A stretch of 44,329 bases of DNA. Origin: Chloroflexota bacterium (lineage in GTDB: Bacteria; Chloroflexota; Limnocylindria; Limnocylindrales; CSP1-4). The position numbers were made by a program, and so were the translations under genes. Shown piece after piece: positions 1 to 44,329 of this stretch. The number at the start of each line of letters is the position of its first letter. Within the stretch, counting starts at the first letter, position 1. A model generated the notes under the pieces. The model was given only the letters and a program-made list of their open reading frames with translations. It ran no database searches and had not been told where the DNA came from. The stretch lies in assembly GCA_021783595.1 (NCBI GenBank), contig JAJXTS010000004.1, positions 1-44,329 on the forward strand, written 5' to 3'.

Positions 1-2
1 TG

Positions 3-1475
3 TCAGCTCCTGCCGAAGCCCTCCGGCACGCCCGGCAGCGCCTCGCCCAGCCCGAACGGCGCCCCGGCCTCGCGCACGCGAGCGGCCATCGCCGCCGCGA
101 CGCCGGCGTCCACCGCAGGCAGCGGGTGCGTCGCCATGATCTCCTCGACCCGGCCGCGCGCCCGGCCGAACGCATCCTCGCCGCCGGCGTCGAGCCATGC
201 GCGCCGGGACTGGCGGTCGATGATCCGCGACGGCAGGTACTGCTCGGACTTGAACAGCCTCCGCGTCTCGGGCAGCTCGAGGAACCGGCCCTCGGGCCCG
301 GCCTCCGCGAACGACCCCGTCGCGAGCGTCTCGGTCGGCGTGCCGATCCCGCGGAGCAGCCGCTGCGCCATGCCGATCGCCTCGGCGTCCACGACGAGCT
401 TCTCGGCCGACTGCGCGAGCAGGAAGTCGAGCATGCCCGGGCCGGAGATGAGGTCCACGCCGGCCAGCGCGCCGACGAGCGCGGTCATCCCCGTCTCGAG
501 GCCCGCCTGCGCGTCCACGATCTTCGAGTCCGTGGCGCCCATGTAGGCGTGCGTCGGCAGGCCGAGCCGGTGCCCGACCGCGGCGTACCCGCCGTCGATC
601 ATCGCGGTCTCGATCGCGCCCATCGCCGTGGCGCCCGTCCGCATGTCCACGATCGCCGGGGCGCCGCCCCACACGATGGGGGCGCCGGGAGCGGCCAGCT
701 GGTTGAGCACGACGCCCGCGAGGCACTCTGCTGCGTGCTGCACAATCGACCCGATGAGCGTCACCGGCGCCGCGACGCCAGCCAGCGGCATCGAGACCAT
801 CTCGGAGGGCACCCCCGCCCGGCCGAGGTCCATGATGTTGCGGCAGGCGAACTCGGACCAGGTCAGCGGCGGCGAGGGGCACACGTCGAACACGGCTCGG
901 GGCTTGTCGGCGAGTGCCTGCCGGCCGCCCGCGTCGAGCGCCAGGAGATCGACCATGACGCCCGAGCCGCGCGGCGTGAACGCCCCGGTGACGATGGGCT
1001 TGTCCGAGTTGGCGAGGCAGACGAGGAGCCGGTACAGGTCGCCGATCTCGGTGGGCACGTCATGGCAGACGATCGCGGTCGAGACGGCGTCGTACGCCGG
1101 CAGCGCGTCGGCGACGCGCGTGAGCCGGGCGAGGTCCGCGGCCATCGACTGGCGGGCCTCGAGCGTGATCGGGTCCAGGTACGCCACGCCGGAGGAACCC
1201 GGGTCGAAGTGGACGGCGCCCGATCCGTAGCGGACCGCGGGCTTGCCCGACCGCGTGTACAGGTCGAAGGCGTGCGGGACGGTGTCGAGCGCCCGCTGGA
1301 CCATCGCCTGGGTGATCGCCACCCGGTTGCCGTCGGCGGTCCCGCCCGCGCCCACGAGCAGGCGGACGGCCTCGGGCTCCTCGACCTTGACGCCGGGGCT
1401 GGCGAGCAGCGCCAGCGCCTCGTCCACGACGCGGTCGATCAGGGCGGGATCGAGGAGCTCGAAGCTGGGTCGCAT
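3..1475 (-). CDS. mttB: Trimethylamine methyltransferase (MttB) superfamily protein, non-pyrrolysine
   Basis: 490 aa. MttB-like motifs (PVTLIGSIVQHAAECLAGVVLNQL, PGAPIVWGG, TDSKIVDAQAGLE, FKSEQYLPSRIIDRQSR). No in-frame TAG. GGAGA SD upstream. Substrate unknown. Confidence 0.9.
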   Translation of the reverse strand: MRPSFELLDPALIDRVVDEALALLASPGVKVEEPEAVRLLVGAGGTADGNRVAITQAMVQRALDTVPHAFDLYTRSGKPAVRYGSGAVHFDPGSSGVAYLDPITLEARQSMAADLARLTRVADALPAYDAVSTAIVCHDVPTEIGDLYRLLVCLANSDKPIVTGAFTPRGSGVMVDLLALDAGGRQALADKPRAVFDVCPSPPLTWSEFACRNIMDLGRAGVPSEMVSMPLAGVAAPVTLIGSIVQHAAECLAGVVLNQLAAPGAPIVWGGAPAIVDMRTGATAMGAIETAMIDGGYAAVGHRLGLPTHAYMGATDSKIVDAQAGLETGMTALVGALAGVDLISGPGMLDFLLAQSAEKLVVDAEAIGMAQRLLRGIGTPTETLATGSFAEAGPEGRFLELPETRRLFKSEQYLPSRIIDRQSRRAWLDAGGEDAFGRARGRVEEIMATHPLPAVDAGVAAAMAARVREAGAPFGLGEALPGVPEGFGRS

Positions 1476-1572
1476 GGGATCTCCGGACTGGGCGGGGTGG
1501 GGCGCCCGACCGGGCGGGGCCGGGCGCCGGGACTGGCGACGGGGTCGGCCCCGCGGCCAGTGGGATCAGGGG

Positions 1573-3036
1573 TCAGGCGCCGAGGGCGGCCTTGCGGTGC
1601 CCCTCGACGAGCCCGACGAGCTCGCGGTCGAGCGCCGGGTCCAGCGGTTCGGGATGGTGGTTCCGGATCAGATGCCGCGCTTTCTCGAGCGCGTCGCGGT
1701 GGTACTTGTCCGGGTCGTCGTGCCACTGGCCGTACGTGCGCCGGTCCAGGTAGCTGGCCTTCCACAGGCCCTTCATCGCCGTGCGCGTGTGCGGGAGCGT
1801 CAGGTACTCGCCGCCCGGCCCCACCTCGGCGATGGCCTCGAGCGAGAGCGCCTCGTCGTCGAACGGGATGCCGCGCAGCATCGCCTCCACGATCGACGCG
1901 ATCTCCGCGTCGAGGATCATCTGCTCGAACGACCAGATCCTCGACCCGTGCAGCAGGCCAACGCCGAGGAGCATGTCCGAGCCGGCGACAGAGGCCATGA
2001 ACGACGACAGCCCGTTCTCGAGGCCGGCCTGCCAGCCGGACGTCTTGTCGCCGGTGGCGAACGCGCCCATCGAGAGCGGCACGTTGTAGAAGTCCGCGAG
2101 GGCGTTGGTGGCCGCGCCGAACAGGAAGTCCTCGGGCCCGCCGCCGGTGTAGGCGCCGGTCCGCAGGTCCATCGCGGTCTGCGCGGCCGCGTAGTAGACG
2201 GGCGAGCCCGGGTACGCCAGCTGCATCAGCGCCATGGCGCTCACGACCTCGGCGTTGCCCACGACCAGCGACCCGGCGATGGTCGCCGGCCCGGAGAACG
2301 CGCACGACGCCATGGTCATGAAGCCCACCGGCACGCCGGCCTCGGCCGCGATCAGGGAGGCCTCGATCGGGCCGCCGTCGTGGGCCAGCGGGCTGATCGT
2401 GCACTGCATCAGCGAGAGCACGGGACGCCGGCGCAGGGCCTCGCGCCCGCCGGCCACCGCCGCCGCCATGGCGATCGCGGTGCGGGCGTCCTCGGCCGTG
2501 ACCACGGTCTCGGTCTGGACGTGCTTGGTGGAGTTGCGCCAGACGGCGAGCAGCTCCTCGTGGGTGCGCGTCGCCGGGTCCGAGTCCTGCGCGGAAACGG
2601 CGACCCAGTGGAAGCCCACCTGGCCGAGCGCGTCGGCGACGCGGGCGATGTCCGCGACGTCCTGCAGCGAGGACCGGCGGACCTGGAGCGTCCACGGGTC
2701 CAGCACCTCGATGCCGCAGCCGTCGGTGGCGATGTGGACGTGGTGGCCGTCGAGCGGCAGGTCCTGGGCCGGGTTCCGCGCGGCCAGGGTGTACGCCGGC
2801 GGGGCCGTCTTGAGCGCGGCCTCGATGACGTGCGCGGGCACCTTCACGATGCTCGTCGCGCGGTCCACGGTGGCGCCGTGGGCAGCCCAGATGTCGAGGG
2901 CCTGCTCGGACGGGAACTTGACGCCGACCTTCTCGATGACCTCGAGGGTGGCCTGGTGGATGCGGTTGATGGCGGCGGGCGAGAGCACCTCGAGACGAGG
3001 GCGCACCCCAGCAGCTGTTGCCGGTGCCGTGTTCAT
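1573..3036 (-). CDS. mttB: Second MttB-superfamily methyltransferase, non-pyrrolysine
   Basis: Start at MNTAPATA with GGAGG SD. Motifs INRIHQATLEVIEKVGVKF, ISPLAHDG, PATIAGSLVVGNAEVVS, WQAGLE, EVGPGGEYL. Confidence 0.9.
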   Translation of the reverse strand: MNTAPATAAGVRPRLEVLSPAAINRIHQATLEVIEKVGVKFPSEQALDIWAAHGATVDRATSIVKVPAHVIEAALKTAPPAYTLAARNPAQDLPLDGHHVHIATDGCGIEVLDPWTLQVRRSSLQDVADIARVADALGQVGFHWVAVSAQDSDPATRTHEELLAVWRNSTKHVQTETVVTAEDARTAIAMAAAVAGGREALRRRPVLSLMQCTISPLAHDGGPIEASLIAAEAGVPVGFMTMASCAFSGPATIAGSLVVGNAEVVSAMALMQLAYPGSPVYYAAAQTAMDLRTGAYTGGGPEDFLFGAATNALADFYNVPLSMGAFATGDKTSGWQAGLENGLSSFMASVAGSDMLLGVGLLHGSRIWSFEQMILDAEIASIVEAMLRGIPFDDEALSLEAIAEVGPGGEYLTLPHTRTAMKGLWKASYLDRRTYGQWHDDPDKYHRDALEKARHLIRNHHPEPLDPALDRELVGLVEGHRKAALGA

Positions 3037-3119
3037 GCGTGCCTCCGGCCGGGTCGGCTGGCGACCCGGCAGCGTGTGCGGGGCGGCGGGCCGCCCCGGG
3101 GATCGCTGCGCGAGGGCGG

Positions 3120-3767
3120 TCAGGCCCCGACGAGCTGGCGGACGAGGGCCACCGCCCCGATGGCATCCTCGCTGTACCCGTCGGCGCCGATCTCGGCCGC
3201 CCAGGTCGCGGACGCGGGGGCGCCGCCGACGATGACCCGGCACTTGGGGCGCAGGCCGGCCGCGTCGAATTTCTCGACCACCGTGCGCTGGCCGGCCATC
3301 GTGGTGGTCAGCAGCGCCGACACGCCGACGATGTCCGCGCCGTGCTCCTGCGCCGCCGCGACGAAGCGGTCCGGGTCCACGTTGACGCCGAGGTCGTGGA
3401 CCTCGAAGCCGCTCGTGGCGAGCATCATGCCCACGAGGTTCTTGCCGATCTCGTGGATGTCGCCCTTGACCGTGCCCAGCACGACCCGGCCCAGCACGTG
3501 GCGCTCGGTGGCCTCCGCCTTCATGACCGGCTCAAGGATGGCGACGGCCCTCTGCATCGCGCGGGCGGACAGCATCATGTCGGGCAGGAAGAGCTCGCCG
3601 ATGGCGAACTGCTCGCCGACGTACGTCAGGCCCGGCACGAAGCCCTTGTCGATCGCGTCCAGGGGCGGGACACCGTTCGCCAGCGCCCGCTCGGCCAGGG
3701 CAGCCGATGCAGCCGCGTCGCCGTCGATGACCGACTGGCGCATCTGGGCGAACAGTTCCTCGCTCAT
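3120..3767 (-). CDS. Corrinoid (B12-binding) methyltransferase partner protein
   Basis: Cap domain (GEQFAIGELFLPDMMLSARAM) plus B12-binding motif GTVKGDIHEIGKNLV...SALLTTTM...IVGGAP. GGAGGA SD upstream of MSEELF. Confidence 0.93.
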   Translation of the reverse strand: MSEELFAQMRQSVIDGDAAASAALAERALANGVPPLDAIDKGFVPGLTYVGEQFAIGELFLPDMMLSARAMQRAVAILEPVMKAEATERHVLGRVVLGTVKGDIHEIGKNLVGMMLATSGFEVHDLGVNVDPDRFVAAAQEHGADIVGVSALLTTTMAGQRTVVEKFDAAGLRPKCRVIVGGAPASATWAAEIGADGYSEDAIGAVALVRQLVGA

Positions 3768-3814
3768 GTCGTCATTCCTCCGGTCGCCGCGCCGGCACGC
3801 GCCGGCGGTGGGGT

Positions 3815-3828
3815 GCGTCACGTGACGC
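3815..3828. promoter_or_regulatory. Perfect 14-bp palindrome GCGTCACGTGACGC, candidate operator
   Basis: Seen directly in the divergent intergenic region between the corrinoid gene and RACo. Function inferred. Confidence 0.3.
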
Positions 3829-4102
3829 GGATCAGGTCCCGAGCGGCGTCCGGGGTGGCGGGACGGCGGGTTCGTGCCCGTGCCCGACACGGCCGACGGC
3901 CGGCGCCCATGGCTCCGGCGACCGGCACGGACAGTCGCAGGATGATGGATATCACCTTATTGGCACGGCGGGGACGGCCTGATGCGCGGCAAGGAACGCC
4001 CTCCCGCGTGGCGCCGGAGCGGCGGCTGCCCGGCGGGGGAGCCGAGGCGGAAGGTCCCATCCCCGCGGGCCGCACGGCTGGGCGGGTTGCGGGGGTCCCA
4101 AC

Positions 4103-4108
4103 TAGACT
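4103..4108 (+). promoter_or_regulatory. -10 hexamer TAGACT, likely leaderless promoter for the RACo gene
   Basis: TAnnnT exactly 6 nt before ATG 4115, with no SD. Confidence 0.6.
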
Positions 4109-4114
4109 TCCCGC

Positions 4115-5734
4115 ATGCCCGATTTCGTCCACGGGTCCGAGCGGCGCCCGCTCGTGCCCGGCCAGACCATCTTCGACGTGGCCGGCGAGCTGTCCGTGGT
4201 GGTTCCCGCCTCGTGCAACAAGACGGGCCGCTGCCACGAGTGCGTGGTGGAGATCCGGTCGGGCGGCAGCCAGCTCGCGCCGCGAACCGAGGAGGAGTCG
4301 TTCCTCGGCCCCACGTTCCGCCTCGCGTGCCAGGCGCGGGTGGCCGCGGCCGAGGAGGACGTGGAGTTCAGCGTCCTGCGCCGTCGCCTGCGGATCCTGC
4401 TGGCGCCGGACGAGCAGCGAGCGGACCTGGACCTCGACCCCGCCGTGCGGGAGGTGAACGGCCACCTCGTCGCGGACGACGGCACGGACCTCGGGGTCGC
4501 GGGCGGGGCGCCGGTCGGGGTCGCCGTGGACATCGGGACCACGACCGTGGTGCTGGAGCTGGTGGACCTGCGGACGGGCGCCGTGCTGGCGATCGCGTCC
4601 ATCGAGAACCCCCAGCGCTTCGGCGGCAGCGACGTGATGACCCGCATCACGTACGAGGCCGAGGTGCCGGGCGAGCTCCGCCTCTCGTTGCGGCGGGCGC
4701 TCAACCACGAGCTCAAGCGGCTGTGCGCGGACCTGGGCCTGGACCGCAAGCAGCTCGTGGAGATGGTGATCGTCGGCAACCCGACGATGCGCGACCTCGC
4801 GCTCAACCTGGACATCCTGCCCATCGGCCGGCTGCCGTACCGCTCGGTCACCGAGACGGCGTGGCGCGACGGCACGGCGCCGTCCACGATGGTCTCGCGG
4901 CGCGCCCACGAGCTGGGCCTGCTCATCCACCCGCAGGCACGGGTGGTCGCGGGGCCCCTCATCGCCTGCCATGTTGGCGCGGACGCCGCCGCGGACCTCG
5001 TGGCGGTGGACGCGATCGAGCGGGGCGGCTCGTTCCTGCTGGTGGACATCGGCACCAACACCGAGATCGTCGCCTCGGACGGGCACCGCATCCTGGCCGC
5101 CTCCAGCCCGGCCGGGCCCGCGTTCGAGGGCGGCGGCGTCCGCTACGGGATGCCCGGCGCCGACGGCGCAATCGAGAAGGTCGGCCTGCGGGACGGCCGG
5201 TTCCAGATCGAGGTCATCGGCGACGCGCCGCCCGAGGGGATCTGCGGGTCCGGCCTGGTGGACCTGCTCGCGGTCCTGCGGCGCTCGGGCCGGATGACCG
5301 ATCGCGGAGCCTTCGCGGACCGCGCGGACGAGTTCCGGATCGTGGACCAGCCCCGCATCACCCTCTCGCGCGCCGATGTGGGCCACCTCTCGATCGCGAA
5401 GGCGGCGACCGCGGTCGGCCAGCGCGTCCTGCTCCGGCGGCTCGGCCTGCGGCCCGAGGACCTCGACCGCGTGTACCTCGCCGGCGGCTTCGCCAATGCG
5501 CTCGACATTCGCACCGCGGTGGAGATCGGCCTCCTGGTGGACGCCCGTCCCGAGCGCATGACCCGCGTGGGCAACGCGTCCATCGCCGGCGCCCGAGCGC
5601 TGCTCCTGTCCCGGCGCCGTCGGGCCGAGCTCGACGACATCGTTCGCCGCATCGAGCACGTGGAACTAGAGTCCGAGCCGGACTTCTTCGACATGTTCAC
5701 CGACGGCTGCCTGTTCGACCCCATCGCTGTCTGA
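4115..5734 (+). CDS. Reductive activator of corrinoid proteins (RACo/ASKHA, DUF4445) with N-terminal [2Fe-2S] domain
   Basis: SCNKTGRCHEC...RLACQ ferredoxin motif; VDIGTTT, NPQRFGGSDVMTRI, DIGTNTEI, AGPAFEGG, GICGSG, LAGGF. Confidence 0.92.
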   Translation: MPDFVHGSERRPLVPGQTIFDVAGELSVVVPASCNKTGRCHECVVEIRSGGSQLAPRTEEESFLGPTFRLACQARVAAAEEDVEFSVLRRRLRILLAPDEQRADLDLDPAVREVNGHLVADDGTDLGVAGGAPVGVAVDIGTTTVVLELVDLRTGAVLAIASIENPQRFGGSDVMTRITYEAEVPGELRLSLRRALNHELKRLCADLGLDRKQLVEMVIVGNPTMRDLALNLDILPIGRLPYRSVTETAWRDGTAPSTMVSRRAHELGLLIHPQARVVAGPLIACHVGADAAADLVAVDAIERGGSFLLVDIGTNTEIVASDGHRILAASSPAGPAFEGGGVRYGMPGADGAIEKVGLRDGRFQIEVIGDAPPEGICGSGLVDLLAVLRRSGRMTDRGAFADRADEFRIVDQPRITLSRADVGHLSIAKAATAVGQRVLLRRLGLRPEDLDRVYLAGGFANALDIRTAVEIGLLVDARPERMTRVGNASIAGARALLLSRRRRAELDDIVRRIEHVELESEPDFFDMFTDGCLFDPIAV

Positions 5735-5744
5735 GGTTGTTGCC

Positions 5745-7490
5745 ATGAGCCCCGCGCCCAACCCCGCCGACGCCGCGTCCGCCCCGGCAGCCCCTTCCGC
5801 CGGTCCCGGCGCCCTGCGCGCGGCCCTGTCCTCGCCGGCCTCGTTCGCCACCGTGGTGGAGCTGGTGCCCTGGGCGGGCGAGCTCGTGGACCCCAAGGGC
5901 GCCTCGCAGCTCAAGGCCGCCCGGGAGCTGGCCGGCAATCCGCGGGTCACCGCGATGTCCATCACCGACAACGCGGGCGGCCACGCCAAGCTCTCGCCGT
6001 CCGCGCTCGGGGCCGAGGTCGCCAAGCTCGGCCATGACGCCATCGTCCACGTCGCCTGCCGCGACCGCTCGCGCAACGCGCTCCAGAGCTTGGGCTGGGA
6101 GCTGCTCAGCCGCGGGCTCACCTCGGTGCTCGCGCTGACCGGCGACTACCCGGAGTCCGGCTACGAGGGCCTGTCGCGGCCGGTCTTCGACATCGACTCC
6201 GCGGCGCTGCTCCACATGTATCGCGGCCTGGGCGAGGAGGCGGCGGCCAAGGCCGCGGCGGCCGACCCGGAGGCGGACCCGAACGCCCACCGGTTCCTGC
6301 TGGGCTGCGCCATCGACCCCTACAAGCGCGTCGAGCGCGACCTCGTGCCGCAGTACCTCAAGCTCGCGCTCAAGGTGCGCAGCGGGGCGGACTACGCCAT
6401 CGCGCAGGTGGGCTACGACGCGCGCAAGCTGGCCGAGCTGCTGGCGGTCATCCGGCGCGACAGCCTGGGCATCCCGGCCGTCGCCAACGCGTACATCCTC
6501 TCGGCGCCGGTCGCCCGGGCCTTCAACGCCGGCAAGGTCCCCGGCTGCGTGGTCACCGACGACCTGCTCGCGGTGGCCGAGCAGCAGGCCAAGGCGGCCG
6601 ACAAGGGCCGCGCGTTCTTCCTCGAGTTCGCGGCCAAGCAGGCCATCGTGGCGCGCGGGCTCGGCTTCAAGGGCGTCTACTTCTCCGGCCACCGCAACGC
6701 GGGCGAGATCGCCAAGATCCTCGAGCTGATCGACGCCCACCCGGCCGACGACTGGAAGGCGCTCCTGCCGGACGTCTCGTGGGCGCTGCCGGCCGCGTTC
6801 CAGCTGTTCGAGCGCGATGGGGACGGCCTGCCCACGGGTGCGCCCGCCAAGGCCTACGCCCGCTCGATCACGCCAGCGGCCCGCAAGGCGGCCCGGTCCA
6901 AGGTGGACCCGCTCTACCGCTTCAGCCGGATCGTGCACCAGCGCGCGTTCGAGCCGGGCGTGCCCGGGTTCAACGCCTGGGGCAAGGTCTTCGAGCAGAT
7001 CGAGCAGCACAAGCTCGACAAGCCGGTCCACGTGTTCGAGCAGGCCGTCAAGCTGCCCATGTACGACTGCCGGGACTGCGGCGACTGCTCGCTGCCCGAC
7101 ATCGCCTACCTGTGCCCCGAGAGCCACTGCCAGAAGAACCAGCGCAACGGTCCGTGCGGCGGCGCGCACGACGGCCTGTGCGAGGTACCGGGCCACACCT
7201 GCATCTGGGCGGACGCCTACAAGCGCCTCAAGCCGTACGGCGAGGAGCTCGCGATGCTCGACCGGGCGCCGGTGTTCCAGGACAACACGCTGCGGCGCAC
7301 CTCCGCCTGGGGCAACGCGTTCCTCGACCGGGACCACATCGCCAAGCGGCTGGGCCGCGCCAGGCTCCCCGAGGCCGCGCCCGCGCCGGCGCCCAAGCCT
7401 GCGCTGGCGGCCCCGAAGCCGGATGCTGCGCCGGCCGGCCCCAAGCCCGACGCCGAGGGGCCGGCCCCCAAACCCGACGCGACCAGGTGA
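5745..7490 (+). CDS. metF: Methylenetetrahydrofolate reductase with fused C-terminal MetV/MTHFR_C-like Cys-rich domain
   Basis: ITDNAGG, HVACRDRSRNALQS, LALTGDYP, K..SGADYAIAQVGYD; C-terminal CRDCGDC...CPESHCQKNQRNGPCGG...C...CIW. Confidence 0.85.
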   Translation: MSPAPNPADAASAPAAPSAGPGALRAALSSPASFATVVELVPWAGELVDPKGASQLKAARELAGNPRVTAMSITDNAGGHAKLSPSALGAEVAKLGHDAIVHVACRDRSRNALQSLGWELLSRGLTSVLALTGDYPESGYEGLSRPVFDIDSAALLHMYRGLGEEAAAKAAAADPEADPNAHRFLLGCAIDPYKRVERDLVPQYLKLALKVRSGADYAIAQVGYDARKLAELLAVIRRDSLGIPAVANAYILSAPVARAFNAGKVPGCVVTDDLLAVAEQQAKAADKGRAFFLEFAAKQAIVARGLGFKGVYFSGHRNAGEIAKILELIDAHPADDWKALLPDVSWALPAAFQLFERDGDGLPTGAPAKAYARSITPAARKAARSKVDPLYRFSRIVHQRAFEPGVPGFNAWGKVFEQIEQHKLDKPVHVFEQAVKLPMYDCRDCGDCSLPDIAYLCPESHCQKNQRNGPCGGAHDGLCEVPGHTCIWADAYKRLKPYGEELAMLDRAPVFQDNTLRRTSAWGNAFLDRDHIAKRLGRARLPEAAPAPAPKPALAAPKPDAAPAGPKPDAEGPAPKPDATR

Positions 7491-7567
7491 CCGCGGCGCG
7501 GGGCGCGACCGCCCTCGCCCCGCCGCCCGCCGCGACCGGGTGACCGCGACGCGTCGCGCGGGCGACG

Positions 7568-8311
7568 TCAGGCTGCCGGGACCGCCTTGACGACGCCCTC
7601 GTCCCAGCTCATCGCCAGCCGCTCGCCCGGCTGGAGCACGAGCATGTCGTCGTCCCACTCGCCGTAGACCAGCTTGCGCAGGAGGACCATCGAGCCCTCC
7701 ATCTGGTCGAACGCCCAGCCTCGCCGATCTGCCTGCTCGCGCGCGTACGCCGCCGAGGCGGTCTCGTCGGCCACGCCCATCTGCACGAAGGCCGCCCGCT
7801 GGTAGTGCGACTTCCAGGCCCCCATGACCTCCATCAGGTAGTCGGCGTTGTCCTCCCCGTACTTCTCGACGTACTCGGCGCGGATCGCGTCCATGTCGTC
7901 GTCGGCATCGCCGGACACCCCGAGCCCGATGGACTTGGCGTTGTACCCCTGGTTCCGCTCCACCTGGTCGTTCACGTACCAGTACGTGGTCGAGGCCCCG
8001 AACTCCGAGGCGTATCGCTCCCGGTCGCCCAGGAACAGCGTGATGCAGTCGTGGGCGCGGGGCAAGACCACCGGCGTGGCGCGGGCCACGATCCCCGCGG
8101 TCGCGCCGCCGCACAGGCCGTAGCCGAGGACGATGGCGTCGTAGCCCGGCTCCACCGCGTCGATCTCGCGCTGGAGGATGTCGCGCAGCTTGATCGGCTC
8201 GTTGTGCAGGCCGCGGGCGAAGAGCCGGATGTCCACCACGTGAGGCGAGCGGGCGGCGTTGAGGTAGACGGGTCGGGCGACGACGTCGCACGAGATCACG
8301 AGCAGCTTCAT
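7568..8311 (-). CDS. DUF1638 family protein (often associated with corrinoid methyltransferases)
   Basis: MKLLVISCDV, GLHNEP, LGYGLCGG, PRAHDCITLFLGD, EYVEKYGEDNADYL. Confidence 0.8.
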   Translation of the reverse strand: MKLLVISCDVVARPVYLNAARSPHVVDIRLFARGLHNEPIKLRDILQREIDAVEPGYDAIVLGYGLCGGATAGIVARATPVVLPRAHDCITLFLGDRERYASEFGASTTYWYVNDQVERNQGYNAKSIGLGVSGDADDDMDAIRAEYVEKYGEDNADYLMEVMGAWKSHYQRAAFVQMGVADETASAAYAREQADRRGWAFDQMEGSMVLLRKLVYGEWDDDMLVLQPGERLAMSWDEGVVKAVPAA

Positions 8312-8469
8312 CGGGTGGCGGTCCTCATGGGCCCGATCGTAGCAGCGGCCCTCGCCGACCCGGCGCGTGGGCCTGGCCGGGCCGACGCAGTCCCGCGCGG
8401 TCTCGGCGAGCTCTGGCGGCGGTCCCGCGGCCGGGGCAGGTTTCGACGACGCGGGGCATGCTTGGCGCG

Positions 8470-9624
8470 ATGACCGAACCGCACCGACCCTCCCGATCCT
8501 GGAACCCCGCCCCCGCGGAAGACCTACCCGCACCGCGTCGGCGGCCCGCCGAGGAGCGGGCGGCCCTCGCCGCATCGTCCCGCCGCGCCACGCGCCTGGC
8601 GGTCGTCGCCATCGTGGTCGCCGGCATCGCGCTCGGCCTCACGGTCTGGCGCGCGACGGCCCCGTCCGGCGCCTCGTGCCTGACCGACGTCTGGAGCGCC
8701 CAGCCCGCGGCGAGCGAGATTCCCAGCGGGTGGGTCATGGCGGGCACCACGTTCGACACCAACCGCCGCACGACGCAGTACGTCGGCCCGGCCTCGAGCG
8801 CCGGCTCGGGCAGCCCGAACGTGCTGGCCACCGTCACGTGCTTTCCGGACGGCGCGGCCGATGCCGTGGCGCGCGCGGAGGCGGCGGCCCGCTCCATCGG
8901 CCAGCTGGTGAGCACGAAGAGCGACCTCTCCGACGGCGGGTTCGAGGCGACCGACACGTCTGGCGCGATCTTCCTGGAGTTCCGCCGAGGCGCCATCGTG
9001 GTGGACCTCGCGGCAGCCAACGGCGCCACGCCCACCGACATCGAGACCGTGGCGTCGGGCTTCGACAAGGCGCTCGGCGGTGACGGCGGGGCCATCGCCA
9101 CCCCGGCGCCCTCGAGTTCCGGCGCGGCGGCGTCCTCGGCCCCGGCCGCCTCCGGGAGCCCGACCGGGCTCACGCACGACGCCCCGGAACTGGAGAAGCT
9201 GCTGCCCACCCAGATCGCCGGCGTCACCCTCACGGTGGACAGCGCCCTCGGCGGCACCGTGCTGACGTCGGACGCGGGCGGCCGGGCCGCGATCGCCGCC
9301 CTCAAGGCCAAGGGCAAGGTCCCGAACGACCTGCGCTACGCCGAGGCCCTCGACCAGACGCAGACCCTGCAGGTCAGCGTGGTCGCGCTGTCAGTCAACG
9401 GCCTGAGCGCCGCGGACACGAAGGCGATGCTCCTCGACTGGTTCCAGCTCTCGGGGCCGGGCGTGACGCACGCGGAGGTCACCCTGGCCGGCAAGACCTG
9501 GACGAAGTACGACCTGGGGGACGAGGGCGCGATCAACTACTTCCGCACCAGCGGCACGGCGGTCATCGTGATCACGACCGCCGACCCGGCGCTCGCCGCG
9601 GAGGCCGCCGCGGCGATGCCCTGA
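8470..9624 (+). CDS. Hypothetical membrane-anchored extracytoplasmic protein, two domains with Ser/Ala/Pro linker
   Basis: One N-terminal hydrophobic helix (LAVVAIVVAGIALGLTVW), a low-complexity linker and GC-ending codon usage. Start at 8458 or 8470. Confidence 0.7.
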   Translation: MTEPHRPSRSWNPAPAEDLPAPRRRPAEERAALAASSRRATRLAVVAIVVAGIALGLTVWRATAPSGASCLTDVWSAQPAASEIPSGWVMAGTTFDTNRRTTQYVGPASSAGSGSPNVLATVTCFPDGAADAVARAEAAARSIGQLVSTKSDLSDGGFEATDTSGAIFLEFRRGAIVVDLAAANGATPTDIETVASGFDKALGGDGGAIATPAPSSSGAAASSAPAASGSPTGLTHDAPELEKLLPTQIAGVTLTVDSALGGTVLTSDAGGRAAIAALKAKGKVPNDLRYAEALDQTQTLQVSVVALSVNGLSAADTKAMLLDWFQLSGPGVTHAEVTLAGKTWTKYDLGDEGAINYFRTSGTAVIVITTADPALAAEAAAAMP

Positions 9625-9756
9625 CGCCCGAGCGGGTCTCGGGCCGCGCAGCGGCGATGTCCCGGCCGTGCGGCACCTGACGTCCGGGGCCGACCCGGCT
9701 ATGCTGCACCGACGCGGGCAGATGAACCGTCGCACCGGAAGTCTCGGGGGAGCGCC

Positions 9757-10266
9757 GTGCGTGAGCCACTCGTCGCGTGGGCCGGGGACTGCGTCGTCCG
9801 GGGTGACGTCGCCCTCGGGGACGGGCGCCTGAGCGATCAGGTCAACCGGTTCGAGGTCATGACCTTCTTCGGGGCGGTTGTCGATTCCCTCGATGACGGC
9901 CGCCGAGTCGCGCTGGACGAGCTCGAGGTGGAGCGGCACGAGCTCCACATCATCGAGGTGGCGGGCCACCGCGGTGACCCGGCCCGCCGGCTGCGCACGG
10001 TCCCGGAGCGCGTGCGGCTGGAGGTCGGCCCGTTCGACGTGACGGGCTATGTCCACCGGGCGCCGAGTGCCGCTCCCCTGGCGGCGCTGTCCCGCTGGGC
10101 CCGGTTCGTGCCGGTGACCGATGCCGAGTTCCGGTGCGCGGGCCGTGACGACGAGCCCACCCGGCGCGAGGTCGTGCTCGTGAACCGCGACCGGATCAGC
10201 CGCGTGGCCGAGGTGGCGGTGCCCAGCTTCGAGCCCGACCCGCGCTCGGCCGACGCCCCGGTCTGA
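9757..10266 (+). CDS. Hypothetical protein, apparently two tandem DUF6812-like units
   Basis: GGGGAG SD and GTG start. The halves carry G..RLSDQVN and FVPVTDA...VNRDRI motifs. Confidence 0.6.
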   Translation: MREPLVAWAGDCVVRGDVALGDGRLSDQVNRFEVMTFFGAVVDSLDDGRRVALDELEVERHELHIIEVAGHRGDPARRLRTVPERVRLEVGPFDVTGYVHRAPSAAPLAALSRWARFVPVTDAEFRCAGRDDEPTRREVVLVNRDRISRVAEVAVPSFEPDPRSADAPV

Positions 10267-10476
10267 GCGAGGCCGGTCGGGCACCCCGGGCCGCCGGCGC
10301 AGTCCCGCGCCTGACGCCGTCGGCGACGAGCTCGTCGGCCTCGTCCCCAACGGCCTGCGGCCCGCGGTCGCGCCGCGCCCCGGAGCGCGGCCCTCCGGGC
10401 TGACCCGCGAATGGCGCGCTCCGTTTCGGGCCGTTCGGCACGTCTGGGTCGGGCCTCTCTGGCCGACGCTACCCGC

Positions 10477-12876
10477 ATGGCTGCAACCGTCCACCCGGAC
10501 GCGCGCGTCCCGGCCGCCGATCCTCACCGTGTCGCCCGCGCGCTGATTGTCGAGGGCGTGGTCCAGGGCGTCGGCTTCCGCCCGTTCGTCTGGCGCCTGG
10601 CCACCGAGCTCGGGCTTGCCGGGCGCGTCCGAAACGCGGCCGGGCGGGTCGAGGTGGAGGCTGCCGGGTCCCGCGAGGCGCTGGACGCCCTGGCCCGCCG
10701 GCTGCGCACGGACGCGCCGCCTCGCGCCCGCGTGGAGCGGGTGACCGCGCGGCCGCTGGACCCCGTGCTCGCCGCCGGGCTGCCGGCCGGCTTCGAGATC
10801 GACGAGAGCGTCGTGGCGGCCGCGCAGGACCGGCTCTTCCCGCCGGACATCGCCACCTGCGACGACTGCCTGTCCGAGCTGTTCGACCCGACCGACCGCC
10901 GCTACCGCTACCCGTTCACCAACTGCACCAACTGCGGCCCGCGGGCCACGATCATCGACGAGCTGCCGTACGACCGCGCCCAGACCACGATGCGCGAGTT
11001 CCCGCTGTGCGAGGCCTGCGAGCGCGAGTACCGGGACCCGGCGAACCGCCGCTTCCACGCCGAGCCGGTGGCGTGCCCGGTCTGCGGGCCGCGGCTCTCG
11101 TGGCGGGCCACGGGCGCGCCGGCGCCATCGGCAACGGGCGAGGCGGCGCTGGTCGCGGCGATCGGCGCCCTGCGTGACGGGCAGATCGTCGCGGTCAAGG
11201 GCCTGGGCGGCTACCACCTCGCCTGCGACGCGACCGACGAGGCCTCCGTGCGTCGGCTCCGCGACCGCAAACGGCGCTGGGCGAAGCCCTTGGCGGTGAT
11301 GGTCCGCGACCTGCCGGCGGCCGAGGAGCTGTGCCGTGTCGGCGCCCTGGAGCGACGCCTGCTCACCGGACCGGCGCGGCCGATCGTCCTGCTGGAGGCG
11401 CGGCGGTCCGCCCGGCAGGCCCTCGCCCGGTCCGTTGCCGCGGGCAACCGTCGCCTCGGCGTCTTCCTGCCGTACACCCCGCTCCACCACCTGCTGCTCG
11501 CCCACCTCGGCCGGCCGCTGGTCCTGACGTCGGGCAACCTCACCGACGAACCCCTCGCGACCGACGACGAGGAGGCCCTGGTGCGCCTCGCCGGCCTCGC
11601 GGACGCGTTCCTCGCCCACGACCGCCAGATCCGGGCGCGCTACGACGACTCGGTCACGCGGGTGGTGGCAGGCCGCGAGTCGCTGGTCCGCCGCGCCCGC
11701 GGCTACGCCCCGGAGCCGATGCCGCTGCCGATCGCGACGCCCGTCCCGCTGCTTGCCGTGGGCGCCGAGCTCAAGCACACGTTCACCCTCGCGCGCGGGT
11801 CGCGCGCCCACGTGGCCCCGCACAACGGCGACCTCGAGGACCTCGCCACGCACCGAGCCTTCACCGACGGCCTCGCCCACCTGTCGCGGCTGCTCGCGAT
11901 GGAGCCCGAGGTGGCGGTCCACGACCTCCATCCCGAGTACCTGTCCACCAAGTACGCCGTGGCGCGCTTCGCGGCCGCCAAGCGGATCGCGGTCCAGCAC
12001 CACCACGCGCACCTCGCCTCGTGCGCGGCGGAGCACGGAATCACCGGGCCGTTCCTGGGCGTCGCGTACGACGGCCTGGGCATGGGCGACGACGGCACGC
12101 TGTGGGGCGGGGAGGTGCTGCTGGCGGACCTGCGCGGCTACCGACGCCTCGCCCGCTTCGCCCGGGCGCCGCTCCCCGGCGGGGCGCTGGCGGTCAGGCG
12201 GCCGTACCGGATGGCGCTCGGCTACCTGTTCGGCGGCGAGGCGTTCGACGACGACGCCGTCCCGGGGCTGGCGGATGCCGAGGGGGCCGCGGCCGCGTTC
12301 CTGGCCCGCCTCGACCCGCGCGAGACGGCGCTGGTCCGCACCCAGATTGCGCGCCGGCTCAACGCCCCCGTGGCCTCGTCGGCCGGCCGCCTGTTCGACG
12401 CCGCCGCGGCGCTGCTGGGCATCCGCGACGTGGCCGAGTACGAGGCGCAGGCCGCCGTGGACCTGGAGCTCGCCGCCGGCGACCGAAGGGCCCCCGCGCT
12501 CCCGTACCGGCTCCGCTACCAGGACGGGCTGCTCGTCTACGATCCGCGGCCCACGCTTGCCGCGCTGCTCACGGCCCCGGGGCCCGCCGGGACGCTCGCA
12601 GCCGCCTTCCAGGCGACGATCGCGGAGGTCACCCGCGAGCTGCTCTCCGACGCCCGCGCGCGCACCGGGCTCCGGACGGTGTGCCTCTCGGGCGGCGTGT
12701 TCCAGAACCGCCGGCTGGCGTCCGCGCTCCTGCGCGAGCTTGCGTCGGACGGCTTCGAGCCGAACATCAACCGCCAGGTCCCGGTGAACGACGGCGGGGT
12801 GAGTTATGGTCAGGCCGCGATCGCCGCGGCGCGACTCGCAGCCGGCGCCACGGGTGCGCCGCGATCGGAGGGCTGA
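10477..12876 (+). CDS. hypF: Carbamoyltransferase HypF
   Basis: Acylphosphatase domain ([16 protein letters not shown]), two Zn fingers (CDDC..CTNC; CEAC..CPVC), [42 protein letters not shown]. Confidence 0.97.
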
Positions 12877-12879
12877 ACG

Positions 12880-13230
12880 ATGTGTCTGGGGATCCCGGGG
12901 CGGATCACCGAGATCCGCGACGAGGCCGGCCTCGCCATGGGCAAGGTGGACTTCGGCGGCGTGCGCAAGGACGCCTGCCTCGCCTACCTGCCGGAGGCGC
13001 GGCTGGGCGACTACGTCATCGTCCACGTGGGCTTCGCGATCAGCCGGGTGGACGAGGCGGAGGCCCTCAAGACGCTCCAGATCCTCGACGAGATGGGCGT
13101 CATGGAGCCCGAGCTGATGACCCTGGGCCCCGGCATGGAGGAGCCCGCCCTCATCAGCGACGACGACCCGTCGATCTACGTCTTCGACCCGGCGCAGCCG
13201 CCGTCCAACTTGGCCGGCCCCACGGCATGA
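12880..13230 (+). CDS. hypC: Hydrogenase maturation chaperone HypC with acidic C-terminal extension
   Basis: MCLGIPG N-terminus, [19 protein letters not shown]. Confidence 0.95.
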
Positions 13231-14381
13231 AGTATCTCGACGAGTACCGCGACCCCGTGCTCGCGAAGAGGCTGGTGGCCGAGATCCACCGGATCACCAC
13301 GCGGCCGTGGACCCTCATGGAGGTCTGCGGCGGGCAGACGCACACGATCGTCAAGCAGGGGATCGACGAGGCGCTGCCCGAGGGCGTCCGCATGATCCAC
13401 GGGCCCGGCTGCCCCGTCTGCGTGACGCCGCTCGAGCAGGTGGACAAGGCCCTCGCCATCGCCGCGCGGCCGGACGTGATCTTCACCAGCTACGGCGACA
13501 TGCTGCGCGTGCCCGGCTCGTCGACGGACCTGCTGGCCCTCAAGGCCCGCGGCGCCGACGTCCGCATCGTGTACAGCCCGCTCGACGCGCTCAAGATCGC
13601 GCTCGCGAACCCGGACAAGCAGGTGGTCTTCTTCGCGGTCGGCTTCGAGACCACGGCGCCCGCCAACGCGATGTCGGTGGCGGAGGCTGCCCGGCGGGGG
13701 ATCGACAACTACAGCGTGCTCGTGAGCCACGTGCTGGTGCCCCCGGCCATGACCGCGCTGCTGGACTCGCCCACCAACCGGGTCCAGGGGTTCCTGGCCG
13801 CCGGCCACGTGTGCGCGGTCATGGGCTGGACCGAGTACGAGCCCATCGCCGAGCACTACCGCGTGCCGATCGTGGTCACCGGCTTCGAGCCGCTGGACCT
13901 GCTCGAGGGCGTCTACATGGCCGTCCGCCAGCTGGAGGAGGGGCGCCACGAGGTGGAGAACCAGTACGCGCGCGCCGTCACCCGCGAGGGCGTGCCGCTG
14001 GCCCAGCAGCAGATCCAGCGCGTGTTCGAGGTCGGGCCGCGCAAGTGGCGCGGCGTGGGCGAGATCCCGATGTCCGGCTACCGCCTGCGCCCCGAGTACG
14101 CCCGCTTCGATGCCGAGGAGAAGTTCGACGTCGGCGACATCCGCACCAACGAGCACCCTGCCTGCATGGCGGGCGCCATCCTGACCGGCGAGAAGGTGCC
14201 GCTCGACTGCACCGCGTACGGCACGCTGTGCACCCCGCAGCGGCCGCTCGGCGCGCCGATGGTGTCGTCCGAGGGGACGTGCGCGGCGTTCTTCGCGGCC
14301 GGGCGCGGGCTCGGCGCCGGCCGCGGCTTCTCGGCCGCGCTGCCGCTGGTCCAGGTTGTGCCGGCGGAGGGCGGGCGATGA
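13227..14381 (+). CDS. hypD: Hydrogenase maturation protein HypD
   Basis: [53 protein letters not shown] overlap with hypC. Confidence 0.97.
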
Positions 14382-15457
14382 CGGCCGACCGCGAGGCCGG
14401 GGCCACGATCGACGCCGAGGGCATCGCCTGCCCGGCGCCGATCCCCGAGGACCAGCGGGTCATCCTGGGCCACGGATCGGGCGGCCAGCTGTCCGCGGCG
14501 CTGATGCGGGACCTGCTCGCCCCGGCCCTCGCGGCCGCGTCCCCGGGCGGCGTGCTCAACGACGCGGCCGTCGTTGAGATCGGCGGGGCGCGGCTCGCGT
14601 TCACCACGGACTCCTTCGTGGTCTCGCCGATCCGCTTCCCCGGCGGCGACATCGGCGAGCTGGCGGTGAACGGCACGCTCAACGACCTCGCCATGATGGG
14701 CGCCACGCCGGTGGCGATCAGCCTCGCCTACGTCATCGAGGAGGGGCTGCCGCTCGAGGAGCTGCGCACGATCACCCTGTCGGCGGCGGCTGCGGCGCAG
14801 CGGGCGGGCGCGCAGATCGTCACCGGCGACACCAAGGTGGTGGGCCGCGGCGCGGCGGATCGGCTGTTCGTCAACACCGCCGGGATCGGCCTCATCCGCG
14901 ACGGCATGGAGCCGGCGGCGGACCGGGCCCGGCCGGGCGACGCGGTGATCCTGTCGGGGCCCATCGGCCTGCATGGCGTGGCGATCATGAGCGTCCGCGA
15001 GGGGCTCGAGTTCGAGGTGGAGATCGCCTCGGACACGCAGTCGCTGGCCGGCCTGGTGGCGGCCATCGCGGCGGTGGCGCCCGACGTCCACGTCCTGCGC
15101 GACCCCACGCGCGGCGGCCTCTCGTCGGCGCTCAACGAGATCGCGCAGGCGTCAGGCGTGGGCATGGTCCTCGACGAGCCGGCCATCCCGATCCCGGGCC
15201 CGGTGCGAGCCGCGTGCGAGTTCCTGGGCCTGGACCCGCTCCACGTGGCCAACGAGGGCAAGCTGGTGGCGATCGTGCCGGCGGCCTCAGCGGACGCGGT
15301 GCTCGCCGCGATGCGCGCCACGCCCGAGGGCGCCGAGGCCACGCGCATCGGCGAGGTCGTGGCCGACCACCCGGGCATGGTCACGATGCGCACGATCGTG
15401 GGCAGCGAGCGGATCGTGGACATGCTGGTGGGGGAGCAGCTGCCGCGCATCTGCTGA
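14378..15457 (+). CDS. hypE: Hydrogenase maturation protein HypE
   Basis: [38 protein letters not shown]-terminal LPRIC. ATGA overlap with hypD. Confidence 0.97.
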
Positions 15458-15471
15458 TGGCTGGGCGCGCG

Positions 15472-15524
15472 GCGCTCGCGCGCCCCGGCGGGTCGGCCGC
15501 GCTCGCGCGCCCCGGCGGGTCGGC
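15472..15524. repeat. 26-bp direct repeat x2 (period 27) between convergent genes
   Basis: GCGCTCGCGCGCCCCGGCGGGTCGGC at 15472-15497 and 15499-15524. Confidence 0.85.
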
Positions 15525-15539
15525 GGCCCCCTGTCCGCC

Positions 15540-16517
15540 TCAGGCCGCGACCGCTGCCTCGACCGGCTCCGGCGCCTTGCGCCGCGTCGGCACCAGGGTC
15601 GCCGCCGCGATGCCGAGGATCACCAGCCCGAAGCCGGCCAGGTCCGCCAGCTCGAGCTTCTCGCCCAGGATGAGCGCGCCGGCCACGAGCCCCACGATCG
15701 GCGTGGCGAGGAAGCCCATCGCCGATGAGATCGGCCCCAGCGAGCGGGTGATCGACTGGCTGGCCCAGTACGCGAAGGCGGTGGCCAGGGGACCGCTGTA
15801 GAGGAGCACCAGGACCGCCCCGACGTCCCAGTGGATCGGCGCCCCGGGCTCGAACAGCAGGGCGGCCACGAGGACGGGCACGAGGGCGGTCAGGAGCATC
15901 CAGGGCTGGAGATCGAGCGGGGTCGAGCGCCACGTGTGGCGCCGGATGTGGATCGTGACGACGCCCCAGAGCATCGCGTCGATCACCAGCGCGACGGTGC
16001 CGCCCACCTCGGCCGGCCTGCCCCAGTCGATCACCGACGGGTTGACCAGGATCACGATGCCGATCACGCCCAGCGCCAGCCCCAGCACCTCCGCCCGCCG
16101 GGGCGGCACGCGGAAGCCCAGCCACAGCAGGACGGCCACCCACAGTGGCATGGTGTAGACGAGCACGGACGACCGCCCCGCCGGCACGACCTGCAGCGCG
16201 AAGTTCATGATCAGGATGCCCGCGGCGATCTGGAGGATCGCCACCGAGGCGATGATCGGGAAATCCGCGCGCGGCGGTCGGCGCAGGTTCCGGCTCGGCC
16301 CCAGGATCACGAGCAGCGTCAGCAGGCCCGTGCCGATCCGCAGCGCGGCGTAGGTGAGGGGCGGGAAGTAGTGCAGCCCCTCCTTGACGACCACCCAGTG
16401 GACGCCCCAGACGAGCGACAGGAGGGCCAGCAGCACCAGCGCGGCCGGCCGGCTGTGGACTGCGGGGACAGGGCGGCGCGGGGTCTCGGCGGCGGGCCGC
16501 GGGGCTGGGCTGGTCAC
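15540..16517 (-). CDS. DMT/EamA family transporter
   Basis: About 10 hydrophobic segments; WGVHWVVVK, YTMPLWV, LILGEKL. TACGCT -10 lies 6 nt before the GTG (16524-16529). Confidence 0.9.
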   Translation of the reverse strand: MTSPAPRPAAETPRRPVPAVHSRPAALVLLALLSLVWGVHWVVVKEGLHYFPPLTYAALRIGTGLLTLLVILGPSRNLRRPPRADFPIIASVAILQIAAGILIMNFALQVVPAGRSSVLVYTMPLWVAVLLWLGFRVPPRRAEVLGLALGVIGIVILVNPSVIDWGRPAEVGGTVALVIDAMLWGVVTIHIRRHTWRSTPLDLQPWMLLTALVPVLVAALLFEPGAPIHWDVGAVLVLLYSGPLATAFAYWASQSITRSLGPISSAMGFLATPIVGLVAGALILGEKLELADLAGFGLVILGIAAATLVPTRRKAPEPVEAAVAA

Positions 16518-16593
16518 CCGGTGAGCGTACCGCGGATGGCCGCAGAAATCGATTACCTACGGGTGGCGAGCGCCGCCGGGCGCTTCCCCGCGA

Positions 16594-17001
16594 CTACCGG
16601 GAGCGGCCGGCGACCAGCCGCATGGCGCCTCGCCCCGCGGCGTAGCCCACGACCGTCGGAGCGCCGAAGAAGCCCGCGGCCACGACCGCCGAGAACCAGT
16701 CCAGCGGCACGGGGTTGCCCCCCATCTCCGAGAGCATCAGGATGGCCGTCATGCCCACCGCCATGCCGACGAGCGACACCAGAAGCCCCGTCCAGCCCCG
16801 GGTGGCGAGGCCGGCGAGCACGCCCCCGGCGAGCAGCACCAGCGGCGACACGAAGATCACGGTGAGCTCGCAGGAGCCGCTGAAGTCGGTGTGGCCGACA
16901 CAGCCGAGGTTGGCGCCGCCGAACACCGACGTCGGGCAGGCGACGGCCACGACCAGGAACGCGATGAAGTCACGGACCGGGCTGGGAAGCGGCATCTTCA
17001 T
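16594..17001 (-). CDS. Small hypothetical membrane protein (about 4 TM)
   Basis: MKMPLPSPVRDFIAFLVVAVAC...; hydrophobic; GGAGGT SD upstream. Confidence 0.65.
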   Translation of the reverse strand: MKMPLPSPVRDFIAFLVVAVACPTSVFGGANLGCVGHTDFSGSCELTVIFVSPLVLLAGGVLAGLATRGWTGLLVSLVGMAVGMTAILMLSEMGGNPVPLDWFSAVVAAGFFGAPTVVGYAAGRGAMRLVAGRSR

Positions 17002-17168
17002 CGGGGGGACACCTCCATCGCGGCAGGATAGCGTCTCGACAGTGACGTGATCGGGCCCGCGCGAACCTGCCCGACCTCTCAGGGGGCTGCGGCCTGGCCC
17101 GAGGCGCTCCGCCAGCCACTCCGCCAGCCGCATGCGCGTGCCGGCGCCGCCCCCGCCCGGAACCCCGG

Positions 17169-17537
17169 TCAGACCGTGCCGAGCGCCTCGTCCTCGACCA
17201 GCCGCAGCAGCTCCACGTTGCTTGCCAGGCGCGAGTTGTGGATGCGCCTCGCAACGTCGAGCAGGTCGAAGATCGCCTCGTCCGCCACGGCGTAGATGAT
17301 GGTGGTGCCGTGTCGCTCGGCCGTCACGATCCCCTGCCCGCGAAGGATCGACAGTTGCTGCGACACGGAGGACCCGCCGCTCGAGGTGGCCTCCTGGAGC
17401 TCGCCGACGGAACGCGCCCCGGATCGCAGGAGCTCGAGGATCCAGATCCGCAGCGGGTGGCCAAGGGCCCTGAAGAACTCCGCCTTGAACCGACGGAGCC
17501 GGTCCGCGTCGTCCGGGCGGCTGGCGGTGTCGCTCAT
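17169..17537 (-). CDS. ArsR/SmtB family regulator, similar to M. tuberculosis Rv0081
   Basis: FKAEFFRALGHPLRIWILELL...SVGELQ...VSQQLSILR...IYAVAD. Divergent from the hyf-like operon. Confidence 0.88.
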   Translation of the reverse strand: MSDTASRPDDADRLRRFKAEFFRALGHPLRIWILELLRSGARSVGELQEATSSGGSSVSQQLSILRGQGIVTAERHGTTIIYAVADEAIFDLLDVARRIHNSRLASNVELLRLVEDEALGTV

Positions 17538-17564
17538 CGGGCCGAGTGTCGCCCATAGGTCATA

Positions 17565-17599
17565 ACTTCGCAAGATACGAACTTCACGGTATTCTGAAG
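17565..17599. promoter_or_regulatory. Two overlapping inverted repeats, candidate ArsR operators
   Basis: ACTTCG-N7-CGAACT (17565-17583, one mismatch) and CTTCA-N8-TGAAG (17582-17599) in an AT-enriched divergent promoter. Confidence 0.5.
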
Positions 17600-17633
17600 C
17601 CATGCCTCTGCGTCCCCGTCGCGGCTCAGGTCG

Positions 17634-19670
17634 ATGGACCTGACAGCCGCCGCCGCCTGCCTCCCGCCCGCGATCGCAGCCCTGCTCGCCCTCGCGCTGG
17701 TGGCTGCGGTGCTGCCGGCGGGGACACGCGCGCGATCCGTCAGCTACGGCGCGGCGGCGGCGGCATCGGCCGTCATGGTGGCGCTGTCCCTCGCGGTCCT
17801 GGCGGGCGCGGCGCCGGTCGCCTTCTCGTGGGGTGCCGTCCTGGGCTTCTCCCTCATCGACGTCCGGATCGACAGCCTGGGCGCCGTCTTCGTCCTCATG
17901 CTCGGGCTCGTGGGCACCGTCGCGTCCGTGTACGCCATCGGCTACGCACCGCACCCGGACGCCAGCGGCGCCCACGACGCGCCGGTCCGCTGGGCGGATC
18001 CGGTCCTGGCCGCCTATCCCGTGTTCCTGGGCAGCATGTTCCTCGTGTTCGGCGCGGCGGACCTCGTGGCGTTCCTCATCGCATGGGAGGCCATGGCCGT
18101 GGCGTCCGCGGCGCTCGTGGTGGGCGGGCGGCCGACGCCCGGCCAGGCGCGGGCCGGCTACCTCTACCTCGTCCTCACGCACCTCGCGACCGGCGCCCTC
18201 GTGGTGGCGTTCGCCGTTGCGGCGGCCGCCGGCGGCACGGCCCTCGACGGTCTGCCGGCCGTCGCGCGCTCCATGTCCGGCCCGACGCGGGACCTGCTGT
18301 TCGTGCTGCTCGCCGTGGGGTTCGCGACCAAGGCCGGCGCCGTGCCGCTGCACGTCTGGCTGCCCCGCGCCCATCCCGTCGCGCCCTCGCCCGTGTCGGC
18401 CCTGATGTCGGGCGTCATGGTGAAGGCCGGGATCTACGGGCTGGTCCGGTTCGTGCTGGTCGGTCTCGGGCCGGGACCCGAGTGGTGGGGCATGGTGGTG
18501 CTGGCGATCGGCACCGTGTCGGCGGTCCTTGGGGTGCTGTACGCGCTGATGGAGCACGATCTCAAGCGGCTCCTGGCCTACTCGACCATCGAGAATGTCG
18601 GGATCGTCCTGATCGGCGTGGGCACGGCGATGCTGGCCCAGGCGGCCGGCCTGCCTAGCCTTGCGACGCTCGCTCTCGCGGCGGCCCTGCTGCACGCCCT
18701 GAACCACGCGGCGATCAAGGGGCTGCTGTTCATGGCTGCGGGCTCCATCGCGCAGGCGGCCGGGACCCGCGACCTCAACCGGCTCGGCGGCCTGTGGCGC
18801 GGCATGCCCGTGACCGCCCTCGCGTTCGGCGTCGGCGCGGCGGCGATGGCCGGGGTGCCGCTGCTGGGCGGCTTCGCCGGCGAGTGGCTCACCTTCCAGG
18901 CGCTGCTCGGCGTGGCCGCGTCGGGCGGCGTGTCGGCGGAGGTTCGCTCCGTGCTGCTCCTGGCCGCGGGCGGGCTCGCCCTGGCCGCGGCGCTCGCCCT
19001 GGCGACCTTCGTCAAGGCGACGGGGACCGGCTTCCTCGCGCTTCCCCGCAGCCAGCCGGCGGCGCTCGCCCGCGAACCGGCGCGAGCGATGGTCTGGGCG
19101 ACGGCCGCCCTCGCCGGGGTGTGCGTCGCGATGGGCCTCGCCGCGGCGCCGATCGCCGGGGTGCTGGCGGGAGCTGCCGGGCCGCTGCTCGGCGTCCTGG
19201 GCGGCGCCGAGCCGGCCGGGCTCGTGCTGGGCGGGCCCGGCGGCGCGGGCTACGGACCCCTGGCGGTCGCCGTCGTGCTCGGCGTGGTGTTCGCCGTCGT
19301 CGGGCTGGCCGGTCGTCGGGGCCGTTCCGTCCGGCGTGTCCCGACCTGGACGTGCGGCATCTCGCCGGAGCCGTCGTTCGAGTACACGGCCACCGGCTAC
19401 GCCAAGCTGCTCCGCCTGTACTTCGGGCCGGTCCTCCGCCCGCAGCGCGAGGTCGAGGTGGAGCTCCATCCCGGCACGCCGTTCCCGCGCGCGGTGAGAT
19501 ACCGCGGCGGCGCCCGCCACCTGATCGACGAGCGCCTGTACGTGCCGCTGCACCGGGCGGCCGTGGCGGCCGCGCAGCTCGCCCGCCGGATTCAGAACGG
19601 CAGCCTCCAGCTGTATCTCGCCTACACCGTGATCGCGCTGGTGGTCCTCCTGCTGGTGGCGCGGCCATGA
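17634..19670 (+). CDS. hyfB: Hydrogenase-4 component B-like antiporter subunit
   Basis: FLIAWEAM, KAGAVPLHVWLPRAHPVAPSPVSALMSG, DLKRLLAYSTIENVG, WTCG, EYTATGYAK. Confidence 0.9.
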   Translation: MDLTAAAACLPPAIAALLALALVAAVLPAGTRARSVSYGAAAAASAVMVALSLAVLAGAAPVAFSWGAVLGFSLIDVRIDSLGAVFVLMLGLVGTVASVYAIGYAPHPDASGAHDAPVRWADPVLAAYPVFLGSMFLVFGAADLVAFLIAWEAMAVASAALVVGGRPTPGQARAGYLYLVLTHLATGALVVAFAVAAAAGGTALDGLPAVARSMSGPTRDLLFVLLAVGFATKAGAVPLHVWLPRAHPVAPSPVSALMSGVMVKAGIYGLVRFVLVGLGPGPEWWGMVVLAIGTVSAVLGVLYALMEHDLKRLLAYSTIENVGIVLIGVGTAMLAQAAGLPSLATLALAAALLHALNHAAIKGLLFMAAGSIAQAAGTRDLNRLGGLWRGMPVTALAFGVGAAAMAGVPLLGGFAGEWLTFQALLGVAASGGVSAEVRSVLLLAAGGLALAAALALATFVKATGTGFLALPRSQPAALAREPARAMVWATAALAGVCVAMGLAAAPIAGVLAGAAGPLLGVLGGAEPAGLVLGGPGGAGYGPLAVAVVLGVVFAVVGLAGRRGRSVRRVPTWTCGISPEPSFEYTATGYAKLLRLYFGPVLRPQREVEVELHPGTPFPRAVRYRGGARHLIDERLYVPLHRAAVAAAQLARRIQNGSLQLYLAYTVIALVVLLLVARP

Positions 19671-20623
19671 CGTGGGACGCAGCCTCGCTCCTCCTCGGGC
19701 TGACCCAGACGGCGCTCGCCCTGGCCATCGCCCCGCTCCTGCTGGGGGTGGCCAAGCGCGTCAAGGCGCGTCTTGGCTACCGGACCGGCGCGCCGCTGCT
19801 CCAGCCCTACCGGGATCTCGCCAAGTGGTGGCGCAAGACCCCCGTGGAGAGCGAGGCGTCGAGCGCGGTGACCGCCTGGGCGCCCGCCGCAGTGGTGGCC
19901 GCGATCGTCACCGCGACGCTGCTCGTGCCGCTGGTGGGGGAGCGCCCGCTGCTGGGCGGCTCGGGCGACTTCCTGGTCGTCGTCGGGCTGCTCGCCGGCG
20001 CCCGGTTCCTCATGGCCCTGCTTGCCCTCGACGCGGGCAGCGCCTTCGGCGGCATGGGCAGCAGCCGCGAGGTGGCGATCGCCGCGCTCGTGGAGCCCGC
20101 GCTGCTGCTCGCGCTCGCCGTGGCCGCCGTCGCGGTCGGGAGCACCGACCTCGCGGTCATCGCCGGCGCCGGCGTGGCGCGCGGTCTCGCCTGGCTCACC
20201 CCGTCGCTGCTGCTTGGCGCCGCGGCGTTCGCGCTGGCGGCCGTCGCCGAGACGGGCCACGAGCCGTTCGACAACCCCGACACGCACCTTGAGCTCACGA
20301 TGGTCCACGAGGGGATGCTGCTGGAGGCGTCCGGGCCCCGGCTGGCGATGCTCGCGTACGCCGCGCAGCTGCGCCTCGTCGTGGTGGCATCGCTGTTCGC
20401 GGCCGCGTTCTTCCCGTTCGGCATGACCGTCGCGCTCACGCCGCTGTCGGTCGCCGTCGCGCTCGCCGCCGCGGTCGCCAAGCTGCTCGCCGCGGCCGTC
20501 GCGCTGGCGCTCCTCGACGCCGGGCTCGCGAAGCTTCGGATCCTGGCGCTGCCGGGCCTGCTCGGGTTCGCCTCCACGCTGGCCGTGATCGGGCTCGCTG
20601 CCCGCCTTTGGCTGCCGGCATGA
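19667..20623 (+). CDS. hyfC: HyfC/HycD (NuoH-like) membrane subunit
   Basis: GAPLLQPYRDLAKWWRK, DAGSAFGGMGSSRE, ETGHEPFDNPDTHLELTMVHEGMLLEASG. ATGA overlap. Confidence 0.9.
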   Translation: MTWDAASLLLGLTQTALALAIAPLLLGVAKRVKARLGYRTGAPLLQPYRDLAKWWRKTPVESEASSAVTAWAPAAVVAAIVTATLLVPLVGERPLLGGSGDFLVVVGLLAGARFLMALLALDAGSAFGGMGSSREVAIAALVEPALLLALAVAAVAVGSTDLAVIAGAGVARGLAWLTPSLLLGAAAFALAAVAETGHEPFDNPDTHLELTMVHEGMLLEASGPRLAMLAYAAQLRLVVVASLFAAAFFPFGMTVALTPLSVAVALAAAVAKLLAAAVALALLDAGLAKLRILALPGLLGFASTLAVIGLAARLWLPA

Positions 20624-21285
20624 TTCTCGACCCGAGCACCGCCTCGCAGCTCGTGGACGCGGTCGCCGCGGCGGTCGTGGTCCTGGGCATCGGCATCGCC
20701 TCCACGCGGTCGCTCGGCCGGATGATCTGGGTGACGGCCGCCCAGTCCGCGCTGGTGGGCGCCGCCGCGCTCGTCGTGGCGGCCGCGACCGGGGCCGCCC
20801 ACCTGGCGCTTGGCGGCGTGCTGGCGATCGGCGTCAAGGGCGTCGTGGTGCCCCTGGTGCTGGGGTCCATCCTGCGGCGGTCCTCGGTGCGTCAGGAGCG
20901 CCGCCCGGTCGTGGCGCCCCGCGTCACGTTCGTGCTGGCCGTGGTCATCGTGTTCGTCGCCACCGCCGCCACCCACGACGTCCGGCTGCCCGTGGCGCTC
21001 GACGCCGCCCGTGCGCTGCCCGCGGCCATCAGCACGCTGCTCACGGGGCTGCTGATCGTCATGACCCGGCGCAAGACGCTGTCGCTCGTGGTGGGGCTGC
21101 TGGTGTTCGAGAACGGGATCGCGCTGGCCGCGTTCTCGCTCGTGTACGCCATGCCGATCGTGGTGGAGCTGGGCGTCCTGTTCGACCTGCTCATCGCCGT
21201 TGTCGTGGCGTGGGTGTACTCGCGCCGGATGCTCGACGTGCTCGGCACGCTGTCCACCGACGAGCTGCGGAACCTGCGCGGATGA
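20620..21285 (+). CDS. hyfE: HyfE/HycP-like membrane subunit
   Basis: GLLVFENGI, ELGVLFDLL, C-terminal ELRNLRG. ATGA overlap. Confidence 0.85.
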   Translation: MILDPSTASQLVDAVAAAVVVLGIGIASTRSLGRMIWVTAAQSALVGAAALVVAAATGAAHLALGGVLAIGVKGVVVPLVLGSILRRSSVRQERRPVVAPRVTFVLAVVIVFVATAATHDVRLPVALDAARALPAAISTLLTGLLIVMTRRKTLSLVVGLLVFENGIALAAFSLVYAMPIVVELGVLFDLLIAVVVAWVYSRRMLDVLGTLSTDELRNLRG

Positions 21286-22769
21286 CCGAGCTGCTGACCC
21301 TGGCCATCGCGCTGGCGCCCGTCCTCGGGGCCCTCGCGGCGTGGTCCGCCGGGAAGGGGGGCAGGGCGCGCCTGGCGATGGGCATCGGCATCACCGCGAC
21401 CGGCACCTCCATGGCCGCGGCCGCGGCGCTCGGGGCATGGGTCTTCGCCGCGGGGACCGAGACCGCGTTCTCCGGGCTGGTGACCGTGGACGCACTGGGC
21501 GCGTACATGCTGCTGCTGGTGGCTGCCGTGGCCGCCATCGCGTTGGCGGCGTCGCCCGGGTACCTGGCGCGCCATCGGGCCGACGGCACCCTGCCGCCGC
21601 TCGAGGAGGGAACCTACTGGGCGCTGCTCGCGCTGTTCGCGGGCGGGCTCGCGACGGTGCCGCTGGTCGACAATCTGGGCCTCGTCTGGGTGGGGATCGA
21701 GGCGACGACCGCGGTGTCCGCGCTGCTGGTCGGCTTCACGCGGTCGCCGCGCGCGATCGAGGCGGCCTGGAAGTACCTGATCCTCGGGTCGATCGGGATC
21801 GGCTTCGCGCTGCTCGGCACGATGCTCCTGTTCGCCGCCGCGGGCCCGGCCGCGGACGCCGGCAACGCCCTCGCCTGGACCGAGCTGGGCCGGTCCGCGG
21901 CGAGCCTGGACCCGGAACTGCTGCGCCTGGCGTTCGTGTTCGCGCTCGTCGGCTACGGGACCAAGGCGGGTCTCGCGCCCTTCCACACGTGGCTCCCCGA
22001 CGCCCACAGCCAGGCGCCCGCCCCGATCTCCGCGCTGCTCTCGGGGGCCGGTCTGGCGGTGGCCCTGTACGCGCTGGCGCGGTTCCACCACATCGTCGCG
22101 ACGGCGCTCGGCCCCGGCTTCTCGGGGACGCTCCTGGTCGCCTTCGGCCTGCTCAGCCTGGCCGTGGCCCTGCCGTTCATCGTGGCGCAGGGAGACCTCA
22201 AGCGGCTCCTCGCGTACTCGTCCATCGAGCACCTCGGGCTCGCCACGCTCGCCCTCGGGTTCGGCGGCCGCCTGGCCCTGGCCGGCCTCGCGCTCCACCT
22301 GTTCTGCCACGGGCTCGCCAAGGCGTCCGCGTTCGTCGCGGCCGGCCGGCTCGTCGAGGAGGCGGGCAGCCACCGCATCGGCCGGCTCCGCGGCAGCCTG
22401 ACCCGATCGCCCGCGGCGGCGCGCGCGCTGGTCGTCGCGTCCCTGATGCTGTCGGGCCTGCCGCCGTCGGGCATCTTCGTGGCCGAGCTGGCGATCCTGT
22501 TCGGCGGGGTGGCCGCTGGCTGGGCGCTGGCCGCGGCCGTGGCGGCCGTGCTGCTGGCGCTCGCCGTGGCGGGGCTGCTGTTCCACGTGGCGCGGGTGGC
22601 GGTCGGACCCAACCGCGCGCGCGGGCCGCGAGTCTCCATCCGCGCCCGGACGGCGCTGGCGCTGGCGGCACCGCTGGCGCTGGTGGCGGCAGCGGGCCTG
22701 TGGACGCCGTCGCCGGTGGCGGCCGCCATCGCGCAGATCGTGGCCGTCCTCGGAGGCGGCCATGGATGA
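21282..22769 (+). CDS. hyfF: HyfF/HycQ-like antiporter subunit
   Basis: WVGIEATT, EAAWKYLILGS, GYGTKAGLAPFHTWLPDAHSQAPAPISALLSG, KRLLAYSSIEH. Confidence 0.9.
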   Translation: MTELLTLAIALAPVLGALAAWSAGKGGRARLAMGIGITATGTSMAAAAALGAWVFAAGTETAFSGLVTVDALGAYMLLLVAAVAAIALAASPGYLARHRADGTLPPLEEGTYWALLALFAGGLATVPLVDNLGLVWVGIEATTAVSALLVGFTRSPRAIEAAWKYLILGSIGIGFALLGTMLLFAAAGPAADAGNALAWTELGRSAASLDPELLRLAFVFALVGYGTKAGLAPFHTWLPDAHSQAPAPISALLSGAGLAVALYALARFHHIVATALGPGFSGTLLVAFGLLSLAVALPFIVAQGDLKRLLAYSSIEHLGLATLALGFGGRLALAGLALHLFCHGLAKASAFVAAGRLVEEAGSHRIGRLRGSLTRSPAAARALVVASLMLSGLPPSGIFVAELAILFGGVAAGWALAAAVAAVLLALAVAGLLFHVARVAVGPNRARGPRVSIRARTALALAAPLALVAAAGLWTPSPVAAAIAQIVAVLGGGHG

Positions 22770-24279
22770 GACGAGGGCCGGCGCGTGCGCGCAGGTGCCG
22801 GCGAGCGGCTTGGCCGAGGCGGTGGGCAGGAGCGTTGCGGCAGGCGGCCGGTACGCCATGCTGGTCGGTCTCGACGAGCGCTCGCTGGGCGGCGCAGGGC
22901 TCGGCCTGGAGGCGGTCCTCGTTGGCCCCGGCGGCGACCTGGAGCGGATCCGGGCGGCGGTGCCGCTGGACGCGACGGGCTACCCCTCGATCACGCCCCT
23001 CGTGCCGGCCGCCCACTGGGACGAGCGCGAGGCGCGCGACCTGCTGGGCACCGTCCCGGTCGGCCATCCGGACCCGCGGCGGCTCGTGCTTCACGAGCGT
23101 TGGCCGCGCGGCTACCACCCGCTGCGCAAGGACGTGCCCGTCGGGGCGCGGCCGCCGCTCGCGGACCGTCGCTTCGCGCCGTTCGAGGTGCACGGGGAGG
23201 GGACGTACGCGCTGCCGGTCGGGCCGATCCACGCGGGGATCATCGAGCCCGGCCACTTCCGCTTCTCCGCCATCGGGGAGCGCGTGCTGCACCTCGACCC
23301 GCGTCTGTTCTTCGCCCACCGCGGCCTCGAGAAACTGGCGGAGGGGCGGCCGCTGGCCGGGGCGACGCCGCTCATCGAGCGGGCCTGCGGCGTGTGCGGG
23401 GTGGCGCACGGCGTTGCCTGGGCCAGCGCGGTCGAGGCGCTCACCGGCACCCGGGCCCCGGCCCGTGCCGCATGGGCGCGGGTCCTGCTGGCCGAGCTCG
23501 AGAGGCTCTACAACCACGTCGGCGATCTCGGGAGCATCTGCGCCGGGATCGGTTTCGGGTCCGGCGCGGCGCGCCTGGGGCTGCTTCGGGAGCGCCTGGT
23601 GCGGGCGAACGACGCGCTCGTCGGGCACCGCTACCTCGCGGGGATCGTCGTTCCGGGCGGGCTCGGCCGGCCGCTGGACGCCGCCGCCCTGGCCGCGCTG
23701 CCCGGCCTCGTCGCCGACATCGAGGCCCAGGTGGCCGCCGCGGTGCGGTCGATCGTCCGCTCGGACGGCGTGATGGCCCGCCTCCGGACCACCGGCGCGG
23801 TCCCGGCCGAGACGGCAGCGGCGCTCGGGGCGACCGGCGTCGCCGCGCGGGCCAGCGGGATCGATGCCGACCTGCGTCGCGACCGCCCCTACGCCGCGTA
23901 CGCCGAGCTCGACGTGTCGGTGGCCACCGCCGCCTCGGGCGACGTCGCGGCGCGCTTCCACGTCCGGGCGCAGGAGGCGGCCGCGTCCGCTCGGCTGGTG
24001 GTCGAGGCCGCTCGCAGGCTGCCCGTCGGCGAGGATCGGGTGCCGCTCGGTGAGGCTCGTGCCGGCGAGGTTGCGATCGCGGGTGTCGAGGGGCCGCGGG
24101 GCGCGTCCTGGCTGTGGCTGCGGGCGGGTGACGCCGGGACCGTGGACCGCGTCCGGCTGCGCTCGGCGTCGTTCGCCAACTGGCCCCTGGTGGCGGCCGC
24201 CATGCCCGGCAACGTGGTGCCCGACTTCCCGCTCATCAACAAGAGCTTCGAGCTCTGCTACGCCTGCACGGACCGCTGA
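22762..24279 (+). CDS. hyfG: Group 4 [NiFe]-hydrogenase/Ehr-type large subunit (NuoC+NuoD-like), both CxxC motifs intact
   Basis: EREARDLLG, VGPIHAGIIEPGHFRF, HRGLEKL; L1 ERACGVCGVAH; C-terminus DFPLINKSFELCYACTDR*. Confidence 0.9.
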   Translation: MDETRAGACAQVPASGLAEAVGRSVAAGGRYAMLVGLDERSLGGAGLGLEAVLVGPGGDLERIRAAVPLDATGYPSITPLVPAAHWDEREARDLLGTVPVGHPDPRRLVLHERWPRGYHPLRKDVPVGARPPLADRRFAPFEVHGEGTYALPVGPIHAGIIEPGHFRFSAIGERVLHLDPRLFFAHRGLEKLAEGRPLAGATPLIERACGVCGVAHGVAWASAVEALTGTRAPARAAWARVLLAELERLYNHVGDLGSICAGIGFGSGAARLGLLRERLVRANDALVGHRYLAGIVVPGGLGRPLDAAALAALPGLVADIEAQVAAAVRSIVRSDGVMARLRTTGAVPAETAAALGATGVAARASGIDADLRRDRPYAAYAELDVSVATAASGDVAARFHVRAQEAAASARLVVEAARRLPVGEDRVPLGEARAGEVAIAGVEGPRGASWLWLRAGDAGTVDRVRLRSASFANWPLVAAAMPGNVVPDFPLINKSFELCYACTDR

Positions 24280-24281
24280 CC

Positions 24282-25112
24282 ATGCCCTTCGACGTGCTCG
24301 ACCGCTACCTGCGACCGCTTCGCCACGGCCGCGCCACCAGCCGCTATCCCGCCGAGGCGCCGGACCTGTCGCCGGCGTCGCGCGGGCTGCCGGCCCTCGA
24401 CGCGGCAGCGTGCGACCGGAGCGGCTCGTGCGCGGCCGTCTGCCCGACGGGCGCGATCAAGCTGGAGTCGGACGGCTGGCGGCTCGATGCGGGCTCCTGC
24501 CTGCTGTGCGACGCCTGCGTCGCGGCCTGCCCGACCGGCGCGCTGGGCCACACCGGCGAGATCGAGCTGGCGACCCGTCGCCGGAGCGACCTGGTGGTGC
24601 TGGGCGAGCCGCCCTGGGCCGTCGAGGGGGGCGCCGCCGGCAAAGCCCTCGCCGAGGCGAGAGCCCTGGCCGACGCGAACGCCCTCGCCACCGCGATCGA
24701 CCGTCGCCTGGGCCGGTCGCTCCACGTCCGCCACCTCGACGCCGGCTCCTGCAACGGGTGCGACTGGGAGATGAGCGCCCTGCTCAACCCGTACCACGAC
24801 GTCACGCGGTTCGGCGTGGACTTCGTGGCCTCGCCGCGCCACGCGGACGTGCTCCTGGTGACGGGCACGATGACCCGCAACCTCGAGGAGGCCGCGGTGC
24901 GGACGTACGAGGCCATGCCGGAGCCGCGGCTGGTCGTGGCGGTTGGCGCCTGCGCCATCGGCGGCGGGGTCTTCGCCGGCAGCTACGCCGGGCGGGACGG
25001 CATCGGCGAGGTGCTGCCGGCGGACGTGCTCATCCCGGGCTGCCCGCCGCGCCCGGAGGCGCTGATCCAGGGCCTGCTGCTGCTTGCCGACCGCTGGGTC
25101 CCGCGCGGGTAG
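24282..25112 (+). CDS. hyfI: Fused ferredoxin (HyfH/NuoI-like) + hydrogenase small subunit (HyfI/NuoB-like)
   Basis: CDRSGSCAAVCP and CLLCDACVAACP, then GSCNGCDWE, SPRHADVLLVTG, GACAIGGG, IPGCPP. Confidence 0.88.
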   Translation: MPFDVLDRYLRPLRHGRATSRYPAEAPDLSPASRGLPALDAAACDRSGSCAAVCPTGAIKLESDGWRLDAGSCLLCDACVAACPTGALGHTGEIELATRRRSDLVVLGEPPWAVEGGAAGKALAEARALADANALATAIDRRLGRSLHVRHLDAGSCNGCDWEMSALLNPYHDVTRFGVDFVASPRHADVLLVTGTMTRNLEEAAVRTYEAMPEPRLVVAVGACAIGGGVFAGSYAGRDGIGEVLPADVLIPGCPPRPEALIQGLLLLADRWVPRG

Positions 25113-25220
25113 ACCCCCGGCCACGCCCCGGCGCCCGCGGCCCCGGCCGGTGGCGACCCCATCCGGCCAGGAGTGCGAAACTGGCGGCCGGCCCCGCCGC
25201 CTCCCCGTCCCAGTCCGCAG

Positions 25221-26858
25221 GTGACCGTGTCCCGCAGCGTCCGACTCCGGCCCTGGCAGCACGCCGCCCTGGCGCGCTTCGCCGCCGCCGAGCACCCCGA
25301 CTTCCTGGCCGTCGCCACGCCCGGAGCCGGCAAGACGACGTTCGCGCTGGCGGCCCTGCGGACATCGCTGGCCAAGCGGCCGGGCCGGGTTGTGGTGGTG
25401 GCGCCGACCGCGCACCTCAAGGTCCAGTGGGCGAGCGCCGCCGCGGGGCTCGGCCTGCACCTGGACCCGGCCTGGTCGCCCGCCGACGGGCCGATGCCGC
25501 CCGACATGCACGGCATCGTCACGAGCTACCAGCAGGTGGCGCTGTCCGCCGACGCGATCCGGGCCCAGGCGGCGGGCGCCCACGTCGTCCTCGACGAGGT
25601 CCACCACGCCGGCGAGGACCAGGCGTGGGGCGACGCGCTCCGGCACGCGTTCGCCACCACGCACCGCCGGATCTCGCTCTCGGGCACGCCGTTCCGCTCG
25701 GACACGCGGGCCATCCCGTTCGTGCGCTACGTGGCCGACGAGGCCGTCCCCGACTTCGAGTACGGCTACGGCGACGCCCTCCGCGACGGCCGCGTGGTGC
25801 GCCCCGTGTACTTCCCGCGGACCGGCGGCGAGATGGAGTGGAGCGCGCCCGACGGCGTCGTCCACCAGGCGACCTTCGACGACCCGCTCGCCAACCAGCT
25901 GGCGAACCAGCGGCTGCGGACCGCGCTCTCCATCGAGGGCGACTGGCTGCCGTCGGTCCTGCGCGAGGCTGTCGCCCGTCTCGAGATCGTCCGGCGGCAG
26001 CAACCGGACGCGGGCGGCCTCGTCATCGCCATGGACCAGGACCACGCCCGGGGGATCGCGCAGCTGCTGCGCAGGGAGATCGGCGCGCCGGCCACGGTGG
26101 TCACCTCGGACGATCCGGACGCGTCCGAGAAGATCGCCGCGTTCGCCGTGGGCAGGGACCCCTGGCTGGTGGCCGTGCGGATGGTGAGCGAGGGCGTGGA
26201 CATCCCGCGCCTGCGGGTGGGCGTCTACGCGACCACCGTGACCACGGACCTGTTCTTCCGCCAGGCCGTGGGCCGCTTCGTGCGCTGGGTTCCCGGCGTG
26301 CGCGACCAGCGCGCCTGGCTGTTCATTCCCGACGATCCTCGGCTCCGGGTCAGGGCCGCGGAGATCGCCGAGCAGCGCCGGCACTCGCTGCGGCGGCCGG
26401 TCCACCCCGGCGAGGAGGACGATCCGGAGGAGCAGCGCCGGGCCGCTGCCGCCGAGCTGGCGGCTGGCGAGCAGCTCTCGCTGTTCGCCGCGCTGTCCGC
26501 GGTGGCCGTGGGCGACGCGTCCGCGGGCGAGGCGTGGAGCGAGCCCCTCCCGGGCGACTGGGATTCGGGCGAGGACCCGACGATCGAGCTGGAGCTCGGG
26601 CCGCCCCCGCCGCTCGTCGCGCCGCCGGCCGGCCTGCCGATGGACGGGGCGACGCGCCGGGCCGCGAAGGACCGGCTGAGGGTGGCCAACGCCGAGGCAG
26701 CCAAGGACATCGCGCGCTGGTCGGGGCTGACCTACGCGGCGGTGAACCTGGAGCTGAACCGCAACTCCGGCATCCGTCGCGTGACCGAGGCCACCGAGGC
26801 CGAGCTGGTGGGGCGTCTCCAGGCGGCGCGCCGCTGGCAGTGGCGACTGGGGAAGTAG
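25221..26858 (+). CDS. SF2 DEAH-like helicase (ResIII-type; resembles actinobacterial Rv2917 family)
   Basis: LRPWQ, ATPGAGKT, LDEVHH, SGTPFRSD, VRMVSEGVDIPRL, FRQAVGRFVR. Start uncertain (25221 or 25227). Confidence 0.88.
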   Translation: MTVSRSVRLRPWQHAALARFAAAEHPDFLAVATPGAGKTTFALAALRTSLAKRPGRVVVVAPTAHLKVQWASAAAGLGLHLDPAWSPADGPMPPDMHGIVTSYQQVALSADAIRAQAAGAHVVLDEVHHAGEDQAWGDALRHAFATTHRRISLSGTPFRSDTRAIPFVRYVADEAVPDFEYGYGDALRDGRVVRPVYFPRTGGEMEWSAPDGVVHQATFDDPLANQLANQRLRTALSIEGDWLPSVLREAVARLEIVRRQQPDAGGLVIAMDQDHARGIAQLLRREIGAPATVVTSDDPDASEKIAAFAVGRDPWLVAVRMVSEGVDIPRLRVGVYATTVTTDLFFRQAVGRFVRWVPGVRDQRAWLFIPDDPRLRVRAAEIAEQRRHSLRRPVHPGEEDDPEEQRRAAAAELAAGEQLSLFAALSAVAVGDASAGEAWSEPLPGDWDSGEDPTIELELGPPPPLVAPPAGLPMDGATRRAAKDRLRVANAEAAKDIARWSGLTYAAVNLELNRNSGIRRVTEATEAELVGRLQAARRWQWRLGK

Positions 26859-26882
26859 CCCGCCCGGCTCAAGCGGACATGA

Positions 26883-26912
26883 CGAGGCCCCCCCGTTGCC
26901 GGAGGGGCCTCG
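26883..26912. terminator. GC-rich stem-loop between convergent helicase and NCS1 genes
   Basis: CGAGGCCCC...GGGGCCTCG 9-bp stem. No clear U-tract. Confidence 0.55.
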
Positions 26913-26938
26913 AATCGCGCCAGGGCGGACCGGCGGGG

Positions 26939-28489
<1,551 letters not shown>

Positions 28490-28981
28490 AGAGCCTCCCT
28501 CCGGGTGTGACCGATGCCTCGCACCTACGACGGGCGACACCCCGTGCCCCTCCGCCCTAGCGCCCCCCTGCCCGCGTCCTCCCCGCGAGCGGCACCAGGA
28601 GCGGGCGCGCGGGACGCGCCCTGGGGTCAGGCGTCGGGCCCTCGAAGGCCGGCAGGGTGCGGATTCGCGTGGTTCGCCAGGCAGGGACCGGACGGGCGCC
28701 TCCGCTCGACGGAGCGTCGAGACGAGTCGGAGGCTCGGCGGCCAGTGTCTGGTGCACCCTCACCCTTGCGCGATCGCGGACCGCGACGACTGGACGTCGC
28801 AAGTCGGCCCTGGTACCCGGCCGAGCGGCCGGGGCTGGACCTTGGCACGGGATTGTGCGCTGCTGCTGCATGGATTTCTCGGTGTTCCCGCACGGCGCGC
28901 CCGGCCACTCCGGGGCAGTGCGGCCGGGTGGCGGGACGGCCCCCCGCCGGCTGTGCGCCTGACCCGTCCCGCGTCCCCGGG

Positions 28982-30109
28982 CTAGGCGGACGCGGGCGCG
29001 GGGGCGTAGCCCTCGGCCTCCTCCTCGTGCCCGCCGTGGTAGTCGCTGCCGCTCGGGCGCCGGATGTCGCCCTGGGCCACGATCCGGTCCCGGCGGAGAC
29101 CGCGGAAGTCGTCGAGGCTGGCCCAGCCCCGGTCGGCGTGCCGGTCGAGGAAGGCGGCCATGCCCTCGGTCAGGTCCCGGATCACGTTGGGCCCGATCGC
29201 GTGGTCGAGCATCGCGGCCGTGGCCACCTGGACGGTCCCGCAGCCGAGCAGGAAGTAGTCCAGCGCCTGCGCCCAGCCGGAGATGCCCCCGATGCCCGAG
29301 AACTCGCGGTCCGGGAATGCTTTCGTCATCTCGGCCATCTTGGCCAGCGACAGCGGCAGGATGGCGGGCCCGCCCATGCCGCCGGAGGAGACGTAGCCGT
29401 CCACGTTGATCTCGAACTCGAGCGTGTCGGGGTCCACCAGCGGCAGAGCCGGGAAGGTGTTGGACGACACGATCGCGCTCGCGCCGCCGAGGAAGGTTGC
29501 CTCCGCCTCCTCGGCGATGTTCGCGGTGGCCGGGGTGAGCTTGACCCAGACCGGGACCTTCGCCACCTGCCGCACCGCCATCGTGGACGTCGAGCACAGG
29601 ACCGGGTCCTTGCCCAGGTTGGAGCCCATGTCCACCCGGTCCATGTGCGGGCAGCTGAAGTTGAGCTCGATCGCGTCGGCGCCGGCCTCCTGGACGCCAC
29701 GCGCCAGCGTCTGCCAGTGCTCGAACTCCTTGTCGTCCCCGGAGCCGGCCATGATGGAGGCCACCAGCACGCGGTCCGGCCAGTTGCGCTTGAGCCGCTC
29801 GATGCGCGGCATCCACCAGTCGAGCGACTTGTCGCTGATCAGCTCCCAGTTCCACGACGCCATCAGCGGGGCTTCGGGGCGCTTGGCCATCGACGTCCGT
29901 CCCGTCGCCGGGTCGGTGCGGAGGAACTTGGTCCGGGGACCGGCGACGTTCTCGACGGGGTGCAGGCCGATCGTCTTGGTGACGACGCCGCCCCAGCCGG
30001 CCTCGAAGGCCCGCTCGATGTTGCTCTCGGATTCCGTCGGGGGCGCCGAGGCCAGCAGGAAGGGGTTGACGAATGGGATCCCGGTGAAGCGCGTGGACAG
30101 ATCGGCCAC
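28982..30109 (-). CDS. preA: Dihydropyrimidine dehydrogenase PreA-like FMN subunit lacking the C-terminal ferredoxin domain
   Basis: NPFLLASAPPT, AGWGGVVTKT, NWELISD, IELNFSCPH, VWVKLTP, SGIGGI. GTG start with AGGAG SD. Confidence 0.85.
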   Translation of the reverse strand: MADLSTRFTGIPFVNPFLLASAPPTESESNIERAFEAGWGGVVTKTIGLHPVENVAGPRTKFLRTDPATGRTSMAKRPEAPLMASWNWELISDKSLDWWMPRIERLKRNWPDRVLVASIMAGSGDDKEFEHWQTLARGVQEAGADAIELNFSCPHMDRVDMGSNLGKDPVLCSTSTMAVRQVAKVPVWVKLTPATANIAEEAEATFLGGASAIVSSNTFPALPLVDPDTLEFEINVDGYVSSGGMGGPAILPLSLAKMAEMTKAFPDREFSGIGGISGWAQALDYFLLGCGTVQVATAAMLDHAIGPNVIRDLTEGMAAFLDRHADRGWASLDDFRGLRRDRIVAQGDIRRPSGSDYHGGHEEEAEGYAPAPASA

Positions 30110-30368
30110 TGGGCTCGCTCCTGAACGTGCCGCCAGTCGGGCGCGGCAACGGAAGGCGAGATGGTTGTATGCCGACTGGCCTCGCGAGTAGGGCCACTTG
30201 TCACATCGTGCCCCGTGTCGCGGAGCGTGAGCCGGCACGGGCCGCGGGCGGCGGGCCGAGGGCCGCGGGCCGAGGGCTGTCCCAACCGGCCCTCCCGGTC
30301 GGCGCGCCCCGATCGGTACACTCGGCCACGAGGCCCGCTGCGGGGCCGCAACCAGGAGGGAGCGCGCC

Positions 30369-31352
30369 ATGGAGCACCGCAGGCTCGGCAAGACCGGCCG
30401 TGCCGTCTCGGTCGTCGGCTTCGGGGCGTGGGCCATCGGCGGCGACTGGGGGTCGGTGGACGACGCGACGGCGCTCCGGGCGCTCCACGCGGCCGCCGAC
30501 GCCGGCGTCGACCTGATCGACACGGCCGACGTCTACGGCGACGGGCGGAGCGAGCGGCTGATCGGCCGGTTCCTGCGCGAGCGCCCGGGCGAGACGTTCT
30601 TCGTGGCCACCAAGATGGGCCGCCGCGCCCCGCAGCTGCCCGAGAGCTACAACCCGGACGCGTTCCGCGCCTGGAACGACCGCAGCCGCGAGAACCTGGG
30701 CGTGGACACGCTCGACCTGGTCCAGCTGCACTGCCCGCCGACGCAGGTCTACTACACGCCGGAGGTCTTCGCAGCGCTCGACGAGATGGCGGCGGAGGGG
30801 CGGATCCGCAACTACGGCGTGAGCGTGGAGAAGGTGGAGGAGGGGCTCAAGGCGCTGGAGTTCCCGGGCGTGGCGACCGTCCAGATCATCTTCAACATGC
30901 TCCGCCAGCGGCCCGCCGAGCGGTTCCTGGGCGACGCCGCGCGCCGCGGCGTGGGCGTCCTCACCCGGGTGCCCCTCGCGTCCGGCCTGCTCACCGGCAG
31001 GCTCCGGCCCGACACGGCCTTCGAGGCGACCGACCATCGCGCCTACAACCGGCAGGGCGCCGCGTTCGACGTGGGCGAGACGTTCGCGGGGGTGGACTAC
31101 GAGACGGGCCTCGAGGTGGTCGAGGCGTTGCGCGAGCTGGTCCCCGAGGGCGCCACGCTGGCCCAGGTCGCGCTGCGCTGGATCCTCATGCACGAGGGCG
31201 TGACCGCGGCGATCCCGGGTGCCAAGTCGCCGGAGCAGGCCGTCGCGAACGCCGCCGCCGCGGACCTGGCGCCGCTGCCGCCCGCGACGATGGCGCGCGT
31301 GGCGGAGCTCTACGACGCCCGGGTTCGCCCGCTGGTCCACCAGCGCTGGTAG
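30369..31352 (+). CDS. Aldo/keto reductase
   Basis: GFGAWAIGGDWG, DTADVYGDGRSE, ATKMGR, DLVQLHCPP, PLASGLLTG, IPGAKS. AGGAGG SD. Confidence 0.95.
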   Translation: MEHRRLGKTGRAVSVVGFGAWAIGGDWGSVDDATALRALHAAADAGVDLIDTADVYGDGRSERLIGRFLRERPGETFFVATKMGRRAPQLPESYNPDAFRAWNDRSRENLGVDTLDLVQLHCPPTQVYYTPEVFAALDEMAAEGRIRNYGVSVEKVEEGLKALEFPGVATVQIIFNMLRQRPAERFLGDAARRGVGVLTRVPLASGLLTGRLRPDTAFEATDHRAYNRQGAAFDVGETFAGVDYETGLEVVEALRELVPEGATLAQVALRWILMHEGVTAAIPGAKSPEQAVANAAAADLAPLPPATMARVAELYDARVRPLVHQRW

Positions 31353-31377
31353 CGCGTCGGCCCGACCTCGCCGGTCG

Positions 31378-32190
31378 CTAGCGGCGGCTGCCCCTCACCG
31401 ACGAGGTCAGCTTCGACCCGTCCATCGTGACGGCCGCGCAGGCCACGTCGCGCGAGCCGGCGTCCCAGGCCACCTGCGTGGGGATCACCGGCAGGATGTC
31501 CAGCCGGGACGACGCGAAGGCGACGCCGACGTAGTCCTTGAACAGCGGCGGGCACCGCTGGCCCGCCTCGCCGGCGAGCGCGGTCTCTCCCGGGTACGCG
31601 GCGGCGTCGGCGGCCGCGTACGTCCCGACCACCTCGGCGTCGTGCGGGGCGTCGCACGCGACGGGCGTCGGCGCCCGGGTCACCAGGTCCGTGCCGGGGG
31701 TGAGGCCGGACAGGCACGTGCCCACGGTGTACGACACGCTGGCGCTGCCCATCGTCGTGAGTGCCGACCCGACCGTCGCCCATGCCCCGCCGGCGGCCAC
31801 CAGCACGGCGACCATGACCAGAGCCCGGGCCGGGGCCCGCAGGGGCGTGCGCCCGACGATCGCGTTCAGCGCCGTGGCGACCGCCCCCAGCGCGACGCCG
31901 ACCAGGCCGCCGATGACGAGCGCCAGCGGCAGGACGATCAGGGCGCGCGACCAGAGGGGCACCGGGGCCTCCAGCGGGACGTCCCAGCCGTCGGCGATCG
32001 CCCGCAGCCCGGTCCACGCCCCGGTCACGCGCAGCAGGTGCGCCTGCCCGTCCGCGCCCGGGACCTCGTAGACCCCCCGCCGGCCCGGCACGCGCTCGCC
32101 GTCCACGATCACCCGGATGCCGCCGATCGCGGTCCGCCGGATCAGGATCTCGGGCGCGTCGGAGTCGGGCAGGCGGTAGTCGAAGTCCAC
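31378..32190 (-). CDS. Membrane protein with C-terminal Septum_form-like domain
   Basis: About 3 TM helices, then VGTCL..VACDAPHDAEV..YPG..C...F..YVG...PT...WDAGSRDVAC. Confidence 0.7.
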   Translation of the reverse strand: MDFDYRLPDSDAPEILIRRTAIGGIRVIVDGERVPGRRGVYEVPGADGQAHLLRVTGAWTGLRAIADGWDVPLEAPVPLWSRALIVLPLALVIGGLVGVALGAVATALNAIVGRTPLRAPARALVMVAVLVAAGGAWATVGSALTTMGSASVSYTVGTCLSGLTPGTDLVTRAPTPVACDAPHDAEVVGTYAAADAAAYPGETALAGEAGQRCPPLFKDYVGVAFASSRLDILPVIPTQVAWDAGSRDVACAAVTMDGSKLTSSVRGSRR

Positions 32191-32289
32191 GGGCGCCTCG
32201 CTGGGGCATGGGGATGCTGTCTCGGAGGATACGGCCGGTCTGATCCCGGGCGCCGGCCGGGGGCAATTCGGGCAGGGTAGAGTGGCCCC

Positions 32290-33522
32290 ATGAGCGTGAC
32301 CTTCCGCGTGCCCGGCGCGGTCCTGACCGAGCGCGAGCACCTCGTCCCCCTGGCCCACGGCGACCCGTCTCGCGGCACCATCACGGTGTTCACCCGCGAG
32401 GTGGCGGCGCCCGACGGCCTCGACCGCCCGTACCTGGTGTTCCTCCAGGGCGGCCCGGGCATGGAGGCCGCCCGGCCGACCAGCCCGCTGTCCGGCTGGA
32501 TGGCCCGTGCGGTGGCGGACTTCCGGGTCCTGCTGCTGGACCAGCGGGGCACGGGACGCTCCACGCCGGTGGGCCCGGAGCTGCCGGGCGCCTCGGCGGC
32601 GGAGCAGGCGGAGTACCTCACGCACTTCCGCGCTGACTCGATCGTGCGCGACCTGGAGCTGATCCGCGCGGAGCTGGGCGTGGGGCGCTGGAGCCTGCTG
32701 GGGCAGAGCTTCGGCGGGTTCACCTCGCTGACCTACCTCTCGATCGCGCCGGAGGGGCTGCGCGAGGCCCTGATCACCGGCGGGCTCGCGCCGATCACCA
32801 ATCGGCCGGCCGACGACGTCTACCGCGCCACGTGGATCCGCGTCCGCGAGGCGAACGAGCGCTTCCGCGCGCGCTACCCGGGCGACCGGGACCGGCTGGC
32901 GAGCATCCTCCAGCGTCTCGACGCGGAGGACGTCCGGCTGCCCAACGGGGATCGCCTCACGGCCCGTCGGTTCCGCCAGCTTGGGATGTGGCTGGGCGAC
33001 AGCGCGGGGTTCGAGAAGCTGCACCACGTGCTCGAGCTGCCGTTCGGGTCGCTCGCCTTCCTCCGCGACGTGCAGGACGCGCCCGGCTGGGAGCGCAATC
33101 CCATTTACGCCACGCTTCACGAGAGCTCCTACGCCGACGGCGGCCCGACGCGCTGGTCGGCGCACCGGCTGGCCCCGGAGGACGCGGTCTCCGGCGACCT
33201 GCTGGGCGCCGAGCACGTCTTCCCCTGGATGTGGGAGGACTACAGCGGCCTGCGCCCGCACCGCGAGGTGGCCGAGCTGCTGGCCGAGCACCCGTGGCCG
33301 CGCCTCTACGACGCAGACCGCCTGGCGCGCAACGAGGTGCCGGTGGCCGCCACGATCTACGCGGACGACGTCTACGTGGAGCGGACATTCGCCGAGGAGA
33401 CCGCGCGAGGCGTCCGGGGCCTCCGGCCCTGGGTCACCAACGAGTACGCGCACAACGGCCTGCGGGCCGACGGCGAGCGCGTCCTGGGTCGGCTGCTGGA
33501 CCTGGCGCGCGGGCGCCGATGA
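32290..33522 (+). CDS. pip: Proline iminopeptidase (alpha/beta hydrolase, S33)
   Basis: FLQGGPG, LDQRGTGRSTP, HFRADSIVRDLE, GQSFGG, TNEYAHNGLR. TAGAGT -10 lies 6 nt before the ATG. Confidence 0.88.
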   Translation: MSVTFRVPGAVLTEREHLVPLAHGDPSRGTITVFTREVAAPDGLDRPYLVFLQGGPGMEAARPTSPLSGWMARAVADFRVLLLDQRGTGRSTPVGPELPGASAAEQAEYLTHFRADSIVRDLELIRAELGVGRWSLLGQSFGGFTSLTYLSIAPEGLREALITGGLAPITNRPADDVYRATWIRVREANERFRARYPGDRDRLASILQRLDAEDVRLPNGDRLTARRFRQLGMWLGDSAGFEKLHHVLELPFGSLAFLRDVQDAPGWERNPIYATLHESSYADGGPTRWSAHRLAPEDAVSGDLLGAEHVFPWMWEDYSGLRPHREVAELLAEHPWPRLYDADRLARNEVPVAATIYADDVYVERTFAEETARGVRGLRPWVTNEYAHNGLRADGERVLGRLLDLARGRR

Positions 33523-34796
33523 GCGGCCGGGTCGGCGCCACCGACGACCGCGGCGCCAGCCCGGGCATCGACCGCCGCGACGTCGCGCTGCTGTTCGGGA
33601 CGCGCGTCCTGCGGATGTTCGGCTACGGCTTCCTCGCGGTCGTGCTGGTCCTCTACCTCCACGCGATCGGGCTGTCCGGCGCCGAGGTGGGGCTCTTGCT
33701 CGCCCTCACGCTGCTCGGCGACGCCGGCGTGTCCCTGTGGCTGACCACGCACGCGGACCGGATCGGCCGCCGCCGCGTCCTGGTCGCCGGGGCGGTCCTG
33801 ATGCTGGGCGCGGGCGTGGCGTTTGTCGCCACCTCGCTGCTGCCCGTGCTGATCGTCGCCGCGACGCTGGGTGTGATCAGCCCGTCGGGCAACGAGGTCG
33901 GGCCGTTCCTCGCGGTGGAGCAGGCGTCGCTCTCGCAGCTGGTGGCGGACCGGGAGCGGACCGGGCTGTTCGCCTGGTACCAGCTGGCGGGGTCGTTCGC
34001 CACCGCGGCCGGGACGCTCGCCGGCGGGGCCGTTGCGCAGCTCGCCATGGCCCGCGGCGCGCAGCCGGCCGACGCGTACCGCGCGGTCATCATCGGCTAC
34101 GCGCTGGTGGGCATCGTGCTCACCGGGCTGTTCCTGCTGGTGTCGCCTCGCGTGGAGCTGCCGACCGCCAAGATCCACGACGAGACCGTGCGCGGCCGGC
34201 TGGGCCTGCACCGCTCCAGGGGCGTCGTGCTCCGGCTGTCGATGCTGTTCGCGCTCGACGCGTTCGCTGGCGGCTTCGCGATCCAGAGCTTCATCGCGTT
34301 CTGGTTCAACCAGCGCTACGGCGTGGACCCGGCGGCGCTGGGCGCGGTGCTCGCGGGGGCGAACATCCTTGCCGGCTTCTCCGCGCTGGCGGCGGGACGG
34401 CTGGCCAACCGCTTCGGCCTCGTCAACACCATGGTGTTCACCCACCTCCCGTCGAACGTGCTGCTGGCGCTGGTGCCGCTCATGCCCACGCTGCCGCTCG
34501 CGATCCTCGCCCTGTTCGCGCGTTTCGCGATCAGCCAGATGGACGTGCCGACCCGCCAGAGCTACACCATGGCGATCGTGGCGCCCGACGAGCGCTCGGC
34601 CGCGGCCGGCGTCACCGGCATCGCGCGTTCCCTGGGCGTCGCCGCCGCGCCGCTGATCGCGGGACCGCTGTTCGCGACCGCGGCCCTCGCGTCCGCGCCG
34701 TTCGTGATCTCGGGCGGCCTCAAGATCGTCTACGACCTGTTGCTGTACCGATCGTTCCGGCGCCTGCGCGCGCCCGGGGAGACGACGGTCCGCTAG
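33519..34796 (+). CDS. MFS transporter
   Basis: About 12 TM; ADRIGRRR motif A; SPSGNEVGPF, SQMDVPTRQSY. ATGA overlap with pip. Confidence 0.92.
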   Translation: MSGRVGATDDRGASPGIDRRDVALLFGTRVLRMFGYGFLAVVLVLYLHAIGLSGAEVGLLLALTLLGDAGVSLWLTTHADRIGRRRVLVAGAVLMLGAGVAFVATSLLPVLIVAATLGVISPSGNEVGPFLAVEQASLSQLVADRERTGLFAWYQLAGSFATAAGTLAGGAVAQLAMARGAQPADAYRAVIIGYALVGIVLTGLFLLVSPRVELPTAKIHDETVRGRLGLHRSRGVVLRLSMLFALDAFAGGFAIQSFIAFWFNQRYGVDPAALGAVLAGANILAGFSALAAGRLANRFGLVNTMVFTHLPSNVLLALVPLMPTLPLAILALFARFAISQMDVPTRQSYTMAIVAPDERSAAAGVTGIARSLGVAAAPLIAGPLFATAALASAPFVISGGLKIVYDLLLYRSFRRLRAPGETTVR

Positions 34797-34805
34797 CGCG
34801 ACTGG

Positions 34806-35594
34806 TCAGGGGGCGGCGGGCGCCGGCACGAGGAGGTGCCCGGCGACCCGGGCGGGCAGGCCCGCCGGCAGGACCGCCCCGGACGTCCCCGAGGTCGCGG
34901 CCGGCGCGGGCGAGCCCGACGGCGCGGGCGCGCCCGACGCGGCCGGCGCCGGCGTTGGGGCGCCGGACCCGACACCCGCCGACGGCGACGGGGAGGCGAA
35001 CAGGTACTGGAACTCGGGCCCGTTGTGGCAGATCCAGCAGTTGTCGCCGCGGTTGGCCATGTTTGACGGCAGGGGCGCGTGCTTGGCCGGATTGTGGCAG
35101 TCGGTGCACGCCTCGCCGGTCATGTGCTCGGGGCGCGCCGGCACCTGGCTCATGGAGGTCAGGTTGGGGTTCTCCTGGTGGCAGATCAGGCACTGGCTCG
35201 CGTGGAGGCTGGAGTGTCCGGGAGCCGTCTTCACCAGGCCCGTCGGGTTGTGGCAGGCGGTGCAGTTGGTGAACCCCTGGAGCGGGTGGCCGAGGTACGG
35301 GATCGGCTTCGTGCCCACCCCGCCGGTCGAAATCGTGTGGCAGGCCATGCAGTCGGCGTTGGGCGGCATCGCGATCCCGATCGCCGAGAGCGCCATGGCG
35401 GAGCTCGGTTGCGGCGAGCCGCTGGGACCGGCGCCGCCCCCGCCGGGGGCAGGCGTGCCGGAGGCGCCGGTGCGGAGCATGTTCGGCAGCGCGACCGTGA
35501 CCACGAACCCCCCAGACACGAGGATCGCCACCAGCAGCGCGAGAAACGCGACCGGGAAGGCGAGCCGCTCCGCGGAGCGCGGCAGGGGGCGCAT
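34806..35594 (-). CDS. Membrane-anchored pentaheme cytochrome c
   Basis: N-terminal TM helix; CMACH, CTACH, CLICH, CTDCH, CWICH; Pro/Ser/Ala-rich flanks. Confidence 0.85.
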   Translation of the reverse strand: MRPLPRSAERLAFPVAFLALLVAILVSGGFVVTVALPNMLRTGASGTPAPGGGGAGPSGSPQPSSAMALSAIGIAMPPNADCMACHTISTGGVGTKPIPYLGHPLQGFTNCTACHNPTGLVKTAPGHSSLHASQCLICHQENPNLTSMSQVPARPEHMTGEACTDCHNPAKHAPLPSNMANRGDNCWICHNGPEFQYLFASPSPSAGVGSGAPTPAPAASGAPAPSGSPAPAATSGTSGAVLPAGLPARVAGHLLVPAPAAP

Positions 35595-35605
35595 CACGGG
35601 CCGCC

Positions 35606-36964
35606 TCACGGGACGGCCTCCGCGGCGGCTGCGGGCGCGAGGCCCGACTCGGCCGCCGCCGGGGCCTCGGGAGCGCCGCCGCCCGCGTCCGCCTCTTCGC
35701 CGTGCTCGTGGTGCCTGAGCCACGGCCACGGCCAGAACAGGTGGACGTCGCCCTCGCCCATCGGCAGGTACCGCTCGCACAGGGAGTAGGCCATCGCCAT
35801 GAACGAGGCTGCCCCGACTAGGATCCCGATCTCGACCAGCGACGGCGTGTACGCGACGTACGGGTAGGCCACCGTGCCCGCCATCGTGGTGCGGGGCACG
35901 AACTCCCCGGCAACGACGAACAGCGACCGGTCCACGAAGATGCCGAGCAGGGCCAGCCCGGAGGCAAGGCCGGTGAAGCCGACGGTCCGCAGGCGCGGCA
36001 GGGCGAGGATGGCGAGCGGGGCCACAAGGCCGGCCGCAACCCGGAGACCCCAGAAGGCGGGTGCCAGCGGCCCGGCCACCATCGCCAGCGTGGACGGCCG
36101 GAAGCCGGCGACGTCGCTGGTTAGGCCGTCCGCGACCTGCCGGGCCAGCAGGGCGGCGACCACCAGCAGGCCGCCTGCCAGCAGCAGGCGCACCGACCCG
36201 AGCGCCACGCCGGACCGGCCCCAGTCGGCGAGGCGGAAGCGGCTGACCGCCCAGAACACGATCCCCAGCAGCGAGACCCCGCCGACGAACGCCGAGGCGA
36301 CCATCAGGATCGGCGTGAAGACCCCGGCCCAGAGCGGCTTGGCGGCGACCATGCCGAACACCGCCCCGAGCGTGGTCGGCGCCGCAATGCCGATCATCGC
36401 GGCCCCGGTGCAGGCGTACTTGTGGATGACCGGGTGGTTCGTGAACAGCGTCCACACCTCCACGATGAGGACCACCAGGTACCCGCCGTAGAAGACGCCC
36501 ATCCACCACATGGGCGAGCTGGGCGAGATCACCAGCACGGCCCCGAAGACCATCCGGACGGGGTACTGCAGCTCGAGCGCGATGACCCCGAAGGCCGTGG
36601 ACAGCGAGAGGATCGCGAGGATCGCGTGGCGCTTCTCGAGGGGGAGGAAGCGCTCGATGCCGAACACCGTGCCCAGCGAGGACGCCAGGCACAGGCCGCT
36701 GGTCATGATGGCGAAGAAGACATAGCCGACGATGAGCATGCCCCACTCGATCGACGGCGACGTGCCCATGACCTCCCAGCCCGGCGGCAGGGCGAGGATC
36801 GCGGTCACCGCGCCGATCGCGAGACCGGCCAGGAGCAGCGCATACCAGACCCGGGTGGCGAGGGGCATGGCGCTGACTTCCCGCGCCAGCGCGGCGCGGA
36901 TCGCGCGGGGGCTGGCGGGGAGGGCCAGCCTGCCGACGTGGAGCGTGCTGTCCACGACCTGCAT
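35606..36964 (-). CDS. nrfD: NrfD/PsrC family quinol-interacting membrane subunit
   Basis: WGMLIVGYVFF, ELQYPVRM, SPSSPMWWMG, Y.PSLVEI. Polytopic. Confidence 0.85.
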   Translation of the reverse strand: MQVVDSTLHVGRLALPASPRAIRAALAREVSAMPLATRVWYALLLAGLAIGAVTAILALPPGWEVMGTSPSIEWGMLIVGYVFFAIMTSGLCLASSLGTVFGIERFLPLEKRHAILAILSLSTAFGVIALELQYPVRMVFGAVLVISPSSPMWWMGVFYGGYLVVLIVEVWTLFTNHPVIHKYACTGAAMIGIAAPTTLGAVFGMVAAKPLWAGVFTPILMVASAFVGGVSLLGIVFWAVSRFRLADWGRSGVALGSVRLLLAGGLLVVAALLARQVADGLTSDVAGFRPSTLAMVAGPLAPAFWGLRVAAGLVAPLAILALPRLRTVGFTGLASGLALLGIFVDRSLFVVAGEFVPRTTMAGTVAYPYVAYTPSLVEIGILVGAASFMAMAYSLCERYLPMGEGDVHLFWPWPWLRHHEHGEEADAGGGAPEAPAAAESGLAPAAAAEAVP

Positions 36965-36967
36965 CGC

Positions 36968-37984
36968 TCAGGACTCCTGGAGGGCGGGCCCGAGGTACAG
37001 CGCGCGGGGCTGCGTGCCGTACTCGGGGTGGAGGGGACGCGCTCCGGCGGCCAGCGCCGCCGTGCGGATGTCGTCATTGGGGTCGTTGGCGTTGCCGAAG
37101 CGCCGGGCGCCGACCGGGCAGATCTCCACGCAGGCGGGTTGCTGCCCCTTGCTGATCCGCTGGTAGCACCAGGTGCACTTGTCGGCGACCCCCGGCGTGC
37201 CAGCCGGCGTGTCCTCGCCGGCCGGCGTGATGTAGCGGGCGCCGTAGGGGCACGCCACCACGCAGTAGCCGCAGCCGATGCACCTGCGGGCGTCCACCAG
37301 GACGATGCCGTCCTGGGTCGTGTAGGTGGCGCTGACCGGGCAGACCGAGGTGCACGGGCTGTCCGCGCACTGCATGCACAGCCGCGGCTGGAAGTAGGCG
37401 GACTTGACGGTCTTGCCCCCCGCGCCCGGTGCCGTCGAGGTGGGCGGGAAGCCGTTGATGCCGGCGTCGGGCGAGTCCACGTAGACCGTGCCGTCGGTCA
37501 TCGTCACATGCCGCTCCACCCACGTCCGCGTGAACGCGGCGGACTCGGGCACGTGGTTCTCCTCCTTGCAGGCGACCACGCACAGCCCGCAGCCGATGCA
37601 CTTGGAGGTGTCCACCACGAACGTCCACGCCTTGGTGGCCGGGTCGTAGTTGGGGACCAGCGGCGAGACCTGGTCCCCGGCGCTCGCGAACACCGGGAAC
37701 AGCTGCCCGAGGACCGCGGCCCCCGCCACCCCGCCCGCCAGCGCCAGCCCGAAGCCGAGGAAGGCGCGCCGGGACAGGGAGGCCTGCCGGATGGCCGGGG
37801 CGATGGCCTCGAGCGGGACGAGGACGGCGTCGGCCGGGGCCTCGCCCGCCGTCGCGGCGGCCCGCCCGGGCGCGGTGGCACCTGCCACGGCCGGCTCCGC
37901 AGGGGGCGCTGACGGCTCGCCGACTGCCGGCTGCGGCTGGTCGAGCGGCTCGAGGCGGTCGAGGGGCTCCGACGGCTCGGTCAC
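36968..37984 (-). CDS. NrfC/DmsB-like 4x[4Fe-4S] protein with twin-arginine motif
   Basis: SRRAFLG plus hydrophobic stretch; CIGCGLCVVAC, CMQCADSPCTSVCP, CIGCGYCVVACPY, KCTWC...PACVEICP. GTGA overlap with the upstream gene. Confidence 0.9.
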   Translation of the reverse strand: MTEPSEPLDRLEPLDQPQPAVGEPSAPPAEPAVAGATAPGRAAATAGEAPADAVLVPLEAIAPAIRQASLSRRAFLGFGLALAGGVAGAAVLGQLFPVFASAGDQVSPLVPNYDPATKAWTFVVDTSKCIGCGLCVVACKEENHVPESAAFTRTWVERHVTMTDGTVYVDSPDAGINGFPPTSTAPGAGGKTVKSAYFQPRLCMQCADSPCTSVCPVSATYTTQDGIVLVDARRCIGCGYCVVACPYGARYITPAGEDTPAGTPGVADKCTWCYQRISKGQQPACVEICPVGARRFGNANDPNDDIRTAALAAGARPLHPEYGTQPRALYLGPALQES

Positions 37985-38727
37985 GGTGCCACCTTGCTCG
38001 GGCTGGGCTGCGGGCTGGGTACGGCCCCCCCGCTCACGGTCGGCTGCGGCGTGGGCAGGGTGAGCTGCTGCGGGCCGCGCCCCGCCTGGTGGCACTGGAG
38101 GCACTCGTTGTCCGTCAGCGGGCCAGAGGGGTGGCGCTCGTTGCGGGCCTTGAAGCCGTCGGGGCCGTGGCACGTCAGGCAGGGCGGCAGGTTGGCCAGC
38201 GGATGCGAGACGACCGGCGGGTGCAGGGCCCAGGTCGTGTGCGGGTCGTGGCACTGGAGGCACTGGGAAACGTAGTGGTTGGCCGGGACGATCGTCTGGA
38301 TGGTGGCGGGGCGGCCCTCGGTGGCCTCGTGGCAGCGGATGCAGACCGCGTCGGTCGGCATCGCGATCGCCGCGCCCGTGGTGATGCCGCGCTTGGCCGC
38401 GTCCTCGTGCGCCAGCATTGGGCCGTGGCAGCTCTGGCAGCCGATGCCGGCATGGGTGTGGCTGGCGAGCCGGCTCGCCTCGGTGAGGTGGCACGCCACG
38501 CAGTCCGACGAGGCCGCGAACGACATGTCCAGCGCCGCCCACTGCTTGGCGTTGCTGTCGCGGTGGAGGGCGAAGTCCAGGTACGGGCTCCACGCCATCG
38601 CGGCGCTCGCGAAGATCGCGACCGCGATCACGGCCGCGCCGACGAGAACGCCGGTGGTGCCGATCAGCCAGCCCCGGCGGGAGCGGGGCCGGACGGATGC
38701 CCAGAAGCGGCGCGCGCGCGTCCTCAT
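37981..38727 (-). CDS. Membrane-anchored hexaheme cytochrome c
   Basis: N-terminal hydrophobic helix; CVACH, CQSCH, CIRCH, CLQCH, CLTCH, CLQCH. ATGA overlap with the regulator. Confidence 0.88.
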   Translation of the reverse strand: MRTRARRFWASVRPRSRRGWLIGTTGVLVGAAVIAVAIFASAAMAWSPYLDFALHRDSNAKQWAALDMSFAASSDCVACHLTEASRLASHTHAGIGCQSCHGPMLAHEDAAKRGITTGAAIAMPTDAVCIRCHEATEGRPATIQTIVPANHYVSQCLQCHDPHTTWALHPPVVSHPLANLPPCLTCHGPDGFKARNERHPSGPLTDNECLQCHQAGRGPQQLTLPTPQPTVSGGAVPSPQPSPSKVAP

Positions 38728-39437
38728 AGGACCGACGGGTTCAGCAGGCCGCGCCGAACCGTGTACCGGAGGAGCTCGACCCGGTCGTGCAGGTCGAGCT
38801 TCTCCATGAGGCTGGCGCGACTGGAGTGGACGGCCTGCTCGGAGAGGTCCAGCGACCGGGCGATGTCGCGGTTCGTGTGCCCCAGGGCGGCCAGGAGCAG
38901 GATCTGGCGCTCGCGGTCCGTGAGGTGCTCGTACGGGTCGTCGGCCGCCGCCGGGGTCCGGCGGACGTACGTGTCCACCATGCGCGTCAGGATCGCGGGG
39001 CTCACGTACGTGTGGCCCGCGCTCACGGCCCGGATCGCGGCGACCACGTCGTCCGCGAGCGCCTCGCGGGTGAGCAGCCCGGTGGCGCCCGCCTTGAGCA
39101 CGGTGGCGAACTGGTCCGTGGCGCACCGGCAGTCGAGGGCGATCACCCGGGTCCCGGGGGCGGCCGCGCGGACCTCGTCGATCGCCTCCGGCACGCCGAT
39201 GCCGTCGGCGGCGAAGGCCTCGTAGCCCAGGATGACCACGTCGGGCGCCGCCGACCGCGCCTGGGCGAGGATGGCCTGGCGGCTCCGCGCCTCGGCGACG
39301 ACGGCCATGTCGCGCTCGTGGTCGACCACGGACCTGAAGGCGGCGCTGAGCATGGGGAAGTCGCCGATCGCGAGCATGACGCCAACCATGGCGCCATCGC
39401 GCGGCACTCCGGAGCTCTGGTCGCGGGCAGCCGTCAT
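38724..39437 (-). CDS. NarL/LuxR-type response regulator with degenerate (pseudo-)receiver domain
   Basis: LuxR HTH (LTDRERQILLLAALGHTNRDIARSLDLS). Receiver has PDVVILG instead of PDVVLLD and GLLTR instead of GYLLK. Start uncertain. Confidence 0.85.
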   Translation of the reverse strand: MTAARDQSSGVPRDGAMVGVMLAIGDFPMLSAAFRSVVDHERDMAVVAEARSRQAILAQARSAAPDVVILGYEAFAADGIGVPEAIDEVRAAAPGTRVIALDCRCATDQFATVLKAGATGLLTREALADDVVAAIRAVSAGHTYVSPAILTRMVDTYVRRTPAAADDPYEHLTDRERQILLLAALGHTNRDIARSLDLSEQAVHSSRASLMEKLDLHDRVELLRYTVRRGLLNPSVL

Positions 39438-39760
39438 CGGGACGCCGCCCCCCGGGTCTCGAGCCTGTCGCGGCCTGTCATCGCTCCACTCCCGCACGTG
39501 GGCCCACCTTCGACCCCACGTCCGTCATGGTCGGCTGACCGGACCGGCTCCCGACAGGCACCCCAGGGCGGATCTCACGGGCCCCGGGTGGGCAAACGCG
39601 GCCACGGTGGCGCCAACCCGCCACGCATCCGGGTGGCGTCTGGCAACGCTGGTGGGGTTCTCGACTCACCAGCATTGGCCGGCACCCCCGTTCGGGGGTA
39701 TCGCCGCCGCCTCGCCCCGCGCCTCGGGAGCCCTCCGTGCACGATTCCCGGGCTGGCCGC

Positions 39761-39766
39761 TATCCT
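39761..39766 (+). promoter_or_regulatory. -10 hexamer TATCCT for the leaderless Cys-rich sORF/cysE-cysK transcript
   Basis: TAnnnT 6 nt before ATG 39773, the same geometry as at 4115, 16517 and 32290. Confidence 0.6.
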
Positions 39767-39772
39767 GCCCCC

Positions 39773-39865
39773 ATGACCACCCGCACTCGTTGCCCCGGCC
39801 GCCGCGGCTGCTGCTCCTGTCCTGGGCGAGCGCCGGCAGCGAGCCCGGTCGCGGTCGTCCGCTAG
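39773..39865 (+). CDS. Putative cysteine-sensing leader peptide [30 protein letters not shown] (30 aa)
   Basis: ATG...TAG read directly from the sequence. Four Cys codons (39791, 39809, 39812, 39818). Ends 160 nt upstream of cysE. Confidence 0.65.
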
Positions 39866-40025
39866 ACCGTCGCCCCCCGCAGTCGGCCTCGCGCCCTTGC
39901 CCTGCCGCCCCGGCCGGCCCGAGGCCCGGGCGGCGCGTCCCACCCGCCGATTCGCCGTGCCGTGGGGGCGAGCGTCCCGCTCCTCCCGCCGCGGCGTCCG
40001 CCGACCCGCTGACCGGAGAGCGTCC

Positions 40026-40880
40026 ATGCCCACCCAGATCGACCACGACCGAGACCACGCCTTCGCCGAGGTGCTCACCGGCGACCGCGCCGCCCACGGC
40101 CGCATCTACCCGCTCAAGCGCGACGTGGCCGCCTTCGCGGACGAGCTGCTCGGGATCCTGTTCCCGCAGCTCTCCGACAACGCGCTGTGCGCCGAGGACG
40201 ACCTCGCTGCCCGGCTGGTGCTGGCCCGGCGGGACCTGCGGCGGCTGGTGGAGCCGCTCACCGACGCCGAGGCCGCGGACCGGGTCATCGCCGCGTTCGC
40301 GGACGCCCTGCCCCGCGTCCACGCGGCGCTGCTCGAGGACGGCGAGGCGATCCTCGCCGGCGACCCCGCCGCCGAGTCGCTCGACGAGGTGGTGGCCGCG
40401 TACCCGGGCTTCCTCGCCATAGCGATCCACCGCCTCGCGCACGAGCTCTACGCGCTCAAGGTGCCCGTGCTGCCGAGGCTGCTCGCCGAGGTGGCCCACA
40501 CGCGCACCGGCATCGACATCCACCCCGGCGCCACGATCGGGCGCGGCTTCTGCATCGACCACGGCACCGGCGTCGTCGTGGGCGAGACCGCGGTCATCGG
40601 CGACAACGTCAAGCTCTACCAGGGCGTGACGCTGGGCGCGCTGTCGGTGGTCAAGGCCCTGGCCGGGCACAAGCGCCACCCGACCATCGGCGACCGCGCC
40701 GTGATCTACGCCAACGCGACCGTCCTCGGCGGTGACACCGTGGTCGGCAGCGACAGCATCGTCGGCGGCAACGTGTTCATCACCAGCTCGATCCCCGCGG
40801 GCTCGGTCCTGTACCAGACCAGCCGGTCCCGCGTCCGCCGGGCCGACGAGGGGTTCGACGGTATCGACTTCGTCATCTAG
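40026..40880 (+). CDS. cysE: Serine O-acetyltransferase
   Basis: [57 protein letters not shown]; C-terminal DFVI. Confidence 0.95.
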
Positions 40881-40901
40881 AGCGGCACGTAGAGCGGCAC
40901 G
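40878..40901 (+). repeat. 12-bp tandem duplication TAGAGCGGCACG x2 including the cysE stop codon
   Basis: 40878-40889 and 40890-40901; partial third copy GCGGCACG at 40910-40917. Confidence 0.85.
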
Positions 40902-40946
40902 CGCCAAGCGCGGCACGCCGGCGTCCCAGCAGTGAAGGAAACCACC

Positions 40947-41876
40947 ATGCCCGTCTCCAGTGTCCTCGACCTCATCGGCAACACCCCGCACGTCCGGCTC
41001 AACCGGCTGTTCGACCCGCGCGTGACCGTCTGGACCAAGCTCGAGCGCGCGAACCCCGGCGGCTCGATCAAGGATCGAATCGGCCTGGCCATGATCGACG
41101 ACGCCGAGCGGCGCGGGGCGATCGCGCCGGGACGGACCACGATTGTCGAGCCCACCTCCGGCAACACCGGGATCGGCCTCGCGCTCGTCGCGGCCGTGAA
41201 GGGCTACCGCCTGATCCTGACCATGCCCGAGTCGATGTCCGTGGAGCGCCGCAAGCTCCTGGTGGCGTACGGCGCCGAGTTGGACCTCACGCCGCGCGAG
41301 CTGGGGATGAAGGGTGCCATCGCCCGGGCGAATGAGCTCGCGGCCGACATCCCCGACGCTTGGATCCCGATGCAGTTCGACAACCCGGCCAACCCCGCGA
41401 TCCACCGGGCCACGACGGCGGACGAGATCGCCCGCGATTTCCCGGACGGGCTCGACTACCTGGTCACCGGGGTGGGCACCGGCGGCCACATCACCGGTGT
41501 CGCCGAGGCGCTGAAGCCGCGCTGGCCGCACCTCAAGGTGTACGCGGTGGAGCCGACCGCCTCGCCCGTCCTGTCAGGCGGCGCGGCCGGGCCGCATCCG
41601 CTCCAGGGGCTCGGCGCAGGCTTCGTGCCGGGCGTCATGCGGACCGACCTGCTCGACGGCGTCCTGCAGGTGGATGGGCCGGCCGCGATGGACTACGCGC
41701 GCCGGGCCGCCCGGGAGGAGGGCCTGCTGGTGGGCATCTCGTCGGGCGCGGCGCTGGCCGCGGTGGCGCAGCTGGTGCCGTCGGTGCCGGACGGGTCGCG
41801 GATCCTCACGTTCGCGTACGACAGCGGCGAGCGGTACCTGTCCGTCGAGGCGCTGTGGCCCGCGCTCGGCGCGTAG
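40947..41876 (+). CDS. cysK: Cysteine synthase A (O-acetylserine sulfhydrylase)
   Basis: [14 protein letters not shown] (PLP Lys), [36 protein letters not shown]. Confidence 0.96.
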
Positions 41877-41899
41877 CGGGGCGCCGGGGGGACACGCGA

Positions 41900-41929
41900 G
41901 GGAGGCCGGCGGACGTCCGCCGGCCTCCC
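41900..41929. terminator. Perfect 30-bp palindrome downstream of cysK, likely bidirectional terminator/stabiliser
   Basis: GGGAGGCCGGCGGAC|GTCCGCCGGCCTCCC between convergent genes. Confidence 0.6.
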
Positions 41930-41981
41930 GGCTGCTTGGCGGGCCGGTCCTGCGGCGCCGGCCCCGCGAAAGGGGGCGGGG

Positions 41982-42197
41982 TCAGCCGAACCAGGTTCGC
42001 GCCTCGACCTCGCTGACGTCGGGCATCGTGAGGATGCCGACGATCGATTCGTGGGGCAGGCTCGAGCGGCGGGCGACGAGGTCGGCCACCCGGTGCGGAT
42101 TGCCGCCGCAACGGCGCAGAGCGGTGGGGTCGAGACGGGGCCAGACGAGGAGTGCGCGACGGCGGATCGTCTCCGCCGCGATGTCAGCCTGAGTCAT
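41982..42197 (-). CDS. Small hypothetical protein (71 aa), weakly CsbD-like
   Basis: GGAGGT SD. WPRLDPTALRRCGGNPHRVADLVARR resembles the CsbD helix pattern (inference). Confidence 0.6.
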   Translation of the reverse strand: MTQADIAAETIRRRALLVWPRLDPTALRRCGGNPHRVADLVARRSSLPHESIVGILTMPDVSEVEARTWFG

Positions 42198-42429
42198 CGG
42201 TTACCTCCGCCACCCATGCTGCAACTCCAGTGTTGCCATTCCGCAATCGCCCGGTGAAGATCTGGAAACTCTGGGCAATTCTGGGTAGGTTCTCATGAAC
42301 CGGGCCGGCCGCCCGCCCGAACCGGCCGCGCGGGATGCCGCGCCGGCCCGCCTGCCCGCCGTCGGGCGTGGCACCCTAGTCACGTCCCGGCGTCGCGGTG
42401 TCGCGATCGGCGGCGACGCACGGGAGGCC

Positions 42430-42975
42430 GTGGTGGAGATCCGCAAGATCGTGCTCGAAGTGGAGGAGACGTACGCCGCCGCCGGGCGCGTGCTGGCGCG
42501 GCCCACCCGCAAGGCCGTCGCGTCGGCAGTGATCGCGAACCCGTTCGCCGGCCGCTACGTTGAGGACGTCTCGCCGCTGGTGGACCTGGGCGCCGAGCTG
42601 GGCCGGCTGCTCGCTGAGCGGGCGCTGGCGGCGCTCGGGCCGGACGCTGCCGTCACCGCCTACGGCAAGGGCGCGATCGTGGGGACCAACGGCGAGCTGG
42701 AGCACGCCGCGGCCATCCTGCACCCCAAGTTCGGCGCGCCCGTGCGGGCCGTGGTCGGCGGCGGCCCGTCGATCATCCCCAGCACCAAGCTGGTGGCCGG
42801 CCCCGGGACGCTCCTGGCGATGCCGCTGGTCAACCGTGACGACCTGTGGAGCTTCGACGAGATGGACGCCGCAACGGTGCAGATCCCCGATGCGCCGCGG
42901 GCGGACGAGATTGTGGTGAGCCTGGTCCTGGCCGCCGGGGGGCGGCCGGGCGCACGGACGAGGAAGGCGAGCTGA
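42430..42975 (+). CDS. Amino acid synthesis (AA_synth/DUF1185) family protein
   Basis: IRKIV..VEE, AVIANPFAGRYVED, YGKGAIVGTNGELEHAAAILHP, PDAPRADEI, GGRP. GGGAGG SD. Confidence 0.85.
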   Translation: MVEIRKIVLEVEETYAAAGRVLARPTRKAVASAVIANPFAGRYVEDVSPLVDLGAELGRLLAERALAALGPDAAVTAYGKGAIVGTNGELEHAAAILHPKFGAPVRAVVGGGPSIIPSTKLVAGPGTLLAMPLVNRDDLWSFDEMDAATVQIPDAPRADEIVVSLVLAAGGRPGARTRKAS

Positions 42976-43280
42976 TGTTCAAGGCAATGATCCTGCTGAC
43001 GCGCAACGACGGGCTGTCCAGGGCCGACTTCCGCGACTGGATGCTCGTGGGGCACGCGCCGCTGGCCAAGCAGCTGCCGGGGCTGCGGCGCCTCACGTTC
43101 AACATCGTCGAGAACGAGGACGTGGCGATCGACGGCGTGTCCGAGCTGTGGTTCGACAGTCGCGAGGCGTTTGACGCCGCCTACGCCACGGAGATCGGCA
43201 AGGCGGTGGCCGGCGACTCGCTCGCGCACGTGAAGGCACGGGTCCGGCTGTTCGCCGACGAGCGACCGCAGGAGCTCTGA
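42975..43280 (+). CDS. EthD family protein
   Basis: MFKAMILLTR..GLSRADFRDW...HAPLAKQLPGLRR, DGVSELWFDS. TGATG overlap. Confidence 0.82.
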   Translation: MFKAMILLTRNDGLSRADFRDWMLVGHAPLAKQLPGLRRLTFNIVENEDVAIDGVSELWFDSREAFDAAYATEIGKAVAGDSLAHVKARVRLFADERPQEL

Positions 43281-43391
43281 GGGGACGGCGCCCGGTCGGC
43301 TGCTCCGCATCCGGCCGACCGGGCGGAACGCGGCGCGGCCGGGGCGATCGGGAGCCGGCGGGGTTGCGGCGGGGGCGATCGGCCGCTGCCC

Positions 43392-43515
43392 CGCCCCGAC
43401 GGCACGCGTCCGGCGCCCGGCTCGCCCCGACGGCGCTCGGCCGGCGCTCGGCTCGCCCCGACGGAACGCGTCCGGCGCTCGGCTCGCCCCGACGGAACGC
43501 GTCCGGCGCTCGGCT
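43392..43515. repeat. 31-bp tandem repeat x4 (consensus CGCCCCGACGGAACGCGTCCGGCGCTCGGCT)
   Basis: Units start at 43392, 43423, 43454 and 43485. The last two are identical, the first two degenerate. Confidence 0.9.
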
Positions 43516-43516
43516 C

Positions 43517-43712
43517 GCCCCATCCACGGTTGAGGGCGGTGCATCGCGCGTCGGCTGCCCCAACGCGCCCTCGCCCACGGGTGTGAACCGTAGGTGACGC
43601 GAGCCCCGGGCCGGATTGGCCGCGGATGCCGCCCTGAACCGTGGATGGGGCCCCCGAGCGAGCCCCGGGCCGGATTGGCCGCGGATGCCGCCCTGAACCG
43701 TGGATGGGGCCC
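43517..43712. repeat. 55-bp direct repeat x2 (period 59) plus an inverted partial copy
   Basis: Identical copies at 43599-43653 and 43658-43712. 43517-43539 is the reverse complement of the CCGCCCTGAACCGTGGATGGGGC core with one mismatch. Confidence 0.9.
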
Positions 43713-43775
43713 GGGCGCCCATGGCGCCGAACGGCCAGCGCGCCACCCGGCCGCCCCACCGCGCCCGGCCCGGCC

Positions 43776-44329
43776 TCAGTCTCCGGCGAGCCAGCGCGAG
43801 CCGTCGGCCGTGACCTCGCGCCCGGTGTCGGCGGCCTCGGCCATGCGCAGCCCCAGCTCGTGGTCCCAGGCCGCGTCCGCCAGCGAGCAGCGCGACGGCC
43901 CGCCCTCCGTGCGCTCGGCCATCGACAGCAGGCAGCCGGCTACCGCGATCTCGTCGTCGGCCAGGCGCGCCGGCACCGTCGGATTGCGGTACGCCCAGCG
44001 GCCGCCGAGCGTGTAGCCGAGGTGGTGGAAGCCCTCGAGGTTGCCGTCCTGGCCGGCGTCGCGGCGCTCCAGGCGCTCGGTGACCGGCGTCAGCGCGTCG
44101 CGCAGGCGCCGCACGGTGTCGCCGTCGATCTCGCCGCGCTCGCCCCGGACGAGCACCCGCGGGGCGCGGATCCACGAGAAGTACTGGTCGCCGGTGAAGT
44201 CGTACACGCCGAGCCGACCGTCGAAGTCCAGCCAGGCGAGCGTCTGCTCGGAAGTGGCGAGGCGCTCCTCGGCGGGCGGGCCGCCGCGGTCCGGTCCTGC
44301 CACGATGGGCGCGCTGAAGCGCCGGGCCC
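43776..44329 (-). CDS. C-terminal part of a probable Gfo/Idh/MocA family oxidoreductase (5' end outside the window)
   Basis: Frame open to the window edge; YDFTGDQYFS.IR...VLVRGERGEI, DDEIAVA, SLADAAWDHEL. The NAD-binding domain is not visible. Confidence 0.6.
   Translation of the reverse strand, partial: ARRFSAPIVAGPDRGGPPAEERLATSEQTLAWLDFDGRLGVYDFTGDQYFSWIRAPRVLVRGERGEIDGDTVRRLRDALTPVTERLERRDAGQDGNLEGFHHLGYTLGGRWAYRNPTVPARLADDEIAVAGCLLSMAERTEGGPSRCSLADAAWDHELGLRMAEAADTGREVTADGSRWLAGD

Follow-up and report, generated by a model that had tools for sequence, protein, structure and literature searches.

The product of the six-gene operon at positions 17634–25112 of the window (the whole 44,329-nucleotide stretch of DNA that was analyzed) is quite probably a [NiFe] hydrogenase of HydDB group 4f (“Ehf”), membrane-bound and complex-I-like. 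Judged from its sequence, the operon is an ordinary representative of this catalogued class; it does not form a new link between hydrogenases and their inactive relatives. The active-site motifs and the residues shared with E. coli HycE suggest that the hydrogenase is likely to be active.

Operon architecture

All six ORFs are on the + strand and are translationally coupled; their coordinates and their start and stop codons were checked. The five junctions are overlaps of 4–16 nt or a gap of 2 nt. Subunit types were assigned using Pfam and NCBIfam. The first gene (17634–19670, +) encodes a HyfB-like, antiporter-like membrane subunit of 678 aa with an ND3-like C-terminal part; it matched NCBIfam “hydrogenase 4 subunit B” with E = 1.4e-163, under the curated cut-off, and also Pfam Proton_antipo_M. 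An ATGA overlap joins it to the gene for a HycD/NuoH (ND1)-like membrane anchor of 318 aa (19667–20623, +; Pfam NADHdh, E = 7e-32). The third ORF (20608–21285, +; likely start at the ATG at 20620) encodes a HyfE-like small membrane subunit, which matched NF008556 (“hydrogenase 4 membrane subunit”) with E = 9.2e-28, under the cut-off. It is followed by a gene for a second antiporter-like subunit, HyfF-like and of 495 aa (21282–22769, +; NCBIfam “hydrogenase 4 subunit F”, E = 1.1e-102, under the cut-off). The large subunit (22762–24279, +; 505 aa) is a fusion of NuoC-like and NuoD-like parts (Pfam Complex1_30kDa, Complex1_49kDa, and NiFeSe_Hases). The small subunit (24282–25112, +; 276 aa) combines a HycF/NuoI-like ferredoxin domain with a HycG/NuoB-like domain (Pfam Fer4_7 and Oxidored_q6).

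A gene for an ArsR/SmtB-family regulator of 122 aa (17169–17537, −; Pfam HTH_5, E = 2.7e-8; start and stop checked) is divergent from the operon, with a 96-bp intergenic region between them. Of 31 four-cysteine loci, 17 have a homologue of this regulator beside the operon, as do 6 of 45 cysteine-less loci and two genomes of the same genus (G019 and G006). The stretch itself is contained in four sequencing runs, all of DNA and all from a single study.

The large subunit

The [NiFe] ligands are C209 and C212, located in ERACGVCGVAH, and C499 and C502, located in the C-terminal sequence DFPLINKSFELCYACTDR. In an alignment of 22 sequences with 37–78% identity, C209, C212, and C499 were invariant and C502 was at least 90% conserved; because it is conserved over this range, the four-cysteine pattern was not attributed to chance. 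The legend of Fig. 7 in PMC7886697 gives the group 4 patterns as C[GS][ILV]C[AGNS]xxH (L1) and [DE][PL]Cx[AGST]Cx[DE][RL] (L2). Both CGVCGVAH and ELCYACTDR fit them, the E-L being permitted by [DE][PL]. Applied strictly, the L1 expression found just 22 of the 120 close homologues, as most of them have Thr in the fifth place (CGVCTVTH); 116 of the 120 matched once the pattern was loosened to CxxC.

The nearest solved structure is that of E. coli HycE (hydrogenase 3, group 4a; PDB 7Z0S, 7z0s_E), with 37.5% identity over 477 residues, a sequence E-value of 7.8e-81, and a fold TM score of 0.88 for the AlphaFold model (pLDDT 84.7). In that model, pLDDT fell below 50 at residues 154–163 and 483–502, the two segments from which the active site is formed, such that ligand geometry is not readable there. 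The FHL structure paper (PMC9474812) names the catalytic residues of HycE and describes the canopy residue D529 as strictly conserved. HycE E193, H284, R395, E437, and R478 correspond to E162, H252, R363, E405, and R446, and HycE C241/C244/C531/C534 correspond to the four cysteines C209/C212/C499/C502. The catalytic and proton-path residues checked were kept except for a few changes: the canopy D529 is replaced by E497 and the following Pro by Leu (EL instead of the DP that precedes the L2 cysteines in group 4a), S283 is replaced by Asn, and D192 is replaced by Ile. The C-terminal 19-residue segment aligned to HycE without gaps, and the protein stops at R505, the residue aligned to HycE R537, without a C-terminal extension. 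Since R505 corresponds to the HycE cleavage position, the subunit would be synthesized at its mature length and would need no endopeptidase. No HycI-type protease was found near the operon; both of those encoded in the genome adjoin other hydrogenases. ELCYAC[TAS]DR was likewise the very C-terminus in 119 of the 120 closest homologues, and the same tail without extension was present in all 31 four-cysteine loci.

Classification and phylogeny

Group 4f reportedly takes its definition from Greening et al. 2016 (ISME J), and Ehr is said to have been defined by Marreiros et al. 2013. A search with the large subunit returned 939 representatives (of clusters at 50% identity) at E ≤ 1e-30, from many phyla. 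ACL22289.1 of Desulfitobacterium hafniense DCB-2 (P0134) was 48% identical to it; PMC9888536 assigns the D. hafniense complex ACL22288-93 to group 4f. In a 69-row IQ-TREE phylogeny, the large subunit and ACL22289 fell in a 63-row clade (SH-aLRT 98), and E. coli HycE and HyfG formed a separate clade (SH-aLRT 95). The same split between the ACL22289-containing clade and HycE/HyfG was obtained with FastTree for 211 rows. E. coli HycE, HyfG, and NuoCD were the only references in these trees, with none for Ech, Coo, Mbh, Eha, or Ehb; the 4f assignment is indirect, made through the clade shared with ACL22289 of the published 4f complex and not through the HydDB classifier or reference set.

Gene content agrees with this placement. 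Six-gene group 4f clusters are described in PMC7248197, bioRxiv 2025.08.29.672306 (ehfA-F), and PMC9888536, and those of D. hafniense DCB-2 and Desulfosporosinus orientis (Desor_1265-1270) have the same six genes as the operon. Group 4f large subunits are also NuoC+NuoD fusions with four cysteines that end in DFPLINKSFELCYxCxDR without an extension. Of the 31 four-cysteine loci, 27 yielded the full set of six genes. Their order was the same, apart from the small-subunit gene, which comes first in some cysteine-less loci.

Ehr complexes share the six-gene module, the PDFPLxNKSFxL-Y tail, and a superclade with the operon. Their Ni/Fe cysteines are absent, with S-S/T-S-G typically occupying the four positions, and HydDB (PMC5037454) excludes them as non-hydrogenases; all four are present in the window protein, which is thus not an Ehr protein. 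As had been anticipated, there are homologues that combine the same six genes and the DFPLxNKSFxLSY tail with an absence of the cysteines; they made up 45 of 80 loci. In the trees, these Ehr-like proteins were nested inside the 4f clade and marked at least two independent losses of the cysteines. In the original prediction, mycobacterial HycE would be one of the complexes lacking the CxxC motifs; all retrieved Actinomycetota members kept the four cysteines, and no mycobacterial names appeared in cluster look-ups of Actinomycetota-type representatives. Because cysteine-less proteins with the same tail and gene order sit inside the clade, the “Ehr tail” characterizes the 4f/Ehr clade as a whole.

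The original prediction fared unevenly against these results. It had described a six-gene complex whose large subunit keeps four Ni-ligating cysteines and has no cleavable extension, and the ORFs, domain matches, and HycE alignment bear this out. Its view of the enzyme as a catalytically competent group 4 hydrogenase is consistent with the motifs and with the match to the HycE residues. Of the suggested placement, “perhaps 4f-like or unclassified”, the first part holds and the second does not, given the clustering with ACL22289. The idea that an Ehr-type tail with intact ligands marks an unusual bridge was not sustained: ELCxxC lies within the group 4 L2 motif, and the combination merely describes group 4f, since all 31 four-cysteine loci and 119 of the 120 homologues carry the tail.

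Compared with group 4a Hyc and Hyf complexes, the operon lacks HycB, FdhF, HycH, and HycI, and the window contains no HycB or FdhF. The membrane subunits are Hyf-like, as in E. coli hydrogenase 4 (HyfG, group 4a), and two antiporter-like subunits are present here, whereas Hyc has one and Hyf three.

Small subunit and membrane arm

HycF aligned to residues 13–105 of the small subunit and HycG to residues 134–267. C157, C160, C224, and C254 aligned to HycG C48, C51, C115, and C145, the ligands of the proximal [4Fe-4S] cluster. The HycF/NuoI-like domain is of the two-cluster ferredoxin type with 7 Cys; in its first motif (C44-S47-C50-C54), Ser replaces the second Cys. This three-Cys entry cluster may be a higher-potential [3Fe-4S] cluster, as we take to be the case in 7-Cys ferredoxins. 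The fusion of the 7-Cys domain to the small subunit differs from other 4f relatives: the small subunits of a Desulfosporosinus locus (L013) and of the Actinomycetota loci are NuoB-only, and some relatives carry the HycF-like domain as a separate gene. When the small subunit was aligned to HycF, the C-terminal cysteine quartet of the latter had no counterpart; according to PMC9474812, the HycF extension that bears this quartet contacts HycB in FHL.

Aligned to HycC, the HyfB-like subunit keeps E152, K233, H247, K264, H354, K362, E417, and the loop residue C574. The HyfF-like subunit keeps E140, K228, H242, H339, and K347. Both retain the pair of a TM5 Glu and a TM7 Lys, which HycC lacks. On the basis of these residues, we judge it reasonably probable that the complex pumps protons.

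Maturation genes and genome context

A hypF, hypC, hypD, hypE cluster (10315–15457, +; Pfam HypF domains, HupF_HypC, AIRS; TIGR00075) ends 2177 bp upstream of the operon start. It comprises hypF (+; start probably at 10411 or 10477; Pfam HypF domains), hypC (12880–13230, +; Pfam HupF_HypC), hypD (13227–14381, +; TIGR00075, E = 1.2e-142, above cut-off), and hypE (14378–15457, +; Pfam AIRS). It was the single copy of hypFCDE detected in the 2.6-Mb assembly, which is 85.6% complete; in the same assembly, HypA gave a weak match only and HypB was not found. The genome also encodes three other [NiFe] hydrogenases, two of them group 1/2-like and one Vhu/Mvh-like. The distance of about 2 kb given in the original prediction was confirmed, but it counts for little: because the sole hypFCDE set must also serve the other three hydrogenases, proximity is weak evidence, and hyp genes were near the operon in none of 80 related loci, nor in G019 or G006. 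Further differences from other 4f operons are the host, a Limnocylindria-like Chloroflexota MAG, and the position of hypFCDE and a corrinoid methyltransferase cluster upstream.

As predicted, no formate or CO dehydrogenase adjoins the operon: none was found among the window ORFs scanned. A Pfam scan of the flanks of 11 of the 31 four-cysteine loci also revealed none, and no conserved redox partner emerged there.

Proposed mechanism and alternatives

A soluble donor of low potential, with reduced ferredoxin the likeliest, would feed electrons into the two-cluster, HycF-like N-terminal domain of the small subunit. They would then pass to the proximal [4Fe-4S] cluster of the NuoB-like domain (C157, C160, C224, C254) and on to the NiFe(CN)2CO site ligated by C209, C212, C499, and C502. 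Protons would be supplied to this site via E162, the glutamate of the β1-β2 loop, and reduced to H2; the free energy would drive proton movement across HycD, HyfE, and the antiporter-like HyfB and HyfF. The cofactor would be built by the single hypFCDE set of the genome. A soluble donor is favored because the scanned flanks contain no formate or CO dehydrogenase and the HycB-contacting quartet of HycF is absent. Ferredoxin is a tentative choice, with a chance that we place a little short of even, and H2 evolution is the somewhat more probable usual direction. Weighing against this reading as a whole are the canopy Glu followed by Leu, the Ser in the first ferredoxin motif, the weak HypA match and the failure to find HypB in the 85.6%-complete assembly, the lack of hyp adjacency in relatives, and the low model confidence in the active-site segments.

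A formate hydrogenlyase-like arrangement, which we consider unlikely, would have an unlinked selenocysteine formate dehydrogenase as the donor to the HycF-like domain, thereby linking the oxidation of formate to H2 evolution and proton translocation. The group 4f entry of HydDB (PMC5037454) points this way, with a role given as “undetermined” and “formate-coupled (putative)”, and bioRxiv 2025.08.29.672306 describes Methylocystis ehfA-F and two formate dehydrogenases as rising together at low pH. The present genome does encode an FdhA-type formate dehydrogenase (contig C101; TIGR01591, 653.6 bits versus a cut-off of 666), and its one in-frame TGA suggests selenocysteine. However, C101 is only 4.9 kb long, and there FdhA has an MttB-family gene as its neighbor instead of a hydrogenase gene; moreover, neither the window nor the flanks of the 11 loci contain a formate dehydrogenase or a HycB-like connector, and the part of HycF that contacts HycB is missing from the small subunit.

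It is slightly more doubtful still that the complex runs mainly in reverse, with the proton-motive force driving H2 oxidation to yield reduced ferredoxin, one candidate use being to reactivate corrinoid proteins by reduction. Genes for RACo, which activates corrinoid proteins, and for a corrinoid methyltransferase system are located 9–17 kb upstream of the operon, and the entry cluster, if a higher-potential [3Fe-4S], would suit this direction. The description of Ech-type enzymes (group 4e) in HydDB (PMC5037454) as ferredoxin-coupled and physiologically reversible also speaks for reversal; their likeness to the present complex is a functional analogy only, both being small membrane-bound complexes without a dedicated dehydrogenase partner. 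Against it, the two group 1/2-like hydrogenases and the Vhu/Mvh-like one are already present for H2 uptake, and the operon neighborhood is not conserved among relatives. A redox reaction other than H2 chemistry, coupled to ion translocation as in Ehr complexes, is very improbable: the nested cysteine-less relatives with at least two independent losses, a 72%-identical relative that has lost both L2 cysteines (P0040), and the canopy Glu would accommodate it, but four cysteines and proton-path residues kept across 37–78% identity are inexplicable without a metal site, and maturation genes are present.

With ferredoxin-driven H2 evolution as the preferred reading, a wider role can be imagined, though we hold it to be a long shot. 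The hydrogenase of this Limnocylindria-like lineage would be the terminal, proton-pumping electron sink of methyl-group oxidation. The methyls of methylated amines would enter the folate pathway by way of MttB-family methyltransferases, a corrinoid protein, RACo, and an MTHFR-like enzyme. The reductant (ferredoxin, formate by way of the selenocysteine FdhA, or both) would be discharged as H2, with the lineage-specific 7-Cys HycF-HycG fusion as the entry port. If true, group 4f would thereby gain its first defined physiological role and donor.

Significance

Group 4f is widespread, yet its electron donor is still a guess, and we know of no group 4f enzyme that has been purified. The operon is a clean and complete 4f example, with coupled genes and with the checked catalytic residues kept bar one conservative Asp-to-Glu change; its membrane arm looks pump-capable, and its large subunit appears to need no protease. 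An Ehr tail combined with CxxC motifs is normal for the family rather than anomalous. Because cysteine-less Ehr proteins are nested among four-cysteine 4f proteins and the cysteines were lost more than once, group 4f is the natural reference for asking what Ehr complexes do.

Gene Organization

Six open reading frames were found on the forward strand of the window (G+C content 74%) at positions 17634–25112, with junctions that were either overlaps of 4–16 nt or, once, a 2-nt gap. Names were assigned from family scans. The genes encode, in order, a HyfB-like antiporter-like subunit (17634–19670), a HycD/NuoH-like subunit (19667–20623), a HyfE-like subunit (20608 or 20620 to 21285), a HyfF-like antiporter-like subunit (21282–22769), the 505-residue large subunit (22762–24279; NuoC-like N-terminus, NuoD-like body, and NiFeSe_Hases N-terminal signature) and a 276-residue small subunit (24282–25112). 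In the last, a two-cluster, HycF/NuoI-like ferredoxin domain (residues ~13–105) is fused to a NuoB/HycG-like domain (residues ~134–267); because of this fusion, seven functional modules are housed in six genes.

A 122-residue ArsR-family regulator (17169–17537, reverse strand) is divergent from the operon across a 96-bp spacer. The regulator is cysteine-free, and the spacer is comparatively A+T-rich (window 17169–17633). The genes hypF, hypC, hypD and hypE occupy ca. 10315–15457, the last ending 2177 bp ahead of the operon, with an EamA-type transporter gene and the regulator gene located between hypE and the operon.

Metal-Ligand Motifs

As the original prediction had stated, all four Ni/Fe-ligating cysteines are present in the large subunit: C209 and C212 in the L1 motif, ERACGVCGVAH, and C499 and C502 in the C-terminus, DFPLINKSFELCYACTDR. 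In an alignment of 22 relatives (37–78% identity), the first three were invariant and C502 was at least 90% conserved. The last 19 residues were aligned without gaps to E. coli HycE in HMMER (PDFPLINKSFELCYACTDR against SDAPLIIGSLDPCYSCTDR). The group 4 patterns of Vignais and Billoud, as given in the legend to Fig. 7 of PMC7886697, are C[GS][ILV]C[AGNS]xxH for L1 and [DE][PL]Cx[AGST]Cx[DE][RL] for L2. Both CGVCGVAH and ELCYACTDR match them, and thus the substitution of E-L for D-P was already permitted.

A protein search with the large subunit yielded 6890 matches at E≤0.001, the best 120 of which were 67–100% identical to it. Among these best 120, 119 ended in ELCYAC[T/A/S]DR with nothing beyond, and 116 had CxxC in L1 (mostly CGVCTVTH). 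With the tail so widely shared and both motifs within the published patterns, the combination, which had been proposed as unusual, is not. The sole exception in the tail was the database homologue P0040, which ends in ELSYSGCDM. This protein is 72% identical to the window protein and falls inside a four-cysteine Limnocylindrales group; both of its L2 cysteines are lost, and its tail resembles that of cysteine-less Nitrospirota proteins. A recent loss, recombination or a chimeric assembly could each account for it.

Phylogeny and Classification

Among representatives of 50%-identity clusters, 939 matched at E≤1e-30, and the best 150 were inspected. Some of these carried four cysteines with a DFPL[IV]NKSF[EN]LCYxCxDR tail, others lacked the cysteines and ended in DFPLxNKSFNLSYxGxDL, and a few were HycE-like with a long C-terminal extension. 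One of the representatives, P0134 (ACL22289.1 of Desulfitobacterium hafniense DCB-2), is 48% identical to the window protein (E=8.7e-116). The ACL22288-93 complex has been placed in group 4f with citation of HydDB (PMC9888536), as has the six-gene cluster Desor_1265-1270 of Desulfosporosinus orientis (PMC7248197).

FastTree was applied to 211 sequences: the window protein, 78 of the 80 homologous loci that were fetched (two truncated ones were dropped), 125 of the 150 representatives (those under 440 residues were dropped), four close homologues, and E. coli HycE, HyfG and NuoCD. A second tree was calculated in IQ-TREE (LG+C20 PMSF, quick search) from 69 hand-picked sequences. In both, the HycE/HyfG clade was set apart (support of 87 in FastTree and 95 in IQ-TREE), and every protein with the DFPL..NKSF tail fell into one large clade (99 and 98, respectively). 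Of the 63 sequences in this clade in IQ-TREE, four cysteines occur in 42, the window protein and ACL22289 among them, and the other 21 are cysteine-less. The latter formed two groups amid four-cysteine lineages, with a poorly resolved backbone between the groups; within this clade, the cysteine-less state requires two or more changes. The window protein belonged to a fully supported subclade of seven, all with four cysteines, together with L001–L004 (loci from Chloroflexota or Limnocylindrales MAGs) and two database proteins. L013, from a congener of D. orientis, was sister to P0134 with full support.

Since the window protein shares its clade with ACL22289, published as group 4f, the idea that it is a bridging and perhaps unclassified form was not sustained. 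In HydDB, 4f is listed as "formate-coupled (putative), undetermined role" and Ehr are left out as non-hydrogenases (PMC5037454), and some "group 4f" sequences with missing ligands have already been handled as Ehr (bioRxiv 10.1101/328856); from these two sources, it is already in print that 4f and Ehr are close. Of the two, the window protein falls on the side of the hydrogenases.

Residues Bearing on Activity

The catalytic residues named in the E. coli formate hydrogenlyase (FHL) structure paper (PMC9474812) were mapped by pairwise alignment of HycE with the large subunit (37.5% identity over 477 residues). Kept were H188 (H157 in the window protein), C241/C244 (C209/C212), H284 (H252), R395 (R363), E437 (E405) and C531/C534 (C499/C502), as were the proton-donating E193 (E162) and R478 (R446) of the canopy. 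D192, beside E193, is replaced by Ile; EchE also has the Glu only, according to the same paper. S283 is replaced by N251. Canopy residue D529 corresponds to E497, an Asp-to-Glu change common to the whole clade and the one notable departure from HycE. HycE is cut after R537, which aligns to R505, the last residue of the window protein. An AlphaFold2 model of the large subunit (pLDDT 84.7, pTM 0.88) had HycE of 7Z0S as its best PDB match (TM 0.88/0.84); the model is unreliable in the β1-β2 loop and the last 20 residues and therefore holds no information on ligand geometry. Together with the placement beside ACL22289, the retained catalytic residues lend support to the earlier view of a 4f-like and probably active enzyme. 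A non-hydrogenase role is unlikely for a complex with these residues, even with cysteine-less relatives in its clade.

The four proximal-cluster cysteines are kept in the small subunit. The HyfB-like and HyfF-like subunits retain the Glu of TM5 and the Lys of TM7 as a pair, along with additional Lys and His residues; in E. coli HycC, the Lys position is occupied by Leu.

The first ferredoxin motif of the small subunit (residues 44–54) is CxxSxxCxxxCP, with three cysteines rather than the four of CxxCxxCxxxCP in E. coli HycF, HyfH and NuoI. The Ser position was non-Cys in all six domain-bearing Chloroflexota relatives (L001–L005 and L012), and the motif may hold a [3Fe-4S] or non-Cys-ligated entry cluster. 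From a comparison of loci L013 and L016–L024 with L001, L002, L005 and L009, group 4f members may have the HycF-like module as a fusion with the small subunit, as the product of its own gene or not at all; the electron entry route therefore differs among them.

Conservation of the Locus

The 80 loci were taken with flanks of at most 10 kb (some contigs were shorter). Their large subunits included 31 with four cysteines, 45 with none, two with a partial set and two that were truncated. All six genes were detected at 27 of the 31 four-cysteine loci and 36 of the 45 cysteine-less loci; an ArsR homologue was present at 17 (from several phyla) and six of these, respectively. No hyp homologue occurred in the flanks of any of the 80.

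The operon was matched at E≤1e-40 in five of 24 other genomes of the genus (completeness 62 to 98%) and in none of 16 from a second family of the order, and its distribution is therefore patchy. In one congener, G019, the regulator, operon and downstream helicase were all kept; neither hyp nor MttB genes were found in the stretches fetched from G019 or from a second congener, G006.

Immediately upstream of hypF (window 3–8638) is a corrinoid methyl-transfer cluster, comprising two MttB-family methyltransferases, a B12-binding corrinoid protein, the activator RACo, an MTHFR-like protein with a DUF5981 C-terminus, and DUF1638; two further, unassigned reading frames (8263–9624 and 9625–10266) are located there. 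One-carbon genes occurred at two of the 31 four-cysteine loci and none of the 49 others: in L002, a 72%-identical relative, the small-subunit gene is followed at once by a full-length MttB gene (L002:12407–13906), and in L008 an MTHFR gene precedes the operon.

Host Genome and Proposed Function

The habitat in which this DNA is found is mine drainage or tailings. The window's own assembly (2.6 Mb in 258 contigs, 85.6% complete) encodes three other [NiFe] hydrogenase large subunits, on contigs C130, C61 and C249. Two are group 1/2-like, each adjoined by a HycI-type protease, and the third is Vhu/Mvh-like. As hypFCDE is single-copy in the assembly, it must serve all four hydrogenases, and so its nearness to the operon is weak evidence. 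In the same 85.6%-complete assembly, HypA gave a weak match only and HypB none.

The operon product would be an energy-conserving, H2-evolving ferredoxin:proton oxidoreductase, with Hyf-type parts and an Ech-like way of working. This reading is favored because the module is self-contained, with no dedicated dehydrogenase; because the HycF-like entry domain lacks the region through which HycB is contacted in FHL; and because the large subunit is catalytically complete by sequence and the membrane arm looks pump-capable. Formate, delivered through an unlinked formate dehydrogenase, is a live rival as electron source. An FdhA-type gene is found on the 4.9-kb contig C101 (178–2190, reverse strand), adjoined by another of the assembly's five MttB genes; its frame is broken by one in-frame TGA, consistent with selenocysteine, and it scored 653.6 bits against TIGR01591 (cut-off 666). 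Pfam scans of the flanking reading frames at 11 four-cysteine loci revealed neither a formate or CO dehydrogenase nor any recurrent partner. Operation of the same complex in reverse is likewise a live rival. The window complex belongs to a known, biochemically uncharacterised kind, for which an H2-evolving, energy-conserving ferredoxin:proton oxidoreductase is the best reading of the sequence.

Follow-up and report, generated by a model that had tools for sequence, protein, structure and literature searches.

The locus examined here raises the question of whether a very short, cysteine-rich open reading frame (sORF) at the head of a cysteine biosynthesis operon is a gene and, if so, what purpose its cysteine codons serve. 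The window, by which we mean the whole stretch of DNA analyzed (44,329 nt), comes from a Chloroflexota MAG, Limnocylindrales-like and not actinobacterial, of 2.6 Mb, with a completeness of 85.6% and a G+C content of 74%. We suggest, with a probability of about three in four, that the sORF acts as a ribosome-stalling cysteine sensor, that is, as a leader peptide gene with which a leaderless cysE-cysK mRNA begins. The sensor part of this reading is well supported by comparison between relatives, and the function as a whole is what we infer from the sequence data.

The cysE-cysK locus and its leaderless start

The sequence-only reading of this locus described a TATCCT box followed, after 6 nt, by an ATG opening a 30-codon ORF with four cysteine codons within ten codons, directly upstream of cysteine biosynthesis genes. 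Sequence and translation confirmed this arrangement at positions 39761–39865. The predicted −10 box (TATCCT, 39761–39766, on the forward strand, as are all the features of the leader and operon given below) is separated by 6 nt (39767–39772) from the ATG of a candidate leaderless leader-peptide ORF of 30 codons plus a TAG stop codon (39773–39865; stop codon at 39863–39865), in which codons 7, 13, 14 and 16 encode cysteine. The identity of the downstream genes was established by profile matches. The first, with an ATG at 40026, encodes a cysE-like serine O-acetyltransferase of 284 aa (40026–40880; Pfam Hexapep), with NCBIfam scores of 162 bits for cysE and 148 bits for EpsC, each under its cut-off, and the second is cysK, encoding cysteine synthase A (40932–41876; TIGR01139, 393 bits, above the cut-off). 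The ATG at 40947 is a possible alternative to 40932 as the start of cysK. The divergent upstream neighbor of the sORF encodes a LuxR-type response regulator (38724–39497).

The sORF and cysE are on the same strand, 160 nt apart, and a similar arrangement was found in relatives. The spacer between them (39866–40025) is C-rich and G-poor (49% C, 34% G) and carries the cysE Shine-Dalgarno sequence, GGAGA (40016–40020), which reads GGGAGAG or GGAGAG in close relatives. In the sORF-cysE interval, the scanner found neither a terminator-like site nor a second promoter-like site, and Rfam covariance models (T-box, SAM and other riboswitches included) gave no match at E values up to 1 on either strand of positions 38500–41000. 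A possible second mini-ORF of 16 codons (GTG...TGA, 39962–40012), noted by reading, is a weak candidate; its stop codon lies 13 nt upstream of the cysE ATG, and it has no good Shine-Dalgarno sequence in the window. In the relatives L023–L027, a GGAGG-N5-GTG block aligns with the sequence around the start of DUF4395, a gene found in genus g3.

A candidate −35-like hexamer, TGCACG (39738–39743), is located 17 nt upstream of the −10 box. This position is occupied by TGCACG, AGCACG or AGCGCG in six of the eight close relatives aligned (L002 and L030 deviate), and by TTGACG in the families of sORFs with 14 and 18/19 codons. The consensus promoter scanner called no promoters in the window, TGCACG being too weak for it. 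The leaderless start proposed in the sequence-only reading is nevertheless supported by promoter geometry. In a survey of 5776 candidate ATG or GTG starts from 1635 crudely called genes of this genome, TANNNT was found 114 times at a distance of 6 nt upstream of the start, 54 times at 7 nt, 29 times at 8 nt and 26 times at 9 nt, against about four times elsewhere. To judge from this peak of the −10 box 6 nt before start codons, leaderless starts are common in this genome. The 6-nt spacing of the sORF is therefore the modal spacing of the genome, and it is kept in relatives: of 35 sORFs, 24 have a spacing of 6 nt, 9 of 7 nt and 2 of 8 nt.

The whole 2.6 Mb genome, apart from the regions covered by a crude coding mask, was screened for TANNNT followed, after 5–8 nt, by RTG and a CC- or CxC-containing ORF of 6–60 codons. 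Three matches were obtained, of which the sORF at 39773–39865 alone has four cysteines. The other two were discarded as not credible: by eye, one overlaps the start of an MBL-type hydrolase gene and the other lies antisense within an ABC ATPase gene. No further cysteine-operon sORF of this type was found in the genome, at 85.6% completeness and with a crude gene mask, and the only other copies of the core motif (see below) were chance-like matches in coding sequence. No RNA run containing this DNA was found, and three metatranscriptome runs of the same study contained next to none of the sequence words of the locus.

Conservation of the sORF and of its cysteine codons

Our sample consisted of 401 genomes of the class. 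The cysE subfamily of the window was present in 40 of 137 further genomes of the same family and in 7 of 16 genomes of a sister family (genomes of about 1.1 Mb), and in none of the 247 genomes from three other families. For 41 loci of the family, the sequence up to 1000 nt upstream of cysE was subjected to a strict screen for ORFs of 5–60 codons with an ATG or GTG start and a CxC pattern, preceded, 5–8 nt before the start codon, by a −10 sequence of the form [TC]ANNNT. Cysteine-codon sORFs upstream of cysE proved to be frequent in relatives: exactly one sORF, on the sense strand, was found at 35 of the 41 loci, although these are not independent events, because the relatives are kin. In the corresponding controls, none of the 41 antisense strands gave a match, and dinucleotide shuffles gave 0.1 per 41. 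At one additional locus (L129), the sORF was present and the −10 pattern of the screen was absent, and five of the 41 loci (L114, L127, L128, L137 and L138) had no recognizable sORF.

The sORFs fall into seven length classes (14, 16, 18, 19, 28, 29 and 30 codons). The 51 unique sequences start with ATG (39) or GTG (12) and end with TAG (23), TGA (23) or TAA (5). The 18 unique 30-codon homologues begin with ATG or GTG and end with TAG or TGA, and an alignment of 17 sequences of this family contained no gaps over the 93 ORF columns, whereas the downstream leader was rich in indels. In the sister family, designated f2, in which the gene order is cysK-cysE, a 29–30-codon sORF with the sequence ICRCPS is located upstream of cysK at all seven loci, and its promoter and start have the form TACGAT-N6-ATG. 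Cysteine-rich ORFs directly upstream of cysE in f2 (L014 and L017) were rejected as out-of-frame reads of the 3' end of cysK. Outside the phylum, MAGs of Bacteroidota and Kryptoniota and Ignavibacteriota-like MAGs have the same cysE subfamily, preceded by Cys-run sORFs and by hairpins that end in U-runs. These sORFs are unrelated to that of the window, and the scanner called one terminator of this kind, in L048. Judging by the comparisons within the class, the sORF is real and conserved across the whole order.

The pattern that is conserved differs from that proposed in the sequence-only reading, C-x5-CCSC. The Cys7 codon (39791–39793) is found in this genome only; among the eight close relatives compared, the seven others have an arginine codon in its place. 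The Cys13 codon (39809–39811) is semi-conserved, the CC doublet (codons 13–14 in the window) being absent in L030 and its closest kin (HRCSC; L124 and L125) and also from the 14-, 18/19-, 28- and 29-codon families. The expected conservation of cysteine codons thus held for the Cys-x-Cys pair and failed for Cys7 and the CC doublet, and the core is UGC-NNN-UGU. In the window, this sensor core, conserved in the sORFs of relatives, is UGC-UCC-UGU-CCU (Cys14-Ser-Cys16-Pro17; 39812–39823).

Cys-x-Cys was kept in all seven length classes, x being S, A, L, F or T. The claim that the cysteine codons are the selected feature is strengthened by this persistence of the pair while the middle residue, the rest of the peptide and its length vary. 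The two codons of the pair (Cys1/Cys2) were TGC/TGT in 48 of the 51 unique sORFs and TGT/TGT in the other three. The Cys2 codon was therefore TGT in every case, and TGT accounts for 7.3% of the cysteine codons in the genes of the genome. The codon after Cys2 encodes proline in 44 of the 51 sORFs, and a G-rich hairpin arm, YGGCG(A/G)G, follows three bases later and is constant in the set of 51. The numbers of variable columns by codon position (14/11/15 and 7/6/8) revealed no third-position excess outside the core, and the synonymous sites of the core (TCC, TGT) were invariant. Since these synonymous sites and the base of the hairpin described below are invariant, coding constraint is inseparable here from constraint at the RNA or DNA level. 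UGU could be fixed because the nucleotide sequence itself is constrained, or because a wobble codon that is read slowly has been selected. The arginine-rich tails of the short families correspond to both arms of the hairpin read in frame. As far as the predicted peptides allow a judgment, their pattern is that of a regulatory leader peptide and not that of a functional protein.

Folding of the leader and the output step

The C-terminal part of the sORF belongs to a long predicted hairpin, P1 (39826–39892), with its G-rich 5' strand inside the sORF and its C-rich 3' strand beyond it, the sORF stop codon lying near the tip. The P1 fold has a free energy of −40.3 kcal/mol (z −2.14; 8 of 200 shuffles equally stable), and the same domain was predicted for each of the 17 members of the 30-codon family (−38 to −47 kcal/mol). 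The distance from the Cys2 codon to the 5' arm of P1 is 3–5 nt in 51 of 51 sORFs (5 nt after Cys16 in the window). By eye, the middle helix appears as GGAGC:GCUCC in one subgroup and as GGGGC:GCCCC in another. No covariation was detected in the base helix, because it is 93% paired yet invariant, and a covariation test on the 5' hairpin together with the P1 base (91% paired, invariant) gave a score matched by 129 of 500 shuffles. The whole leader showed no excess of stability over shuffles (z +0.46), and in the minimum free energy structure of the whole leader of the window, the 5' strand of P1 pairs with sORF codons 5–8 instead.

A second predicted hairpin, P2 (39904–39934), is GC-rich and is followed by CGUCCCACCC, without a U-run; its stability was not significant (−26.6 kcal/mol, z −1.12). 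By eye, a hairpin ending in GGCGCG and followed by UCCC is present in about half of the close relatives, and its role is uncertain. No consistent switch from P1 to P2 emerged from folding of the 30-codon family, in which the mean P2 probability was 0.56 for the free leader, 0.55 with a stalled ribosome and 0.57 with a ribosome at the stop codon. The P2 probability dropped on stalling in 4 of 16 leaders, and one locus had no hairpin of at least 6 bp.

The mechanism that we propose can be outlined as follows. Transcription from TATCCT would start at or adjacent to the A of the ATG, as the spacing suggests, and a 70S ribosome would load directly. With charged tRNA-Cys plentiful, the ribosome would clear UGC-UCC-UGU, unwind P1 and terminate near the tip of this hairpin, where the stop codon lies. 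With charged tRNA-Cys scarce, it would wait on the cysteine pair, the second codon of which is the rare, wobble-read UGU in every sORF, with P1 at its entry channel. The two ribosome positions would lead to different leader folds and thereby to different cysE-cysK output, which would presumably be higher when cysteine is short.

Several properties of the leader would also be expected of a non-translated cis element, such as an operator, just past the promoter, for a sulfur-responsive repressor or a structured RNA binding a ligand or protein, in which the ORF would be incidental. The core and the P1 base are invariant in nucleotides, synonymous positions included, there is no third-position excess, and P1 is a stable, conserved hairpin. 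We nevertheless consider such an element very improbable, since ATG and GTG replace each other as start codon at a constant spacing from the −10 box, each of the three stop codons occurs, and ORFs of one family all have the same length, no indel shifting their frame in a leader otherwise rich in indels. Furthermore, both cysteine codons are retained when the intervening codon changes, the screen was strand-specific (35 of 41 loci in the sense orientation against 0 of 41 in antisense), Rfam gave no match, and in other phyla this cysE subfamily is preceded by unrelated Cys-run sORFs. We give almost no weight to a functional cysteine-containing micropeptide, e.g. a metal or redox peptide, acting otherwise than as a cis sensor. 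CxCP is kept, and is followed by PRRVPA in the 28–30-codon families, but the length of the peptide ranges from 14 to 30 codons, and conservation between families does not extend to residues outside CxC(P). The arginine-rich tails are moreover the arms of P1 read in whichever frame applies, with the stop codon within the loop in the 14-codon family and past the 3' arm in the 18/19-codon family.

A different objection leaves the sensor in place and concerns the output, which might be translational: the RNA at the cysteine codons (GCUCCUGU, with an anti-Shine-Dalgarno-like CUCC) would block the cysE Shine-Dalgarno sequence, and stalling would free it. Occlusion of this kind has been proven in mycobacteria, for Ms5788A of Mycobacterium smegmatis (Canestrari et al., bioRxiv 10.1101/834739). 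At four loci, one from the 30-codon family (L030) and three from a separate sORF family ending in CSC-stop (L043, L044 and L046), the cysteine stretch CUGCUCCUG is complementary to the cysE Shine-Dalgarno region CAGGAGCAG over 8–10 nt and is its best partner in the leader (−14 to −21 kcal/mol), with at most 2% of the other leader windows equalling it. The corresponding duplex in the window itself has a free energy of −17.9 kcal/mol, but 18% of the other leader windows pair with the Shine-Dalgarno sequence equally well or better (best value −27.6 kcal/mol). In the 14-codon family (13 loci), 73–100% of the other windows equal or beat the cysteine core as a partner, and cysE has no GGAG-type Shine-Dalgarno sequence; overall, the core was the best partner at only 4 of 24 loci. 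When the cysteine region was forced to be single-stranded, only 6 of 22 leaders gained more than 0.05 in accessibility of the Shine-Dalgarno sequence, the mean accessibility over the 22 being 0.45 for free and 0.47 for stalled leaders, versus 0.46 for the control. CUCC is not the conserved item, because the middle codon of CxC becomes CUC, UUC, GCG or ACG elsewhere. We regard a translational output as unlikely. The mycobacteria-like logic envisaged in the sequence-only reading stands in part: comparison favors the cysteine-codon sensor, and the folding tests do not support Shine-Dalgarno occlusion.

For the ribosome-stalling cysteine sensor, the output step that we favor most is Rho-dependent attenuation without a U-tract, although we put it a little short of an even chance. 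The scanner found no terminator-like site in positions 39500–40150, there is no U-run on the whole contig, and canonical terminators are nearly absent from the genome, since just 21 U-run sites were found in its 2.6 Mb. The genome contains rho (Rho_RNA_bind, 101.9 bits), and the leader is C-rich. The C/G ratio of the spacer is 1.46 in the window and 1.46–2.07 in 22 of 22 related leaders. In the upstream regions of the genome, the median is 1.03, the 95th percentile is 1.41, and 2.7% of the regions reach the value of the window. The two strands of P1 have C/G ratios of 1.86 (3') and 0.82 (5'). The lack of a U-run, the presence of rho and the C-richness of the leader are the grounds on which Rho is favored. 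A ribosome moving through P1 would free its C-rich 3' strand, which is continuous with the C-rich spacer where Rho would load, and a stalled ribosome would leave this strand paired. P1 may serve to hide a rut site.

However, three considerations weaken this model: the null result of the P2 folding test, the normally greater susceptibility of uncoupled RNA polymerase to Rho, and the leaders of genus g5. The latter contain a similar sORF and P1, followed by a GC-rich hairpin and UUUUUGUU, and a promoter, TTGACG-18-CATGAT, called by the scanner and ending 6 nt before the ATG. The simple scanner missed the g5 terminator, which has an interrupted stem and was seen by folding. In constraint folding, a stall at Cys2 freed the 3' arm of P1 to invade the terminator in 6 of 12 g5 leaders. 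These leaders are also C-rich downstream of the terminator (median C/G 1.69), so C-richness is not specific to terminator-less leaders, which weakens the case that it takes the place of a terminator.

It is possible, though doubtful, that a single bacterial order has connected one conserved minimal sensor to several kinds of output. This sensor would consist of the leaderless start, UGC-NNN-UGU with its rare wobble codon, and the hairpin at the entry channel of the ribosome. The output in g5 would be the U-run terminator, that in L030 the direct pairing between cysteine codons and Shine-Dalgarno sequence, and that in the lineage of the window a rut site gated by translation. In this lineage, a ribosome past the cysteine codons would unzip P1 and expose the C-rich strand, and Rho would shut the operon down.

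Relationship to known leader peptide systems

In the trpL and hisL attenuators, the position of the ribosome on the regulatory codons picks between alternative RNA folds. This design is complete in genus g5, with its sORF, 1:2 hairpin, terminator hairpin and U-run. The window differs from it in lacking a U-run terminator, in having only two to four sensor codons, and in a predicted start at the 5' end without a Shine-Dalgarno sequence. The tnaC leader of Escherichia coli senses free tryptophan through its nascent peptide, stalls at the stop codon and covers a rut site. As in tnaC, the leader ORF of the window precedes an untranslated, C-rich spacer on which Rho could act, in a genome with rho. 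Unlike in tnaC, the stall would occur at hungry cysteine codons, with 14 codons still to go to the stop, and a hairpin would conceal the rut strand.

The closest parallel is with mycobacteria, from which Canestrari et al. (2020, bioRxiv 10.1101/834739) describe a proven attenuator in M. smegmatis with a leaderless polycysteine sORF (Ms5788A) and a sORF upstream of cysK1-cysE in M. tuberculosis (Rv2334A), their criterion being at least two consecutive cysteine codons. The sORF of the window resembles these in being the predicted leaderless first cistron of a cysteine operon, with cysteine codons that would sense charged tRNA-Cys; the mycobacterial attenuators also lack a canonical terminator, and one of them likewise heads a cysK1-cysE operon. 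It differs from them in its phylum, Chloroflexota, and in its conserved unit, which is UGC-NNN-UGU and not a run of consecutive cysteine codons. Furthermore, only one locus was found in the genome studied here, as against a 'Cys ribulon' of several operons in mycobacteria, and Shine-Dalgarno occlusion received no consistent support from the folding and duplex tests.

Cysteine leader peptides were predicted by comparison in Actinobacteria in 2005 (PMC1262725). In these predictions, the cysteine codons are close to the stop codon, there is no conserved terminator, the spacer is pyrimidine-rich, and a Rho-dependent, tna-like mechanism was proposed. The leaders described here were likewise predicted by comparison, have no conserved terminator and suggest Rho. 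The earlier predictions concern Actinobacteria and did not consider leaderless starts, whereas here a hairpin after the cysteine codons and a C-rich spacer are conserved order-wide. In Rhodobacterales, cysS is preceded by the uORFC-8-2 motif (Brewer et al. 2021, PMC8632094), which also has two conserved cysteine codons in or next to a stem and was read as ribosome-mediated attenuation. In that motif, by contrast, the cysteine codons are in tandem, a U-run terminator is present, the target is cysS in Alphaproteobacteria, and the description does not call it leaderless.

In the literature searched, which covered neither subscription journals nor supplements (including the sORF lists of Canestrari et al.), we found no published description of such leaders in Chloroflexota, in agreement with the suggestion of the sequence-only reading that the lineage was one in which they had not been described. 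The lists of Canestrari et al. may already include non-mycobacterial examples. We most likely have here a known kind of switch in a group for which no published description was found.

The comparison provides an annotation rule for a gene that pipelines miss, in a lineage in which leaderless mRNAs appear to be a major mode of expression. The leader heads the operon in every gene order encountered, i.e. cysE-cysK, DUF4395-cysE-cysK and cysK-cysE. The sORFs constitute a natural series of 14 to 30 codons, with and without a terminator, that could be used to determine how few hungry codons suffice, and that also bears on the fixation of the rare UGU codon and on attenuators in high-GC genomes without U-tract terminators. 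Cysteine-codon leader peptides have been proven in mycobacteria only and predicted in a few Actinobacteria and Rhodobacterales; the leaders described here would extend the same principle, with two sensor codons only, across an order of uncultured soil and freshwater Chloroflexota.

Codon usage, start sites and terminators in the genome

In all 51 unique sORFs of the family, the second Cys codon of the sensor core (UGC-NNN-UGU) is UGU, located at positions 39818–39820 in the window, within the Cys sORF (39773–39865, +). UGU accounts for 7.3% of the Cys codons in the whole genome (G000), and its fixation may mark this position as one of slow wobble decoding or of RNA contact. The genome was also surveyed with a set of 1635 crudely called genes, in which the TANNNT motif was found to end 6–9 nt upstream of 223 candidate start codons, with a sharp mode of spacing at 6 nt. 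From these motif counts, leaderless genes appear to form a major gene class of the Chloroflexota MAG.

U-run sites, defined as at least five T residues or as six to seven T residues with one interruption, were counted on both strands of the 2.6 Mb genome. Only 21 such sites were identified, none of them on the contig corresponding to the window, so this genome has almost no canonical intrinsic terminators.

The interval upstream of cysE and neighbouring genes

In genus g3, one of the related genera, a gene encoding a DUF4395 membrane protein (assigned by Pfam, 96.6 and 89.9 bits) lies between the Cys sORF and cysE (L028, L029, L049, L107, L123 and L125), and a DUF4395 gene occupies the same position in L035, L038 and L039. 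The leaders of close relatives (L023–L027) share a conserved GGAGG-N5-GTG block that aligns with the start of the DUF4395 gene in g3 and with its Shine-Dalgarno sequence, and the ORF opened by this block, of 13–16 codons, ends just upstream of the cysE Shine-Dalgarno sequence. The matching mini-ORF of the window is located at 39962–40012, with a degenerate Shine-Dalgarno sequence. This short ORF may be the remnant of a deleted DUF4395 gene, now acting as a coupling mini-ORF.

A multihaem cytochrome c-motif ORF (37981–39126, −) was recognized by its Cytochrome_C7 domain and paired CXXCH motifs. Its listed start overlaps a response-regulator ORF, so its true start is probably located further downstream. 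About 420 nt downstream of cysK (40932–41876), a gene at 42295–42975 (+) has a product that falls into the 'Amino acid synthesis' family of Pfam (PF06684, 221.8 bits) and for which no NCBIfam name was found.

Other Cys-rich sORFs upstream of cysE

Three loci (L043, L044 and L046), from MAGs titled as Dormibacterota or Chloroflexia, carry a separate family of sORFs of 27–28 codons with a CSC-stop ending. The Cys codons of this family (CUGCUCCUG) are complementary over 8–10 nt to the cysE Shine-Dalgarno region, and no C-skew was found in the leaders of these three loci (C/G ratio of 1.06–1.09). Unrelated sORFs with runs of three to five Cys residues precede the same cysE subfamily as that of the window in L047, L048, L052, L075, L093 and L065, for which the MAG titles were Bacteroidetes, Bacteroidota, Kryptoniota and Alkalispirochaeta (Spirochaetota). 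In the five loci other than the Alkalispirochaeta one, the sORF is followed on its 3' side by a hairpin and a U-run.
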